Of a DNA stretch of 64,000 nt, positions 1 through 64,000 are shown piece by piece. The notes under the pieces were generated by a model, which worked only from the letters and a program-made list of their open reading frames with translations, ran no database searches and was not told the DNA's origin. Positions within the stretch are counted from its first letter, which is position 1, and each line of letters opens with the position of its first letter. A program made the position numbers and the translations under genes. The DNA comes from an uncultured candidate division Zixibacteria bacterium (lineage in GTDB: Bacteria; Zixibacteria; MSB-5A5; UBA10806). The stretch is from NCBI GenBank assembly GCA_963817915.1, contig CAWFQL010000012.1:639877-703876 (forward strand), read 5' to 3'.

Positions 1-2
1 AT

Positions 3-2048
3 TTGATTCAGCATGCTTACAATCCGGTGGATTGGTATCCCTGGTGCGAGGAAGCGTTTGAGAAAGCGCTCCGTGAAAATAAACCGATCTTTCTCTCGAT
101 AGGATATTCCAGCTGTCATTGGTGTCATGTCATGGAAAAAGAATCATTCGAGGATCCGCTAATAGCTGAAATGATGAATAATAGTTTTATAAGTATCAAA
201 GTCGACAGGGAAGAGCGGCCGGATATCGACAATATCTATATGACAGTCTGTCAGCTTATATCCGGGAGCGGCGGCTGGCCTCTTAATATTATCATGACTC
301 AGGATATGAAACCTTTTTTCGCCGCGACCTTTATTCCTAAAGAATCTCGTTTCGGGAAAATGGGGCTGATCGATCTTATTCCAAGAGTAAACGATGTGTG
401 GGTGAATAGGCATTACGAAGTAATTGAATCGGCATCCGGTATAACGGAAGCGTTGCTCCAGGTTGACAATGATCGGCAGTCGGGCAGCATAAATGATAAT
501 TCAATGGAGCTTGCATATCGGCAGCTTCATCGTCATTTCGATAAGACTAATGGCGGATTCGGCCGGGCACCCAAATTTCCCACACCGCATAATTTGTCTT
601 TCTTATTAAGATATTATGAGAAAACCGGTGATGACGAAGCTCTCGTGATGGCGGAAAAGACATTGCAGCAAATGGGTAACGGGGGAATATTCGACCATAT
701 AGGCTTTGGTTTTCATAGGTATTCAACCGATAGTCAATGGCTGGTTCCGCATTTCGAAAAAATGCTTTACGATCAGGCCCAGATCGCGAATGCCTATATT
801 GAAGCCTTTCAACTGACTCGAAATGCCGAGTATGAAAAAACGACCCGCGAGATTTTTGATTATGTCGGCAGAGAATTGAGAGATGAGAAGGGCGGATTCT
901 ATTGCAGCGAGGACGCCGACAGCGATGGTATCGAAGGCAAGTATTATCAATGGGACGAAAACGAAATTCGGAGTATTTTGGGAGATGACGCCGACCTATT
1001 TATCAGAGTATTTAATATTTCCGCTGATGGTAATTTTATACATCAGCCATCGGGCAAGCGAATTGGCAAAAATATTCTCTATCGAACCTCATCTATCGAT
1101 GACCTGGTGCGAAGTCTATCTATCACCAAATCCGATATCGAATCAAAAATAGAGACCTGCCGACAAAAATTATTTGCGGTAAGGAATATGAGGTCGCGGC
1201 CGTTCAAGGATGACAAGATTCTTGTCGACTGGAATGGCCTCATGATAGCGGCTCTATCAAAGGCATCTCAGGTATTCGATGATAGCCATTTTGCGGAAAT
1301 GGCGAAAGCGGCCGCCGATTTTGTACTCGATAATATGCAAACACCTCAGGGAAGATTGCTGCATAGATATAGAGACGACCAGGCGGCTGTGACGGGCAAT
1401 CTTAACGATTGTGCATTTTTTGTCTGGGGATTAATGGAATTATATGAAGCGACATTCGATATTAAATATCTCAAAGAAGCAATCAGGCTTAATGATGACA
1501 TGATAAGTCATTTCTGGGATTCTCAAAATGGTGGATTCTTTTTCCTTCCAGACGACGGCGAAAAGCTTCTTGTCCGGCAAAAACAATTTATTGATGGCGC
1601 CGAACCGTCCGGCAATTCTGTCGCCTTAATGAATTTAATCCACCTCGCCCGAATTACGGGAAAGGCGGACTATTATGCGATAATAGCGAGGCTCTTCGAT
1701 CTATTCGCCGGGCAAATCGAAAAATCTCCAACCGCTTTTACTCAATTTTTATGCGCCGTGAATTATGAATTCGGGCCGTCCGCGGAAGTTTTGATAGTTG
1801 GTGATTCAGCGGATAAGGATACCAGGGAAATTCTGAGAACAATTCGAAAAAGTTATTTTCCCAATATGATAATGCTGCTACGCTCCCCCAATGGAAATTT
1901 GGCCGAATTCGATTCCATAGTGGATTTTGCAAAAGACATGGTTATGATAAACAACAAGCCAACTTTATATTTATGCCGCAATCGAACATGTGAATTGCCG
2001 ACAAACGATGTCAATGAAGTGATACTAATATTGAAAGAAAATAAATAA
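3..2048 (+). CDS. Thioredoxin-domain protein, YyaL/SSP411 family (5' end cut by window edge)
   Basis: [48 protein letters not shown] motifs. The usual ~12 N-terminal residues are missing at the window start. Confidence 0.92.
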
Positions 2049-2114
2049 CGCTCCAACGAGTATTTTTTAATTCATAATCAAATGAAATATAATAAGTTAA
2101 GATGCAAAATAAAC

Positions 2115-2142
2115 TTGACATTCGGTGATATTTTCATATCTT
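2115..2142 (+). promoter_or_regulatory. Putative sigma70-type promoter of the M6 protease gene
   Basis: TTGACA-N16-TATCTT about 70 bp upstream of ATG 2211. Confidence 0.5.
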
Positions 2143-2210
2143 AACGAATGAAATGGAAATATTGAAAAATACTCGTTTTTCAGAAAAATAGATTTCGAGG
2201 GAGCTTCTAA

Positions 2211-4832
2211 ATGAAAACAAAATTGCTATTAATTTGTCTTTTCTTTTCATTCGCCAACATTGCTTCGGCAGTCAGCATATCTCCTAAAATCATAGAATAT
2301 CTAAAATCGACAGGTCAGATTGAATCGATTGTTAATGCCGATAGGGCCGCGCGTGCCAATGGAGTTTGGGCACCCAATCAATATCCATATCGTCCAAATG
2401 TAGCGACCGATGTTGATACACTTCACTGCTTGATAATATTGGTTGATTTTGATGACATGCCGCATGAAAACGGTTTTCATTCCGAGCCGCCTGATTTTGA
2501 CACATTGCTTTTCTCCGAAAACTTCACGCAAACGGGCAGCATGACTGATTATTATATGGAAAATTCGTATGGCCAGGCGCTTTTATTGGGCCAGGTCACG
2601 GATTGGTATAGAATGCCCGAACTGTATTCTTATTATGTCAATGGTCAACGCGGATTTGGTTCGTATCCTCGTAACGCTCAAAGATTAACCGAAGACGCCA
2701 TCGCGGCCGCTGACCCCGACGTCGATTTCTCACAATATGATAATAATGGCGACGGAAGAGTAGACGCGCTTTTTGTTATTCACGCGGGCCCCGGATACGA
2801 GGATACAGGAAATTTAAATTATATCCATTCACACGCCTGGGTAATCAGCCACCAGACTGAAATGGATGGCGTAATAATTTATGGTTATTCAATGGAACCG
2901 GAAGAAACCGGATCAGGCAATTTGGTCACAATCGGCGTTTTTTGTCATGAATTCGGTCATGTTCTGGGAGTGCCTGATCTGTATGACTATGATTATGATT
3001 CCGATGGCACCGGAATGTGGTCGCTTATGTCAGGCGGAAGTTGGGGAGGCGGCGGTGCGGTTCCGGTCCAGCTCGATGCCTGGAGCAAAATACAATTGGG
3101 ATTTATCGCGCCGGTAATCTTATCAGATAATCTGGTCAATCAGCAGATCGATGCTGTCGAGTATAATCCGCAGGTCTATCAGCTATTTGATCAAGGGTCA
3201 TATGACTCGCAGTATTTTCTGGTCGAAAATCGGCAGAGGAGGCTGTTTGATGTCAGTTTGCCTGGGAGCGGTCTTTTGATTTACCATGTAGATGAAACGC
3301 AACCAAACAATGACGATCAGACCCATTATAAAGTAGCGGTCGAGCAGGCTGATGGCAGATTCAATCTCGAGCACGCACAGGGTAGCGATAACGGCGATCC
3401 CTGGCCTGGTTCAACAAATAACCGTGTTTTCAATGATCAATCGGTTCCCAATTCCTATTTCTATTTTGATGTGCCTTCCCAGGTCTCAATAACAGCTATC
3501 AGTGATTCCGATTCATCTATGTTTGCGGATTTATCAATTATGTATCTTGACCCGTACTATGAGATTCTAGGAATATCAATTAATGATTCCACTGGAAATA
3601 ATAATGGTCGTCCGGACGCAGGAGAGACATGCAGAATGCTCTTCACCGCCCAGAATTCCAGGGCTCAAGTAGATGATTTGGTGGTAACAGTAAGCAGCGA
3701 CGATCCCAATATCGCGTTTGGCGATTCAGTCTCGAATTTTGGTTTTATGCCGATTAACGAGCCATTTAATAATTCTACGGATCCGATCGCTTTTTCAGTC
3801 GCTCAAAATTATACAGCGCGTTTTGCTACATTCTATTTCGATTTTTCTGCCCGCAATGGCACTTATAATCAGCGGATCAGCCGACGTTTATTAGTTGGGA
3901 ATCCTGAAATAATCCTTGTTGATGATGATGCCGGAACAGCCATAGATACATTTTATACGACCATGCTCGACAGCCTCGGGAATACATATGAAGTATGGAA
4001 CGTCTCTACTCAGGGATCTCCCTCATCGACCCTATTAAGTTACTCCAGCGTAATCTGGGAAACTGGTGATGCTCGTTCAAACGCTATATCTCCTGAAAAT
4101 GTCAGCGCGATCACCGCATATCTCTCAAATGGCGGAAGGATTCTGATTTCCAGTCAGGATTTTGTCCAGAATCTTTCTGAGAGAGCCCAGCCAGCCGATT
4201 TGACTCTTCTTAACGATTATTTAAAGGTTACCTATTCTATGCGCGAAATTAATGCCGCGGTTAATGGCGATTCGGGAACCATATTTGAGGAACATAGCTA
4301 TATTACCGCCGGCAATGGTGGCGCGGGTAACCAATCATCCCGCGATGCTCTTCTGGTTCAGCAGGGCGGAATAGAAATTATGAAATATCTCAGCGGACGA
4401 ACCGCAGCTGTCGGTGTCATCAATGGTTATGTAGCATTGACGGTAGGGTTTGGCGCGGAATCGATCAATAACCGGGCTAATACTTTTGATCATCGCGATG
4501 ATTTTTTGCACACGGCTCTGCTGTTTTTAGCCACGCCGACATCTATCAGCGATCCCAATGCGACATTGCCGAGCAAAAGCCTAATTGCCGAAAATTACCC
4601 GAATCCATTCAATAGTAGCGCCAATATCAAGTTTGTCCTGAATAGAAATGCTGAAGTTTCATTTAAGATATTCAATATTGCGGGGCAAATAGTGGCGGAT
4701 CTTTCGGGAAATTATCATACCGGCGAAAATATCGTAAACTGGGATGCTTCGAAATTTACATCAGGGGTCTACTTCTACAATATCAGAACCGATGAAGCAT
4801 CAATTGCGAAGAAAATGATTTTGATCAAATAA
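2211..4832 (+). CDS. Secreted M6 (immune inhibitor A-like) zinc metalloprotease with C-terminal T9SS/FlgD-type sorting domain
   Basis: Signal peptide; ILVDF.D; HAGPG; HSHAW; zinc motif HEFGHVLGVPDLYD; SLM..GSW; YFLVENRQ; GLLIYHVD; C-terminal NYPNPFN...SGVYFY...KKMILIK. Confidence 0.9.
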   Translation: MKTKLLLICLFFSFANIASAVSISPKIIEYLKSTGQIESIVNADRAARANGVWAPNQYPYRPNVATDVDTLHCLIILVDFDDMPHENGFHSEPPDFDTLLFSENFTQTGSMTDYYMENSYGQALLLGQVTDWYRMPELYSYYVNGQRGFGSYPRNAQRLTEDAIAAADPDVDFSQYDNNGDGRVDALFVIHAGPGYEDTGNLNYIHSHAWVISHQTEMDGVIIYGYSMEPEETGSGNLVTIGVFCHEFGHVLGVPDLYDYDYDSDGTGMWSLMSGGSWGGGGAVPVQLDAWSKIQLGFIAPVILSDNLVNQQIDAVEYNPQVYQLFDQGSYDSQYFLVENRQRRLFDVSLPGSGLLIYHVDETQPNNDDQTHYKVAVEQADGRFNLEHAQGSDNGDPWPGSTNNRVFNDQSVPNSYFYFDVPSQVSITAISDSDSSMFADLSIMYLDPYYEILGISINDSTGNNNGRPDAGETCRMLFTAQNSRAQVDDLVVTVSSDDPNIAFGDSVSNFGFMPINEPFNNSTDPIAFSVAQNYTARFATFYFDFSARNGTYNQRISRRLLVGNPEIILVDDDAGTAIDTFYTTMLDSLGNTYEVWNVSTQGSPSSTLLSYSSVIWETGDARSNAISPENVSAITAYLSNGGRILISSQDFVQNLSERAQPADLTLLNDYLKVTYSMREINAAVNGDSGTIFEEHSYITAGNGGAGNQSSRDALLVQQGGIEIMKYLSGRTAAVGVINGYVALTVGFGAESINNRANTFDHRDDFLHTALLFLATPTSISDPNATLPSKSLIAENYPNPFNSSANIKFVLNRNAEVSFKIFNIAGQIVADLSGNYHTGENIVNWDASKFTSGVYFYNIRTDEASIAKKMILIK

Positions 4833-4855
4833 TTCTAAAATATATTTAGCCTATG

Positions 4856-4896
4856 AAGAATATGAGGTTTTGCCGAAAAACCTCATATTCTTTTTT
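4856..4896 (+). terminator. Intrinsic terminator
   Basis: 16-bp stem AAGAATATGAGGTTTT/AAAACCTCATATTCTT followed by a T-run. Confidence 0.85.
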
Positions 4897-5121
4897 CACT
4901 ATTTATTTCTCATATAACCAGTAACAATGCGTGCGACCTGTGAAGCAGATTGCACACATTTTATCATCAGAATAGGGACTTCCAATTGGGGGAATACGAC
5001 AACTCCGTTTGACATTTGGAATCCGACATTAATTTTACTGCTAATCTTTTTAACTCATTGATAAATAATGCGTTATATATTTAAGATTGAGCCATTAAAG
5101 CGGCAATTTCGTGGCTTTGCA

Positions 5122-5137
5122 GGGCACGCATTTTGCT
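5122..5137 (+). promoter_or_regulatory. Putative sigma54 (-24/-12) promoter
   Basis: GGGCACGCATTTTGCT is GG-N10-GC with CACG and TTGC, 1 mismatch to TGGCACGNNNNTTGCW. It lies in a 460-bp intergenic region. Confidence 0.65.
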
Positions 5138-5299
5138 CTTAATGATTTTCGGATAATCGTCTTATTTATTAAAAAATCAATAGAATGAATTGGAAGTCAA
5201 AAAAAGGTGAAAGGAGCAGTAAATGAGGGAAGGGGCTTTATGCCCAAAGGTAGTTTTTTTCTTAAACCAATTAGACTTGAATAATGAAGGAGAATGGAA

Positions 5300-7567
5300 A
5301 TGAAGAAATTTTTAATCACTTTTTTGGCATTAGCTTTAATGTGTAATATCGCATTAGCGGAAAGCTTGACTGCTGACCGCGCTGTTAATGTTGAGCGGGC
5401 CAAAATATCGCCAATTAGTTCGGCTGATCTTTCAAATGTCGCGACACCCAAGCCACAGGTGGGAATTGCCCCGACCCCCAATCAGAATATCATTCTGCAG
5501 GGCGGCGACAATGTTAGCTCACCCACAGTCATAGCTTCATTGCCGTACAGTGATAATGGTACTACTGTCGGTTACACTAATGATTACGCTGGCAGTTGCA
5601 GCTCAGACAACGGCGCGCCGGATGTCGTATATTCATATGCTCCTGCCGGCAATGCAAGCATCAATATTGAATTATGCGGCAGCAGTTTTGATACACGTCT
5701 TTATGTGTTCGAAAATTCGCCGTCGACAGAAATTGCCTGCAATGATGATGATTGCGCTCTTCAATCGAGACTTACCGATGTCAGCTTAACTGCTGGAAAT
5801 ACCTACTATATCGTAGTAGATGGTTACTGGGTTGCCAGCGGCGCCTATGTTATCAATGTTACTGAAAATTTGGCGTGCGACGTAGTATGCCCAGCCGCTA
5901 GTATTCCCGAAGGCGAACCGGCTTGCGGCGATGATTATGTTGACGCTACCAATGGCGGCTGCAATTCAGCTCCGCCGGTATTTGGATCGATAGCCGATGG
6001 TGATACCATCTGTGGTACATCCGGCACGTTCATTTTAGGCGGTTCTGATTACCGCGATACAGATTGGTATCTATTCACAATTACTGAAGCCAAGGATATC
6101 GTAACTTCGGTAGTTGCGGAATTCGATGTTAATTTTTACCTTATTCAAATGGGCAATCCGGATCTTTGCACCGGATATACAATCGTATCGAACACTAATG
6201 CGGCTCCCTGCGTTACTGCGTCAATTGAATCAACTATACAGCCCGGCAGCTATGTTATCTGGGTTGGTCCCAGCACCTATACCGGAGTTCCCTGCAATTC
6301 CGATTACTTTGTTTCGTTGAACTTTACTAATCCTCCTGGCCCGCCCGCGAACGATAATTGCGCCAACGCCACTTCAATTGGCGATGTCAACGCTCTTCCG
6401 TTCTCCACCACACTTGCCACATTCGATGGCTCTGGCGGCTGCCTGACTTCTCCAAACGTTTGGTATCTCTTTTCAAATCCAGATGGCGGACAGGTTACAG
6501 TCAGCCTATGCGGATCATCTTATGATACCAAAGTCGCAGTTTATGATGGTTCAAATTGCGATGCCGCTCAGATCGGTTGCAATGATGATTTCTGCAATTT
6601 ACAGTCACAGCTCGTATTTACGGCGGCTCCCGGCAGCGACTATCTTATTGAAATCGGCGGCTGGCAGTCCTCTATTGGAGACGGTGTCTTGACAGTCACA
6701 ACAGCCGCTCCTCCGCAGGATCCATGCACCAATTCGGTATACCATAATGGTTCGCCTGATTGGATTAATGGATTAGCATGCGACCGCAGAGCCGATGGCA
6801 GTCTCGAAGCCTGGATTGTCGACGATGTCGTCGTAAGCAGCAGCATAGATATCGAAGAACTCCATTTCTGGACATTGACTCAGAATGGCTATGATTTCCA
6901 GAATACAGGCGACGTAGTTATTTACAATAATGACGGCGCAAATGGGACTCCCGGCTCAGTAGTAGTTGAGCTTAATGATGTGCCCGCGACAAGAGAGGAT
7001 CTTGGCGAAACTCATTTCAATATTCCAGCCTACATCTATGAAATTTCAGGCTTGAATATTCATCTCAATGCTGGAACCTACTTCATCGGCATGCGTCCGG
7101 TCAATTCCGGCACTATCGCCCAGAACTACTGGGGTACAACAGCTGTCAACGGCTCCGAAATCTATTTCAAATCAGTCTATTTTGGTTATCCGAACTTTGT
7201 ACCGGGTAGCACATTATTCGGCGGCGCTTACGATGTAGCATTCTGTATCTCCGGTACCGCTACTTCAGTTGACGACAATAATGTTCCTACCAAGGTCAAT
7301 ATTCTTTCCAACTATCCGAACCCGTTCAATCCATCAACCGATATTTCCTTCGCGGCTTTGAAGAACGGCGATGTCAGACTTGAAGTCTTCAACCTTACCG
7401 GTCAGAAAGTAAGAACCTTGATCGATGGTTATATGATGTCAGGTCCGAAGTCGGTTAAGTGGGATGGTAAATCCGATAATGGCTCTTCGGTTTCATCCGG
7501 CGTCTATTACTACAAACTCACGACAGAAGACGGAGTTCAGGTTAAGAAGATGACTCTCATGAAGTAG
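5300..7567 (+). CDS. Secreted Cys/Asp-rich multidomain protein with repeated PPC-like beta domains and T9SS/FlgD-type sorting domain
   Basis: AGGAG 7 nt before ATG 5300 (ORF track starts at 5294); signal peptide; duplicated LCGSS(F/Y)DT...CNDD.C.LQS.L module; C-terminal NYPNPFN...SGVYYY...KKMTLMK. Confidence 0.8.
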   Translation: MKKFLITFLALALMCNIALAESLTADRAVNVERAKISPISSADLSNVATPKPQVGIAPTPNQNIILQGGDNVSSPTVIASLPYSDNGTTVGYTNDYAGSCSSDNGAPDVVYSYAPAGNASINIELCGSSFDTRLYVFENSPSTEIACNDDDCALQSRLTDVSLTAGNTYYIVVDGYWVASGAYVINVTENLACDVVCPAASIPEGEPACGDDYVDATNGGCNSAPPVFGSIADGDTICGTSGTFILGGSDYRDTDWYLFTITEAKDIVTSVVAEFDVNFYLIQMGNPDLCTGYTIVSNTNAAPCVTASIESTIQPGSYVIWVGPSTYTGVPCNSDYFVSLNFTNPPGPPANDNCANATSIGDVNALPFSTTLATFDGSGGCLTSPNVWYLFSNPDGGQVTVSLCGSSYDTKVAVYDGSNCDAAQIGCNDDFCNLQSQLVFTAAPGSDYLIEIGGWQSSIGDGVLTVTTAAPPQDPCTNSVYHNGSPDWINGLACDRRADGSLEAWIVDDVVVSSSIDIEELHFWTLTQNGYDFQNTGDVVIYNNDGANGTPGSVVVELNDVPATREDLGETHFNIPAYIYEISGLNIHLNAGTYFIGMRPVNSGTIAQNYWGTTAVNGSEIYFKSVYFGYPNFVPGSTLFGGAYDVAFCISGTATSVDDNNVPTKVNILSNYPNPFNPSTDISFAALKNGDVRLEVFNLTGQKVRTLIDGYMMSGPKSVKWDGKSDNGSSVSSGVYYYKLTTEDGVQVKKMTLMK

Positions 7568-7594
7568 TCTTTTTCTAAGCAAATAAACTCTAAC

Positions 7595-7624
7595 AGCCCC
7601 TTCCAATTCGGGAGGGGCTTTTTT
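7595..7624 (+). terminator. Intrinsic terminator
   Basis: AGCCCCTTCC-loop-GGGAGGGGCT followed by TTTTT. Confidence 0.85.
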
Positions 7625-7638
7625 AATTCACAAAAATC

Positions 7639-7667
7639 TTGACAATGTTAATCGCAAAATCTATGAT
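7639..7667 (+). promoter_or_regulatory. sigma70-type promoter of the cobalamin operon
   Basis: TTGACA-N17-TATGAT immediately upstream of the riboswitch. Confidence 0.75.
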
Positions 7668-7671
7668 TTCG

Positions 7672-7830
7672 CTGTTGTAAGCAGGGTCTAAAGACCCCGA
7701 TGGGAAGATGGTGAGATGCCATCACAGCCCCGCTACTGTAAGCGGATAAGCGCCATGATATAAGCCACTCCGGAAAGCCGGGGGAAGGCATGGCCGCCTC
7801 GCAAGAGGTTCGCAAGTCAGGATACCATCG
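7672..7830 (+). ncRNA. Cobalamin (B12) riboswitch
   Basis: Conserved elements in order: GGGAA, GGTGAGATGCC, CAGCCCCGCTACTGTAA, GCCACT...GGGAAGG, B12-box AAGTCAGGATACC. Upstream of a TonB receptor. Boundaries approximate. Confidence 0.93.
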
Positions 7831-7867
7831 CATGAATAATCACTTACCTTCGAGGGCGAGGTTGGGA

Positions 7868-10121
7868 GTGATAAGCAGAGACTTAAAATTTCATAAGGCA
7901 TTTTACTTTAATTGCGTTATTTGGCATTCGAATTATTTTAGATATCAAAAATCAATAATCTCGATTAGTGTAATTGCCATAATACTGGTTTTTGGCTTTT
8001 GCTCAGATATTTTTTGTCAAAGCGAAATAAAGATATCCGGCGAAGTAATAGATCAATCTACTGGCGCGCCGATTCCTGGTGTTATTGTCACATGTAATAA
8101 CCTTAATAAAACGGCAATTTCGGATAATAGGGGATATTTCTATTTTGTCGATCTGCCGAATGGCACAGTCCTACTTGCGGCCAAAAGAATCGGTTATAAA
8201 GATTCATCGCCCATCAATGCGGAAATAAACAACAATTCTGCGAATCGAATAACAATCCTGATGTATCCGGAGCCCCTGATAACTGAGCCGCAAGAGATTT
8301 TGGGCAGTCGTCTTCAGCCAGTAACTATCGAGAATGTCGGGAATAAGACTTATGTGGAAATTAGAGGCGAGAATTCCGAGCCTATCGAACAGATAATTGA
8401 TCGCATCCCGGAATTGGAATTAGTGCATTCAGGATCATCGGAGTTTCTGCGAATCAGGGGAGCGCAACTCAACGGCACCCTGGTGATGTTGGATGGCCGG
8501 GAAATAAATTCAGGATTGACATCGAAGGGTGATATCTCATCAATTCCCTTCGCGTCTGTCAGAAAAATCGAAATTATCAGAGGTGGAAACTATGAACTAT
8601 CTGGTCTGGCCGGAAGCGTTAATTTTATTACCACACAATTTAATAATAAAGTCTCGGCGGCTGCTAATATCGATAGGGGAAGTTTTGGTTATGAATCATA
8701 TAATCTGACTCTGAGTAAACCACTAAATTCCTGGCTAAATCTTGGTATTGATTCCAAAAGCACATATTCAAGAGGCGATTTTAAATATTCCAATCCTCGC
8801 GACTCAATTGAAGCGCGACGGAATAATTACTTTAAGGATGTGAATATATTCGGCCGTTTGAATTTTGATTTTAGTCCGCTTAAAGTCAATATTAAGGGTC
8901 GGCTATTCAAAAGAAATGCGGGAGTTCCGGGGCCGATGCTTCAGCTTACCCCACTGGCGAATTATACATTGAAAGAAGAAGAGCTTTGGTCCGATGCGAC
9001 TCTGGCTCTCGGAAACCGATCCGAAATTGGATATATCGCCGGGATATCAAACAGGCTGGCGGAATATGATAGTCCGCGGACACCTGACCAATTTTATACC
9101 CTACGAGACATCATTCAAGGAAAATGCCGGCGATCTGAAAATCCAATATCAATTTCGCGGCGGATTTGATTCGGATATTTATCTTTCGCTTCGTGATGAA
9201 AGCCTCGATGGTGAAGATCATATCCGGCCGCAATCAAGCTTTGGGAAGCATAACCGGTTTACGAATTCGTTCGGGTTGGGCGCCACCTTCCGCCTTCCGG
9301 AGATATTGAATGACAGAATACAAAATATAGTAATTATGGGATTCAGAAAAGATGGAGGAAATGAGGGCGATTTTTGGGCGCCGTCAGGGACTTTTCGTTC
9401 AAATTTAAAATTACCATTCAATCCCGGATTTGATTTTTCCATATATCGTACGCGCCGTCTGCCTGATCTGACGGATCTATATTGGAAAGAAGATGTTTTT
9501 GCAGCCTCCAATCCAGACCTAAAACCTGAAACTTCGACCGGTTTTGAAATAAGATTTGATTGTAGTTTCGATGTAAAAGGCCAATTCAAGTTCAAGGGAT
9601 CGAAATTTCAGAATAGTTTCGATAATATCATTGTTTGGCGCAAATGGAGCGGAGATAAATTCAAGCCTGTTAATATTTCGAAATCCGAAATTTCGGGTTG
9701 GGATTTCTCGGCAGAGTACAAATCCGCATTTATTCCAATGACTATCTCCTGGAACGCCGATATCATCAAGCCTCTAAATAAAGAGCCCGAGATTGTTCAT
9801 CACAACAAATACCTGACTTTCAGGCCAATTGGCACTCAATCTTCGGGCATTGAGTACGACAATAACCGTCTGAAGCTTAAGCTAACAGGGCATCATATTG
9901 GCAGGAGATACACAACCGAAGAAAATACTAAATCGCTTCCCGCTGTTTTTACAATCGATTTTTTGTCGGAGTATCGTATTAATCTTAAATCCCTGGCCAT
10001 TTTCATGGGATTTACAATCAAGAATTTGACCGACAAACAATACGAAATAATCGACAATCAACCCGAGAGGCCGAGAGAATATATTATTCATTTGGGACTT
10101 TCAAGAGGAGACCACCTATGA
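7868..10121 (+). CDS. btuB: BtuB-like TonB-dependent cobalamin receptor, split by a +1 frameshift at ~9085 (probably a sequencing error)
   Basis: N-terminal carboxypeptidase-regulatory-like domain and plug motifs (LRIRGA, VMLDG, IEIIRGG...G.VNF) in ORF 7790-9169; barrel motifs (NPDLKPE, N.I.W, NLTDKQY) in ORF 8994-10121. Downstream of the B12 riboswitch. Start uncertain (GTG 7868 or later). Confidence 0.8.
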
Positions 10122-11437
10122 TTCGCAGAATTATTTTTTTTGTCCTGGCCGCGTTTTCAATTTCATCCGCGAGACGAGAGGCATTTGTCGTCAATAATCT
10201 CGCCGAGACGTTATCGAGAATAGATCTCGAAGCAGGGACAGTACAAAATCATATTACCGTATTGGGACGGGTGCCGAATCAAGTGGCTTACCATAATGGA
10301 TATCTATATGTGGTTAATTCTATATCAGCCAATATTCAAAAGATAGATTCTCAAAGTTATAGCGTTGTCGCGACAATTTCATTACCAGTGGGATCGAATC
10401 CCTATAATATGACATTCGATAATAATTATTGCTATGTGACCGGCTGGATATCGGGCGAAATATATCGAATCAATTTATCATCAGACCAGCTTGATGGCGA
10501 GATTACTATTGGCGGTTATCCTGAGGGAATTTTAGCGCTTGAAGATCATATATATGCCGCTCAAACAGCCTTCAATCCCAATGATTTCTCGTACGGGCAG
10601 GGGCAAATGGCGATTATAAATAGGGCAGGCTTTACATTGGAAGATGAAATCAACATTGGCAAAAATCCGCAATGGATTAATCCAGGTCCGGCAAACACAT
10701 TGCATATTGTCTGCACAGGAAATTATGCAGGCGTTCAAGGATCGATATACATTTATGACTTACTATCATCGACGATATCCGATTCAATTCTAATCGGCGG
10801 GCAGCCTGTTAATATGGCAATTTCCAGGGATAATATTGGCTACGTGGCCGCGGGCGGCTGGGTCGGCAATGGCGTGGTTTATTCTTACAACGCGGTTTCG
10901 CATTCAATTCTGCACGGCCCGGCGAACCCTATCAATGTCGGTATAGGAGTCGCGGCGGTTGCGGTAGATTCCGTCGGCTTTGCATATTCATGCAATATGT
11001 CGACCAGTACGGTATCCAAATTCGATTCATCGGGTTCAATAATCTCGACATTCCAGATGGGGGACGGGCCCAATTCGATTGTAATACTTGATAATCCGCC
11101 GACATCAATCAGCGACAATTCGAATCAAATTTTGCCCGTCGAATTTGGCCTGATCAATAATTATCCGAATCCATTCAATGCAGTTACCTCGATCGTCTAC
11201 CATTTCCAAGCTCAAGGCGCAAATAGCGCTAAGGTCGAGATATTCGATGTTTTGGGGCGAACAATAAAAATGATTGCCATTGCCAATTCCGGATCGAATG
11301 GAACAATCACATGGGATGGAACTGACGAAAATGGTTTTTCTTGTGCCAGCGGTGTATATTTCGGGCGGCTTGTTATCGACAGCTCTGACGGGCTTTATTC
11401 CACCAATAATGTGATTCGAATGACACTGCTTAAGTAG
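10118..11437 (+). CDS. YncE/BtuG-like beta-propeller protein with C-terminal T9SS/FlgD-type sorting domain
   Basis: Signal peptide; YVTN-like repeats (AFVVN, LYVVN, CYVTG; G..P turns); NYPNPFN...WDG...SGVYF...MTLLK; ATGA overlap with the receptor gene. Confidence 0.8.
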   Translation: MIRRIIFFVLAAFSISSARREAFVVNNLAETLSRIDLEAGTVQNHITVLGRVPNQVAYHNGYLYVVNSISANIQKIDSQSYSVVATISLPVGSNPYNMTFDNNYCYVTGWISGEIYRINLSSDQLDGEITIGGYPEGILALEDHIYAAQTAFNPNDFSYGQGQMAIINRAGFTLEDEINIGKNPQWINPGPANTLHIVCTGNYAGVQGSIYIYDLLSSTISDSILIGGQPVNMAISRDNIGYVAAGGWVGNGVVYSYNAVSHSILHGPANPINVGIGVAAVAVDSVGFAYSCNMSTSTVSKFDSSGSIISTFQMGDGPNSIVILDNPPTSISDNSNQILPVEFGLINNYPNPFNAVTSIVYHFQAQGANSAKVEIFDVLGRTIKMIAIANSGSNGTITWDGTDENGFSCASGVYFGRLVIDSSDGLYSTNNVIRMTLLK

Positions 11438-11694
11438 AAGGCGGCTTTTGCATGTCAGATGCGAGGGGGTTTGGTTGGCCGGCGTATCTTTTTGCGGCAT
11501 AACGTATTAGAATTGCAATTGGAAGGATATGTTTCCCATGTTCAGTAGAATTTCGAAAAAAACGGAAACCGGAGCGAGGGAATTCCCGTTAGGCTTTTCA
11601 GACGGGCAGTGGACGAATTTAGGATTAAACGGCAAAAATAAGAGTTGCGTATTTGTATTTGGTTCATATATTGATACGATTTTAGGAGGTTACT

Positions 11695-11919
11695 TTGAAG
11701 GAAGGCATTCACCCAAAATACTACGAGACCAAGATCAAGTGCGCTTGTGGTAATGTGATTGAGACGAGATCTACGGTCAAAGATATCAGCGTAGAAATTT
11801 GTTCGAGCTGCCATCCGTATTTCACGGGTAAGCAGAAATTGCTCGATACCGCCGGCCGCGTGGAGCGATTCCGCCGCAAATACGGCGATACATCGGGTAT
11901 CCAGAAAAAGGACAAATAG
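11695..11919 (+). CDS. rpmE: 50S ribosomal protein L31 (Zn-binding type)
   Basis: [43 protein letters not shown] before the TTG start. Confidence 0.97.
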
Positions 11920-11928
11920 GCATTTTAG

Positions 11929-11957
11929 ATCAGGCCTTAATTTGGCCTGATTTTTTA
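11929..11957 (+). terminator. Intrinsic terminator-like hairpin after rpmE
   Basis: ATCAGGCC/GGCCTGAT stem followed by a T-run. Confidence 0.7.
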
Positions 11958-12965
11958 TTGGGGAGATTCTTATTGTATTATAGAATTGTATCATTTGTAG
12001 TTTATCCATTTCTATGGTTTTTAAACTCTATAGATAAGAATGTAGGCGGTCAGGCCGTTATCGAAGGCGTGATGATGCGATCCCCCGAACGGGTAGCCAC
12101 GTCGCTCCGTTTGCCTGACGGCAGAATTATCACCAGGACTGAGCCTTATATTTCACTGACAAAGAAGATTAAGATTTTGGGGAAACCGATAATACGCGGC
12201 ATAATATCATTTTTCGAAATGCTTGTCCTCGGAATCAAGACGTTGAATTATTCCGCCGAGGTTGCCGCTCACGAGGGAGAAATTCCCGAAAAGGATTCCA
12301 AGGATTCGAAGTCCAGTAAAATGAGCATGGCGATTATTATTACCATGACAGTTTCGCTGGCAATCGGTATTGCGATTTTCTTTTTCCTGCCTATCCTTCT
12401 TACTCAAATTTTATCAATCAATAAAAAGGCTATCGGTTTTAATATTGTCGCCGGTTCGATCAGGCTTTTGATCTTCCTCGGCTATGTCTGGACTCTTTCG
12501 AAATTCAGGGAATTCCGCAGACTATTCGAATATCATGGGGCAGAGCATAAATCCATATTCGCATTCGAGGCCGATCTTCCGTTAGTTCCGGATTCTACAC
12601 GATCATTTAAGACATTTCATCCGAGATGCGGAACAAGTTTCGTATTGATAGTCGCAATGCTGGCCATACTCACTTATTCGATTTCAGATACGCTTTTTGT
12701 CGTGGTTTTCGGCCATGCCCAGGGTGTCTTTGAACGGTTTGGCACGCATCTGGCATTCCTTCCTTTGATCGCCGGATTGTCATTTGAATTGCTAAAACTT
12801 TCAGGGAAGACACGAAATAGCGCAATTACCAAGTTTTTAATCGCCCCCGGTCTATGGCTTCAGCATATCACAACCAAAGAGCCCTCCGATGATCAGATCG
12901 ATGTGGCAATAACTGCCCTGAAAAGCGCCATAAATAGTACATCGGTTTCTCCAAACACCCTTTAG
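11958..12965 (+). CDS. DUF1385 (YqhQ-like) membrane protein; true start probably near 12014
   Basis: GGQAVIEGVMM, YHGAEHK, HPRCGTSF, PGLWLQ.ITTKEP; usual neighbour of rpmE/prfA. Confidence 0.9.
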   Translation: MGRFLLYYRIVSFVVYPFLWFLNSIDKNVGGQAVIEGVMMRSPERVATSLRLPDGRIITRTEPYISLTKKIKILGKPIIRGIISFFEMLVLGIKTLNYSAEVAAHEGEIPEKDSKDSKSSKMSMAIIITMTVSLAIGIAIFFFLPILLTQILSINKKAIGFNIVAGSIRLLIFLGYVWTLSKFREFRRLFEYHGAEHKSIFAFEADLPLVPDSTRSFKTFHPRCGTSFVLIVAMLAILTYSISDTLFVVVFGHAQGVFERFGTHLAFLPLIAGLSFELLKLSGKTRNSAITKFLIAPGLWLQHITTKEPSDDQIDVAITALKSAINSTSVSPNTL

Positions 12966-12989
12966 ATACTTCCAAGATAAAATTATAAT

Positions 12990-14069
12990 ATGCAATCAGA
13001 TCTAATTAAAATCTTAGAGCCGGTCGAAAAACGATTTGCCGAGCTTACCGACCAATTGGGCGATCCGAAGGTAATTTCTGATCAAAAGCTATATCGTTCG
13101 CTTGCCAAGGAACATTCCGACCTGAAGACTGTCATGGAAAAAGGTAAGGAGTACCGGCAGGTAGTAAAGCAGCTCGAAGATAATCATGAACTGCTTGGTT
13201 CCGCCGAAGACCCTGAAATGATGGAATTGGCCAAGGCCGAATCGCAGGAGCTGGAAGGTCGATTGACAAAACTGAGTTCAGAACTCGAACTTCTTCTTAT
13301 CCCCAAGGACCCTGAAGATGATAAGGGCGTCATAATCGAAATACGCGCTGGCACCGGCGGGGAAGAAGCGGCCCTTTTCGCGGCGGATCTTTTCAGAATG
13401 TATTCGCGCTATATCGAACGAAAAGGCTGGAAGATCGATATCATGAATACCCATGATACCGGTATTGGCGGCCTGAAGGAAATAATTTTTGCGGTCGAGG
13501 GTACTGGTGTCTACGGATTGCTGAAAATGGAATCGGGCGTTCATCGAGTTCAGAGAGTGCCGAGGACCGAAGCGTCCGGTCGTATTCACACATCGGCGGC
13601 CAGTGTAGCTGTGCTTCCTGAGGCAGAGGATGTTGATATTCATATCGAGGCTAATGAATTGAAAATCGATGTCTATCGTTCATCGGGTCCGGGCGGCCAG
13701 TCCGTGAATACCACCGATTCCGCTGTAAGAATTACCCATATTCCTACCGGAACAGTTGTCACCTGTCAGGATGAAAAATCGCAATTGAAAAATAAAAATA
13801 AAGCGATGAAAGTCCTCAGGGCTCGTCTGCTCGACAGGGCAATTCAAGAGCAACAGGCTAATATTGCCCGACAGAGAAAAACCCAGGTAGGGTCGGGAGA
13901 TCGCTCCGAAAAAATTAAGACATATAATTTCCCTCAGAACAGAATTACGGATCATAGGTTTGGCTTGACACTATATAACCTTGAAGATATTCTTAACGGT
14001 GATCTCGATGAGATCATTGGAGAGGCAAAAAAATCGGCCCACGATATGCAATTGAAAGGAATGCAATGA
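12990..14069 (+). CDS. prfA: Peptide chain release factor 1
   Basis: [21 protein letters not shown] (PxT), [30 protein letters not shown]. Confidence 0.98.
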
Positions 14070-14878
14070 AGTTAATAATTCGTTACGCGGCGGCATTCAT
14101 CCTTACTATCCTGATGCTCGCCATAGCCAGAAAAACATCAACGAGGCATGCGGTTGAATTCAATACCGCCATCGAAGGCGTCAGTTTTAGCCATAATACG
14201 ACAACTGAAAGCTTTGGCGAATCTCCAGTGCTTACCGTTAAGGCATCCGACACTAATAATATTACGGCAATGGTTTATTTCTCCAATAAGGCTGGCGGGC
14301 CGTATGAATCATTGGTCATGAATCCCGGTCCCGATGGTTTTTCCTGCGAGCTTCCTGTGCTCCCCAAAGGGCAGAAATGGTTTTATCATATAAATATTTC
14401 AAGGAATGGCGTGCCGTTGGCAGTATTCCCCGCAAAAGATGATCAATTCATAAAATTCAAGGGCCATGTATCGCCATTGGTAATTTATCCTCATATTTTC
14501 TTCATGTTTGCCACTATCTTTACCGGATTGATTACCGTATTCCTGGCATTCGAGGCATTAAAGAATAAGGAATATATAATAAAATCAGTGAAGTATCTTA
14601 TGTGGACGGTGATATTTGTTTTTATCGGCGGAATCCCATTAGGGTATCTTGTCGCTTATCAGACATTCGGCCAGGGTTGGGGAGGTATCCCGATCGGATG
14701 GGATATCACTGACAATAAAACATTGATAATTCTATTTTTCTGGCTTATCACTTTCTTGCTGTCGTTAAAGGGCTTGAAAGGCGGGGATTTGAAAATATCC
14801 AGAAGCCTATATTTTGCTCTGGTAATTCTAAGCTTCGTGGTCACCTTCATTTCTTACATGATACCTCATTCAATCTGA
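14066..14878 (+). CDS. Hypothetical membrane protein (N-terminal anchor, soluble beta domain, ~4 C-terminal TM helices)
   Basis: 270-aa ORF overlapping the prfA stop (ATGA); hydrophobic segments. Confidence 0.75.
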
Positions 14879-14879
14879 T

Positions 14880-16328
14880 ATGGCAGATATAGAAAAAATC
14901 GCGTCGATTGCGATAGACAAGGCCGTGTCGTCAGGTGCAACCTATGCGGATTGCCGCTATGTAGAGACCCTGACTGAATCCCTATCATATACCGATGGCG
15001 CCCCGGATGCTGTCAGCAACGCAAGTGACCGGGGAATAGGCGTCAGAGTCGTTGCCAATGGAGCCTGGGGATTCTTCGGTACATCCACGATCAATGAAAA
15101 AGAGGCTCGCAGAGCGGCCGAAATCGCGGTTAATATTGCCAAGGCATCCGCGATTGTGAACAATTCTCCCGTCGCTTTAGCTCCGACCGAGGCCTACAAT
15201 GATAATTACAAGAGCAATTTTAAAATCGATCCCTTTACAATTTCGTTAAAAGAGAAATTAGCATTTCTTTCGGGGCTCGATGGCTTAATGACGCAGAATT
15301 CGCAAATCAATTCGCGAAGCGCCGACCTCGATTTCAGAAAGATCAATTCGTATTTCGCATCAAATATCGGATCGAAAATAAATCAGACTATAATTCACTC
15401 CGGCGCCGGTATCGCCCTCGGAGTGAGAAAATCGATGAGGGAACGATCCAGTCGCAGTTACCCTCAGAATGGCGGCCAATTTGAGGCATGCGGCTACGAG
15501 CTTTTGGATCAATATAATTTTGCGGCTGAAATTCCGAAGCTGTCTGAAGAAGCTATCGCGTTAATGGCCGCGCCTGATTGTCCATCGAGCAATACCATGC
15601 TGCTTCTCGAAGGTTCAGTGGTCGGATTGGTGATACACGAGCTGATTGGCCACCCGCTCGAACTGGACAGGGTGTTCGGTTCGGAGAGAAATTTCTCAGG
15701 TACAAGTTTCGCCACAACAGATCAATTGGATAAATTGCAATATGGTTCGCCGCTTATCAATGTTGTCGCGGACCCGACTCATTCCTATGGCCTGGGATCA
15801 TTTGGATATGATGATGAAGGCATCAAGTCTTATAAGGCGGATTTGATCAAAGGCGGTTTGCTGGTTGGCTATCTGTCATCGAGAGAAACTGCCGCCAGAA
15901 TCAATCGCAAATCAACCGCCGCCGCTAGAGCCGATGGTTGGGGAAATATCCCGCTCGTCCGAATGACCAATACCTGTCTTATGCCGGGCGACAAGTCTTT
16001 CGATGATTTGCTATCGGCAGTACAGGATGGCATCTATATGTCAACAATTTCGTCATGGTCGCCTTCGGATGATCGTTCCAGTTTTGAATTCGGATGCGAA
16101 ATTGCCTGGGAGATCAAGGGCGGAAAGCTTGGGCAGGTTTTCAAAAATCCAACGTTTTCAGGTAAGACCGTCGATTTCTGGAATTCGGTTGTCGAGATTG
16201 GAAATGAAAGCCTCTGGAAAATCTGGGGTACTCCCAATTGCGGCAAGGGCCAGCCCGGCCAGAATGCCCGCACGGGTCAGGGAGCCTCGCCGATACTTTT
16301 GAATAATATCAAGGTTGGTCGTTCATGA
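14880..16328 (+). CDS. tldD: TldD family metalloprotease (catalytic subunit)
   Basis: GIGVRVVANGAWGF, HELIGHPLE (HExxxH), YDDEG, PLVRMTN, CGKGQ. Confidence 0.92.
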   Translation: MADIEKIASIAIDKAVSSGATYADCRYVETLTESLSYTDGAPDAVSNASDRGIGVRVVANGAWGFFGTSTINEKEARRAAEIAVNIAKASAIVNNSPVALAPTEAYNDNYKSNFKIDPFTISLKEKLAFLSGLDGLMTQNSQINSRSADLDFRKINSYFASNIGSKINQTIIHSGAGIALGVRKSMRERSSRSYPQNGGQFEACGYELLDQYNFAAEIPKLSEEAIALMAAPDCPSSNTMLLLEGSVVGLVIHELIGHPLELDRVFGSERNFSGTSFATTDQLDKLQYGSPLINVVADPTHSYGLGSFGYDDEGIKSYKADLIKGGLLVGYLSSRETAARINRKSTAAARADGWGNIPLVRMTNTCLMPGDKSFDDLLSAVQDGIYMSTISSWSPSDDRSSFEFGCEIAWEIKGGKLGQVFKNPTFSGKTVDFWNSVVEIGNESLWKIWGTPNCGKGQPGQNARTGQGASPILLNNIKVGRS

Positions 16329-17653
16329 TAGATAAAAAAATCATAGATGAATTCAAGGCCGCGCTGAAGTCATCAGCGGCGGAGCAGACTGAGTTGGTAG
16401 CGGAATCTCAGGAATTTTATTTAACCCGATTCGCCGAAAATATCATTCATCAAAATATGGGGCGCTCGGATTCCACGGTCTGGTGCCGTTCGGTCTATGG
16501 CAAAAAGATCGGCGTGGCAAGGTCCAATGATACTTCCGCTGAGGGGCTTATAGGGCTGATCAAGGCATCGTCGGAGATCGCCCAGAGCCAGAATGACGAT
16601 CCCAATTTAACATCATTTGTTAAAGCTGCGACAGTTAAAGAATCGGTAGGCAATTATAAAAAGACGCTTGAATTTCCGCCATCGGATAGAGCTTCGGCCA
16701 TCAAGGAAATTGTAAACCGCGCTAAAACCAAAAATCTTATTTGCGCGGGCACCTACGAATCATCGGGCACAGCTTTGGCCGTGACCAATTCGCTGGGAAC
16801 CGAGCAATTCGGCAAGAATACTCAATATAAATTTTCTATCACAGCCGCGGCGCCTAATGGCCGTTCGGGGTGGGCGCAGGCCGCTGGCCGTGATATCAGT
16901 AAATTCGATTCTATTGCTATCGCGCAAATGGCTATCGATAAAGCCGCGTTTCCCGGCGAGCCGGCGACAATTCCGACCGGGCAATACACCGTGATTCTTG
17001 AGCCTGACGCTGTCGCCAATTTCTTGCTGTTTCTGGCGTTCCTGGGTTTCGGCGGAAAAACACTGGCCTCGGGTCGAAGCTTTATGAGCAATAAGATCGG
17101 CCAGAAAATTATGGGCGACAATGTTACTATATCCGAAGATCCCGCTAATCCATTAATGGAATACATGCCGTTCGATTATGAAGGTGTTCCGCGGAAAAAG
17201 GTCGTGATGGTCGAAAACGGAATCGCCCGGGCGGGAGTCTATAATAGCTACTACGCCAATCAGGCCAAGACCGAATCCACCGGCAACGCTCTCGAACCGG
17301 ATAATAATTACGGTCCATATCCGAAATCAATGGTGCTTTCCGGCGGCAATACTTCAGTAGAAGATATGATCAAATCAACGCAATCTGGTATTTATGTTAC
17401 TCGTTTTTGGTATTTGAATTTTCTCAATCCGATGAAGACAATGGTAACTGGCTACACTCGTGACGGAACCTTCCTTATCGAAAATGGCAAAATCACAAAA
17501 CCGGTTGTCGACATGCGGGTACAGCAATCGATGTTGGAAGCGTTTTCCAACGCCGAAATGATTTCGTCCGAGCAAAGATTGATTCCCCAATACGGCGCTA
17601 TGATGCTGGTGCCATTCATGAAAATAGCGAATTTCAACCTTAGCTCGACATGA
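16325..17653 (+). CDS. pmbA: TldE/PmbA family protein (non-catalytic partner)
   Basis: TRFAENIIHQN, YTVILEP.AV, PFDYEG, TRDGTFLIENG; no HExxxH; coupled to tldD. Confidence 0.88.
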   Translation: MIDKKIIDEFKAALKSSAAEQTELVAESQEFYLTRFAENIIHQNMGRSDSTVWCRSVYGKKIGVARSNDTSAEGLIGLIKASSEIAQSQNDDPNLTSFVKAATVKESVGNYKKTLEFPPSDRASAIKEIVNRAKTKNLICAGTYESSGTALAVTNSLGTEQFGKNTQYKFSITAAAPNGRSGWAQAAGRDISKFDSIAIAQMAIDKAAFPGEPATIPTGQYTVILEPDAVANFLLFLAFLGFGGKTLASGRSFMSNKIGQKIMGDNVTISEDPANPLMEYMPFDYEGVPRKKVVMVENGIARAGVYNSYYANQAKTESTGNALEPDNNYGPYPKSMVLSGGNTSVEDMIKSTQSGIYVTRFWYLNFLNPMKTMVTGYTRDGTFLIENGKITKPVVDMRVQQSMLEAFSNAEMISSEQRLIPQYGAMMLVPFMKIANFNLSST

Positions 17654-18279
17654 TTTCCAAATTATCATTGTCAATTTTTATGGCAATTTCACTTTTTTCT
17701 TATTCCAATTGTAAGGCCAACAATGGTTTTTCAATTGACGCGAGTTTCGATTATTATCCGGTGGCGAAATTGAGCTACATAAACAGCAATATCGGATCGT
17801 ATGAATATTACGACAATATGACCTATGGGCTTGGAGTCAATTATCATTTTGCCAGCGGTTTCGGGATTGGCGCCTCTTACGATATCTACAGGAAAGAGCT
17901 TTCTGATTACGGCAATTCTCATTCGCGGCTATCGATAAATGGAGTTACATTTTCGGGCGACTATGGCTATGAGATTACAGAATCCGGAAATCTGCTCTTG
18001 ATGGCAGGTATTGAAATGGGCCTGGATCGTTTTACCGACCAAAATGACGTATGGAATCGTTCAAAAAACGCTTTTAATATCGGGGGCCTCGGAGGACTGA
18101 GATATTTTATTAAGAACAAAGTCTACGCGGATTTCGATGTAGTGTATCGATGGAATGAATACTCTATTAAATCCAATCCGAAAATGAAATATCAATATTC
18201 GGGCACAGTTTTGAAATTATCAATTGGCTGGCTGCTATTTTCAAGAGAAAGTAAAATATTGGGAGATATTAACAAATGA
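17650..18279 (+). CDS. Small outer-membrane beta-barrel protein
   Basis: Signal peptide; alternating aromatic/Gly strands (GLGVNYHF, GGLRYFI, LSIGW). Confidence 0.7.
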   Translation: MISKLSLSIFMAISLFSYSNCKANNGFSIDASFDYYPVAKLSYINSNIGSYEYYDNMTYGLGVNYHFASGFGIGASYDIYRKELSDYGNSHSRLSINGVTFSGDYGYEITESGNLLLMAGIEMGLDRFTDQNDVWNRSKNAFNIGGLGGLRYFIKNKVYADFDVVYRWNEYSIKSNPKMKYQYSGTVLKLSIGWLLFSRESKILGDINK

Positions 18280-18497
18280 ATCGACGTGATTTTTTTGGAA
18301 GATTTGCCCAGGTCGCCGCGGTTCTGTATGCAGGAAGTATGGTGGCGAAGGCCGATAATCTGGCAAATTTTAATGATGAAATGCCGCGATCGCCGCTGGG
18401 ATTCGATCATCGCATGGCGGGCGGAGCCTGCAGTGATTTCCGCATGATGGAAAAGGGGCCATCGGTCAAATGGGAGCGGGAGATTTTCGGGGCCTGA
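18276..18497 (+). CDS. Small protein with twin-arginine signal peptide
   Basis: MNRRDFF...AAVLYAGSMVAKA; GGAG RBS; ATGA overlap upstream and 1-nt gap to prmC. Confidence 0.7.
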   Translation: MNRRDFFGRFAQVAAVLYAGSMVAKADNLANFNDEMPRSPLGFDHRMAGGACSDFRMMEKGPSVKWEREIFGA

Positions 18498-18498
18498 T

Positions 18499-19362
18499 TT
18501 GGTAAGTCGCCTTGGCGAGCTCTTGAAATGGGGCAAGGCAACCCTGAAATCCGCCGGAATCAGTGATAATGAAATTTCGGCCACGCTTCTGCTGCAATCT
18601 ATATTAAATAAATCCCGACATCAAATCCTGCTCGATCAAAATCTATCTATTAATCAAAACAATATAGAAAAATATAAAGACCTGATTCAGAAAAGGTCTC
18701 GGCATGTTCCGCTACAGCATTTGATTGGCGAAGTTGAATTTTATAATATCAAACTTAAATGCGATAATAGGGCATTGATCCCCCGACCGGAAACCGAGAT
18801 ACTTGTCGAGACCATAATCGAGAAATTACGCAATGAAAAATCACCTTCAATTCTCGATATAGGTACCGGATCCGGCAATATCGCCATCGCCCTGGCATAC
18901 AACCTAAGCAACGCGAGGATCACAGCGATCGATATAAGCCAGGATGCCCTTGATCTGGCCATATCAAATGCCCAATTGAATGGTGTCGAGGATAAAGTAA
19001 CTTTCGCCAATATCGATATTTTCAATTCCGATTCACGGAATAATATCAGCCAATTTGATTGCGTGGTTTCCAATCCGCCCTATGTGGATAGCGCTGATAA
19101 ATCATCACTCCAGCCGGAAGTCCGGGATTTCGAACCGGATGTTGCTCTTTATAGCCCCGGGGATCCTTTGCGCTTTTTTAAAGACATCATTAGCAATATT
19201 ACCATGATCCTTAAGCCGGGCGGCCTGCTGGCTTTCGAGACTGGCAAGGGCCAGGCCGAATCAATTAGAGAGCTAATGAAGCCTGTGTTTCGAGATATAA
19301 GTATCGTAAAGGATTTGGCAGGGATAGATAGGGTGGTTTACGGCATATACGGATTGTTGTAA
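18499..19362 (+). CDS. prmC: Release factor glutamine methyltransferase
   Basis: PLQHLIG, LIPRPETE, LDIGTGSG, SNPPY, DLAG.DRVV. Confidence 0.96.
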   Translation: MVSRLGELLKWGKATLKSAGISDNEISATLLLQSILNKSRHQILLDQNLSINQNNIEKYKDLIQKRSRHVPLQHLIGEVEFYNIKLKCDNRALIPRPETEILVETIIEKLRNEKSPSILDIGTGSGNIAIALAYNLSNARITAIDISQDALDLAISNAQLNGVEDKVTFANIDIFNSDSRNNISQFDCVVSNPPYVDSADKSSLQPEVRDFEPDVALYSPGDPLRFFKDIISNITMILKPGGLLAFETGKGQAESIRELMKPVFRDISIVKDLAGIDRVVYGIYGLL

Positions 19363-19437
19363 AATTTAGACATTTAAAAAGAATTGGTTTCAAGCATCCG
19401 CTTGACTCGTGCCAGCCGCTGTTTATATAATTATCAT

Positions 19438-20301
19438 ATGTATTCTACCATTCATTATAGATTACGCTTTTTTCTGATTAATGCGTTGTTGATTATATTG
19501 GCATTGTTTTGTCTTTATCCGGTTTTAGCGATGGCTCAATCAGATTCTCTCAAATCCAGTCAGCCGCAAGGTATCGTATGCCCCAAATGCGGTACATTAA
19601 ATCCATCGAATGCGAAATTTTGCTTACAGTGCGGCGCCAGCCTGATTTCAAGGCCGGGCTCCTATGATGATCCTAATCGCAGCCGATTTATAATCTTGCC
19701 AACCGGCGAATTAATTCCCAAGGGGACTCAGTATTTTGCCAATTATGAACTGTTTTTTGTCCAGTATGGTTACGCTCCGCTGAATCGGCTGCAGATCGGA
19801 GTGGGAATGACCATATTTCCGTTTGGTGGTTTTGAAAATCAACTATTTACCGGCGGATTCAAGATAGCGTTGTATCGTTCGAATACCTACGGCTTTAATC
19901 TTGCCACTGGGGCGAATATCATTCTTTGGAAGGAATGGTTATTCGACGAAGATTCCGATCCATATACCCTTAACACTTTCTACATCTCGGGCGATATTCA
20001 TACGGAGAAAATAGTCTTTGGCGCTGTGCTCAATGGCACCATGGTGGGGGGCACGAAAAATGGCGAACGAGCGCTCTGGGGCGGCCTGGGATTTTCTGGC
20101 AAATTGTCAAACAGGGTACAATTCATTTCGGAAATATTGGGGGCGGATTTTTTTAATGAAATAGATAATTCGGTTGTCACATATGGATTTAGAGTTCATG
20201 GCGAGAGAATATCGGGCGAGCTTGCGTTCCTTAGACCAATGCAGACGACGGGAAAAATGTTTCTGGGTGCGCCATTGCTTAATATCACAATCTATTTCTA
20301 A
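19438..20301 (+). CDS. Exported protein with zinc-ribbon (CPKC...CLQC) followed by a beta-rich, probably outer-membrane domain
   Basis: Signal peptide ending AMA-Q; CPKCG..N...AKFC..CG; C-terminal ..NITIYF. ATG 19438 preferred over TTG 19384. Confidence 0.7.
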   Translation: MYSTIHYRLRFFLINALLIILALFCLYPVLAMAQSDSLKSSQPQGIVCPKCGTLNPSNAKFCLQCGASLISRPGSYDDPNRSRFIILPTGELIPKGTQYFANYELFFVQYGYAPLNRLQIGVGMTIFPFGGFENQLFTGGFKIALYRSNTYGFNLATGANIILWKEWLFDEDSDPYTLNTFYISGDIHTEKIVFGAVLNGTMVGGTKNGERALWGGLGFSGKLSNRVQFISEILGADFFNEIDNSVVTYGFRVHGERISGELAFLRPMQTTGKMFLGAPLLNITIYF

Positions 20302-20732
20302 GCTGACTGTAGACTGTTTACTGCCTGAATAACCTGTGTTTCCGGAGCCAGCACGATATAGAACTCCTTACCGATATAGTCCTGGACTAATTCCATAGCC
20401 TTAAAATCAAATGGGTTTGATACAGCCAAATGTGTATGTCCAACTATTTTGAATGCCGGCACGACCTTGTGCGCGATTTCAAATTCAATTGGAACTGATT
20501 TTACCACCTCGGGATTTAGAATAACATCCTCAAGATCAATCCGGGGAAGGCCCAAATGCTCCCTCGCGAATTCCTGTACCTGATCAGTATTCATCCCGGT
20601 ATAATTAATAAGTACTTTGAGAAGATCAATATTGCGATTTTTGCACGTAATTCCAATTCTCATAAGCATCTGTTTATTAATAAGCCCAATCTCAAGCATT
20701 TTTTGAATGATATACGCCTTATCGAATTGCAT
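20298..20732 (-). CDS. Stand-alone T2SSE_N/MshEN-like (GspE/PilB N-terminal) domain protein
   Basis: LGLPRIDL...PEVVKSVP...HKVVP...LAVSNPFD...IVLAPE.QV; no ATPase domain. Confidence 0.75.
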   Translation of the reverse strand: MQFDKAYIIQKMLEIGLINKQMLMRIGITCKNRNIDLLKVLINYTGMNTDQVQEFAREHLGLPRIDLEDVILNPEVVKSVPIEFEIAHKVVPAFKIVGHTHLAVSNPFDFKAMELVQDYIGKEFYIVLAPETQVIQAVNSLQSA

Positions 20733-20791
20733 TAACGATTCCTCCCTGTGTTGAGAATTATCGAGCGGAAAGTTGAATGCTGAAGGTTTAT

Positions 20792-20827
20792 AAAAATAAA
20801 CGCGGTCTTTCTACAAGACCGCGTTTA
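20792..20827 (-). terminator. Intrinsic terminator of the lyase gene
   Basis: TAAACGCGGTCTT/AAGACCGCGTTTA stem with a T-rich tail on the minus strand. Confidence 0.8.
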
Positions 20828-20869
20828 ACTGCGCAACAAATTAATATTAAGATATTTACAAATAACGAC

Positions 20870-22177
20870 TTAGATTTTGTTCAAAGCTTGATCCAAATCT
20901 CTAATCAAATCGTCCGCATCTTCAATTCCCAGCGAGAGTCTTATCATTGAGTCGGTCATGCCTACTTTCTGGCACATCTCCTCGGGCACCTCGGAATGAG
21001 TCATTCGTCGGGGATGCTCAATTAATGTCTCAGTGCCACCCAGGCTGACAGCCAATCTGCAGACTTCAAGGCTATTTAGCATCTTGAATGCTTCCTTCTT
21101 GCCGCCTTTTATATAAAATGAAATCAATGATCCCGGACCAGTGCATTGTTTTTTATAAATCTCAAATTGTGGATCTGGAGCTTTCAAAAGCCCCGGATAT
21201 ACAACCTTTTCGACTTTCGAATGAGCCACGAGGAATTCGGCGATCTTCATCGCGTTCTCGGCACTTTTTATCATGCGAAGTTCGATGGTCTCCAATGAAC
21301 GCGACATCATCCAGCAGCAGAATGGATCGGTAGTGGCGCCCAATACTGAACGAATAGGCTTTATCTGACCGATTAATCGTTTGCTGCCAAGAACAAACCC
21401 ACCAATCAGATCCGAATGGCCTCCGATAAACTTGGTAGCTGAATACACGACCAAATCCACTCCAAATGGGAAACAGGCTTGAAAGACAGGGCCCATAAAG
21501 GTGTTATCTACTACTACGGGAATTTTGCCATTTGTGCCTTTGAAGCCTTTTGCGATCTCTACAACGGCCTGAATATCGGTCAGCACAATTGTTGGATTGG
21601 CAGGTGTTTCAATGAAAACCATCGCCAGGTTATCTTTATAAGCCGACATGACCTTTTTATATTCGCTGGCGTTCTGGGAACACACGGGTACAGCCTTAAT
21701 ATTAAATTTCGGCAGCACTTCCTCGAAAAGATGTTCCGTGCCACCGTATACGGGCGCGGAATATACAATTACATCACCCGGTTTGAGCAATGCAAAGCAC
21801 ATCATGGCGATAGCCGACATCCCTGACGGAAACACTGCCGCCGCTTCAGCGCCGACTTCCATTACAATCATTTTGTCTTCGACGATTTCCATATTGGGAT
21901 TATTCATTCGCGAGTAAATCAGACCCTGGTCTTCGCCATCTTTCCTGTCTTCCGGATGATTTTGAAGATGGAAAAAGCGTTCGCCGTCTTCGGCGGTCTT
22001 AAATAGGAATGTTGATGTTGGGAAAATTGGGACTTTAGCGGACATTTCTGATAGTCGGGGATCATAACCTGCCGTCAATACTCTCGTGGACGGCTTACAA
22101 TGAGGCAATGCCTCTTTCCACCAATGCTTCTTGCTTTCGTCGTGCACTATTACCTCTCCATTATTAGACTCTATCAT
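20870..22177 (-). CDS. Cys/Met metabolism PLP enzyme (methionine gamma-lyase/cystathionine gamma-synthase family)
   Basis: YSR..NPN, SGMSAI, YGGT, ETPANP, VDNTF, SATKFIGGHSD, AVSLGG.E.LI.HP. Confidence 0.92.
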   Translation of the reverse strand: MIESNNGEVIVHDESKKHWWKEALPHCKPSTRVLTAGYDPRLSEMSAKVPIFPTSTFLFKTAEDGERFFHLQNHPEDRKDGEDQGLIYSRMNNPNMEIVEDKMIVMEVGAEAAAVFPSGMSAIAMMCFALLKPGDVIVYSAPVYGGTEHLFEEVLPKFNIKAVPVCSQNASEYKKVMSAYKDNLAMVFIETPANPTIVLTDIQAVVEIAKGFKGTNGKIPVVVDNTFMGPVFQACFPFGVDLVVYSATKFIGGHSDLIGGFVLGSKRLIGQIKPIRSVLGATTDPFCCWMMSRSLETIELRMIKSAENAMKIAEFLVAHSKVEKVVYPGLLKAPDPQFEIYKKQCTGPGSLISFYIKGGKKEAFKMLNSLEVCRLAVSLGGTETLIEHPRRMTHSEVPEEMCQKVGMTDSMIRLSLGIEDADDLIRDLDQALNKI

Positions 22178-22418
22178 CGATTCATTTTATCCATATTACA
22201 TTCCAACCGTCCGAATATATCAATAGGGCAATCAAATGGCAATCCCAAAGGGTGCTGGATATCGTTTTAGAATTCTATATCTTTATTGTGGAAAAATGTG
22301 GATATCGCGAAAATAATTTCATATCATATCGAACCAAGAAAATTCCCGTGAGTATAATATTTTTTTGAAGGGGAAATTATGAGCAGGATCAAAATAAAGA
22401 CAAGGAGAGCCAAATTCA

Positions 22419-23390
22419 ATGGTTGAGGCCAATGGATTATGCATGAGCTATGGCCCCGTGGTGGCCCTGGCCGACGCTTCATTCAAAGCGGTTAAGGGCC
22501 AGGTACTTGGGCTTCTCGGACCCAACGGCGCCGGGAAAACTACCACAATGAAAATTCTAACCACTCAAATGGTCCCCACTGGGGGCACCGCCATGGTAGC
22601 AGGATTTGATATTCTAAAGGACCCAATTGAGGTTCGCAGACGAGTCGGCTATCTGCCGGAAACACCTCCATTATATGGCGAGATGGAAGTATTCGAATAT
22701 CTCGAATTCGTGGGAAAGGCCAGGGGCCTGGATCAGCCGATGTTGAAGTCGCGAATTGACTACGTTGTCAATTCCTGCGGCCTGAGGTCGGTATTTAGAA
22801 CACCGGTCGGCACTCTTTCCCGGGGCTATGGCCAGAGAGTGGGATTGGCACAGGCGTTGATACACGATCCTGAGGTTCTCATTCTCGATGAACCGACATC
22901 CGGACTTGATCCTATCCAGATTATGGGAATAAGGGATCTGGTAAGGTCATTAGCCCATGACAAAACGATAATTTTCTCGACTCATATTTTGCAGGAGGTC
23001 GAGGCGATTTCTGATCGCGTTGTTATCATCAATGAAGGCGTTATCGTTGCCGACGGCACACTCGAGGAATTGGAGTCAAAAGTGACAAAGTCAAAAAGAT
23101 TCATCCTCGAAGTATCGACAAGCGCGTCGAATCTCAAGGCGGCATTGAATACATTGAAAGATCAGATTCCAGTCAATTTCAATGTGAACGAAAGAGATGG
23201 CTACTCGCAGGCCATGGTGGAAGCGGGGGCGTCGCACGATTTGGGCAAAATGCTTACAGATATGATTCATAAGAACGGCTGGCCGGTTCGTGAATTCGTT
23301 CGGGAAAAGGCGTCGCTTGAGGAAGCGTTCCGCTACTACGTAAAGACCGGCGCGTCTAAATCATCCAAGACAAACACGGCAGCGGCATAG
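22419..23390 (+). CDS. ABC transporter ATP-binding protein (GldA-like)
   Basis: GPNGAGKTT, LSRGYGQR, LILDEPTSGLDP, STHIL. Confidence 0.93.
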   Translation: MVEANGLCMSYGPVVALADASFKAVKGQVLGLLGPNGAGKTTTMKILTTQMVPTGGTAMVAGFDILKDPIEVRRRVGYLPETPPLYGEMEVFEYLEFVGKARGLDQPMLKSRIDYVVNSCGLRSVFRTPVGTLSRGYGQRVGLAQALIHDPEVLILDEPTSGLDPIQIMGIRDLVRSLAHDKTIIFSTHILQEVEAISDRVVIINEGVIVADGTLEELESKVTKSKRFILEVSTSASNLKAALNTLKDQIPVNFNVNERDGYSQAMVEAGASHDLGKMLTDMIHKNGWPVREFVREKASLEEAFRYYVKTGASKSSKTNTAAA

Positions 23391-23400
23391 GAGAGATGAT

Positions 23401-25879
23401 ATGAAAAATATAAAAACCATATTCAATCGCGAATTCTCATCATATTTCAACTCGCCGATAGCCTATATTTTCATAATTTCGATCCTGGCGGTCTGCTCGG
23501 GGCTATACATGTTCTTTTTCTTCTTCGCGGCCCAACTGGCGGAGATGAGAGACTTTTTCTCGATCAATTCCTGGCTGATGCTTTTCTTCCTGCCTGCCAT
23601 ATCGATGAGGCTTTGGGCGGAGGATCAAAAGTCAGGTTCGATCGCGCTGCTTCAATCATTGCCTATGAAGCCGTTCGAATTGGTAATCGGCAAATTCATG
23701 GCTGGTGTATCATTCTACATTTTATACCTGGTCGGCACATTGCCGATACCGATAGCCTTGATGTTTCTCGGCAAGCCCGATTTTGGCCCGATATTCGGCG
23801 GTTATCTCGGCCTCTTCTTCCTGGGCGCATTGTATACTTCCATCGGAATATTTTTCTCCGGCCTTTTTAAAGACCAGATCACCGCATGGGTAATGGCGCT
23901 CTTGGGCTGCTTATTGCTTCATCTTTTGGGCTGGCTGCCTGTCGCGGCCCAACTCGATTCCTGGATTGGCGGATTCGGCACGTTCCTCCAGCGCGCCCTG
24001 GGCTCATTGAATCATTTCGAGGATATGTATAAAGGGATTGTCGGTCTAAATGATATTATCTACTTCGGCTCGTTAATCACGGTTTTCCTTGTTCTCAATG
24101 CCCTGACTGTCGAACAGAGAATGAGACGGCAGGCCGATCTGAAATTTTTCGGTTCGGCAATAGTGATGTTAGCCGTGGCGGCCATGCTCAATCTGGTGAT
24201 ATACAGACTTCCGCTCGGAAGAATCGATACGACCGCCGGCAAAATTTATACTGTCAGCAGCGCCGCCAAGAATATTCTAAAGAATTTGAAAACGAAAGTG
24301 ACAGTCAGATATTATGTCACCCCGGAAGACAAAATGCCTCCGGGCATGAAGGATATGCAGCGGAATATCAGCGATAAGCTTTCCGAATTTTCGCAGATTT
24401 CCGATAAAGTTTAAATTCGAGGTGGTCGATCCTACCGCCAATGAGGATGTCAGCAACGCTCTTGCGCAAAAAGGCATAGCGTCATTTACACTTCGCACTC
24501 AGGAAAAGGACGCTGTCGGTATCAAGAAGGTCTTTTCTTCTATCGCTATTTCTTATCTCGATAAGCCGGACGATATTCTGCCGCAGGTCTTGCCCCAAAG
24601 CCTGCCGACATTGGAATATGATATCTGCTCCCGTATTTTCAGATTGACTCAATCGGGCACTCCAGGACTGGCAATAGTCGCCCCCTATGAACCGATGGAT
24701 CAACGGTATAACGATCCTCGGATGCGCCAGATGATGCGTCAGATGGGACAGCAGGTGCCGGAAAAGACCGATAGATTCAAGAATCTGACCGGCACTCTCC
24801 AGGAACTCGGTTATCAGGTTTCAAGAGTTGACTTGTCGTCCAAAGAGAATCTTCCCGGTAACCTCAAAACATTATTTGTCGCCGATCCCGATAATCTTTC
24901 GGACCGTCAGAAATACGAAATTGCAAAAGCGCTGGCGGAGGGTAAAAATGTGATTATTGCCGCCCAGCAATATAAATATAATTACAATCCTGTTCGCGGC
25001 GACGTCATGATCATGCCGGGAAAGAACGAAACAGGTATCAACGGCCTGCTTTCGAATTATGGAGTTTCGCTCAACGATAAAATCCTGATGGATGATCAAA
25101 ATCAAATAGTAAGCATTCAGACACAGGGATCATTAGGTGGATTTATTCCGGTGCCAATTAATGTCGACGTGCAGTCGCCGGTTCAAATTAAGGTCACGCC
25201 CGATAATATGAATGACGCCTTTGGATTTACGCAGAATCTTGGTCCAATGGTTTATCTCTGGGGTTCGGCGTTGAAAATAGATTCCACAAAGGTAAATCAA
25301 CTGGGCTTGAAATTCGCGACTTTGTTTACGTCGAGTCCGAAAACATGGGAGGTAGATTATACCGGTTCGCCTCTGGCAACCAAAACCTCGGATGGCCAAA
25401 AGATGATCGGCCGCCAGCCGTTGGGAATTATTCTTACCGGGCAATTCCCATTCCCTTATGAAAATCAGCCTGTTCCCAAATGGCAAGACCAATCCGATTC
25501 AATCCCGTCTCCCACCGAGACCCAGTCGGTTACTAAAGAGCCTGGCAGGCTAATGCTGATCGGATGCAGCGAGATATTTACAGATCAATTTATACCGGAT
25601 GCACGTTTCCAGGGTCAAAAACCCGCCCACGAGGATTTGATTTTGAAGGCAGTAGAAGGATTTACTCTAAGCGAGGATTTATTGCAGATCAGGAGCAAAT
25701 CAGTCGAACAACGTTTCCTCAAAGAAACATCGCCGGCCGCCAAGATTCTATGGCGAATATTTACTATTCTTTTAGCTCCCGCAATCATTATAGCATTCGG
25801 AATTGTCAGAATGTATATGCGGCAGGATAGAAGACAGGCATATCGAAGACTTCTGGAACAAGCGGGTGGAGGTAACTAA
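23401..25879 (+). CDS. Fused GldF/GldG-like ABC permease-auxiliary protein, split by a +1 frameshift at ~24407
   Basis: REFSSYFNSPIAY, PAISMRLWAE, RID.T..KIYT.S. Removing one A from GATAAAGTTT gives ...SDKFKFEVVDP in frame with ORF 24422-25879. Confidence 0.85.
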
Positions 25880-25880
25880 A

Positions 25881-26927
25881 ATGAAGAATAAAACCCTTGG
25901 CATATTACTGATAATACTGGTCGCCTTGACTGCCGGCTTTTTACTGCAAAAATATTTCGGGCGCGCCAGTTCCTCTGTGGAGAGTTTTTCGGAATTGAAG
26001 ATCAAGTTCGATCCGCAAAGCGTGAATACAATTCAGGTATTCAAGCAGGCCTATCCGGATTCCGGCCTTTATTTCGCCAGGAAAGATACGGGGTGGGTCA
26101 TCTCAAATGAATTCAACGCTCCCGCTAAGAATGCCGATGTTTCGAAGCTGATCGCCGAGCTCGATACTGTAACAGGATCGATCAGAGCCGAAACTCCCGA
26201 TCTCTATCCCGATTTCGATATTACCGACGAAAAGGCATTGCAGATTAAATTGCTCGATATATCAGGCTCAACCCTGGTTCATGTCTTTGTGGGTAAGGGC
26301 GGACAGAGCGGCAAGGATTGCTTCGTTAGAATCGCGGGGGATCCCAAGGTTTATCTGGCTGACAACAATTTTATCTCGCGCTTCGCGGCCTGGAACGCCG
26401 AGCCATCCAAAAGACTCCCGACCAATCGCTGGTTGGAGCTTTCCGTCTGCTCTCTGAAACGGGACGAAATCAATTCTATCAAAATTCATACTCCCAAAGC
26501 CGATTATGATTTTGTTTCGATGAAGCCCGCTCAGGCTGATAGCACATCGCCGACTCCGCCTCAAGCCACCTGGGAGCAGATAGCCCCCACTAAAGGCACT
26601 AAACTCGATGATTCTAAAATTCGCGGAATTCTCGGCGGTATTAGCGGATTGAGGGCTACAGGAGTCAGCGATCCGGCCAATAGAGATAAATTCGGATTGC
26701 CAAATTCACAGTATAATCTTTGGGCCGGCGACAGCCTCGGAAGATCAACCTTGATTAAATTCAGCGATAAGATTAATGAAGCCGAGGATCGTTATGTCGC
26801 GATCGAGGGGAATCCGAATCTTTTCATAGTCAATAAACCATCTTTCGAACGGTTTTTTGTAACTCCATTTGAGAAGCCAAAAGAGCCGGTAAAGACAAAA
26901 GAACCGATTAATTCAAAAACAAAATAG
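25881..26927 (+). CDS. DUF4340-like periplasmic accessory protein of Gld-like ABC system
   Basis: GGAGG RBS before ATG 25881; N-terminal TM helix; duplicated domain; typical position after GldG-like genes. Confidence 0.75.
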   Translation: MKNKTLGILLIILVALTAGFLLQKYFGRASSSVESFSELKIKFDPQSVNTIQVFKQAYPDSGLYFARKDTGWVISNEFNAPAKNADVSKLIAELDTVTGSIRAETPDLYPDFDITDEKALQIKLLDISGSTLVHVFVGKGGQSGKDCFVRIAGDPKVYLADNNFISRFAAWNAEPSKRLPTNRWLELSVCSLKRDEINSIKIHTPKADYDFVSMKPAQADSTSPTPPQATWEQIAPTKGTKLDDSKIRGILGGISGLRATGVSDPANRDKFGLPNSQYNLWAGDSLGRSTLIKFSDKINEAEDRYVAIEGNPNLFIVNKPSFERFFVTPFEKPKEPVKTKEPINSKTK

Positions 26928-26947
26928 TATTAATTACATTTATTAAA

Positions 26948-26982
26948 GGCGGCCGTGACCATCGTCATGGCCGTTCTTTTTT
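26948..26982 (+). terminator. Intrinsic terminator
   Basis: GGCGGCCGTGAC/GTCATGGCCGTT stem followed by CTTTTTT. Confidence 0.8.
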
Positions 26983-27016
26983 GCCCGCGGGATTTGAAAA
27001 TTGTTATCAAAATCGC

Positions 27017-27045
27017 TTGCGCCTGTAGCCACCCCATTTTATATT
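27017..27045 (+). promoter_or_regulatory. Putative promoter of the thi operon
   Basis: TTGCGC-N17-TATATT ending 6 nt before the riboswitch P1. Confidence 0.55.
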
Positions 27046-27051
27046 TCCGAT

Positions 27052-27127
27052 GTCCGTAGGGGCGGCCATTGGCCTGAGAAAGAACCCTCCGAACCTGAAA
27101 CGGGTAATTCCGGCGTAGGGAACGGAC
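27052..27127 (+). ncRNA. TPP riboswitch
   Basis: P1 GTCCGT/ACGGAC, AGGGG, CTGAGA, ACCC..GAACCTGA, GGTAAT.CC.GCGTAGGGA; upstream of thiM. Confidence 0.95.
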
Positions 27128-27197
27128 TTACGGCCACTGCAAGGGTGGTCCTATTGTCGCAATTTCCGTTACGCCGCAAAATATATATGGAGCAGCT

Positions 27198-27998
27198 ATG
27201 AAAAATCTAAATTTGGATGTTATGCTGAAGACGATCAGGCATGACCATCCGCTCATTCATAATATCACCAATTACGTCGTCATGAATTTTACCGCCAATA
27301 CTCTTCTGGCGATGGGCGCGTCACCGGTGATGGCGCATGCGCCTAATGAAGTCGAAGAGATGGTATCGCTGGCCAAGGCCCTGGTAATAAATATTGGCAC
27401 GCTGTCGGATCATTGGATCGATTCGATGATAAAGGCCGGCAAAAAAGCCAATCAACTGGCTGTGCCGATAATTCTCGATCCTGTCGGTTCCGGGGCAACC
27501 TCGCTTAGAACCAACACATTCAAGAAATTGGCGAAGGAGCTTGATATCTCCATAATCAGGGGCAACGCGTCAGAGATTCTGTCAATTGCATCTGATGATA
27601 TTAAAACCAAGGGAGTTGACACGGCTCACAATGTCGATCAAGCGACCGAAACAGCGATGAAGGAAGCTCATCAGCTTAATTCGATCGTCGTCATTACCGG
27701 GCCGATCGATTTGATTACTGACGGCAAAAGCATTATTCGCTGCAGTAACGGCCACCCGCTATTAAGTTCGATCACTGGTACCGGATGCGCCTCGACTGCG
27801 ACTATCGCGGCATTTGCGGCGGTATCTGTCAATATGATGTTTGCAGCTGCGGCAGGGCTGGCGTTTTTTGGAATGGCTGGTGAAATTGCCGCTGAAAAAG
27901 CCAAATCACCCGGATCATTTATGGCCGCATTAATCGATGCCATGTATGAGATTACTCCTGAGCAATTCGCAGACATGGCGAAGCTGGAACTATGCTGA
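27198..27998 (+). CDS. thiM: Hydroxyethylthiazole kinase
   Basis: PLIHNITNYV, GASPVMA, INIGTL, LDPVG, RGNASEI, TGTGC. Confidence 0.96.
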   Translation: MKNLNLDVMLKTIRHDHPLIHNITNYVVMNFTANTLLAMGASPVMAHAPNEVEEMVSLAKALVINIGTLSDHWIDSMIKAGKKANQLAVPIILDPVGSGATSLRTNTFKKLAKELDISIIRGNASEILSIASDDIKTKGVDTAHNVDQATETAMKEAHQLNSIVVITGPIDLITDGKSIIRCSNGHPLLSSITGTGCASTATIAAFAAVSVNMMFAAAAGLAFFGMAGEIAAEKAKSPGSFMAALIDAMYEITPEQFADMAKLELC

Positions 27999-28684
27999 TT
28001 TCAATGATAGATAAATCGAAAATCGATTACTCTCTGTATCTTGTGACCGATAGAGAATTATCTTTTGGTCGAAGTAACCTCGATATAGTTATGGCGGCAG
28101 CCAATGGCGGTGTAACGCTGGTGCAATTACGCGAGAAAAAAGCGACCACCGCCCAATTTTATGAAGAAGGCCTCAGGATAAGTGATTTTCTGAAATCGAG
28201 AAATATCCCTCTCATAATCAATGATCGAATCGATCTCGCATTGGCTCTTGACGTCGATGGTGTGCATATAGGATCAGACGATATGCCGCTCGATATTGCC
28301 AGAAAAATCCTCGGCCCCGATAAAATAATAGGCGTATCGGTGTTCACGGTTCAGGACGCGATCAACGCGGAATCCGGAGGCGCGGATTATCTTGGACTTT
28401 CACCAATATTTATTACCGCGACAAAACCTGAGCTGACCGCTCAAATTGGTATTGAGGGCATCCCGGCAATTAGTAAAGCTGTGAATATTCCGATTGTTGG
28501 AATCGGCGGGCTGAATCAAACCAATGCTTATGCGGCTATTTCAGCAGGTTTAGATGGAATCGCAGTAGTTTCGGGTATCTGCTCGCAAAAGAGTCCAACT
28601 ATGGCAGCAAAGGCAATCAAAGCCGAAATTATGCGCGCGAGAGGATTGTTTCTAAATGGTGTCGCGCATGGGGAATTGAAATGA
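27992..28684 (+). CDS. thiE: Thiamine-phosphate synthase
   Basis: LYLVTD, VQLREK, IINDRID, GVHIG..D, T.TK, VGIGG. Confidence 0.96.
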   Translation: MLISMIDKSKIDYSLYLVTDRELSFGRSNLDIVMAAANGGVTLVQLREKKATTAQFYEEGLRISDFLKSRNIPLIINDRIDLALALDVDGVHIGSDDMPLDIARKILGPDKIIGVSVFTVQDAINAESGGADYLGLSPIFITATKPELTAQIGIEGIPAISKAVNIPIVGIGGLNQTNAYAAISAGLDGIAVVSGICSQKSPTMAAKAIKAEIMRARGLFLNGVAHGELK

Positions 28685-29685
28685 AGCTGAAGGAAATTGG
28701 CGAATTCGGATTTATCGATCGTATCAAGAATGGCTGCTTTATAAGAGAGAAAAATGTCATAAAAGCTATCGGCGATGACTGTTGCGTATTTAGAACATCA
28801 TCCAATCTTGTCACTCTCCTTACGACAGATATGCTTGTGGAAAATATACATTTTCTACGCGAGCCGATGTCAACATTCAAATTGGGCCGAAAATCATTGG
28901 CGGTGAATATCTCCGATATTGCCGCAATGGGCGGTACGCCCCGCGAGGCTGTCATCTCAATTGCAATACCCGATTCAATCAACGTGGAATATCTCGATAG
29001 TCTTTATAATGGCATGAAAGCGATAGCCGGCGAATTCGATGTAAATTTGCTCGGCGGGGATACGACTGCCTCGCCCCAACATCTCGTAATCAATATCTCT
29101 CTTGTAGGCGAGATTGCCGAAGATGAAATTCTATATCGTTCAGGGGCAAAGGCGGGAGATAAAATTTTTCTGACCGGGACAATTGGCTCTTCGGCCGCCG
29201 GATTGGATTTGATTCTATCAAATCGCGAATTCGAGAAAGGCGAAGAACTGATCGAAGCGCATTTTAATCCCCTTCCTCATATAAAAGCCGGGCGGCAGAT
29301 TGCGATATCAAAATTGGCCAATTCCATGATTGATGTTTCCGACGGAGTAGCCTCCGATTTAGGGCATATATGCATTGAATCGAATCTCGGGGCGGTTATT
29401 GACGAATCCCAATTGCCAGTAACGGAATTATTTAAAAATTATTGCAAAGAATTTAATCTCGATTTTGAAAAGCTGTCATTGCATGTCGGCGAAGACTATG
29501 TACTGCTGGGAACTGTGCCGGCTGAAAATTCTGCCAAGCTCAGTGCGATTCTCAATGCAAATGGCTGCCAATTATATATTATAGGCGAAATGATTAATGG
29601 TTCGGGCATTAAAATTAAGGGCTTCGATGGCAATCTGCGTCCAATAAAGGCGAGCGGATATGATCATTTTAAAAGCGGACAATAG
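28681..29685 (+). CDS. thiL: Thiamine-monophosphate kinase
   Basis: GEFGFI, IGDDC, VNISDIAAMGG, GGDT, IDVSDG, GEDY.L. Confidence 0.96.
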   Translation: MKLKEIGEFGFIDRIKNGCFIREKNVIKAIGDDCCVFRTSSNLVTLLTTDMLVENIHFLREPMSTFKLGRKSLAVNISDIAAMGGTPREAVISIAIPDSINVEYLDSLYNGMKAIAGEFDVNLLGGDTTASPQHLVINISLVGEIAEDEILYRSGAKAGDKIFLTGTIGSSAAGLDLILSNREFEKGEELIEAHFNPLPHIKAGRQIAISKLANSMIDVSDGVASDLGHICIESNLGAVIDESQLPVTELFKNYCKEFNLDFEKLSLHVGEDYVLLGTVPAENSAKLSAILNANGCQLYIIGEMINGSGIKIKGFDGNLRPIKASGYDHFKSGQ

Positions 29686-29697
29686 GGGTATATCGAT

Positions 29698-30492
29698 ATG
29701 ATGAAAAATTGTGTCGCGCTGACAATCGCGGGCTCCGATTCCGGCGGCGGCGCTGGAATTCAAGCCGATCTAAAAACATTCTCCGCGCTGGGCGTATATG
29801 GAACAAGCGTAATTACCGCGATAACCGCACAGAATCTGAAAGGAGTCTATGCTATTCAGGCAATCGATAAAGATGTCGTGCGTGAGCAATTGAAGGCAGT
29901 TCTGAAGGGCTTTCCAGTCAAAGGAATTAAAACCGGAATGCTATATTCAAGCGAAATAATCGATACTATTGCGGAAGTCCTGGAAGATTACAAATCAATT
30001 TCACTTATCATTGACCCCGTTTTCGCGGCTACGTCTGGCAGCAAACTCATTCAGGATGACGCGATCGCATCGCTGACTGAAAAATTATTTCCTTTGGCAA
30101 GCTTGATCACCCCGAATATACCGGAAGCGGAATTTCTTACAAACCAATCCATCAGGACGGTCGATGACCTGAAAAAGGCTGCCGAAATGCTTTATAAGAA
30201 ATTCAACGTCCCATTTCTGATGAAAGGCGGCCATCTGGATGATTCCGCCGATGATGTTTTGTTTGATTCCGAAGGCATGATAGTTTTCCAGGGTAATTCG
30301 ATAAAAAATGTAAATAACCATGGTTCGGGGTGCACATTATCCTCGGCCATAGCCGCCGAATGCGCCAAGGGGAGCCAACTTAGAGATTCAGTTCGTATCG
30401 CCAAGGATTACCTCTACAATGGCCTGAAAAATAGCCATAATCTTCAAGACGGTGTAAACGTCATTGACCATTTTTGGCGCTGGTTTAGATAG
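29698..30492 (+). CDS. thiD: Hydroxymethylpyrimidine/phosphomethylpyrimidine kinase
   Basis: TIAGSDSGGGAGIQADLKT, TAQN, TPNIPEA, KGGH, HGSGCTLS. Confidence 0.97.
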   Translation: MMKNCVALTIAGSDSGGGAGIQADLKTFSALGVYGTSVITAITAQNLKGVYAIQAIDKDVVREQLKAVLKGFPVKGIKTGMLYSSEIIDTIAEVLEDYKSISLIIDPVFAATSGSKLIQDDAIASLTEKLFPLASLITPNIPEAEFLTNQSIRTVDDLKKAAEMLYKKFNVPFLMKGGHLDDSADDVLFDSEGMIVFQGNSIKNVNNHGSGCTLSSAIAAECAKGSQLRDSVRIAKDYLYNGLKNSHNLQDGVNVIDHFWRWFR

Positions 30493-30630
30493 ATTTTTTG
30501 CGATATCGGAAGCCCGAAGCCTTTTTTGGGCATTTACAAGCTACAAGTAATATTTGACCACATTTAGACGATAATATAATGGGGTAATACCTATAGTTGG
30601 CTTTTCCGGGGATTTTGAAAAGGGATATTT

Positions 30631-31128
30631 TTGATCAAAAAAGACCAGAATCAGATTTTTGAAGAGCTGTATCATCTTCAAAATTGCGAATTGGCGTTAG
30701 GTGAGTATTTCAATGAACTCGCCCGATTATATCCAGATGAAAAATGGTTTTGGGAACAGGCAGTCGGCGAGGAAGTTAATCATGCCCGGCAGGTTGGCCG
30801 TCTCATCGCCCAGGTATCATCTAATCTCAACAAATTTGCGTTCGGACGATATAGAGTGGAATTACTTAAGACATTCTTAGATGGTATTTATGCCAATGTC
30901 CAAAAAATCAGATCGAAGCAGTTGAGCCGCCCTGAGATTTTGCAGATCGCCCTGGACTACGAGACATCGTTTATAGAATCCAAACCCTATGATATTGTCA
31001 GTTCAGCTGATTCCGATTTCCTGCTTTTTAAGACGACCTTTTCTGAGGAGCTGCTGGAGCATACCAGTAAAATGAAAGCCTATATCCAGCAGAAGCTTGC
31101 GACCGCCGTCGCAGCCAATCAGCCTTAA
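30631..31128 (+). CDS. Ferritin-like (rubrerythrin-like) helical protein
   Basis: E...Y...FW.....EEVNHA and ALDYE...ELLEH di-iron-type pattern; TTG start. Confidence 0.6.
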   Translation: MIKKDQNQIFEELYHLQNCELALGEYFNELARLYPDEKWFWEQAVGEEVNHARQVGRLIAQVSSNLNKFAFGRYRVELLKTFLDGIYANVQKIRSKQLSRPEILQIALDYETSFIESKPYDIVSSADSDFLLFKTTFSEELLEHTSKMKAYIQQKLATAVAANQP

Positions 31129-31252
31129 TCAAGACCTCAATCCAATTCCACACCTCCAATTTTAAAAATCCGTTGCTAAATTCGTAATATAAGCCTACAT
31201 TATTTTAGACAATTTCATAGGGATTTTTGATGATTGTGTTAAGGAGCAATAA

Positions 31253-32359
31253 ATGTCCGAAAAGATGAGGGCAGTAGTAAAAACAAAACCGGAATTGGGA
31301 GCTGAATTAAGAGAAGTCCCGATTCCCAAAATCGCCGATGACGAAGTACTTGTCAAGGTAAGCGCTACTTCTGTCTGCGGTACAGATGTTCATATTTATA
31401 AATGGGATAATTGGTCTCAAAATAGAATCGGAGCCAAAGCTCTGCCGCAGATTCTTGGCCATGAAGTAGCTGGCGAAGTCGTGGAAAAAGGCAAGTTCGT
31501 AAAGAAAATCTCGATAGGCGATTATATCTCTGCCGAAACCCATATACCGTTTACCGGCGATCTTCAATATTTGCTGGGTCAGGCCAATATTGGAGAGAGG
31601 ATGAAGATTCTCGGAGTCGATCGCGACGGAGTATTCGCCGAATATGTCGCGGTGCCTGAAATCGTATGCTGGGTCAATGATAAATCAATTCCGCCGGAAT
31701 TCGCTACAATTCAGGAGCCATTGGGCAACGCTACCTACTCGGTTCTCGGAGAAGACAATGATGTCGCCGGCAAATCGATGGTTATTATAGGCGACGGGCC
31801 GGTAGGGCTTTTCGCGACAGGAGTCGCCCGCGCGGTCGGAGTGACCAATATATTTCTTGTAGGAATCAGCAGATTCGCGCTTGAAATTGGCAAGAAAATG
31901 GGCGCCGATCATATCCTGTATGCCGATGATAATTCAGTCGATCGAGTTGCCTATGTTAAGGATCATACCGGAGGATATGGCGCCGATATCGTTCTCGAAT
32001 TAGTTGGAGCACAACAGGCCATAAATGAGGGATTTCAGATGATTCGCAAGGGTGGCCGATTCACCGCCTTCGGCGTGGTTTCCAGCCCGACAGTTACTAT
32101 TGATTACAATGACGGCATAGTATTCAAGGGATGCCAGATCCATGGTATCAATGGCCGCAAAATGTTCGATACCTGGTATCGAGTTCGAAATCTCCTTTCG
32201 TCAGGAAGACTCGATATTTCGCCGATAGTCACTCATAAAATGAAGCTTGAAGATTTTCCAAAGGCATTCGAAAATATGATGGCAATGCCCCGCAAAACCG
32301 GGAAGATTGTTCTTTTTCCCGATAGCAAAGAATTGGAGATGGCGCAAAAGAGAAATTAG
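31253..32359 (+). CDS. tdh: L-threonine 3-dehydrogenase-like MDR enzyme, atypical (no structural-Zn Cys)
   Basis: CGTDVHIYKWD.WS, GHE, SAETHI, EPLGNA, GINGRKMFDTWY. Confidence 0.85.
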   Translation: MSEKMRAVVKTKPELGAELREVPIPKIADDEVLVKVSATSVCGTDVHIYKWDNWSQNRIGAKALPQILGHEVAGEVVEKGKFVKKISIGDYISAETHIPFTGDLQYLLGQANIGERMKILGVDRDGVFAEYVAVPEIVCWVNDKSIPPEFATIQEPLGNATYSVLGEDNDVAGKSMVIIGDGPVGLFATGVARAVGVTNIFLVGISRFALEIGKKMGADHILYADDNSVDRVAYVKDHTGGYGADIVLELVGAQQAINEGFQMIRKGGRFTAFGVVSSPTVTIDYNDGIVFKGCQIHGINGRKMFDTWYRVRNLLSSGRLDISPIVTHKMKLEDFPKAFENMMAMPRKTGKIVLFPDSKELEMAQKRN

Positions 32360-32438
32360 ATTTTTCCGTGATATTGCTTCAATCGTGAATTGAAGTATAT
32401 TAGTAGTAGTATGGTGTGCGTGTCTGGGTGGTGAGTGA

Positions 32439-32816
32439 ATGATTTTTGGTGTTGGAAATGATATTCTCGAAGTAGCGCGGCTCAAGCGCGAAATTGATGG
32501 CGACGGCGTTTCTTTTTTAAATTCAATTTTTACATCCAAAGAAATAGAATATTGCCAGTCCAAGCGGTATCCTGAACGGCATTTTGCCGCTCGCTTTGCC
32601 GCCAAGGAAGCTGTCATTAAGGCATTTGCTGTAGGAAAGCCGCATGACTTGAGCTGGAATGATATCGAAATCCTCAATTACGAGGACGGTCGGCCATTCA
32701 TTCAATTGTATTCGAGGGCGGAGGATTTGGCACTTGCGCTGAAAATAACCGGCATTCATTTATCGCTTTCGCATACAAGCGAATACGCATTGGCAAACGT
32801 GATTCTGGAGACATAG
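32439..32816 (+). CDS. acpS: Holo-[acyl-carrier-protein] synthase (4'-phosphopantetheinyl transferase)
   Basis: GVGNDILEV.R, FAARFAAKEA..KA, G.P, LSLSH. Confidence 0.95.
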   Translation: MIFGVGNDILEVARLKREIDGDGVSFLNSIFTSKEIEYCQSKRYPERHFAARFAAKEAVIKAFAVGKPHDLSWNDIEILNYEDGRPFIQLYSRAEDLALALKITGIHLSLSHTSEYALANVILET

Positions 32817-32846
32817 ATAGTGTAATTGTGGAAGAAGGGATGTGGA

Positions 32847-34547
32847 ATGAGCAACATTGGTTCGTACGACAAAAGACTTAAGGATTTCGATTGGTCATTA
32901 AGTGAAAAAGAACTCGGCTATAAGAGCGGAGACAATATCAATATCGGGTGGTATTGCAGCGATCGTATCTGCGAGATTGGCCAGGCATCGAAGAAAGCCT
33001 TGATATGGGAAGACCACAAAGGGGCCAGCGAGACATTTACATTCGATGATCTCCGGGTGTTATCCAATACATTCGCGAAATATCTTGTCGATCTGAAAAT
33101 CAAACCGGGCGAGCGAGTTTGTATTTTCATGGATAAGGTTCCGGAATTATATCTGTCATTTTTAGGAATTTTGAAAATGGGGGGAGTCTGCCAGCCGCTA
33201 TATTCAGCTTTTGGCGACGAGTCATTATTCACAAGGCTCGATAACGCCAAAACATCGGCGATTATCACTCAGAAGAAGCACCTGCCAAAAATCCGCAAAA
33301 TTCGCGAGCAGTTGCCATCGTTGAAGCATATTATCATTGTCGATGCCGCCAATTCCCAGCTTGGCGATCGAGAATTGGTGTTCGATATGGAATCTATGCC
33401 GCGTGTCGAATCATTCGAATGTTATCCATCGAAGGCCGATACGCCGTCGGTCCTGCATTATACATCAGGGACAACAGGACAGCCCAAGGGTGCACAGCAT
33501 GTGCATTACTCGCTGATTTCACAATATATCACTGCCAAATGGGTTCTCGATCTCAAGCCTGATGATATCTACTGGTGCACCGCCGATCCTGGATGGGTTA
33601 CAGGTATTTCCTATGGCGTAATCGGCCCCTGGGCCAATGGCATAACCCAGGTAGTATTGGATTCGGGATTCAGCGCCGATAACTGGTATGCCTTTATACA
33701 AAAACACAAGGTTACTGTCTGGTATTCCGCCCCGACAGCGATAAGACTCTTGATGCGCGAGGGCACTGTCACCGTAAAAAAATATAACATGAAATCGCTA
33801 CGCCATCTTTGTTCGGTCGGTGAGCCGCTCAATGCCGAAGCTGTCATCTGGTCGAAAGAGGCATTTGGGATGCCATTCCACGATACATTCTGGCAGACTG
33901 AAACAGGCTCCATCGTTATCACTAATTATCCCGGTATGAAAATCAAACCCGGCTCAATGGGAAAACCGTTTCCGGGGATTAAGGCTACTGTGGTTGACCC
34001 CAAGACTTTCGAGCCGATCTCGAAACCTGGCGTAGTCGGCCTAATAGCTCTCAAGCCGGGCTGGCCTTCGATGTTTCGCACCTATTGGGAAAATCAGGAG
34101 AAGTACGACAGCAAATTCAAGAATGGCTGGTATCTCTGCGGCGATAGAGCCAGTATCGATGAGGAAGGCTACTTCTGGTTTGTCGGGCGCGATGATGATG
34201 TCATAAATACCGGCGGCCATCTTGTTGGGCCATTCGAGATAGAATCAGCATTGTTGGAACATCCCGCAGTCGCGGAATCAGCCGCTATCGGCAAGCCCGA
34301 CGCTGTCAATATGGAAGTAGTCAAGGCGTTCGTGGCGTTGAAGCCGCTCTTTCAGCCATCCGACGATCTCGATCTGGAAATCATGAATTTTATCCGCAAG
34401 AAGCTTTCACCTCTGGCCATGCCGCAGGAAATTGAATTCGTAACTTCGCTTCCCAAGACCCGAAGCGGCAAAATCATGCGCCGCCTGCTTAGGGCCCGTG
34501 AATGGGGCGAGCCGATAGGGGATATCTCTACTCTGGATAATGATTAA
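32847..34547 (+). CDS. Acetate--CoA ligase-like adenylation enzyme (short, AcsA-like); possibly acyl-ACP ligase
   Basis: YTSGTTGQPKG, CTADPGWVTG, SVGEPLN, DTFWQTETG, GR.DD, LPKTRSGKIMRR. Confidence 0.9.
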   Translation: MSNIGSYDKRLKDFDWSLSEKELGYKSGDNINIGWYCSDRICEIGQASKKALIWEDHKGASETFTFDDLRVLSNTFAKYLVDLKIKPGERVCIFMDKVPELYLSFLGILKMGGVCQPLYSAFGDESLFTRLDNAKTSAIITQKKHLPKIRKIREQLPSLKHIIIVDAANSQLGDRELVFDMESMPRVESFECYPSKADTPSVLHYTSGTTGQPKGAQHVHYSLISQYITAKWVLDLKPDDIYWCTADPGWVTGISYGVIGPWANGITQVVLDSGFSADNWYAFIQKHKVTVWYSAPTAIRLLMREGTVTVKKYNMKSLRHLCSVGEPLNAEAVIWSKEAFGMPFHDTFWQTETGSIVITNYPGMKIKPGSMGKPFPGIKATVVDPKTFEPISKPGVVGLIALKPGWPSMFRTYWENQEKYDSKFKNGWYLCGDRASIDEEGYFWFVGRDDDVINTGGHLVGPFEIESALLEHPAVAESAAIGKPDAVNMEVVKAFVALKPLFQPSDDLDLEIMNFIRKKLSPLAMPQEIEFVTSLPKTRSGKIMRRLLRAREWGEPIGDISTLDND

Positions 34548-34578
34548 TCTGAAATTATAGATGATAAAGGAGAAGTGT

Positions 34579-34827
34579 ATGGATGATATGAAAAAAATGA
34601 TCCTCGATTACGTCAAGAAGGAGTATCTGGAAGCTGATGATGACAGAGAGATAGATGAGAATACGCCGCTTATTTCGGGCGGCATCGTCGATTCATTCTC
34701 GATGGTTTCGCTGAAACGATTTCTCGAAAAGAAATATGTTATTCAGATTCCGGACGTGGATGCTTCACCCGAGGCGTTCGATTCAGTAAATAAGATTATC
34801 GTATTGGTGAATAGATTCAAGAAGTGA
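34579..34827 (+). CDS. Free-standing acyl/aminoacyl carrier protein
   Basis: Acidic 82-aa protein; LISGGIVDSFSMV phosphopantetheine motif (Ser codon 34693-34695); AAGGAG RBS. Confidence 0.9.
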   Translation: MDDMKKMILDYVKKEYLEADDDREIDENTPLISGGIVDSFSMVSLKRFLEKKYVIQIPDVDASPEAFDSVNKIIVLVNRFKK

Positions 34828-34877
34828 TAGGATTTTAATAAATTGTTGAATGGTGGATTTTTGGGTTAGGAGGAGTT

Positions 34878-36125
34878 GTGGCATACAGCAATAAATCTCG
34901 TGAAATGTATCTACAGGATATTCAAAATATCCGTGATGCGGGAATCTTCAAAGAAGAACGATATATACATGCCCCGCAGGGCGCGGAGATCGAAGTCGAA
35001 TTTCCCGCAGGGGCATCGACCAAAAAAGTAATCAATATGTGCGCCAATAATTATCTCGGCTTGTCGAGCCATCCTGATGTAATAAAGGCGGCGCACGAGG
35101 GCCTCGACTATCGCGGCTACGGAATGTCATCGGTTCGTTTTATCTGCGGCACTCAGGATATTCATCGCGAACTTGAAAAGAAACTCACTGAATTTCTTGG
35201 CACCGAGGATACTCTGCTGTTTCCATCCTGCATGGATGCCAACGCCGGTGTCTTCGAGGCCATACTGACCGATCAGGATGTCATGATCGCCGATCGCCTC
35301 GTTCATGCGTCCATAGTCGATGGTATGAGGCTTTGCAAGGCGATGCAGGATACATACAAGCATTCTGATATGGAGCATCTCGAATCCAAATTGCAGGAGC
35401 ATCAGGATAAACGGTATCGTTTGATTATCACCGATGGTGTTTTCTCCATGGATGGCGACTTGGCGAAATTAGATCAGATAGTCGCATTGGCCGAAAAATA
35501 TGACGCTATGGTGTTTGTAGATGAATCGCATGCATCCGGATTTATCGGCAAGACCGGACGAGGCACCCATGAGCACTGCGGCGTGTTCGGCAAGATTGAT
35601 ATTATCACGACTACATTGGGCAAGGCACTTGGCGGCGCTTCAGGAGGCTGTGTTAGCGGCAGGAGAGAGATAGTCGAATTATGCCGTCAAAAGGCGAGAC
35701 CGTATCTCTTTTCCAATACAGTCGCGCCGGTAATTGTCTCTGGAGCATTGAAGGTAATGGATCTTATTTCTAAGAATACATCCAGCCGCGATAAGCTCGA
35801 ACAAAACACGATTTACTGGCGCAGGCTTCTCAAGGACGCCGGCTTCGATATAAAGGAAGGCGAGAGCCCGATAGTACCGGTCATGCTTTACAACGCTAAA
35901 TTAGCGCAGAATATGGCCCGCGATCTTTATGCCGAAGGTATTTACGCCATCGGATTTTTCTTCCCGGTTGTCCCCAAAGGCCAGGCGCGTATCCGCACCC
36001 AGCTTTCGGCGGCTCATGAAAGACATCATCTCGATAAAGCCATCGCCGCCTTTATCAAGGTCGGCCAGAAGCATGGCATAATCGGCAAAGGCAAAAAGGA
36101 AATCATCGAAAGCTACGGGATGTAA
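34878..36125 (+). CDS. kbl: Glycine C-acetyltransferase (Kbl)-like alpha-oxoamine synthase, divergent copy
   Basis: CANNYLGL, SVRFICGTQ, TDGVFSMDG, TLGKALGGASGG, RPYLFSN, ARIRTQ; GTG start with AGGAG. Confidence 0.88.
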   Translation: MAYSNKSREMYLQDIQNIRDAGIFKEERYIHAPQGAEIEVEFPAGASTKKVINMCANNYLGLSSHPDVIKAAHEGLDYRGYGMSSVRFICGTQDIHRELEKKLTEFLGTEDTLLFPSCMDANAGVFEAILTDQDVMIADRLVHASIVDGMRLCKAMQDTYKHSDMEHLESKLQEHQDKRYRLIITDGVFSMDGDLAKLDQIVALAEKYDAMVFVDESHASGFIGKTGRGTHEHCGVFGKIDIITTTLGKALGGASGGCVSGRREIVELCRQKARPYLFSNTVAPVIVSGALKVMDLISKNTSSRDKLEQNTIYWRRLLKDAGFDIKEGESPIVPVMLYNAKLAQNMARDLYAEGIYAIGFFFPVVPKGQARIRTQLSAAHERHHLDKAIAAFIKVGQKHGIIGKGKKEIIESYGM

Positions 36126-36138
36126 ATAAATAATTGTC

Positions 36139-36290
36139 GTGTCGGGTCGCCTGATCCGACACCGGCTTATCCGGGTGGCAGTCGTCATCGACTGCCCCAA
36201 AAGAATCCGGATTGAAGGGGCAGCTGTGGACAGCTGCCGCCCAATCGAATTCCTTTTTTTCTGTAGAGACGCAAGATATTGCGTCTCTAC
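36139..36290. repeat. Cluster of four REP-like palindromes
   Basis: Hairpins at 36139-36162, 36177-36196, 36219-36238 and GTAGAGACGCAA-gata-TTGCGTCTCTAC at 36263-36290. Confidence 0.75.
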
Positions 36291-36403
36291 TTTGCCCCTT
36301 GACGATAATAATTGCAATTGCTATAATGCGTCGCCGGAACTCCCTATGAAATGAGGGAGTTATGCTTTGAAAATAATCCTTATCAGGAGGTATCGGATAC
36401 GCC

Positions 36404-37612
36404 ATGTATGGAGAGTACAAACAATTCCTTTCAATCATGCTCGATGATCTGAAAAAACAGGGTCTCTACAAAGAAGAGCGGATAATCATCACCCCTCAAT
36501 CGGCCGATATCAAGGTCGCACCCGGCAAAGATGTCATCAACATGTGCGCCAATAATTATCTTGGCTTGAGCAATCATCCTCGTTTAATAGCCGCCGCCAA
36601 GAAGGCATTGGATGAGTACGGTTTTGGGATGTCATCGGTGCGATTTATTTGCGGCACTCAGGATCAGCATAAAAAGCTTGAAGCCACTGTCAGCCATTTT
36701 CTGGGCACCGAGGATACGATTCTATTCTCTTCATGCTTCGATGCCAATGGCGGCGTTTTCGAGGCTCTGCTTGGCGGTCAGGATGCGATAATTTCCGATA
36801 TCCTTAATCATGCCTCAATAATCGATGGCACGCGTCTATGCAAGGCGACTCGCTATCGCTATGTCCATGCTGATATGGCCGATCTCGATGCCCGTTTGGT
36901 AGACGCCGAACTCAATGGCGCCAAAATAAAATTGATTGTTACTGATGGTGTCTTCTCTATGGATGGCGATATTGCCAAGCTCGACGAAATTGTCAAGGTT
37001 GCCGAAAAGCATAACGCATTAGTCATGGTTGATGATTCCCATGCCACCGGCTTTCTCGGCAAAACCGGACGAGGCAGTATCGAGCATTGCGGAGTGATGG
37101 GGAAGATAGATATAATTACTACCACATTCGGCAAGGCGCTCGGTGGGGCGTCCGGCGGTTGCGTGTCAGGACATAAAGAAATTATCGAAATGCTTCGTCA
37201 GAAAGCCCGGCCTTATCTATTCTCCAATACCGTTGCTCCGGCCATTGTAGCCGCCGGTATCGAGGCCTTCAACATGCTATCGGAGTCAACAGCCTTGCGC
37301 GACAAGCTTGAACAGAATACAATCTATTTCCGCAAGCAGATGACCGATGCCGGATTCGATATAAAGTCCGGTGTCCATCCCATAGTCCCTATATTATTCG
37401 GCAAATTCCCGGATGACGCCCGTCTGGCGCAGGATTTCGCCCGCGATATGCTCGATGAAGGGATATATGTAATCGGATTCTTTTTCCCGGTAGTTCCTAA
37501 GGGTCAATCTCGTATCAGAGTTCAAATTTCCGCCGGGCACGAGCGACATCATCTCGATAAGGCTATTGCGGCGTTTATAAAAATTGGCAAAAAATATAAA
37601 GTGATTTCGTAA
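36404..37612 (+). CDS. kbl: Glycine C-acetyltransferase (2-amino-3-ketobutyrate CoA ligase), canonical copy
   Basis: GLYKEERII, CANNYLGLS, SVRFICGTQ, SSCFDANGG, D.LNHASIIDG, DDSHA, GKALGGASGG. Confidence 0.93.
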   Translation: MYGEYKQFLSIMLDDLKKQGLYKEERIIITPQSADIKVAPGKDVINMCANNYLGLSNHPRLIAAAKKALDEYGFGMSSVRFICGTQDQHKKLEATVSHFLGTEDTILFSSCFDANGGVFEALLGGQDAIISDILNHASIIDGTRLCKATRYRYVHADMADLDARLVDAELNGAKIKLIVTDGVFSMDGDIAKLDEIVKVAEKHNALVMVDDSHATGFLGKTGRGSIEHCGVMGKIDIITTTFGKALGGASGGCVSGHKEIIEMLRQKARPYLFSNTVAPAIVAAGIEAFNMLSESTALRDKLEQNTIYFRKQMTDAGFDIKSGVHPIVPILFGKFPDDARLAQDFARDMLDEGIYVIGFFFPVVPKGQSRIRVQISAGHERHHLDKAIAAFIKIGKKYKVIS

Positions 37613-37621
37613 ATTTATATT

Positions 37622-37653
37622 TTGTAGAGCCATGCTAAAGCATGACTCTACAA
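37622..37653. repeat. GTAG-type REP-like palindrome / bidirectional terminator between convergent genes
   Basis: TTGTAGAGCCATGCT-aa-AGCATGACTCTACAA. Confidence 0.65.
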
Positions 37654-37665
37654 GTTAATTAAGCG

Positions 37666-39969
37666 TTAAAATTCGTATTCAAATCCAAGCACTGGCAGAA
37701 AGCTCCATTGGAGCATTTCTCTTTCCTTATTTTCTTTCTTGCTCCAATAGTTGATAGCTATATTCCTGTGGTTATAGGCATTAAGGACTGAAAGGTAGGC
37801 TACGATATTGGATTTGCGGAATAGAAACCGACGGTCTATCTGTAAATTGAGAGAATGGTAGTCTTCGAACCGGGCTCCGTTTATCCTCGATTGATCAATT
37901 ACGCCCGAATTAAGCGTACGTGATTGTACCTGGTCGAATGGTGTATAGGGAGCGCCGCCGGCATAATTCCATCGGAAGCTCGCTTCCCATTTTCTATTTG
38001 GTCGGTATCCACCGATAATGCTTACTATATAGCGATTATCAAAAGTCCGCGGACGCCAGACATTGTTCAAATCGCGATATTCGCTTCGAGAAAATGAGAC
38101 ACCAGCCAGGCCATAAAGTTTCTGAGCCAGCTTCTTTTGCAATGTCACTTCGATACCTCGCGACCGAGCCTTGCCATTCGACGTCGCATCCTCGTAACGG
38201 TTGATTCTTGCGAGATCTGCCGCGTCATCCAGAACGAATTTCGTGGGATCATTAGGATCCATCGGGCAGTCGGAGTACTCTTTATCGTACATTTCCAATG
38301 TTAGCTTAGTGTCGTTCGTCAAGAGATAATCAACCCCGAAAAGATAATGAGTTGCACTTATTGAAGGCAAATCACTCAAGACTCTATTCCTGACCATCAG
38401 GTAAAATGGGATTGTTTGATGATAGAGTCCTACTGCAGCTCGAAAATCGAGCTTGTCAGTGACCTTATAGTTTATTGATGAATGCGGAGATAGCGTGAAA
38501 TTATCATTGCCGGAAAAATTGTCGCCTCTGAGCCCAATTGCAAGAGTAATTCTATGGGATGCCTGAAATATCCCATCTACAAATAAGCCGCTTTTCCATG
38601 CGCCGTAATTTTCTGAAATGATTTTTGGCGGCAGATAATTACCAATTCTGTCATAGGTCGGGCCGTAAGTCACTGTAATCTTGTCCTTATCATATTCGGC
38701 CTCACCTCCGAAATCAATTCCGATATTGATATTTGGCTGGTAGTGATTCACATTTCGCAATCGAAAGGCATTTTCCGAGTAATCGTTCGCTTCATAGAGC
38801 GTATCCGTAATGACATCTGTATATGTATAATTACCATTGCTTAATCCATGTGAAATAGAGGTCGTACTGAACCCTTTCTTTCCCCAAAGATATCGCCAGG
38901 AGAGCCCTGCCGTATTCTGGTCTGACGCATAGTCTCCGTAAACAGGCATATCAAACTTGTAGGCGTCTTTTGACCTAATCTTGATGTGGCTTTGCCCGTA
39001 GATATTTAGAAACTCTATGCGATTATGGGGAGATAAATCATAAGTCGCCTTCCCCTGTATATCGCCATAGCGGGGCACCATGCCCGTACCAATAGACCCG
39101 GAAATTAGATCCAGATATGATTTTCTGGCCGAGGCAAGGAATGTCCCCTTTTTACCAATAGGACCTTCTACGACCCCTCCAAATCCAGCCATATTAAGGT
39201 CGATCTGAGATTCAACTTTTTCGGTATTGCCCTGCCTGTATGAAATGTCCGTTACGGATGAGAGACGATCGCCGTATTTTGATGAAAATCCTCCTGCTGA
39301 GAAACTTACATTATCTATAAAATCAATATTCAACATTCCAATCGGCCCGCCGCTCGACCCCGGAACGGGAAAATGATTTATATTCGGCACCTGAATTCCG
39401 TCAATATAAAAGCCGTTTTCCGATGGACTACCGCCTCTTACCATGAGATCATTGGAATTATCCGCAACTTGTGATTGACTTGGAAGCGCCTTGAGCATCC
39501 TGCTGATATCACCGGCGGATCCTGGCGAACGGCGAATTTCTTCGGAATTAAACTCCTGACTGCTATTTTCGGCCCGATTGATGGCGTTAAATAGATTCGG
39601 GACAACCTTGATATTGCCGGTTTCTATAGCCGCTTCTTCCAGCAAGACATCAACATAGGTATTCCTGCCGGGCCTGATTATGACATCGGTTTTTGTTGTT
39701 TTTGAAAAGCCTATGCAATCGAAGATAATTGAATATTCTCCAGCCGGAACATTGTCGATCCTGTAATGACCCTGAGTATCGGTCGCGGCGCCAATTTTGC
39801 CCCCAATTATCATGACGCTTGCCCCAATAATGGGCTCATGGTTCGAGGTCTGAATTACTGTTCCATAAAGGCTGCCGACAATGTCATCGGCAGAGGCCTG
39901 ACGAGAAATTCCGATCATTCCTGCCAGCATTATTATAATGCTGCTTGTCGCTGTTAGAACTTTCTTCAC
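37666..39969 (-). CDS. TonB-dependent receptor with N-terminal carboxypeptidase-regulatory-like domain
   Basis: GTG start (VKKVLTA...) with signal peptide; VRGGSPSEN...DG, GGFS.KYGDRLSSV plug motifs; C-terminal GFEYEF. Confidence 0.88.
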   Translation of the reverse strand: MKKVLTATSSIIIMLAGMIGISRQASADDIVGSLYGTVIQTSNHEPIIGASVMIIGGKIGAATDTQGHYRIDNVPAGEYSIIFDCIGFSKTTKTDVIIRPGRNTYVDVLLEEAAIETGNIKVVPNLFNAINRAENSSQEFNSEEIRRSPGSAGDISRMLKALPSQSQVADNSNDLMVRGGSPSENGFYIDGIQVPNINHFPVPGSSGGPIGMLNIDFIDNVSFSAGGFSSKYGDRLSSVTDISYRQGNTEKVESQIDLNMAGFGGVVEGPIGKKGTFLASARKSYLDLISGSIGTGMVPRYGDIQGKATYDLSPHNRIEFLNIYGQSHIKIRSKDAYKFDMPVYGDYASDQNTAGLSWRYLWGKKGFSTTSISHGLSNGNYTYTDVITDTLYEANDYSENAFRLRNVNHYQPNINIGIDFGGEAEYDKDKITVTYGPTYDRIGNYLPPKIISENYGAWKSGLFVDGIFQASHRITLAIGLRGDNFSGNDNFTLSPHSSINYKVTDKLDFRAAVGLYHQTIPFYLMVRNRVLSDLPSISATHYLFGVDYLLTNDTKLTLEMYDKEYSDCPMDPNDPTKFVLDDAADLARINRYEDATSNGKARSRGIEVTLQKKLAQKLYGLAGVSFSRSEYRDLNNVWRPRTFDNRYIVSIIGGYRPNRKWEASFRWNYAGGAPYTPFDQVQSRTLNSGVIDQSRINGARFEDYHSLNLQIDRRFLFRKSNIVAYLSVLNAYNHRNIAINYWSKKENKEREMLQWSFLPVLGFEYEF

Positions 39970-40011
39970 ATTTTTTCCTTTTCTATTGATTTCCAGAACA
40001 CCGTTCACGTT

Positions 40012-40026
40012 ATGACTACCAGTCAT
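40012..40026. promoter_or_regulatory. Putative TetR operator upstream of the TonB receptor
   Basis: Palindrome ATGACT-ACC-AGTCAT (TGAC-N5-GTCA). Confidence 0.6.
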
Positions 40027-40071
40027 GTCCTGGTGAAATACGAGAACAATAAAAAAGGGTTTCAATATTTT

Positions 40072-40707
40072 TTATTTTTTTAGGCCGTTGACAATCAAAT
40101 CATAAAAGGAGTTAATTAATTCAATGCGACGCCCTGGATCGTACCGATTGGCGACAATTTCGCTTCTTATAATAAATTGGACAAAGCCCCTGCTGAGCGC
40201 CCAGAGAAGCATTCCGGTTATTTCTGAATTCAGCCCGATTCTTATTGAGCCATCTGCCATGCCGTCAATCACCGCCTCGGAGACAATTTTGCGGGATTTT
40301 TCGCCAATATCAAAATATTCCTGTACCAATGGTTGATCTTTGATCTGTTCCAATTGCATCTTTTCACAATGAAGAATTAAATCAAAATATTGCGGATAAT
40401 TAGTGGCGAATTCCAAATATACTTCACCCATCTTCTTAATTTTGTCCATCCCGGTTTTGCCATGTGCTATAGCCTCACAGAAGAGCTTGTATAATTTCCG
40501 TATTGCTCGAATATCCGCGGCCAGGATTAATTCTTCTTTGCTCCTGTAATACAGGTAAATAGTCCCCTTGCTGAGTTCAGCCTCAGACGCCACTTCATCC
40601 ATCGTCGCGGCCTCAAAACCTTTGGCAATAAAGATCCTTTCAGCGGCATCCAAAATCTCATCCCGTCTTTTGAGTTTTTCTCTTTCTCTTCTTGGTTTTA
40701 CTGCCAT
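40072..40707 (-). CDS. TetR/AcrR family transcriptional regulator
   Basis: ILDAAERIF..KGFE.ATMDEVA.EAELSKGTIYLYY.SKEEL. Confidence 0.95.
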   Translation of the reverse strand: MAVKPRREREKLKRRDEILDAAERIFIAKGFEAATMDEVASEAELSKGTIYLYYRSKEELILAADIRAIRKLYKLFCEAIAHGKTGMDKIKKMGEVYLEFATNYPQYFDLILHCEKMQLEQIKDQPLVQEYFDIGEKSRKIVSEAVIDGMADGSIRIGLNSEITGMLLWALSRGFVQFIIRSEIVANRYDPGRRIELINSFYDLIVNGLKK

Positions 40708-40722
40708 GATAGCTCCTATGTA

Positions 40723-40751
40723 CTTATATTCATTAAATGACCGACGGTCAA
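40723..40751 (-). promoter_or_regulatory. tetR promoter overlapped by palindromic operator
   Basis: Minus strand TTGACC-N17-TATAAG; palindrome TGACCG-A-CGGTCA at 40738-40750. Confidence 0.7.
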
Positions 40752-40985
40752 TATATTTTCTTTAAGGGATATGCCATCGCATTCCTCCGCGGGATTGCCG
40801 AAATAAAATATCATAAAATTATGCATTATCCTGCATAATTCTCATGGTTATTTCATCCATATCTTTTCCTGCAATAATTGATGTGCCGGTAACCCGTTAA
40901 CGTGGAACAGGTTGTATTCTTTCAGGTTCACATACATAAAGGCACACCCTTTGCTTTAGTCTTAAGTGAAAGGAGAATTTTATTT

Positions 40986-41471
40986 ATGCAGGATTTGATA
41001 CAGTGCTTTTTCTTTGGAATTAAGTATGATAAAAATAATGATATAAAGTCTAAGGGATTAATTGGATTTGCAATTCCAGATTTAGGCATAATATTCCGAT
41101 CGCAATGGAATGGCACTTTATATGAAATTCAATACGCGGCATTGCTTTCACTCTTAAAATTTATCGAATCTAATAAGAAGACCCTGGCTGGAGTCCAATT
41201 CGAAATACTCTCCGATAGCGCCGTTGTCGTCTATCAGATAGCCAATAAGCGGTCAATCTCCCATAGTCTAATGCCATTTTATAATACTGTTATCAGCTAT
41301 AAATCAAAAATAAGCTATAGAGTCAGTTGGGTACCATATCATGAGAATATCGCCATAGTCGGCCTGCCCGACACGCCTCCGCTGAAGCCGGATTTCAATT
41401 TTAATTTCGGCAATGGCGAAATGTCCAAATTAAAGGAACTTGGACAGGGACATATTGACTTATTATCTTAA
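40986..41471 (+). CDS. Degenerate RNase H-like (RNase HI fold) protein
   Basis: AAGGAG RBS; G.IGF, YE.QYAAL...L, EILSDSAVVVYQI, VSWVP..EN..A pattern. Confidence 0.6.
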   Translation: MQDLIQCFFFGIKYDKNNDIKSKGLIGFAIPDLGIIFRSQWNGTLYEIQYAALLSLLKFIESNKKTLAGVQFEILSDSAVVVYQIANKRSISHSLMPFYNTVISYKSKISYRVSWVPYHENIAIVGLPDTPPLKPDFNFNFGNGEMSKLKELGQGHIDLLS

Positions 41472-41553
41472 GTAAATGATATTGACTGTGCGTTTAATTA
41501 TCTGTATTTTTAGACTCAATGAACAAATATCAAAGTAAGCCTTCGGAGGAAAA

Positions 41554-44140
41554 ATGCGTGCTGTGATCGCTTTATTGGCTATTATATGTCTTTGTATCGG
41601 AATTCCCGCAATGGCAGGCAGTAATTCGCTGGCGTGGGATGGCCCAAACACCCTGACCATGCCCAGGTTGAATCCGACAATCGATTCCAAACTGGCGAAT
41701 TCGTTGGTGCTATCATCAGCAAACACCACGACTCCGGTCTGGATTTTCTTCACCGATAAAAATATTTTCTCGCAAAGCGATTTTTATAGCAGCCTCAATC
41801 AGGCCCAATCGAATCTTACTCCGGCGGCTTATCAACGTCGTCTTAGGGTCAGGGGCATTGATAATTTAATCGATTTTCGTGATCTCCCGGTTAATTCGAA
41901 TTACGCCGGTCAGGTCTTAGCCACAGGCGCGAAAATTCGTCAGACCCTGAGATGGTTCAATGCTATCACAGTAGACGCGACTCCCGCTCAAATTAATCAG
42001 ATTGCCGGTTTGCCGTTTGTTCGCCTGGTAAAATCCGTAGCCTATTCGAATGCCGATTTTAATCCACCATTGAGCCCGATCGTCCCTGATCTAAGCCTCG
42101 TTACCCTAAATTACGGTCCATCCGGCGCTCAATTGAACCAGATCAACGTCGTCCCCGCGCATGAGCTCGGCTTTAAAGGACAAGATATTATTGTTTGTAT
42201 GATGGATGTTGGATACAAGAAGGGGCACGATGCCTTTTTGAATATTATAGAAAGCGGCAGGTTGCTTGCCGAGTATGATTTTATTAATCATGATAACGAT
42301 ACCGATTATGATCCCAATCAGGATACTCCTTCTCAGGCCGACCACGGCACGTTGACTTGGTCAACTCTCGGCGGCGAATCAACTACGCATCTTTATGGAC
42401 CGTCGTATATGGCGAAATTCGTTCTCGCCAAGACTGAAGATGTATCATCCGAACGGCATATTGAGGAAGACAATTGGTCCGCGGGCGCGGAATGGGCCGA
42501 TTCAATAGGAGCTTCGGTTATATCGTCTTCATTAGGTTACAGAGTCTTTGATCAAGGTCAGGGTGATTATTCATACGAAGATCTGAATGGTCATACTACG
42601 ATAGTGACTTTGGCGGCCGCCCAAGCCGCCCGCAACGGAATTATTGTTTGCAACGCCATGGGCAATGAAGGTAATACTCCCGGTTCCTTGATCGCTCCGG
42701 CAGACGCCGATTCGATTCTATCATGTGGAGCGGTAGATGTGTCGGGAACTTTGACATATTTTTCATCCTGGGGACCGACATATGACGATCGTATCAAACC
42801 GGAAGTCTGTGCTCAGGGTTCTGGCACGGTTTGTGCCGATCCATATAATTTGCACGGCTATACTACGGCATCTGGCACATCGCTTATCGACACCTCTCGT
42901 CGGCGGCTCTGCCGGCGTGCTTCTTTCGGCGCATCCAAATTGGACACCGGTGATGGTTCGTGAAGCGCTCATGATGACTGCCGATCGGGCCGCGACCCCT
43001 GCCAGCGATTATGGCTGGGGGATTATGGATGTTAGCAGGGCGCTTTATTATCATCCTCAGGGAGATATAGTTATCAATCACAATCCTTTGATATTTGCCC
43101 AGGCTAATCAGCCGATTAATATCAGCGCCGAAATTACCGGAGGCTCCGGTATCGCTAATGCCTATCTGTATTATCGTCTGAACGATATCGGCGACTATGC
43201 TGAAATTCATATGAGTACATCAGATAATCAGAATTTTACAGCGCAAATTCCGCAACAGTCCGGCGGTACAGTTAGCTATTATATAAAGGGTGTCGATTCC
43301 AACGCGGCATTTGCATTTATGCCTGTTGGCGGCCTTATGCATCCAATCGCATTGACTTATGATTCCCAGAGCTTTGCTGAATCATTCGAGCAAGGCCAAT
43401 CATATTGGGTTTCGGGTGGCATAAATAACAGCTGGGGTCTTACTGCCAAATACAGTCATACCGGGAATCTTTCAATCACGGATTCTCCAACGGGAAATTA
43501 TGCTGCCAATACTAATAGCTACCTGGCGTCTAATTTTGATTTAGACCTTTCCTATATCTCCGGCGCCAACCTGACCTTCTATTATCGTGGTATATTGCAA
43601 TCTGGCCGTGATACTCTTTATGTCGATATTTCTCCCGATGGTGGATCGACATGGAGCCCGCTGCCCCAGGCAATCACAGGTTCATTTATGAGCTGGAATA
43701 CATATTCGGCTGATTTGCTAAGTTACGCGGGTCACGCCAATGTTAGAATCCGTTTTCATCTTGTGACCGATGGCTCGACAAATCGCGAAGGTATCTATAT
43801 CGACGATATCACAATCAGCAGGTTAACCACCGGCGTCGAAAACAATATTTCCGAGCTTCCCAGAGCATTCACGCTGAATCAAAACTATCCCAATCCATTC
43901 AACCCCTCCACGAAGATATCATTCAATCTTTCTCAGAAGGGCATGACCTCTCTGACCGTTTACGATCTTATTGGCAGGAAAGTGAAAACACTTGTAGCCG
44001 GTGATTTAGAGGGCGGCGCGCATGACATTATATGGGATGGAACTAACCAAGCCGGAATGAATGTCGCCAGCGGAATTTACCTCTATAAATTGGATGCCAA
44101 TGGTGTCAGTCAGGCCAGACAGATGACGCTTCTTAGATAG
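41554..44140 (+). CDS. Secreted S8 (subtilisin-like) serine protease with accessory domains and T9SS/FlgD-type sorting domain; +1 frameshift at ~42884
   Basis: Signal peptide; triad MMDVG, HGT, SGTS; AMGNEG; KPEV.A.G. The second frame continues STPLVGG...HPNWTP; C-terminal QNYPNPFNP...SGIYLY...MTLLR. Confidence 0.9.
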
Positions 44141-44168
44141 CAATTGGATAATATTAGCAAATACCATT

Positions 44169-44200
44169 AATGGGATTCGCATATCGAATCCCATTTTTTT
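44169..44200 (+). terminator. Intrinsic terminator
   Basis: AATGGGATTCG/CGAATCCCATT stem followed by a T-run. Confidence 0.8.
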
Positions 44201-44412
44201 CTTTTGGAAATCCCTCAATTATCGGCCGAATGGAATAATTCAAATTTCTCGAAGCAATATTATTCTTCCGCTACGGGTCGGAATTGTTAAAGCCTGTCAT
44301 TCCGCTATGCTCGAAATATAGCCGGATCGCGAAAATTAATCGTAACCTCTGGCATCGATTAGACGTAAAATAAGTATAATGGGGTACTTGCAAATAAAGG
44401 GAGAATATTGAT

Positions 44413-45495
44413 ATGAAAAAAGCTGTAATTACCGGCATCGTAATCATTGTCCTGGGATCGGTGGCGTTCCTGGCATTCGGGTCATCCAAAGACAAAAAAG
44501 CTGATGTCAAATTAGTCTCCGTAACAAGGAATAATATAGTTGAAAAGGCGTTAGCTATTGGAAGGCTCGAGCCTCGTCAGGAAGTCCAGGTTAAATCAAA
44601 GATTTCAGGCAATGTTACGAAGCTGCATGTCGATATAGGCGATATTGTCAGGGCAGGCGATCCGCTGATAACGATCTCTCCCAATCCGACCCCACTTGAA
44701 TACGCCGAAACCAAAAGGCAATTGGATTTAGCCAAAGTCGATTTTCAAAATGCCGAAACAATGTACAAACGAAATCAGGGAATGTTTGACAAGAAACTCA
44801 TCAGCCAGCAGGAATTTGACGGCAGCGCTACTTTATATTCGGAAGCTGAATTGAGGCTCAAGCTTGCCCAGGAACGGCTCGATCTTTTGCAGAAGGGAGT
44901 TACTGCCGATGGCAAGAACGAGAACTTTATCGTGTCGCCAATCGACGGAACTGTTCTTGAAAAATTGGTCGATGAAGGCGATCCCGTCGTACCCCTTACT
45001 TCTTATCAGGCGGGTACTCCTCTACTTACTCTTGCGCCGATGGAAACGCTCATATTCAAAGGAACAGTAGACGAAATCGACGTGGGCAAGCTGGTCGAGG
45101 GAATGCCAGTCAATATAAAGATCGGAGCGCTGCCCAATGATAAATTATCCGGACGTCTTTCAAAAATTTCACCAAAGGCCAAAAAACAGGACAATACAAC
45201 TCTGTTCGATCTCGAGGTGGAGATAGACAGTCTCGGTAAGAAACAGCTTCGCGCCGGATATTCAGCCAACGCGGAAATCATTATAAGCAAAAAAGACAGT
45301 GTGCTCGTAATCCCCGAGAGACTGGTGACATTTGCTGGGGATACGGCCAAAGTTGAGCTTCAAGATTCCACTACAAAGAAGATTGATTTCAAGGTAATTA
45401 AGGTTGGGCTGTCAGATGGCCTCAATATAGAAGTCACCGATAGCCTGGCATTGGGTCAAAATGTGGTCGAACGTCCGCCGAAGGAGATCCAATAA
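44413..45495 (+). CDS. Periplasmic adaptor subunit (MacA/YknX-like)
   Basis: N-terminal TM helix; VKSKISG.V..L.V..GD.V..G; SPIDGTV; VDEIDVGK; IPE; VGLSDG. Confidence 0.9.
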   Translation: MKKAVITGIVIIVLGSVAFLAFGSSKDKKADVKLVSVTRNNIVEKALAIGRLEPRQEVQVKSKISGNVTKLHVDIGDIVRAGDPLITISPNPTPLEYAETKRQLDLAKVDFQNAETMYKRNQGMFDKKLISQQEFDGSATLYSEAELRLKLAQERLDLLQKGVTADGKNENFIVSPIDGTVLEKLVDEGDPVVPLTSYQAGTPLLTLAPMETLIFKGTVDEIDVGKLVEGMPVNIKIGALPNDKLSGRLSKISPKAKKQDNTTLFDLEVEIDSLGKKQLRAGYSANAEIIISKKDSVLVIPERLVTFAGDTAKVELQDSTTKKIDFKVIKVGLSDGLNIEVTDSLALGQNVVERPPKEIQ

Positions 45496-46728
45496 TTGAA
45501 ACTCCTTATTGTACTTAAGCAATTCCTGCAGGATATTCGCAAGCAGAAGCTGCGAACATTTCTGACGACATTCGGCATTGTCTGGGGCACTGCCGCAACC
45601 GTGATATTGACAGCTTTCGGTGAGGGCCTCTACCGCCATAATCATAAGCAATTTTTAGGTATGGGAGAACGGCTTGTTGTTGTGTGGGGCGGAGTGACAT
45701 CTCAACCTTATAAAGGTCTGCCGAAAAATAGATGGATAAGGATCGGTGATGAAGATATCGAAATGCTAAAAAAGGAAATTCCGCAAATCACCGTGGCCTC
45801 TCCGGAATATTCAGGGTCGACAATGCTGACTTATGGGAAAAAGACAATTTCCCAAAATGTTATCGGAGTTCTTCCCGAGTGGGGACTGGCCAGAAATATT
45901 ATCCCTGAGATGGGGGGAAGATTCCTCGACAAAAACGATGTCGATTACAGAAAGCGGGTTGTCTTCATTGGAAACAATATTCGCGATGATGTTTTTGGGG
46001 CAGATTCAAAACCTGTCGGCAAATATATCACAATCCATGGCGCACCATTTCTTGTTGTTGGTGTCCTGCAAAAGAAGGATCAAAATTCGTCATACAATGG
46101 CCGCGATGGATATAAAGTATTTATTCCATCAACGACTTTTAAGGCAATATGGGGGCATGAATATCCCCAGAATATGATATATCAGGTATCTGATCCGACT
46201 CGCTCGAAATCGGTAAAGGATCAGGTGTTCAAAGTGCTGGGCAGGAAATTTTCATTTAATCCTAAGGACGACCAGGCGCTTTTTGTATGGGATACCAATG
46301 AAAGCCTGAAACAATGGATGCCTTTTTTTGATGGTCTCAAAATATTCATGGGGATCATCGGCATTTTCACGTTGCTGGTAGGAGGGATAGGAACCGCAAA
46401 TATCATGTACGTAGTGGTCAAAGAACGGAGCCGGGAAATTGGTCTTAAGATGGCTCTCGGCGCCACAAGAGTTTATATTATGAGCCAAATTATAATTGAA
46501 TCACTTCTAATAACCCTTATTGGCGGATTTGCCGGATTTATGATTGCCAAGATGTTCGAAATTGGATTCCCTTACTTGAAATTAAACCAGTATGTCGGCA
46601 ACCCCTTCATTACGACTCAATCAGTGATAATAGCGGCGACGGTAATCGGCACGATCGGATTATTGGCCGGGTATTTTCCGGCGCGCCGGGCGGCTCGTCT
46701 TGATCCGGTCGTGGCGTTGAGGATGTGA
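45496..46728 (+). CDS. MacB-like ABC permease
   Basis: KLRTFLT.FGIVWG, GGIGTANIMYV.VKER.REIG, PARRAA.LDPV.ALR. Confidence 0.92.
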   Translation: MKLLIVLKQFLQDIRKQKLRTFLTTFGIVWGTAATVILTAFGEGLYRHNHKQFLGMGERLVVVWGGVTSQPYKGLPKNRWIRIGDEDIEMLKKEIPQITVASPEYSGSTMLTYGKKTISQNVIGVLPEWGLARNIIPEMGGRFLDKNDVDYRKRVVFIGNNIRDDVFGADSKPVGKYITIHGAPFLVVGVLQKKDQNSSYNGRDGYKVFIPSTTFKAIWGHEYPQNMIYQVSDPTRSKSVKDQVFKVLGRKFSFNPKDDQALFVWDTNESLKQWMPFFDGLKIFMGIIGIFTLLVGGIGTANIMYVVVKERSREIGLKMALGATRVYIMSQIIIESLLITLIGGFAGFMIAKMFEIGFPYLKLNQYVGNPFITTQSVIIAATVIGTIGLLAGYFPARRAARLDPVVALRM

Positions 46729-46729
46729 T

Positions 46730-47986
46730 ATGCTTTTAGCTTATAAAATAGCGCTGTTTCTTAAAGTCATGCTTCGCGAGTTCAAGGCTCAGAAGCTAAG
46801 AATGGGTCTGACAATACTTGCGATCACATGGGGTACTATCGCCATAACTCTTCTTATGGCATTCAGCGTGGGTATCGAACGTCAAATGCGAAAAGCCGGT
46901 GCAGGGCTCGGGAAGGGTGTAGTTATTTTATGGCCCGGTTCGACTACCATGCCTTATCAGGGCCTGCCACAGGGTAGAAGAATCGTATTCAAGCCGGAAG
47001 ATATGGACCTCATTAAAGAACGAGTTTCTGAAATTGACAAGATTTCGGGCGAATATATGCGCTGGGGAGTTAGTATTGCCTATGGCAGCAAACAAGTCAG
47101 CAAGCTGGTCAGCGGCGTCTATCCCGTTTTCGGAGAAATTCGTTCCCATGTGCCGCAGATGGGAGGAAGATTTATCGATCCAATTGATTTCCAGAATAAA
47201 AAGCGCGTGATATTTTTGGGCGACAAAGTTGCCAAGGAATTATTTGCCGGTGAAGATCCAATCGGAAAATTAGTGATGGTTAATAATGTACCGTTCAATG
47301 TAATAGGAGTATTGGTGAATAAATTGCAGGATTCCAACTATCATGGATCGGATGATGACTACGCGGTCATCCCAGCATCTACATTCGTTATGATTTTTGG
47401 TGATCCATATTTTGATAATATTGTATATACCATAAAACCCGGCGTCGATTCAAAGGCTGCAGAAGCGTCATTATTCAGAGTACTTGGTGCAAAATACCGT
47501 TTTGACGCAAAGGATACTCACGCGCTCTGGTTATGGGATACGGTTGAGCAGGCCGAGGAAATGCGCAAGATGTTCTTGGGTATTACGATCTTCATGTGGT
47601 TTATAGGTGGCATGACATTGGTGATTGCCGGTGTGGGCGTGGCTAATATCATGTATGTGGCGATTCGCGAACAGACCAGAGAAATCGGCACTAAGATGGC
47701 TCTGGGGGCGGAAAGGCGGCATATTATATTCCAATTCATGACAGAAGCGATGTCTATCGCGCTTCTTGGCGGAACGCTTGGCTTGATATTCAGTGTTGCT
47801 GTAATACGGATTTTCTGGCTTTTCCCCATGGAAGGTGCGCTTGCTTTTCTTAGCCGCCCATTTATCAATTGGCCCGTTGCCTTCGCGACTGTCGCGACAT
47901 TATCGATAATCGGTTTTCTCGCGGGATTTTTCCCGGCCCGCAAAGCGGCGTCAATAAACCCGGTGGAAGCATTGAGGTATGAATAA
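46730..47986 (+). CDS. MacB-like ABC permease (second paralogue)
   Basis: KLR..LT...I.WG, GVGVANIMYV, REIG.KMALGA, PARKAA.INPVEALRYE. Confidence 0.92.
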   Translation: MLLAYKIALFLKVMLREFKAQKLRMGLTILAITWGTIAITLLMAFSVGIERQMRKAGAGLGKGVVILWPGSTTMPYQGLPQGRRIVFKPEDMDLIKERVSEIDKISGEYMRWGVSIAYGSKQVSKLVSGVYPVFGEIRSHVPQMGGRFIDPIDFQNKKRVIFLGDKVAKELFAGEDPIGKLVMVNNVPFNVIGVLVNKLQDSNYHGSDDDYAVIPASTFVMIFGDPYFDNIVYTIKPGVDSKAAEASLFRVLGAKYRFDAKDTHALWLWDTVEQAEEMRKMFLGITIFMWFIGGMTLVIAGVGVANIMYVAIREQTREIGTKMALGAERRHIIFQFMTEAMSIALLGGTLGLIFSVAVIRIFWLFPMEGALAFLSRPFINWPVAFATVATLSIIGFLAGFFPARKAASINPVEALRYE

Positions 47987-48703
47987 ATGAATAATAATGG
48001 CTATTTGATATCGATGAAGAATATCACCAAAGTTTATCAGTCCGGTAAAATTTATGTGGAAGCATTGAAGGGGATTGACCTGGATATCAAACGGGGCGAA
48101 TTTGTCGCCGTTATCGGGCCATCAGGTTCGGGCAAATCGACTCTTATGAATATAATGGGCTGTCTCGATTCGCCATCGGCAGGCACATATCATCTCGATA
48201 ATCAGCCGGTTGCTGATATGACCATCCATCAGTTGGCTTCGATTCGCAATAAAAAAATCGGCTTTATATTCCAAAATTTCAATCTTCTGGCTTATGCGAC
48301 TACATATGAAAATGTTGAATTGCCGTTAATCTTCGCCGGAAAACCCGGCGCGTATCGCAAAGAAAAGGTAATGGATAGCCTTTCGAAAGTTGGGCTGGCT
48401 GATTGGGCCGAGCATAAGCCCACCGAGCTTTCAGGCGGTCAGATGCAGAGAGTTGCCATAGCTCGTTCTTTAGCTAATGATCCCGATATCATTTTGGCGG
48501 ATGAGCCGACCGGCAACCTCGATTCTCATTCCGGTTCTGAGATTATCGATTTGTTTGAGAAGCTTAATTCAACCGGCTGTTCTGTCGTCACGATTACGCA
48601 TGATATGAATATCGCTAATCGGTGTCATCGAATAATAAGGATAAAGGACGGCTTGATCGAATCAGAGAAGCAGAATGGCCACGGCGCGCTTCCTTTGATA
48701 TAA
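47987..48703 (+). CDS. ABC ATP-binding protein (LolD/MacB type)
   Basis: GPSGSGKST, LSGGQMQRVAIAR, ADEPTGNLD, ITHD. Confidence 0.95.
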   Translation: MNNNGYLISMKNITKVYQSGKIYVEALKGIDLDIKRGEFVAVIGPSGSGKSTLMNIMGCLDSPSAGTYHLDNQPVADMTIHQLASIRNKKIGFIFQNFNLLAYATTYENVELPLIFAGKPGAYRKEKVMDSLSKVGLADWAEHKPTELSGGQMQRVAIARSLANDPDIILADEPTGNLDSHSGSEIIDLFEKLNSTGCSVVTITHDMNIANRCHRIIRIKDGLIESEKQNGHGALPLI

Positions 48704-48727
48704 ATTAATATTGATTATTTTATAAAC

Positions 48728-48758
48728 TGCCGCTAATAATATTATTAGTGGCATTTTT
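48728..48758 (+). terminator. Terminator-like hairpin
   Basis: TGCCGCTAATAA/TTATTAGTGGCA followed by TTTTT. Confidence 0.55.
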
Positions 48759-48790
48759 ATTGATAAAATGAACTGATAAAGGGGATTAGT

Positions 48791-50353
48791 ATGCTAAGAA
48801 AGCTAATTTTAATGGTCGCTTTATTGTTTGTCTTGTCCGGTGTGGCGTTTGCTGCTAACTGGCAAAAGGATTTGGATAATTTAATTTCGACGACATCGAA
48901 ATCAATTCAGGATTCGCTCATAAAGCAAATTGTATCTGCGAAATCCTGATTGGAAAGAAGTTGCGATCATATCAAATCCATTAAATTTCCTAATTCCGAA
49001 AAAGGTGTTGTCATTAGTGATTCAACTACCTGTATCGACGATGTCACCCGTCCGTGGTCGATCTATATTCCGGGTTCGATACAATCCGCGAGGTACCCAC
49101 TCCTATGATCGTTTATCTTCATGGGCTGGCTTCGCGCCCGAACGTAGTCGATAGCGCGAAGGTCTGGCTTGAACAGCAACTGATCCTGCCATTCGCCGAA
49201 AAAAATGGTTATATAGTTCTTGCCCCATTTGCTCAATTTAAGGCTACCTGGTGGGACGAAGTCGGCATGACAAATGTCCTGAATCTTATCCGCACCGCCA
49301 AACGGGTCTTCAATATCGATGACGACAGGGTATACATGGGTGGTTTTTCTGATGGCGGATCGGCATCGTATCTTTTCGCAATGGTTAAGCCGACTGATTT
49401 TGCGGCCTTTGTCGCGCTCAATGGCGATATGGGAGTTGGCAGTCAGGATGGTGATTTGCCGACCTATGCACCGAACTTCTTTAATTCACCAGTATACGCT
49501 GTATCTACCGACAATGACGCTTTGTATCCTACAAAGGATATCGTTAAGACTATCGAAATGGCCAATCGCGCCGGTGGGAAAATTTATTATCGCCAATTGA
49601 TCGGTACTCATGAGCTCGATTATGGCGATACCGAATTCCCATTGATTTTCGATTATCTGAAAAGCCATCCACGCAACGATTTTCCAATCCAAGTAAACTG
49701 GGAGACTGCTATAAAAGGATTCGGCGCCTGCAAATGGCTCGCTATCGATGAAATTACAATTGATGATCCTGCGCCGTGGCATACAGACTATAATACCTGC
49801 TTTATTGACAGCAGCCTTTCGGTCGGTGTTATGCCGGATTATAATTTTAAGGGTATTGGGTTTAGCATAGCGCGGCCGATGGAAACCGATTGCCTTGCCA
49901 AACGATTGGGCTTGAAGGCCGGTGACATTATCGTAAAGGCCAATTCTATTGTGATAAATAATATCGATGACCTCGACAAATTCAAGAAACAATCGAGGCG
50001 GGGCGATTATGTTGAGATGACTAGTCAAACGAGGCGGTTCCGAGATAATGTTGAGAGGTCATTTTCCTGCCCCCAAAAATTACTATTTATTTAAGCGAGA
50101 ACAACCGTCGGCAATGGCGAAGGCCTCATATTTAGCCAATAAATTTGACATTCAAACATCGAGGGTTGGGGCGTTCCGCATACTCATTTATCCAGAAATG
50201 ATCAATTTAGATCAAAATGTGAAGGTCACTGTCAATGGCCAAACACTCTTTGACGGGGCAGTGAAGCCGGACCTGGAATTTATGCTGCGGGATTTTATTG
50301 AAAACCGGGATCGCAAACTCCTTAATATTGCCGAGATAAAGCTAAAATTGTAG
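48791..50353 (+). CDS. Secreted alpha/beta hydrolase (esterase/PHB-depolymerase-like) with inserted PDZ domain; several frameshifts (~48942, ~48965, ~49078-49090, ~50022)
   Basis: Signal peptide MLRKLILMVALLFVLSGVAFA at 48791; reconstructed RPWSIYIP..Y.P..PTPMIVYLHG; RVYMGGFSDGG nucleophile elbow; LAKRLGLKAGDIIVKAN PDZ motif. Confidence 0.75.
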
Positions 50354-50517
50354 CAGCTGGCACTATCGAGTAATTTAATTCTCGTTAACATAGAACAGCT
50401 GCTCAAACCGTTTGTCGTTCTGACGTATCACTAATAAATAGTGATATTATTGGCTTTATTTATTCATTGACTTAATTGTCGGGTATCAATAAATTTAGGT
50501 CAACAGGAGGATTCCTA

Positions 50518-51438
50518 ATGCAAAACAGGAAATTTAAATTCATTATTATTTTGTGCAGTCTGATTCTTTTGCCATCGATTTTAAGAGCATCAGATCCGGT
50601 AAATATTGTCCTGAAATCAGGCGAAAAATATGAAAATGTCTCTTATAAAATCGATAGAGTCAATGGCCTCATTACACTTGAGAAAGATGGTTGGGAGAAG
50701 GATATCAGAATCTGGAATGTCCAATCGATAACCGATATTAACGGCGTGGACATCACCAATAAGTTATTGGGCGTGTCTCGTGGGCCCGATAGCGATATAT
50801 GGCGCTCCGAAAATTCTGAAGTCGTCAGGCAAGCCAGAAGACTTGCATGGACTGCCACCCTCCGTTTTGGAGGTAATTACTCGTTTCCAATGGGAGACTA
50901 TTATGATGGGATTAATTCGGGTATCGGATTCGGAGGAGACATCCGCATAGCGGTTAGCGAAAATATCGCGATAAAGGCTGTCGTAACAAAAACTGGATTG
51001 ACGCTGAGTAATGATATTCACCTGATGACTATCCCGGAAGTCACTATATTGAGTGAGGATTTGAGCTTTAGCGCGTTAAAATTTCTGATTGGCGGTGAAT
51101 ATTATAGACATTTCGATATTACCAAACAGGATTTGAGCATGATTTATTTATTTTGGGGACTTGGCGCAATATCCCATACGACATTAACAAAAGCGACGCT
51201 CCAGCATCAAATCACCGGCGAAATTGCATATGTTGACGACAAATATACGCAAACAAAATTCGCGATGGATTTCGAAATTGGTGTTGTAAAGCAAATATTT
51301 AAGAAGACCGGATTAGATTTTTCAGGCAGCTTCGATATGGTCGCGGTCGGAAAAGCCCAGGAGAGTTATGGAGCTTATGGGAATGTTGCCTATGCTTACA
51401 TTTTGGAATTCAAAGTCGGAATAGTAAGATATTTTTAG
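50518..51438 (+). CDS. Outer-membrane beta-barrel protein with small N-terminal domain
   Basis: GGAGG RBS; signal peptide; amphipathic strands; C-terminal KVGIVRYF. Confidence 0.7.
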   Translation: MQNRKFKFIIILCSLILLPSILRASDPVNIVLKSGEKYENVSYKIDRVNGLITLEKDGWEKDIRIWNVQSITDINGVDITNKLLGVSRGPDSDIWRSENSEVVRQARRLAWTATLRFGGNYSFPMGDYYDGINSGIGFGGDIRIAVSENIAIKAVVTKTGLTLSNDIHLMTIPEVTILSEDLSFSALKFLIGGEYYRHFDITKQDLSMIYLFWGLGAISHTTLTKATLQHQITGEIAYVDDKYTQTKFAMDFEIGVVKQIFKKTGLDFSGSFDMVAVGKAQESYGAYGNVAYAYILEFKVGIVRYF

Positions 51439-51469
51439 TTTTACTATAAGCCATTACAGGAGATTACCA

Positions 51470-52039
51470 ATGACATCCAAAAGATTGTTCATGCTTTTTT
51501 CGACGGCATTGATTTTTTGCGGGGTTACATCATGCACTCCTTATAAGATAACCTTACCGCTGGAAAAGCCGATTAATCCTCCAGCAACTTGCACTCTTGG
51601 CGAAATATCAGATGGATTGCCAATGAAGATGGAAGAATCTGCCAGGCCGACTCTCGAGGAAGTGAATAAACTCAGGGCGCATTTGTATAATGAATTGAAC
51701 AGCGTAGAGTTATTTGAGATGCTCGCGGATGGCGATACCAGCGCCAGGTATGAAGTAGGCGGTACCATCGAGCATTTCAAACGGGGCAGCGGCATAGCAC
51801 GATTTCTAATTGGATTCGGACTTGGCAATGCCCAGCTGATAGTAAAACTTGAAATGTATGATAGATTGGAAAAACAATATATATTCGGCGGCGATTTTAA
51901 GGCTGAAGTCGCGGATTGGCTCACAAAAGGGGATGAAGTTTTCAAACGAGCGGGACGTGATTTTGCCCGCACCTTCGCAAAACAGCAAAAAAAATTGATT
52001 AAGGCGGAAGAGCAAAAAAATAAAGGCGATGATAATTAG
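51470..52039 (+). CDS. Lipoprotein, DUF4410-like
   Basis: Lipobox VTSC; GS..ARFLIGFG.G motif. Confidence 0.7.
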   Translation: MTSKRLFMLFSTALIFCGVTSCTPYKITLPLEKPINPPATCTLGEISDGLPMKMEESARPTLEEVNKLRAHLYNELNSVELFEMLADGDTSARYEVGGTIEHFKRGSGIARFLIGFGLGNAQLIVKLEMYDRLEKQYIFGGDFKAEVADWLTKGDEVFKRAGRDFARTFAKQQKKLIKAEEQKNKGDDN

Positions 52040-52093
52040 CGAAATTCGCCTATCAGTCGCCTTAATATTTCCCTGTACTAAATAATATTTCAT

Positions 52094-52125
52094 GGTCGTC
52101 AGGATTTCATCCATGACGACCTTTT
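52094..52125. terminator. Hairpin between convergent genes
   Basis: GGTCGTCA...TGACGACC followed by TTTT. Confidence 0.55.
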
Positions 52126-52135
52126 ATTAATAGCG

Positions 52136-53113
52136 CTACTTTTTCAATTTATATTCGGCCGGAACTTCGAATTTGCCATCTTCAACCGTCGTTTTTTCGA
52201 GACTCAATATTTCATACGTCATTGAGAATGCTTTTTGCCTGCCGGTGTTGGATTGGTCCGCGGCTTTGTCTTCAGATTTATCCTTCTTCTTTTTCCCGAA
52301 TAGCCCGCCTAATTTATTCATGACCTCTTGAGAGCCATCATCGCCGCCCTCTCCTTTATCCATAGATTCCTTATTTCCCTGTGAGGCGAGGCTGCTTTCG
52401 ACTGTCATAGCCATTTTAATCGGATATCCTGGGACTTTTTCCATATCCGGGGCCATCATTTGAAATTGACCGCCATATTGCGACATCATCTTGTCCATAC
52501 CCTGCTGGGCCATCATTTCATCGATTCCAGCCGCCTTGGCATAGTTTTTCTGATATTCTGTCATTTCATCGGCGCCCGGGGCATTCTGAGTACGCCATTG
52601 CTCATTGGTGACAAACATGGTGTCTCGCGGGTCCCTTGTATTTACCCCGGTAGCTTTCCCGATTACCCCTTTGCACTCAAAGCCATTTATGGTCTGCGGC
52701 TGGTCGATTGTCTTGACTTCGACAGTCCAGGTATAATCTGATTTTTCGGTATCGGGAGGAGCTTCTCCTTCTTCTGTCTGCTTCAATGTCTCTTTTATAG
52801 AGGCTAGAGGAGTTTCTTTATATGTCTTTTTGTCATTGTTGATTTCCCACAAGACAAGTTTATCCAGGCGAGTGATATTTTCAGTTTGTTGCGGCTTGCC
52901 CTTTGACATAAACGGGATCAATGAATTCGTGATGGTAACCTTAGAATCGGTCATGCTTCGGTCGCTTTTGATATACTCTGTTCCCTCGACCGTCGTGCTC
53001 ATGATTGACGCTATATCCATGTTTGACTTATGCTTGATGATGACGTCCGAATATGATGCCGCAAACGGGATTAAGATCATCAGGACAATAAGAGTCAGGT
53101 TAATCTTTTTCAA
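52136..53113 (-). CDS. Secreted protein, DUF4412/GLPGLI-like
   Basis: Signal peptide; KKTY.E, TINGFECK, PGYP.K, C-terminal FEVPAEYK. Confidence 0.65.
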   Translation of the reverse strand: MKKINLTLIVLMILIPFAASYSDVIIKHKSNMDIASIMSTTVEGTEYIKSDRSMTDSKVTITNSLIPFMSKGKPQQTENITRLDKLVLWEINNDKKTYKETPLASIKETLKQTEEGEAPPDTEKSDYTWTVEVKTIDQPQTINGFECKGVIGKATGVNTRDPRDTMFVTNEQWRTQNAPGADEMTEYQKNYAKAAGIDEMMAQQGMDKMMSQYGGQFQMMAPDMEKVPGYPIKMAMTVESSLASQGNKESMDKGEGGDDGSQEVMNKLGGLFGKKKKDKSEDKAADQSNTGRQKAFSMTYEILSLEKTTVEDGKFEVPAEYKLKK

Positions 53114-53298
53114 TCATTCCTCCTTGTTTCTCTATTATTAATCTATTCATTGAATTAGAATAGGGGAGATTCCCGAATCCTGGCAAGAATAATTTTCTCG
53201 CTGTAGCCTTATTGATTTGAAACGATCAGAAGTTTTCAGTGATACAAAATTCAACATTATCTTGCAGGATTCGATATTTTTAGATAAATATACCGACC

Positions 53299-54651
53299 AT
53301 GTTAATAGGTAGATCAATGAATAATAAAACCAATCAGGTCAGAGCCTACGTGGTTACGGCTGATATGGGATTAGGCCATCAGCGCGCCGCTCATCCATTG
53401 GCTTATATGGCGGAAGGCGGCATTATCACCGCCGGCGATCCCCAATATACGGACCCATCCGAAATGAAGTTCTGGAAACGGATTCGAATTACATATGAAT
53501 TTGTATCGCGCCTCAAGGGGATTCCTTTAATCGGTAATTTCTTATTCGATATGATGGATAAAATGTTGAAAATACCTCCTCTTTATCCGTTGAGAGACTT
53601 GTCAAAACCCTCGATTAATAACCATTTGGTCGATTATGTAATCAAGCGCGGACTGGGCAATCAGCTTTTAAAGAAGATGAATTCCAACAAACTTCCCATG
53701 ATAACCACGTTTTATGCTCCCAGTCTTGCTGCCGACTATCATCATTACCCGCAGATTTATAGCGTCATCTGCGATGCCGATCTCAACCGGGTATGGGTTG
53801 CCACCAAACCGAGGGAAAGTAATATTTTCTTTTTTGCGCCTTGTGGCCGTGTGATGCGCCGTCTGCGGGGATACGGCGTTCCCGATGATAGGATTTTTAT
53901 CACCGGTTTTCCATTGCCAAAATCGAATATTGGCGGAACCGAAATGCCGATACTGAAATCCGATTTTTTGAGGCGTGTGGGACGGCTCGATCCCAAGGGC
54001 AAATTTGCCGCAATTTTCGGATCGACTGTTCGAGAAATTCTTGGATCAAGGCCCCTGCCGGTATTCGGGATTGAACCGGTGACGATTACTTTCGCCGTGG
54101 GCGGAGCCGGTGCGCAAGTGGAAATCGGACAGCAGCTGGCATCGAGTCTAAAGGAAAGTATCATGAATGGTGAATTTCGATTGAAGCTAATCGCGGGGGT
54201 TAATCGACGGGTTGAAAAAATATTCAATGACTACCTCTATCATATCGGGCTGTCGCCCGCCCTATATAAAGGGGTTGAGGTAGTCTGCGAAGATATTAAG
54301 AGTATATATTTCGATAGATTTAATTCGATCATGCGAGAGACAGATATTTTATGGACCAAGCCCAGCGAATTATCCTTCTATTCGGCGCTTGGTATCCCTA
54401 TTATCATGGCGCCTACGATCGGCTCGCAAGAAGACAAAAATATGAAATGGCTTATGGATAAAAGCTGTGCTATTCCGCAATATAAGCCGCATCTTGCCGC
54501 CGAATGGCTCAGAGATATGTTAAAAGACGGGATTCTGGCCGAAAAAGCATTCAATGGCTTTATGAAAAATCGAAAATTAGGCGTTTATAAAATCGAGGAA
54601 GTCCTCGCCACCGGCAATCTGATTCGCCAAACCGATCCCATGAAGCGATAA
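53299..54651 (+). CDS. GT-B glycosyltransferase-like protein (MGDG synthase/UgtP-related)
   Basis: ADMGLGHQRAA, I.ITGFP, VGGAG, TKPSELSFY, P.IGSQE..N; start may be 53317. Confidence 0.65.
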   Translation: MLIGRSMNNKTNQVRAYVVTADMGLGHQRAAHPLAYMAEGGIITAGDPQYTDPSEMKFWKRIRITYEFVSRLKGIPLIGNFLFDMMDKMLKIPPLYPLRDLSKPSINNHLVDYVIKRGLGNQLLKKMNSNKLPMITTFYAPSLAADYHHYPQIYSVICDADLNRVWVATKPRESNIFFFAPCGRVMRRLRGYGVPDDRIFITGFPLPKSNIGGTEMPILKSDFLRRVGRLDPKGKFAAIFGSTVREILGSRPLPVFGIEPVTITFAVGGAGAQVEIGQQLASSLKESIMNGEFRLKLIAGVNRRVEKIFNDYLYHIGLSPALYKGVEVVCEDIKSIYFDRFNSIMRETDILWTKPSELSFYSALGIPIIMAPTIGSQEDKNMKWLMDKSCAIPQYKPHLAAEWLRDMLKDGILAEKAFNGFMKNRKLGVYKIEEVLATGNLIRQTDPMKR

Positions 54652-54726
54652 TTTCATCTACTTTCCCAGTAAATCTTAAATCTTTACCCAGTCGAATGGA
54701 TTCAATATATTGCCTTAAGCAATTTT

Positions 54727-55536
54727 ATGAAGAGAGCACAAAAACTACCCCGCTTTGTCGACGCCATTAAACGTCACGCCTCGAACATTATACCCCGTTT
54801 GACATTGCCTCGATTGCATAATCTGGCTTTAAATTATTATGAAATGAGATTCAAGAAAGCCAGATTACGATCATTTCCATTTATTGCCAAGATTGAAGCT
54901 GCCAATATCTGCAATCTCAAGTGTCTCGGATGCAGAAGCGGCGATATCCTGGTAACATATCCATCGGGCAAAATGGAGATTTCGCTTTTCGAGAAAATCC
55001 TGGATCAAAATGGCAAGTATTTATTCGAAATTATATTTTATCTCTGGGGCGAGCCAACCTTGAATCCCAACCTGCCTCAATTAATAAAAATGGCTCATGA
55101 TAAAAATATCTCAGTAACTATCAGCACCAATCTTCATTTTCTCGATGAAGCGTTATCCGAGAGATTATTGGAATGTAAATTGGACAAATTGATAGTCTGC
55201 CTCGACGGGTTTTCGCAGAAAAGCTACGAGACAATCCGTATTTCAGGCGATTTTGTTAAGGCCAAAAAGAATCTTGAATATTTCGCGAAGCTCAGAAATA
55301 AAAAGAATGCCTCAAAGCCCCATATCGAATGGCAATATATACTCACCGACGAGACTTTCCCGGAATTGGAAGCAGCTGAAAAATTCGCCGACGAAATAAA
55401 AATTAATAGATTTGTAGTCCTGCAGGATTGGGCAGGGAGGCTGACTGATTGGAAATACACAGCAAACGTGATCCGTTGGCTCAGCCAGGGATTTCCAAAG
55501 CGCTGCCACCGCATCACACCATCGTGCGCAAACTGA
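54727..55536 (+). pseudogene. Radical SAM protein, truncated at the segment junction (expected C-terminal part missing)
   Basis: CNLKCLGC (CxxxCxxC), WGEP.L, STN, LDG...Y..IR..G.F. The last ~25 codons run into the GC-richer segment. Confidence 0.8.
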
Positions 55537-55614
55537 TATTTCCAAAATTACCGGCCCGATTATATTTCGCGCCGCGCAGGGCTCTGTAGTTGCCATTTCT
55601 GCGTCAGGACACAG

Positions 55615-55941
55615 GTGATTAAATTGGATAGCCCGCAGCCGAACCCCATCAACGATCAACCGGTACCGTCGCAGCCGGTGGAAGCCATGCCTGACGATGT
55701 CTTGAAGTCCGATGCCGACGTCCTAGCCTCCGACGTCTTAGGCTCCGATGTCTCAGGCTCCGATGTCTTGGGCTCAATCGACATCGAACAGCAATCGCAA
55801 GCTGAGTCCGCCACCGGCCTGCGGAGAGTGAGAGCGCTATGGCCAATGGCATTGATTGCTGTAGCCGGCGTCGCCACCGTCGGATGGCTGGTCGGGTTAG
55901 GCTGGGCCGCGGTCGCGCTGGTTCGAACGCTTGCAGACTAG
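55615..55941 (+). CDS. Small membrane-anchored hypothetical protein with DVLxS repeats
   Basis: Acidic repeat region plus C-terminal TM segment ATVGWLVGLGW; start uncertain. Confidence 0.55.
   Translation: MIKLDSPQPNPINDQPVPSQPVEAMPDDVLKSDADVLASDVLGSDVSGSDVLGSIDIEQQSQAESATGLRRVRALWPMALIAVAGVATVGWLVGLGWAAVALVRTLAD
55696..55776 (+). repeat. Imperfect 15-bp coding tandem repeat (5 copies)
   Basis: GATGTCTTGAAGTCC, GACGTCCTAGCCTCC, GACGTCTTAGGCTCC, GATGTCTCAGGCTCC, GATGTCTTGGGCTCA. Confidence 0.8.
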
Positions 55942-56252
55942 AGCACAAAATTGAAAAATTGAGATGCTTTCATCATTGCGCAAACGATCATGCCCCATAG
56001 AGCGAAGTTGATTTCGAGTGCGGCCAGCATTTGATATCTCCCCGTGTCGACGGACGTCAAACCCGCCGAAGTTGCATTTAAGAATAACGAAGGCCGAGAT
56101 GATTTCCAGTTGTGGCCATGCGGATTGTTGTGGAAAACATCCGTTGACGCAGCGAGCACCTTGAAACTCACGCACGAAATCGGGGAACGCTTCTGCCAAA
56201 AGGGAAGGGCCCCGGATCGCACCGAGGCCCTGGCCGCCCGGGGGATGATGAC

Positions 56253-56603
56253 CTAACCCGAGAATTGCCTTGCTCGGTAAGCATAGAACGCTCGAAGGCC
56301 TCGTGCTTTGGCATCACGGCTGGCAGACGATGTTCTGAGTGCGTCCAAGGCTGCGACGAAGTGTGCCACCGCATCTTCCGTGCTCGTTGCCGCCGCCTCC
56401 ATGAGAAGAGCATTATGAATGGTCGGGTTCATTTTCATGAAATTTATGCCGACGGCTTGGAGTGCTGCCGTCAGTTCCACCTGTGCTTGCTTTGCCTGCT
56501 GAAGGTTTATGACCTTTGCCTGCTTTGCTGGCGGAAGGTTTAAAATCTGCGCTTGTTTCGCCTGCTGCAGTTGTTCTCTGGCTGCTTTAAAAATTCCGAA
56601 CAT
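56253..56603 (-). CDS. Hypothetical protein with internal (Q/P)AKQA repeats
   Basis: 116-aa ORF; three AKQA units; helical composition. Confidence 0.5.
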   Translation of the reverse strand: MFGIFKAAREQLQQAKQAQILNLPPAKQAKVINLQQAKQAQVELTAALQAVGINFMKMNPTIHNALLMEAAATSTEDAVAHFVAALDALRTSSASRDAKARGLRAFYAYRARQFSG

Positions 56604-56938
56604 ATCTTGACGCCTTACCGGGAACGGAAAGCCAAAGCTTAGCAGTTCGCGCGGAGGATGGCGATTTTAAGGGCGTGGTAGCTCGGTAGGGGACGCCAAT
56701 GAATCACGTCGCGCCCGCCACGGTCGCAGGGTTCGTGCGCCAGCTGCCATTCGGCTGACGATGTCGGGGTGCCGAAATTCCGATGATCCGGTTAAGCCGA
56801 CGCGGAGACGGGACCCACGCCGGGATCTCACGGTGAAGCGGTACACCCCTGACATGCGCTGACTTTCCTCGCCGGGTTTGTCGTCAGGCGGTCGTCTCCA
56901 CCGGTGCGAATGCAAGGTACGGTCGTGCGGGTGACGAC

Positions 56939-57250
56939 CTAGTACCTAACCGAGACCACCGGCTGTCCTGCGGCGCGGCAGCACACCCCGGGGGGCGGAC
57001 CGTAGTAATGAGTTGTTCCCGGATACCAGCCGTAGCCGAAGAATGGTACGGTCAACGGGTTACCGCCCCGTACGCCCTGTATCAGCTGGCTGGGAGCACC
57101 CCGGCCGTAATAATACCGATGGTGGGGCACTGATCGGGCGATTGGAGGCGGGGTTTCGATGATCTCGGCCGCCCTGGCTGCGCCGGCAAACCCGGATACG
57201 CTGGTGGTCAGCAAGGCAGCTGCGGCGAGATTTCGAAGTGAAGTCGACAT
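56939..57250 (-). CDS. Small secreted Pro/Tyr/Gly-rich hypothetical protein
   Basis: GGGGAG RBS before ATG 57250; signal peptide MSTSLRNLAAAALL...ARA. Confidence 0.6.
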   Translation of the reverse strand: MSTSLRNLAAAALLTTSVSGFAGAARAAEIIETPPPIARSVPHHRYYYGRGAPSQLIQGVRGGNPLTVPFFGYGWYPGTTHYYGPPPGVCCRAAGQPVVSVRY

Positions 57251-57361
57251 TCGTTGCTCCCCTTTTGGGGTTGGGTGTGCACCGGCACGGCTTACGCAAT
57301 TTGCAGTTTGCCCTACCTTGGCAAAGAGAGGAAGGCCCATCAGAGACTGAAGACAATGCCT

Positions 57362-57908
57362 TCAGAGTCTCTCTAGCGTGATGAGGGGGGCGCGGGCGCA
57401 GAATTCTCTCGACCGGATACGTTCTTGCGCGCGGCGCCAAGCGCCGGAGTATGATACACTGCATTCGCTATTGCTACCGATGGACTCGCCGGGAACCGAG
57501 ACAAACGTCGTACCAGTCTGCACGTCGAATATTTCAACGCTCGTCCTTAGCGCGCACACTTTAGCAGGATCGACAACGTCGCCGATGCTCACGATCGCTC
57601 GCACGAGTTTCGATGGATGTGATGCCGGCACGGAAATCGACTCCCCGGCCTTCAATTGCACCGTCGTCGGCTTGCCGATCAGGGAACCGTCAGCGCCAAA
57701 GAAACTCACCTGCACTTGGCATGGGGCTAGATGAGTACCATTCGCGGGTGCGAGTACATTCGAGACAATGGCGCGCGCACTCTGACCACCAGTGAGAGAC
57801 ATGGCTGCGAAGCGGGCGCCTTCGACCCTGGGCGAAGCCGATAGCGCAACGGCCTGCGTCTAAATTACCGATGGCAAGGGCCAAACCTGCAAATAGAATT
57901 GTTTTCAT
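57362..57908 (-). pseudogene. Secreted beta-rich hypothetical protein, frameshifted near 57810-57860
   Basis: Signal peptide MKTILFAGLALA (GGGAG RBS) is in a different frame from the body ORF 57362-57802. Confidence 0.5.
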
Positions 57909-58412
57909 TTTTGTCTCCCCAATTTCCCGGACGCCCGCCGGTGATCCAAAACTTCATAAGTGCTGGGCCCGAAGAACGTTCGAAAACACGCCACTCAAAA
58001 ATCCCTTTTCATACGAATGAACCAAAACCCGGATTGGGCCTCGTTAAGCTCGATCGCTGCCCCGCACCTGGCTTTCTCGCTCGAAAGTACAAGCCCTGGC
58101 GTCGGCTAAACCGCCGAATTTGCTGCGCTAACTTAGCAGACCGTCGCCTGCCCCGCCAAGCCAATGGCCGCGCGGGGCGCCGCGGGAAAGGGCGTCCAAT
58201 CCGCTAATCCCGCTTGTCAGGCATCCGTCAGGCTCGATGCGAGGGAGGATGGCGCAACAACTCCATCGTGGGCAACTGGGCGCAGGAAGTCGGGCGCGTT
58301 AAGGCCGATCCCGTCGTGATCGACAGGTGCGCTTTAACATCTGTGCAATCGCGCCCGCCGCTCCGGCCATAACAAACTTACTGATCGCGAATTTGCTTCC
58401 GTCCATCTTGGT

Positions 58413-59321
58413 TTAACGCTTTCCTGATGACATCCCGTTTGCTCTTGGCGGCCATTTACAGGCCACTGCCAGTTTTTCGCGCACCGCATCCAATCCGGCG
58501 AGCTGGAACGCTGCTTCATGGCTGGGACCGGGCCCATCGAACACCTTGATTTTCAGTTGCGCGCCTTCTGGTAGCGATCGCAAAAGCCCGACTGCTTGAC
58601 CTTTGTAACTCGCGATCTTTCCGTGCCCAGACACAGCCCAGGGTAGCCTAACGAAGGGTTGCTCGTTGATTTGATAGGCGACTTGAACTTCGCCGGCGCG
58701 CGACGCGCGCCATGTCCCCTCCGTGCGAACCTGGAGTTCGGTGAATAGTGCACTACATCGAATAACGAGAGTGTTCGGCGCGTCCTTCACCTTCGACGGC
58801 GAACGCAGTGCCGCGGTGATCAAAGGGGTGTAATCCACGGGTGAGGTCATTTCGCTTAAGACCCAGTTTGTATTCTGTGGTTTTGTCGGGATATCGACGG
58901 ATCGCGCGGGCAAGTTTGGCGAAACTGCTGCAGTCGGTTCTTCTGGTGAGACGGTTGCCCCGGGCTTTTCCGCCGGAGCTGTTCCAGTGGACTTGTCTGG
59001 CGAGACGGTTGCACTGGGCGTTTTTTGCAGAACCGCTCCGGTGGAATTGTCTGGCGATACAGTGGCAGCGGGCGTTTCCGCCGGTGCAGATCCAGCAGGC
59101 ATTCCTGGCGGAGTGTGCTCCAAGCATTCGCGCGCCATCCTGCGTGCGTTCCGGCAATCAGAGCTCTCAACCGCATCAATTCTCGGGTCATAACAAATCT
59201 CGGCGGCAGTGCGAGCCAGTCGAAGGCAAAATTCGATGCCCGTCACTCTCTCGTTCGCCGGTTGAGCGCAGACAGCCGCGCTCACACCGGAGAGCACGAT
59301 GGCGATTAACGCTACCCGCAT
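58413..59321 (-). CDS. Exported protein with Pro/Ala/Thr-rich linker and VasI/TagO-like C-terminal domain
   Basis: TGATG overlap with the TAXI gene; signal peptide; ATVSP repeats; W..SE..SPVD...LVIRC...F.L.GL...C.W. Confidence 0.55.
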   Translation of the reverse strand: MRVALIAIVLSGVSAAVCAQPANERVTGIEFCLRLARTAAEICYDPRIDAVESSDCRNARRMARECLEHTPPGMPAGSAPAETPAATVSPDNSTGAVLQKTPSATVSPDKSTGTAPAEKPGATVSPEEPTAAVSPNLPARSVDIPTKPQNTNWVLSEMTSPVDYTPLITAALRSPSKVKDAPNTLVIRCSALFTELQVRTEGTWRASRAGEVQVAYQINEQPFVRLPWAVSGHGKIASYKGQAVGLLRSLPEGAQLKIKVFDGPGPSHEAAFQLAGLDAVREKLAVACKWPPRANGMSSGKR

Positions 59322-60346
59322 CACGGATGCCCGCTTTGTCTGGTCGTATTTGGCTTGGTCGTATTCGCACGATCGAGCCACTCCTGGGCGGCTTGAAAGC
59401 GCTTTAAGCCAGGGGCAGGTGTGGTTAGATCGACGTCGTGCCATTTCGGGTCGAAGCCGGGCGACTGCAGTCTGTCCACCCGAGTGAAAAGCTCATCAAC
59501 AAAACGCGCAAGTCGACGATAGCGCGGCGATCCCGGACTCCAGTTGTGCGAGGCAAGAACTGTCGGAACCGCAATCGTGGCGATCCGCTCGCCCTTGGCG
59601 ATCAGGTTGGGATAATCCGTTGGCTCAAGATGCGAGGGGAGATAGTAATCTTCGAATTTCGCCTCATATTCGACCGGCAGGAATTTGAAACCCTCCTCCC
59701 ATTTTCCCCTTACGAAGGTGTCGACGGGCTTCGACGTCACAAAGACGACGGCGGCAATCTCTCCACGCCTCATCTGCTCCAGAGCGACAGGGTGGGGGAT
59801 AAACAGCTTCTCGACATCCAGGCCGAGGCGGCTGAAAATCAACGGACCGGAGTAGGCGGCGGCGGTACCTTGGGTATTGAAGTTGACCTTCTTGCCGGCC
59901 AAGTCCGCGAGCGATCGAATTTCCGGCCGAACGAAGATGTGCAACTCTGAGGGAAAAAGACTTAGAATGTAAGTAATGCGCTGCTGGATTTGCGGTACTT
60001 CGGATTTATACTCTTCAAGCGAGTTACTGTTGATGATCGCCGCATCAATCCCTTTGAGGTGCAATAGATCGTTTACATTTTCGGTGGGACCGCGCGTTAC
60101 GATTGGGAGAACGTGCATTGCACCGCCGTCGTTCACCACTCGGGCGATTTCCGCCGCGAAATGGATGGGGGCACCCTCCAGCAGACCACCGGCCAGGCCT
60201 ATCGTCGATGCATTGAGCCGATCTCTGATCTGTGCCTCGCTCGAAATGGCAGGCCGATGATAAGTTCGAGGGGATTGCGCGATACCTGAACCGCAGAGGG
60301 CGAACGTAACGATCAAGAGGGCTGCAAGTTTTGTCACCACTGTCAT
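59321..60346 (-). CDS. TAXI family TRAP-type solute-binding protein
   Basis: Signal peptide; G..EN..DLL.L.G.D.AI, E.HI..R..I.S..DL.GKKVN, YPNLI, TIAV..VL. Confidence 0.85.
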   Translation of the reverse strand: MTVVTKLAALLIVTFALCGSGIAQSPRTYHRPAISSEAQIRDRLNASTIGLAGGLLEGAPIHFAAEIARVVNDGGAMHVLPIVTRGPTENVNDLLHLKGIDAAIINSNSLEEYKSEVPQIQQRITYILSLFPSELHIFVRPEIRSLADLAGKKVNFNTQGTAAAYSGPLIFSRLGLDVEKLFIPHPVALEQMRRGEIAAVVFVTSKPVDTFVRGKWEEGFKFLPVEYEAKFEDYYLPSHLEPTDYPNLIAKGERIATIAVPTVLASHNWSPGSPRYRRLARFVDELFTRVDRLQSPGFDPKWHDVDLTTPAPGLKRFQAAQEWLDRANTTKPNTTRQSGHP

Positions 60347-60518
60347 GTAAATTCCACTCAACAAAAATTTTGAACACTTGGCGGGCGATCTGACCGTCTT
60401 CAACTTTGACGTCCGTTTGGCCGCCATTCCCCCTTAAATAGAAGCATTGGTAGCGCTGCTCGTCCTCCATGAGGACAGCGAGGCCGCCCCCCGGCAGCTT
60501 ATGGAATTTTAGATTAAA

Positions 60519-60532
60519 TTGATACGGATCAA
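60519..60532. promoter_or_regulatory. FNR/FixK-type binding site
   Basis: Perfect TTGAT-ACGG-ATCAA in an intergenic region. Confidence 0.7.
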
Positions 60533-60624
60533 TGCACTAATGAAAGGCTGTTGGAGCCTGAATGAGCCTCAAAACTGTTTGCGGTCAACTGGTGCTCATT
60601 ACCGCTGGCCCTGTCCAGCAATTA

Positions 60625-60651
60625 GGCCGGCAGAAATGCCGGTCTTTTTTT
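60625..60651 (+). terminator. Orphan intrinsic terminator
   Basis: GGCCGGCA-GAAA-TGCCGGTC followed by TTTTTTT. Confidence 0.8.
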
Positions 60652-60683
60652 GGTAATGACCAAAACCGCGCGAGCCGAGATCA

Positions 60684-60900
60684 GGTGCGATGGGCCTCGA
60701 TTTGGCCAACAGCATTTTTCAGGCTCATGGCGTTGATGCGACCGGGCGGTTTGTTGTTCGCAAGTCGCTTCGGCGGTCGCAGATGCTGCGATGTTTCGCC
60801 AAGTTGCCTTCTTTTTGCCTGGTCGGCATCGAGGCGTGCGGCACGTCGCATCACTGGACGCGCGAGCTGATCAAGCTCAGCCATGAGGTGCGCCTGGCGC
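60684..60900 (+). mobile_element. IS110-family transposase N-terminal fragment (remnant)
   Basis: GLDLA..IFQ.HGVD, RK.LRR, CLVGIEACGTSHHW.REL....HEVRL, then homology ends. Confidence 0.88.
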
Positions 60901-61284
60901 TATGTTCCGTAATCAGTTTCAGAACCTCGTTTTCGTCGCCGCACACAGCGATGCTTTGCCGATCCGCAAAAACGAGCCGTTGATGGCGGCCCACTTCCAA
61001 AAACAGTCGAGCTGCGGCTGAAGACCAGAAAATAACGGCGTGATGCCGAGGATGTTGGTGAAGCCTTCTCACGCTAGTAATCGTATGGCGATTTTCTTCG
61101 TCGCAGTGATCTTAGCAATGGTCGACTGGCTCTTTGCGCTGTCTTGGGATTTACGAAGCTAATCGGCTTCATCTAGCTCAGGAATGTCGCGCAGCAGAAC
61201 GGCGAGAACGACCAACGACGGCGTCCACGCCAGCATTGCTCCAAATAGAATGGCCTGTAGTGTGGTCATCACAGCCCTTCCTTG

Positions 61285-61464
61285 TTATGGGCATTTCTTG
61301 CAAACATGAGGCGACCCGCCGTGCGTCGCCGTGTGATCGGCGCCAAGCCGCTCAAGCAATCGATTGAGAACATTGATCTCGGCAGCGATTTTTTTGGCCA
61401 CTACCGCCTCAATCATCTCATGCAGTTTCCAAAGCTCGTCGACCGACATCGAAGCAACGTTCAT
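61285..61464 (-). CDS. H-NS-like N-terminal oligomerisation domain only (truncated)
   Basis: SMSVDELWKLHE.I......KI.AE...L...L..L resembles rhizobial H-NS N-termini; no W.G.GR.P DNA-binding motif. Confidence 0.6.
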   Translation of the reverse strand: MNVASMSVDELWKLHEMIEAVVAKKIAAEINVLNRLLERLGADHTATHGGSPHVCKKCP

Positions 61465-61843
61465 TTCGGTAAGGGATGACTTTGGGTCCTTGTTCGAATC
61501 CCCCACACGGGTGGACGGCCCGCGGTAATTTTCGTCGAGCATAACAGCGTTCCACAAACTGTGTTTGACGACACCTGAGTTAGCCCAAGTAGCGACGTTA
61601 AGTTGCGTCGCTATCGATCGTCAAATTATTCGCACCCCCCTTGGCCCTTTCTTTTCAGGCCGCCTGAGGGACCTGGCACAATTTGGATGGTGATGTCGTT
61701 ATTTGGCTAGGGCTGAGCATTATACGCACCGGACAACGAAATTCGCTCTCGTTACATCACTGATTTTTGGATGTTGATCGTCAGACTATCGAGGAGGTGC
61801 CTGACAACGAGGGCGCGCGACTTCGCGCCCCGCGCTACGGGCA

Positions 61844-61999
61844 CTATTTGACGATGTGATGGATCCCGTTCGGCCCGAGAAGGCCGACGAAGATCAGATA
61901 GAAAGCCACGGCGATGCTCACGGCCCAAGGCGCGAGCATCAGGATCGCTCCCGCGACCCAGGAGGCGATCGGCAAAAGGTGGGGGGCAGTGGCGTGCAT
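61844..61999 (-). CDS. Small membrane protein, DUF3096-like (not in ORF track)
   Basis: Manual translation [51 protein letters not shown]. Confidence 0.6.
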
Positions 62000-62164
62000 T
62001 CTGGATGGTTCACCCGCCAGGCACCCTAGCCGGCGCTAGCGTGTCATGCGTCCGAGACGCTTTTTCCGGTAAAGAAATTACCAGCCTGCAAATCGGAGCG
62101 GCACCAGCGGCCTTCCTGAGAGTCACGGCGAGGCCTTCCGGCGGTTGGTGCCCCTGGGGCTCAC

Positions 62165-62512
62165 ACCCGCGTCGAATGGCACTACATCGACCGGGCAAGC
62201 CTATGCAGAACGCCTTCATCGACAGCTTCAACGGCCGGCTGCGGGATGAACTGTTGAACGAGCCCATGTTTACGTCGCTGGCCCAGGCTCGTGTTGCCCT
62301 CGGATGTTGGCGGGCCGACTACAACGGCTCGCGCCCGCATTCCCAACTCGGATGGAAGACGCCTTCCGAGTTCGCCTTCACCTTCGAACCGCGACGGGAT
62401 CTGGCGCTGCGCTATGCCAAGGGTTCCGCCCCAGCTCCCGTCGCTCCCACCGCCCAACAGGCCAGACGCCAGGAGCGAACTCACCGCTGGATAAAACTTG
62501 GGGGCAAGGTCA
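62165..62512 (+). mobile_element. IS3-family element remnant (integrase-core C-terminus and right end)
   Basis: [31 protein letters not shown]...W..DYN..RPHS.LG..TP.EF; end GGATAAAACTTGGGGGCAAGGTCA finishing in CA. Confidence 0.88.
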
Positions 62513-62894
62513 GCTGTTCTCGCCTTAACCAAAAGCATTCTTGACTTTCGAAAACCGAAATGGTGCACTGCGAGTACTGCATTGCAGTATTTTTAGGAGT
62601 TGCCTGTGAAGTGGTTGCCCTTTGCCCAGTCTAGGAAGGCCGTTGATGCGGGTTCGGTTTCTGGGCTGGGTACGGGGGCCGATCGGCGCCAGCGCAGGGC
62701 TCTTGACACGCTAGTTGCTTGGCAAGCAGCATGAGCCCGCTTACCGATGCGACATTTCTTCTTCTTGCTGATTTCAGCCTTCGTTATGCCCGGCCTTTGA
62801 TTTCGCGGTGGCCCAATTTGAACCTTCGGTTCATCACGGCGACATACGTCCAAGGGTAGTTTTAAACCTGTAGTTTGTAGCATTCATATAGATA

Positions 62895-63110
62895 GTGAGG
62901 TTTCAAATGAGTTCTCTTGAGCAGTACCTTGCCGACACGACCGCCAATCTCAATGCTCAGATGTGCGAATTGGCTGAATTACGCGAGCGGGTCAGGAAAG
63001 CTCAGCTAGCAGCCCCGAAGTCGCCGCAACCAAAACAGTGGAATGCGCACGGCGCCATCTCACGGTCCTTACCAAAAATGCATCATGAACCTGCCGTCGG
63101 CCAGCGTTAG
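62895..63110 (+). CDS. Small hypothetical coiled-coil protein
   Basis: GAGG before in-frame ATG ~62907; heptad-like LNAQMCELAELRERVRKAQL. Confidence 0.4.
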   Translation: MRFQMSSLEQYLADTTANLNAQMCELAELRERVRKAQLAAPKSPQPKQWNAHGAISRSLPKMHHEPAVGQR

Positions 63111-63135
63111 AAGAACGATGGTCACTCTCGGTGAC

Positions 63136-63237
63136 ATGAAGCATAGATTTTTTATGGTGGTTCTGGTCATTGCTATCGTGGTCGCAACGACCGGGTGGGT
63201 CTACGCTTTAGGATGGGTCGCGCTAAAGCTCATCTAG
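63136..63237 (+). CDS. Small single-TM protein
   Basis: MKHRFFMVVLVIAIVVATTGWVYALGWVALKLI*; similar to the C-terminus of ORF 55615. Confidence 0.5.
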   Translation: MKHRFFMVVLVIAIVVATTGWVYALGWVALKLI

Positions 63238-64000
63238 CTCATCTAGAGGAACGTCGCGAAGCAACCAAGCCAACACGATAAGCGATGGTGTCCATGCGAC
63301 CATCGCTCCAAACCAAATTGCCTGTAGGGTCGTCATGCCGCACCCTCTTTGAGAGTTCCCCGCACCCAAGTAAGCGACATCAAACTAGCAAGATTTCCAT
63401 GCTATCATCCTGCGCGACCTATTTCAGGTTGCATTTCGACTTACCCACTATGAAATTTCATGTAGCGGATGCCCCACGCTCTGCTCGTTGAGCCGTTCCG
63501 CCAATTCGCCGGAGACGTAGCTTGGCTGTCGCTGAACAGGCGCGGTTATAATGTAGCGCGAGAGGTCGTCCAGGATTGCGCTCGATAGCGCTCGTATGGG
63601 CCTTCTAGGAGATGGATCGTTTTGAAGAAAATGCAAAGGCATCACCCTGATGGTGGGCGCGACCCGCTGAATTCACCGCAATCATTATTTTAACGTTTGG
63701 CGACTAATCATTTGTCGTCGCGGATTTGTATTGCGTACCGCGACCAGCATTGCCCCGGAACTTTTTGAAAATGAACTTCACGATTCGGGCATCAAAAGAC
63801 GGTCAGACCATTGAGACGGTTCGGATAGGACCTACCGCCGCCGTCGCACGGAGCGTTTCGCTGTCAAAGCAGCGTTTGAAATTTTGATTGCACTGCGGTA
63901 GGCGGCGGCCGCCGGAGACGCTATTCACCCGCTTGCGGGGAGCTCGCGCAGCACGAGGTCGCATAGCCGCTTGATGTCCGAGTCAGCCCCTTGCCCGCTG

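Follow-up and report, generated by a model that had tools for sequence, protein, structure and literature searches.

We analysed a window of 64,000 nucleotides from an uncultured Zixibacteria genome (GCA_963817915.1, contig CAWFQL010000012.1, positions 639,877 to 703,876 of the forward strand). An initial annotation, made from the letters alone, had described six co-directional genes in this window. The open reading frame list confirms all six on the + strand, and the motifs it quoted are present, GGIVDSFSMVSLK in the carrier and HDTFWQTETG in the ligase. The locus comprises the following features:

31253..32359, + strand: tdh, MDR-type (Zn) L-threonine 3-dehydrogenase, first gene of the operon (TIGR00692/NF003808 matches and solved relatives)
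32439..32816, + strand: acpS, dedicated 4'-phosphopantetheinyl transferase (PF01648, TIGR00516)
32826..34547, + strand: AcsA-type AMP-forming acetate ligase, proposed to act on the carrier (NF003313)
34561..34827, + strand: private carrier protein, likely start 34579 (88-aa open reading frame; predicted carrier fold)
34878..36125, + strand: kbl1, Kbl-type alpha-oxoamine synthase of the cassette clade (TIGR01822)
36126..36403, no strand: intergenic gap between the operon and kbl2, with several palindromes and a sigma-70-like promoter site
36404..37612, + strand: kbl2, canonical glycine C-acetyltransferase, a neighbour only (TIGR01822)

The last gene stands apart from the others. The gap between kbl1 and kbl2 spans 278 nt and is rich in palindromes, among them a perfect hairpin of 12 bp (36263-36290) and additional inverted repeats. 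It also holds a strong sigma-70-like site at 36299-36327 (TTGACG-17-TATAAT with a TG extension, 11/12 matches); a search of the gap against Rfam returned no match at E up to 1. Kbl2 is 60% identical to Escherichia coli Kbl, groups in the tree with Kbl genes of genomes that do not encode the carrier, and is rarely adjacent at other loci. By these features, kbl2 is a conventional Kbl that has a promoter-like site to itself and lies outside the conserved unit.

That unit is smaller than six genes and consists of acpS, the AcsA-type acetate ligase gene (acs), the gene for the 82-aa carrier and kbl1. A gene-neighbourhood survey of 20 loci from the window's phylum, picked by carrier homology, found acs, carrier and kbl1 side by side in every one; at one of them, L040, the acs match covers only the last 179 codons. 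Among 80 comparison loci drawn from about ten other phyla, we found acs in 73, kbl1 in 77, acpS upstream of the ligase gene in 43 and all four genes in 42. Adjacency in all sampled loci of the phylum and recurrence elsewhere argue that the arrangement is not due to chance. The carrier gene lies between the ligase and kbl1 genes in nearly every locus, and ligase, carrier and Kbl1 are unusually well conserved across phyla (Kbl1 about 79% identical, range 70-86%; ligase about 72%). Carrier relatives occur in at least 543 species genomes of one genome collection, spanning Zixibacteria, Acidobacteriota (including Aminicenantes and Thermoanaerobaculia), Gemmatimonadota, Fibrobacterota, Calditrichota, Chrysiogenales and other lineages. 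The initial annotation had grouped the transferase, acetate-type ligase and free-standing carrier into a dedicated module with a Kbl paralogue and suggested neighbourhood conservation as its check, and on both counts the module proved real. It had also described a tdh/kbl pair bracketing the module, which turned out to be a local feature: kbl2 is a separate unit, and tdh adjoins the unit in the window's phylum but in just 2 of the 80 loci elsewhere.

The ligase scores 768 bits against the acetate--CoA ligase model NF003313 (cut-off 729), and its best solved relative is 9g79, a 572-aa acetyl-CoA synthetase (569 bits). Its TTG start is uncertain, with an ATG present at 32847. Four positions that we take from general knowledge to form the acetate pocket of Acs (V310, T311, V386 and W414, E. 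coli/Salmonella numbering) are retained in 74 of 74 cassette ligases, bearing out the earlier claim that the ligase keeps its gating tryptophan. This tryptophan keeps out acids longer than acetate or propionate; W414 is present in only 8 of the 18 nearest non-cassette relatives. From the intact pocket, we infer that the cassette ligase would be specific for acetate. Just two conserved differences, T356S and G556M, separate it from those relatives. R194, R584 and K609 are retained, and we take these, along with residues retained in Kbl1, to be CoA contacts. Clean, natural in-frame fusions of ligase and carrier (P0275 and P0276, the latter with 6 member sequences on 5 contigs), together with the gene order, suggest that the carrier may be the thioester acceptor of the ligase. 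The genome has its own canonical Acs on contig C16 and a second AcpS (C7:6944-7303, 43% identical to the cassette AcpS), so the cassette ligase and AcpS are extra copies.

AcpS passes the cut-offs of both PF01648 (63.4 bits, cut-off 25) and TIGR00516 (99 bits, cut-off 59.8). Its presumed partner is harder to recognize by profile. The carrier has no Pfam match, including to PP-binding (PF00550), at E up to 0.01; the fused homologue P0275 reaches 19.8 bits against the PP-binding cut-off of 20.8, and NCBIfam gave weak carrier-protein matches only. The database gene call begins at Met7 (position 34579), giving 82 aa instead of 88, and the predicted phosphopantetheine serine codon falls at 34693-34695. 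In an alignment of 24 homologues drawn from several phyla, GGIVDSFSMVSLK is unchanged in all 24, and a 13-residue block is invariant. The AlphaFold2 model (pLDDT 85.6) has helices at residues 2-16, 42-53 and 70-80 and places Ser39, the serine of the D-S motif, just ahead of the second helix, at its N-terminus, as in a carrier fold. Foldseek matched this model best to PigG (TM 0.82-0.86), then to PltL, DltC, AcpP and a glycyl carrier protein. Gene calls that fuse AcpS to the carrier also exist (P0282-P0284). We propose that the 82-aa protein is a private phosphopantetheine carrier.

Kbl1 is 53% identical to E. coli Kbl and, like Kbl2, passes the TIGR01822 equivalog cut-off of 493 bits (594 and 652 bits, respectively). 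By reference to the E. coli structure, we take the PLP-lysine and substrate residues of Kbl to be N50, H136, S185, D210, H213, T241, K244, S274 and R368; all 88 cassette Kbl1 proteins and all 25 canonical Kbl sequences compared share every one of them. These residues predict that Kbl1 is a catalytically complete Kbl. The Kbl1 clade (n=88) is monophyletic (FastTree support 0.915), and its closest relative is the Kbl of plain tdh-kbl pairs found in one family of the phylum, a relationship that fits insertion of ligase and carrier into a Tdh/Kbl operon. When the 88 clade members were compared with canonical and sister Kbl sequences, no signature told carrier use from CoA use; the seven substitutions of the clade are all common to the sister Kbl of the carrier-less pairs. 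It is gene context that argues for the carrier as the probable thiol partner of Kbl1. Among carrier genomes (genomes with the carrier gene) of the phylum, Kbl1 is the sole Kbl-type gene in 77 of 111, with a second such gene in only 30.

The initial annotation had called the dehydrogenase atypical, a description that did not survive comparison with solved structures. Although it falls below the equivalog cut-offs (TIGR00692 374 bits, cut-off 458; NF003808 357 bits, cut-off 380), the five solved structures it matches at E up to 1e-40 (2d8a, 3gfb, 2dfv, 5kia and 2dq4) are all L-threonine 3-dehydrogenases, and the best of these are Pyrococcus/Thermococcus enzymes (2d8a, 3gfb and 2dfv, 332-335 bits). 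In 67 of the phylum's 110 carrier genomes, a Tdh gene is found no more than 5 kb from the carrier gene, in 34 cases of the MDR type and in 33 of the SDR type. Two non-homologous Tdh types have thus each been recruited independently beside the module, a new observation that connects it with threonine and 2-amino-3-ketobutyrate. The association with threonine dehydrogenase is real, and stronger than one locus could show. Tdh is present somewhere in 102 of 111 carrier genomes. No match was found in 8 of 110, and some of these cases reflect the assembly: one locus (G162) ends in a partial tdh-like match at a contig end, and another genome (G059) is 58% complete. Near the unit, 7 of 100 loci have a YdfG-like SDR, either in place of Tdh or alongside it. 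In five carrier genomes from other phyla, the only Tdh-like genes are 39-44% identical and unlinked to the unit. Tdh is a lineage-specific accessory of the module.

We consider it likely that the tdh-acpS-ligase-carrier-kbl1 operon encodes a carrier-protein-dependent version of the Tdh/Kbl pathway. AcpS would place a phosphopantetheine arm on the 82-aa carrier. Tdh would interconvert threonine and 2-amino-3-ketobutyrate, and Kbl1, using the carrier thiol for CoA, would interconvert 2-amino-3-ketobutyrate plus thiol with glycine plus acetyl-thioester. The ligase, linked to the carrier by gene order and natural fusions, would then catalyse acetyl-S-carrier + AMP + PPi <-> acetate + ATP + HS-carrier. 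The net reaction would be Thr + NAD+ + AMP + PPi <-> Gly + acetate + NADH + ATP. In either direction, it would help that the acetyl/free-thiol ratio of a private carrier pool could float apart from the CoA pool. We favour this mechanism because the unit is conserved within and beyond the phylum with its acetate pocket intact; because canonical Acs and a second AcpS are encoded elsewhere, and the carrier has a carrier fold, a serine at helix 2 and an invariant block; because ligase-carrier fusions exist, the Kbl1 residues are intact and Kbl1 is usually the sole Kbl; and because two Tdh types lie near the carrier, most carrier genomes encode Tdh and the sister Kbl sits in plain tdh-kbl pairs. 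Against it, neither ligase nor Kbl1 has a clear signature of carrier use, the substitutions shared with the carrier-less sister Kbl point the same way, all steps are predicted, and tdh seldom adjoins the unit outside the phylum. The initial annotation's interpretation is partly supported.

Each part of this scheme has a relative among known systems. The Tdh-Kbl pathway (E. coli kbl-tdh; EC 1.1.1.103 and EC 2.3.1.29) shares the enzyme families, the linked Tdh and probably the chemistry. The module adds a dedicated phosphopantetheinyl transferase, an acetate ligase and a private carrier, places Kbl1 in its own clade with the carrier rather than CoA as its proposed thiol partner, and draws on two Tdh families by lineage. 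PigI-PigG, PltF-PltL and DltA-DltC, Type II pairs of adenylation enzyme and stand-alone carrier, provide the nearest structural neighbours of the modelled carrier (PigG, PltL and DltC); here too, ligase and carrier are separate, or fused as in P0275 and P0276. Those pairs handle aminoacyl groups through amino-acid adenylating enzymes, whereas the module has an acetate-type ligase with an intact pocket. The closest analogue is AasR-AcpR-Spt of Caulobacter crescentus and other Rhodobacteria, in which, according to PMC9386255, an ANL ligase acts on a specialized carrier, and an alpha-oxoamine synthase prefers that carrier in its acylated form as substrate. Both systems cluster a dedicated carrier, an ANL ligase and an alpha-oxoamine synthase. 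They differ in that the module has a Kbl-type enzyme predicted to use glycine in place of a serine palmitoyltransferase using serine, acetate in place of a long-chain fatty acid (as the pocket tryptophan suggests), an AcsA-type ligase, a PCP/DltC-like carrier, a dedicated AcpS and no lipid genes.

We found no publication describing such a module. The carrier-centred arrangement is widely conserved but undescribed, and probably holds an acetyl group where CoA would be expected. Pipelines annotate its genes as acetyl-CoA synthetase, acyl carrier protein and glycine C-acetyltransferase, so that hundreds of uncultured species have metabolic reconstructions in which it passes for ordinary CoA metabolism. 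An acetyl group on a private carrier would make this a CoA-independent version of a central junction between amino-acid and C2 metabolism. All parts are small soluble proteins, and so either direction is amenable to in vitro work.

In the window's organism, we lean slightly towards catabolism with ATP recovery over synthesis; core mechanism and catabolic direction taken together fall somewhat short of an even chance. Threonine from scavenged peptides would be split to glycine and acetate, and the reversed ligase would turn the thioester into ATP. As a tentative extension, we suggest an energy-conserving branch of threonine fermentation, in which the Kbl thioester is held on a private carrier and the reversed AMP-forming ligase makes ATP; the carrier would allow an acetyl/free-thiol ratio far above the limit of the shared CoA pool. 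This would represent new energy conservation from threonine. We know of no precedent for substrate-level phosphorylation from an acyl-carrier-protein thioester, nor of a carrier-dependent ANL ligase running towards ATP, and the latter counts against the catabolic direction. Profile searches of the window's genome found neither hom nor thrB above cut-off, homologues of most His, Trp, IlvD and LeuA genes were not found there and the branched-chain pathways are absent, which marks a general auxotroph living on imported amino acids. Our lean rests on this diet; on the glycine-cleavage genes, Pta, AckA and membrane H+-PPase of the same genome, in which no family-I soluble PPase was found; on Tdh being common in the phylum (212 of 285 genomes) though hom is rare (56 of 285); and on hom in 3 of 5 carrier genomes from other phyla. 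It also draws on an ATP-favouring AMP-forming Acs. Syntrophus aciditrophicus is an energy-limited anaerobe whose Acs1, as documented in PMC4992975 and PMC13404658, makes ATP from acetyl-CoA, AMP and PPi; this sets a precedent for turning an acetyl thioester into ATP with an AMP-forming acetate ligase. Unlike the cassette ligase, these sources indicate, Acs1 uses acetyl-CoA with no carrier and is of the long Acs type (~650 aa), with a CoA-binding loop absent from AcsA-type enzymes.

The main competitor keeps the same core and runs it only in the condensing direction: acetate, ATP-loaded on the carrier, would be condensed with glycine by Kbl1 and reduced by Tdh, giving an aspartate-independent route to threonine. 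We regard this as possible but less likely than not. Biosynthetic loading modules are usually recognized by a dedicated phosphopantetheinyl transferase paired with an ANL ligase; physiological Tdh/Kbl operons, on the other side, are catabolic. With kbl2 and Pta/AckA already giving an ordinary route, a second catabolic branch looks redundant, and kbl2's own promoter-like site suggests a non-redundant role for kbl1. AasR-AcpR-Spt, as characterized in PMC9386255, loads and condenses, which by analogy may count against catabolism. The initial annotation had asked whether carrier genomes lack hom, thrB and thrC. The first two are indeed missing from the window's genome, and its ThrC-like gene lies in a selenium/purine-catabolism cluster, both of which suit the anabolic reading. 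Across the phylum, hom is absent from 100 of 111 carrier genomes (90%) and from 129 of 174 non-carrier genomes (74%), a weak trend towards the anabolic reading. Yet Tdh and Kbl-type genes are both absent from 39 of those 129, so auxotrophy is tolerated in the phylum; hom is present in 11 of its carrier genomes, and the window's organism is auxotrophic for many amino acids besides threonine. A dedicated threonine route, as first proposed, is not established by this evidence, being one of two equally workable directions. If it exists, it would provide a short ATP-driven path from acetate and glycine to threonine in organisms that lack the aspartate pathway.

Three further readings were considered. 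Acetyl-carrier and glycine could yield 2-amino-3-ketobutyrate and, by CO2 loss, aminoacetone, from which aminopropanol, pyrazines or some other small molecule would be made, with the adjacency of Tdh secondary. The free-standing four-gene unit outside the phylum, the carrier genomes with no Tdh match and the loci with a YdfG-like SDR fit this idea. It is nevertheless unlikely given the independent recruitment of two Tdh types, the prevalence of Tdh in carrier genomes and the part of assembly in some apparent absences, and at most 12 of 100 loci share any given downstream tailoring gene. We think it improbable that the enzymes are simply ordinary, with the ligase making acetyl-CoA, Kbl1 working on CoA, and carrier and AcpS serving some other purpose. 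The equivalog scores of both enzymes, their few clade-specific substitutions and their retained CoA contacts would suit that explanation; the central position of the carrier gene, the fusions, the canonical Acs, Kbl and AcpS copies elsewhere in the genome and the cross-phylum conservation speak against it. Least probable is a pathway to lipids or longer chains (sphingoid, sulfonolipid or aminolipid bases), or one that takes propionate, glycolate or some other short acid instead of acetate. Its attractions are an architecture like that of AasR-AcpR-Spt, as PMC9386255 portrays it, and the weak match of the carrier to an ornithine-lipid ACP model (63 bits, cut-off 130). No lipid-pathway acyltransferase or reductase is conserved near the unit in the neighbourhoods of 100 loci, however, and the invariant pocket tryptophan disfavours long acids by the general size rule. 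Serine palmitoyltransferase models score well below their cut-offs (NF047600, NF047599 and NF047603 at 324, 275 and 237 bits; cut-offs 640, 500 and 670).

An ORF listing of the window returned all six plus-strand genes that the initial annotation had described, each at the same coordinates, and the motifs it quoted were confirmed in the sequence.

Genes of the module and its flanks in the window
31253-32359, + strand: tdh, a Zn-dependent MDR dehydrogenase close to L-threonine 3-dehydrogenase (TIGR00692, 374 bits; cut-off 458)
32439-32816, + strand: AcpS (PF01648; TIGR00516, 99 bits; cut-off 59.8)
32826-34547, + strand: AMP-forming ligase (NF003313 acetate--CoA ligase, 768 bits; cut-off 729)
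34561-34827, + strand: carrier, a small ORF with no Pfam match and weak carrier-protein NCBIfam matches
34878-36125, + strand: kbl1 (TIGR01822, 594 bits; cut-off 493)
36404-37612, + strand: kbl2 (TIGR01822, 652 bits; cut-off 493)

Along tdh-acpS-ligase-carrier-kbl1, the spacers measure 79, 9, 13 (or 31) and 50 nt. Because kbl1 and kbl2 are separated by a 278-nt gap with several palindromes and a promoter-like TTGACG-17-TATAAT site carrying a TG extension, we read kbl2 as a putative transcription unit of its own. Searching the operon gaps for riboswitches and other known RNAs yielded no family at E values up to 1, bar one chance-level sRNA match. Directly upstream of the module, a TPP riboswitch (27048-27138, 69 bits) is followed by a thiM-thiE-thiL-thiD operon (27048-30492) with no sign of a functional tie to the module. 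A 165-aa ORF between this operon and tdh (30631-31128) has no Pfam or NCBIfam match and does not sit beside the module in other loci.

The carrier does not match the Pfam PP-binding profile. Its structural model (pLDDT 85.6) places a serine just ahead of the second helix and is nearest in fold to PigG, PltL, DltC and a glycyl carrier protein, and the GGIVDSFSMVSLK block is invariant among aligned homologues. Using the carrier as query against 285 genomes of the window's phylum, we obtained strong matches (E up to 1e-19) in 110 genomes and one further partial match at a contig end. The acs, carrier and kbl1 genes were adjacent in all 20 phylum loci fetched; in one of them, the acs match was confined to the final 179 codons. 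Scanning species genomes revealed at least 543 relatives of the carrier, and we sampled the best 80 of these loci beyond the phylum. Labels among the best 80 included Acidobacteriota (with Aminicenantes, Thermoanaerobaculia and Holophagae), Gemmatimonadota, Fibrobacterota, Chrysiogenales, Calditrichota, Ignavibacteria, Latescibacterota, Eisenbacteria and a few others. The same 80 loci held the ligase in 73 cases, kbl1 in 77, acpS in 43 and all four genes in 42, with missing genes falling mostly at the ends of contigs or where the reading frame is broken. Proteins from this sample share a median 79% identity with the window's Kbl1, 72% with its ligase and 71% with its carrier; in contrast to Kbl1, canonical Kbl genes inside the phylum are only 62-75% identical to kbl2. 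ORF clustering across 100 loci found no additional gene in more than 12, and the four-gene unit is self-contained. On a FastTree tree, 88 Kbl1 sequences group as a single clade (support 0.915), and since the phylum's members are dispersed among other phyla in two or more distinct groups, some horizontal transfer of the module is likely. In several phylum loci (L045:15117-15785, L050:17894-18589, L063:8086-8754), a lone gene for a BMC-domain shell protein with a long C-terminal tail is found at a distance of 3-8 kb from the module, in a stretch with no obvious full microcompartment locus.

We next consider the threonine dehydrogenases that accompany the unit. The best match of the window's Tdh is the Pyrococcus/Thermococcus enzyme. 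Unlike this MDR-type protein, the gene upstream of acpS in other families of the phylum is of SDR type, and every solved relative it has is an SDR-type L-threonine 3-dehydrogenase (259-425 bits). We combined carrier matches with MDR and SDR Tdh matches to tally Tdh position.

Where Tdh lies with respect to the carrier gene in 110 carrier genomes (genomes of the window's phylum with a carrier homologue)
MDR-type Tdh within 5 kb: 34
SDR-type Tdh within 5 kb: 33
Tdh at 5-15 kb: 11
Tdh farther away or on another contig: 24
No Tdh match: 8 (one of these loci runs into its contig end with a partial match resembling tdh)

That two unrelated enzymes of the same activity were recruited to one spot is strong evidence for 2-amino-3-ketobutyrate as the compound on which the module acts. 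Within about 6 kb of the module, 7 of 100 loci (L048:6393-7145, L049, L045:6817-7560 and others) also encode a YdfG-like NADP-dependent SDR, related to an enzyme that oxidises L-allo-threonine and serine, which could represent a third kind of dehydrogenase partner.

The best solved relative of the ligase is a 572-aa acetyl-CoA synthetase (9g79, 569 bits). The acetate pocket (V310, T311, V386 and W414, E. coli numbering) is intact in 74 of 74 cassette ligases, and the gating Trp (W414) is present in only 8 of the 18 nearest non-cassette relatives. The window's own genome encodes, elsewhere, a canonical long Acs 57% identical to that of E. coli and a second AcpS, so the cassette copies are additional. 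R526L (E. coli numbering) was discarded as a carrier adaptation, Leu being found in 10 of the same 18 relatives; T356S and G556M are the only cassette-specific substitutions. A search for longer proteins uncovered clean in-frame ligase-carrier fusions, namely P0275 and P0276, the latter with six member sequences on five contigs. Joining the two in this way is what one would expect of a ligase that has the carrier as its partner. AcpS-carrier fusions (P0282-P0284) are predicted at the level of gene calls. We rejected the carrier-Kbl fusions P0278 and P0271 as frameshift artefacts with Arg-rich out-of-frame stretches, and P0121, the top match of the representative search, is not a functional fusion: this 949-aa protein is an AcsA-type ligase homologue split by a LAGLIDADG intein. 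Neither tblastn with E. coli SatP, run on the window, its genome and 104 loci, nor a motif search gave a match to an acetate channel beside the module.

Kbl1 retains all PLP and substrate residues. Seven substitutions of its clade (F112M, G116A, N135V, M208F, T254V, S268A and L298R) were evaluated as carrier-docking adaptations and rejected on account of a carrier-less sister Kbl. This protein, from a plain tdh-kbl pair in phylum genome G184, is non-canonical at all seven positions and has the Kbl1 residue at five, with Ile at N135 and Leu at M208. Ligase and carrier are both absent from G184, as they are from G159, G175 and G183. Plain tdh-kbl pairs occur in one family of the phylum, encode the Kbl nearest to Kbl1 (67-68% identity) without ligase or carrier, and look like the state before the two genes were inserted. 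Neither the ligase nor Kbl1 displays a clear sequence mark of carrier use, so our proposal that Kbl1 would use the carrier draws on gene order, co-conservation and analogy. We regard the core of this reading, carrier-dependent Tdh/Kbl chemistry, as probable. Of 111 carrier genomes, 77 have Kbl1 as their sole Kbl-type gene and 30 have two such genes; in most carrier genomes, therefore, the module is the Kbl system and no extra.

Among described systems, the Tdh-Kbl pathway and the ligase/carrier/synthase triad AasR-AcpR-Spt come closest. The module would work like the triad but is not a member of it, and we rejected a sphingolipid or sulfonolipid pathway, because serine palmitoyltransferase (SPT) models score far under cut-off and the ligase pocket is of acetate type. 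Literature on the obvious enzyme-carrier combinations yielded no description of a carrier-dependent Kbl/acetate-ligase module, and titles and abstract openings of Zixibacteria papers on threonine or Acs held nothing related. New here are the dual recruitment of two Tdh types, natural ligase-carrier fusions, host auxotrophy, the tallies of Kbl copy number and hom, and the finding that residues which seemed specific to a clade have no link to use of the carrier.

Which way the module runs is a closer question. The initial annotation proposed a reverse Tdh/Kbl route that makes threonine, with acetate loaded onto a private carrier. In its favour, hom and thrB (40 bits at most) were not found in the window's own, about 94% complete genome, and the same search detected hom in 14 of 14 control genomes. 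The data do not, however, mark the module in particular as standing in for the aspartate pathway. Queries from E. coli (tblastn) detected no HisG/D/H/A/F/I, TrpA/C/D/E, IlvD or LeuA in this genome, whose owner is, judging from gene content, a broad auxotroph on imported amino acids. ThrC proved an unreliable test of threonine prototrophy, and we took hom as the marker in its place. The genome's ThrC-like gene (TIGR00260, 214 bits) sits with a CysK-like gene among YgeY, split SsnA, adenine deaminase, XdhC and PreA genes in what looks like a selenium-linked purine-catabolism cluster (L142, G000:C12:486000-497500), and 'threonine synthase' is probably a misleading name for it. We found hom in 11 of 111 carrier versus 45 of 174 non-carrier genomes, and Tdh in 102 of 111 versus 110 of 174, all of them related genomes and not independent samples; of five carrier genomes outside the phylum, three have hom.

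These genomic data would fit a threonine-burning scavenger, and glycine-cleavage genes, AckA and Pta are encoded. On the side of synthesis, kbl2 with Pta/AckA already covers ordinary catabolism, and the known triad AasR-AcpR-Spt loads and condenses (PMC9386255). For the window's organism, we lean slightly towards the catabolic direction over the anabolic one. The Acs of Syntrophus aciditrophicus is AMP-forming and prefers ATP formation, according to PMC13404658. There, the determinants of this bias in SaAcs1 (G196/T197) lie in a loop that AcsA-type ligases lack, so the comparison does not transfer and direction cannot be read from them in the cassette ligase. The genome has a membrane H+-PPase, and a family-I soluble PPase was not found in it. 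The H+-PPase match (G000:C12:38257-40438) is split over neighbouring reading frames, one covering profile positions 1-377 and the other 372-645, which suggests a frameshift or assembly error.

Elsewhere in the window, a cobalamin riboswitch lies at 7663-7848 on the + strand (81 bits). The last 8 kb (55600-64000), which reach the contig end, have 54-58% G+C versus about 44% elsewhere, few long ORFs, no direct repeats and an integrase-core (rve_3) fragment at 62005-62544; this stretch may consist of foreign or mobile DNA, or the contig end may have been joined wrongly.
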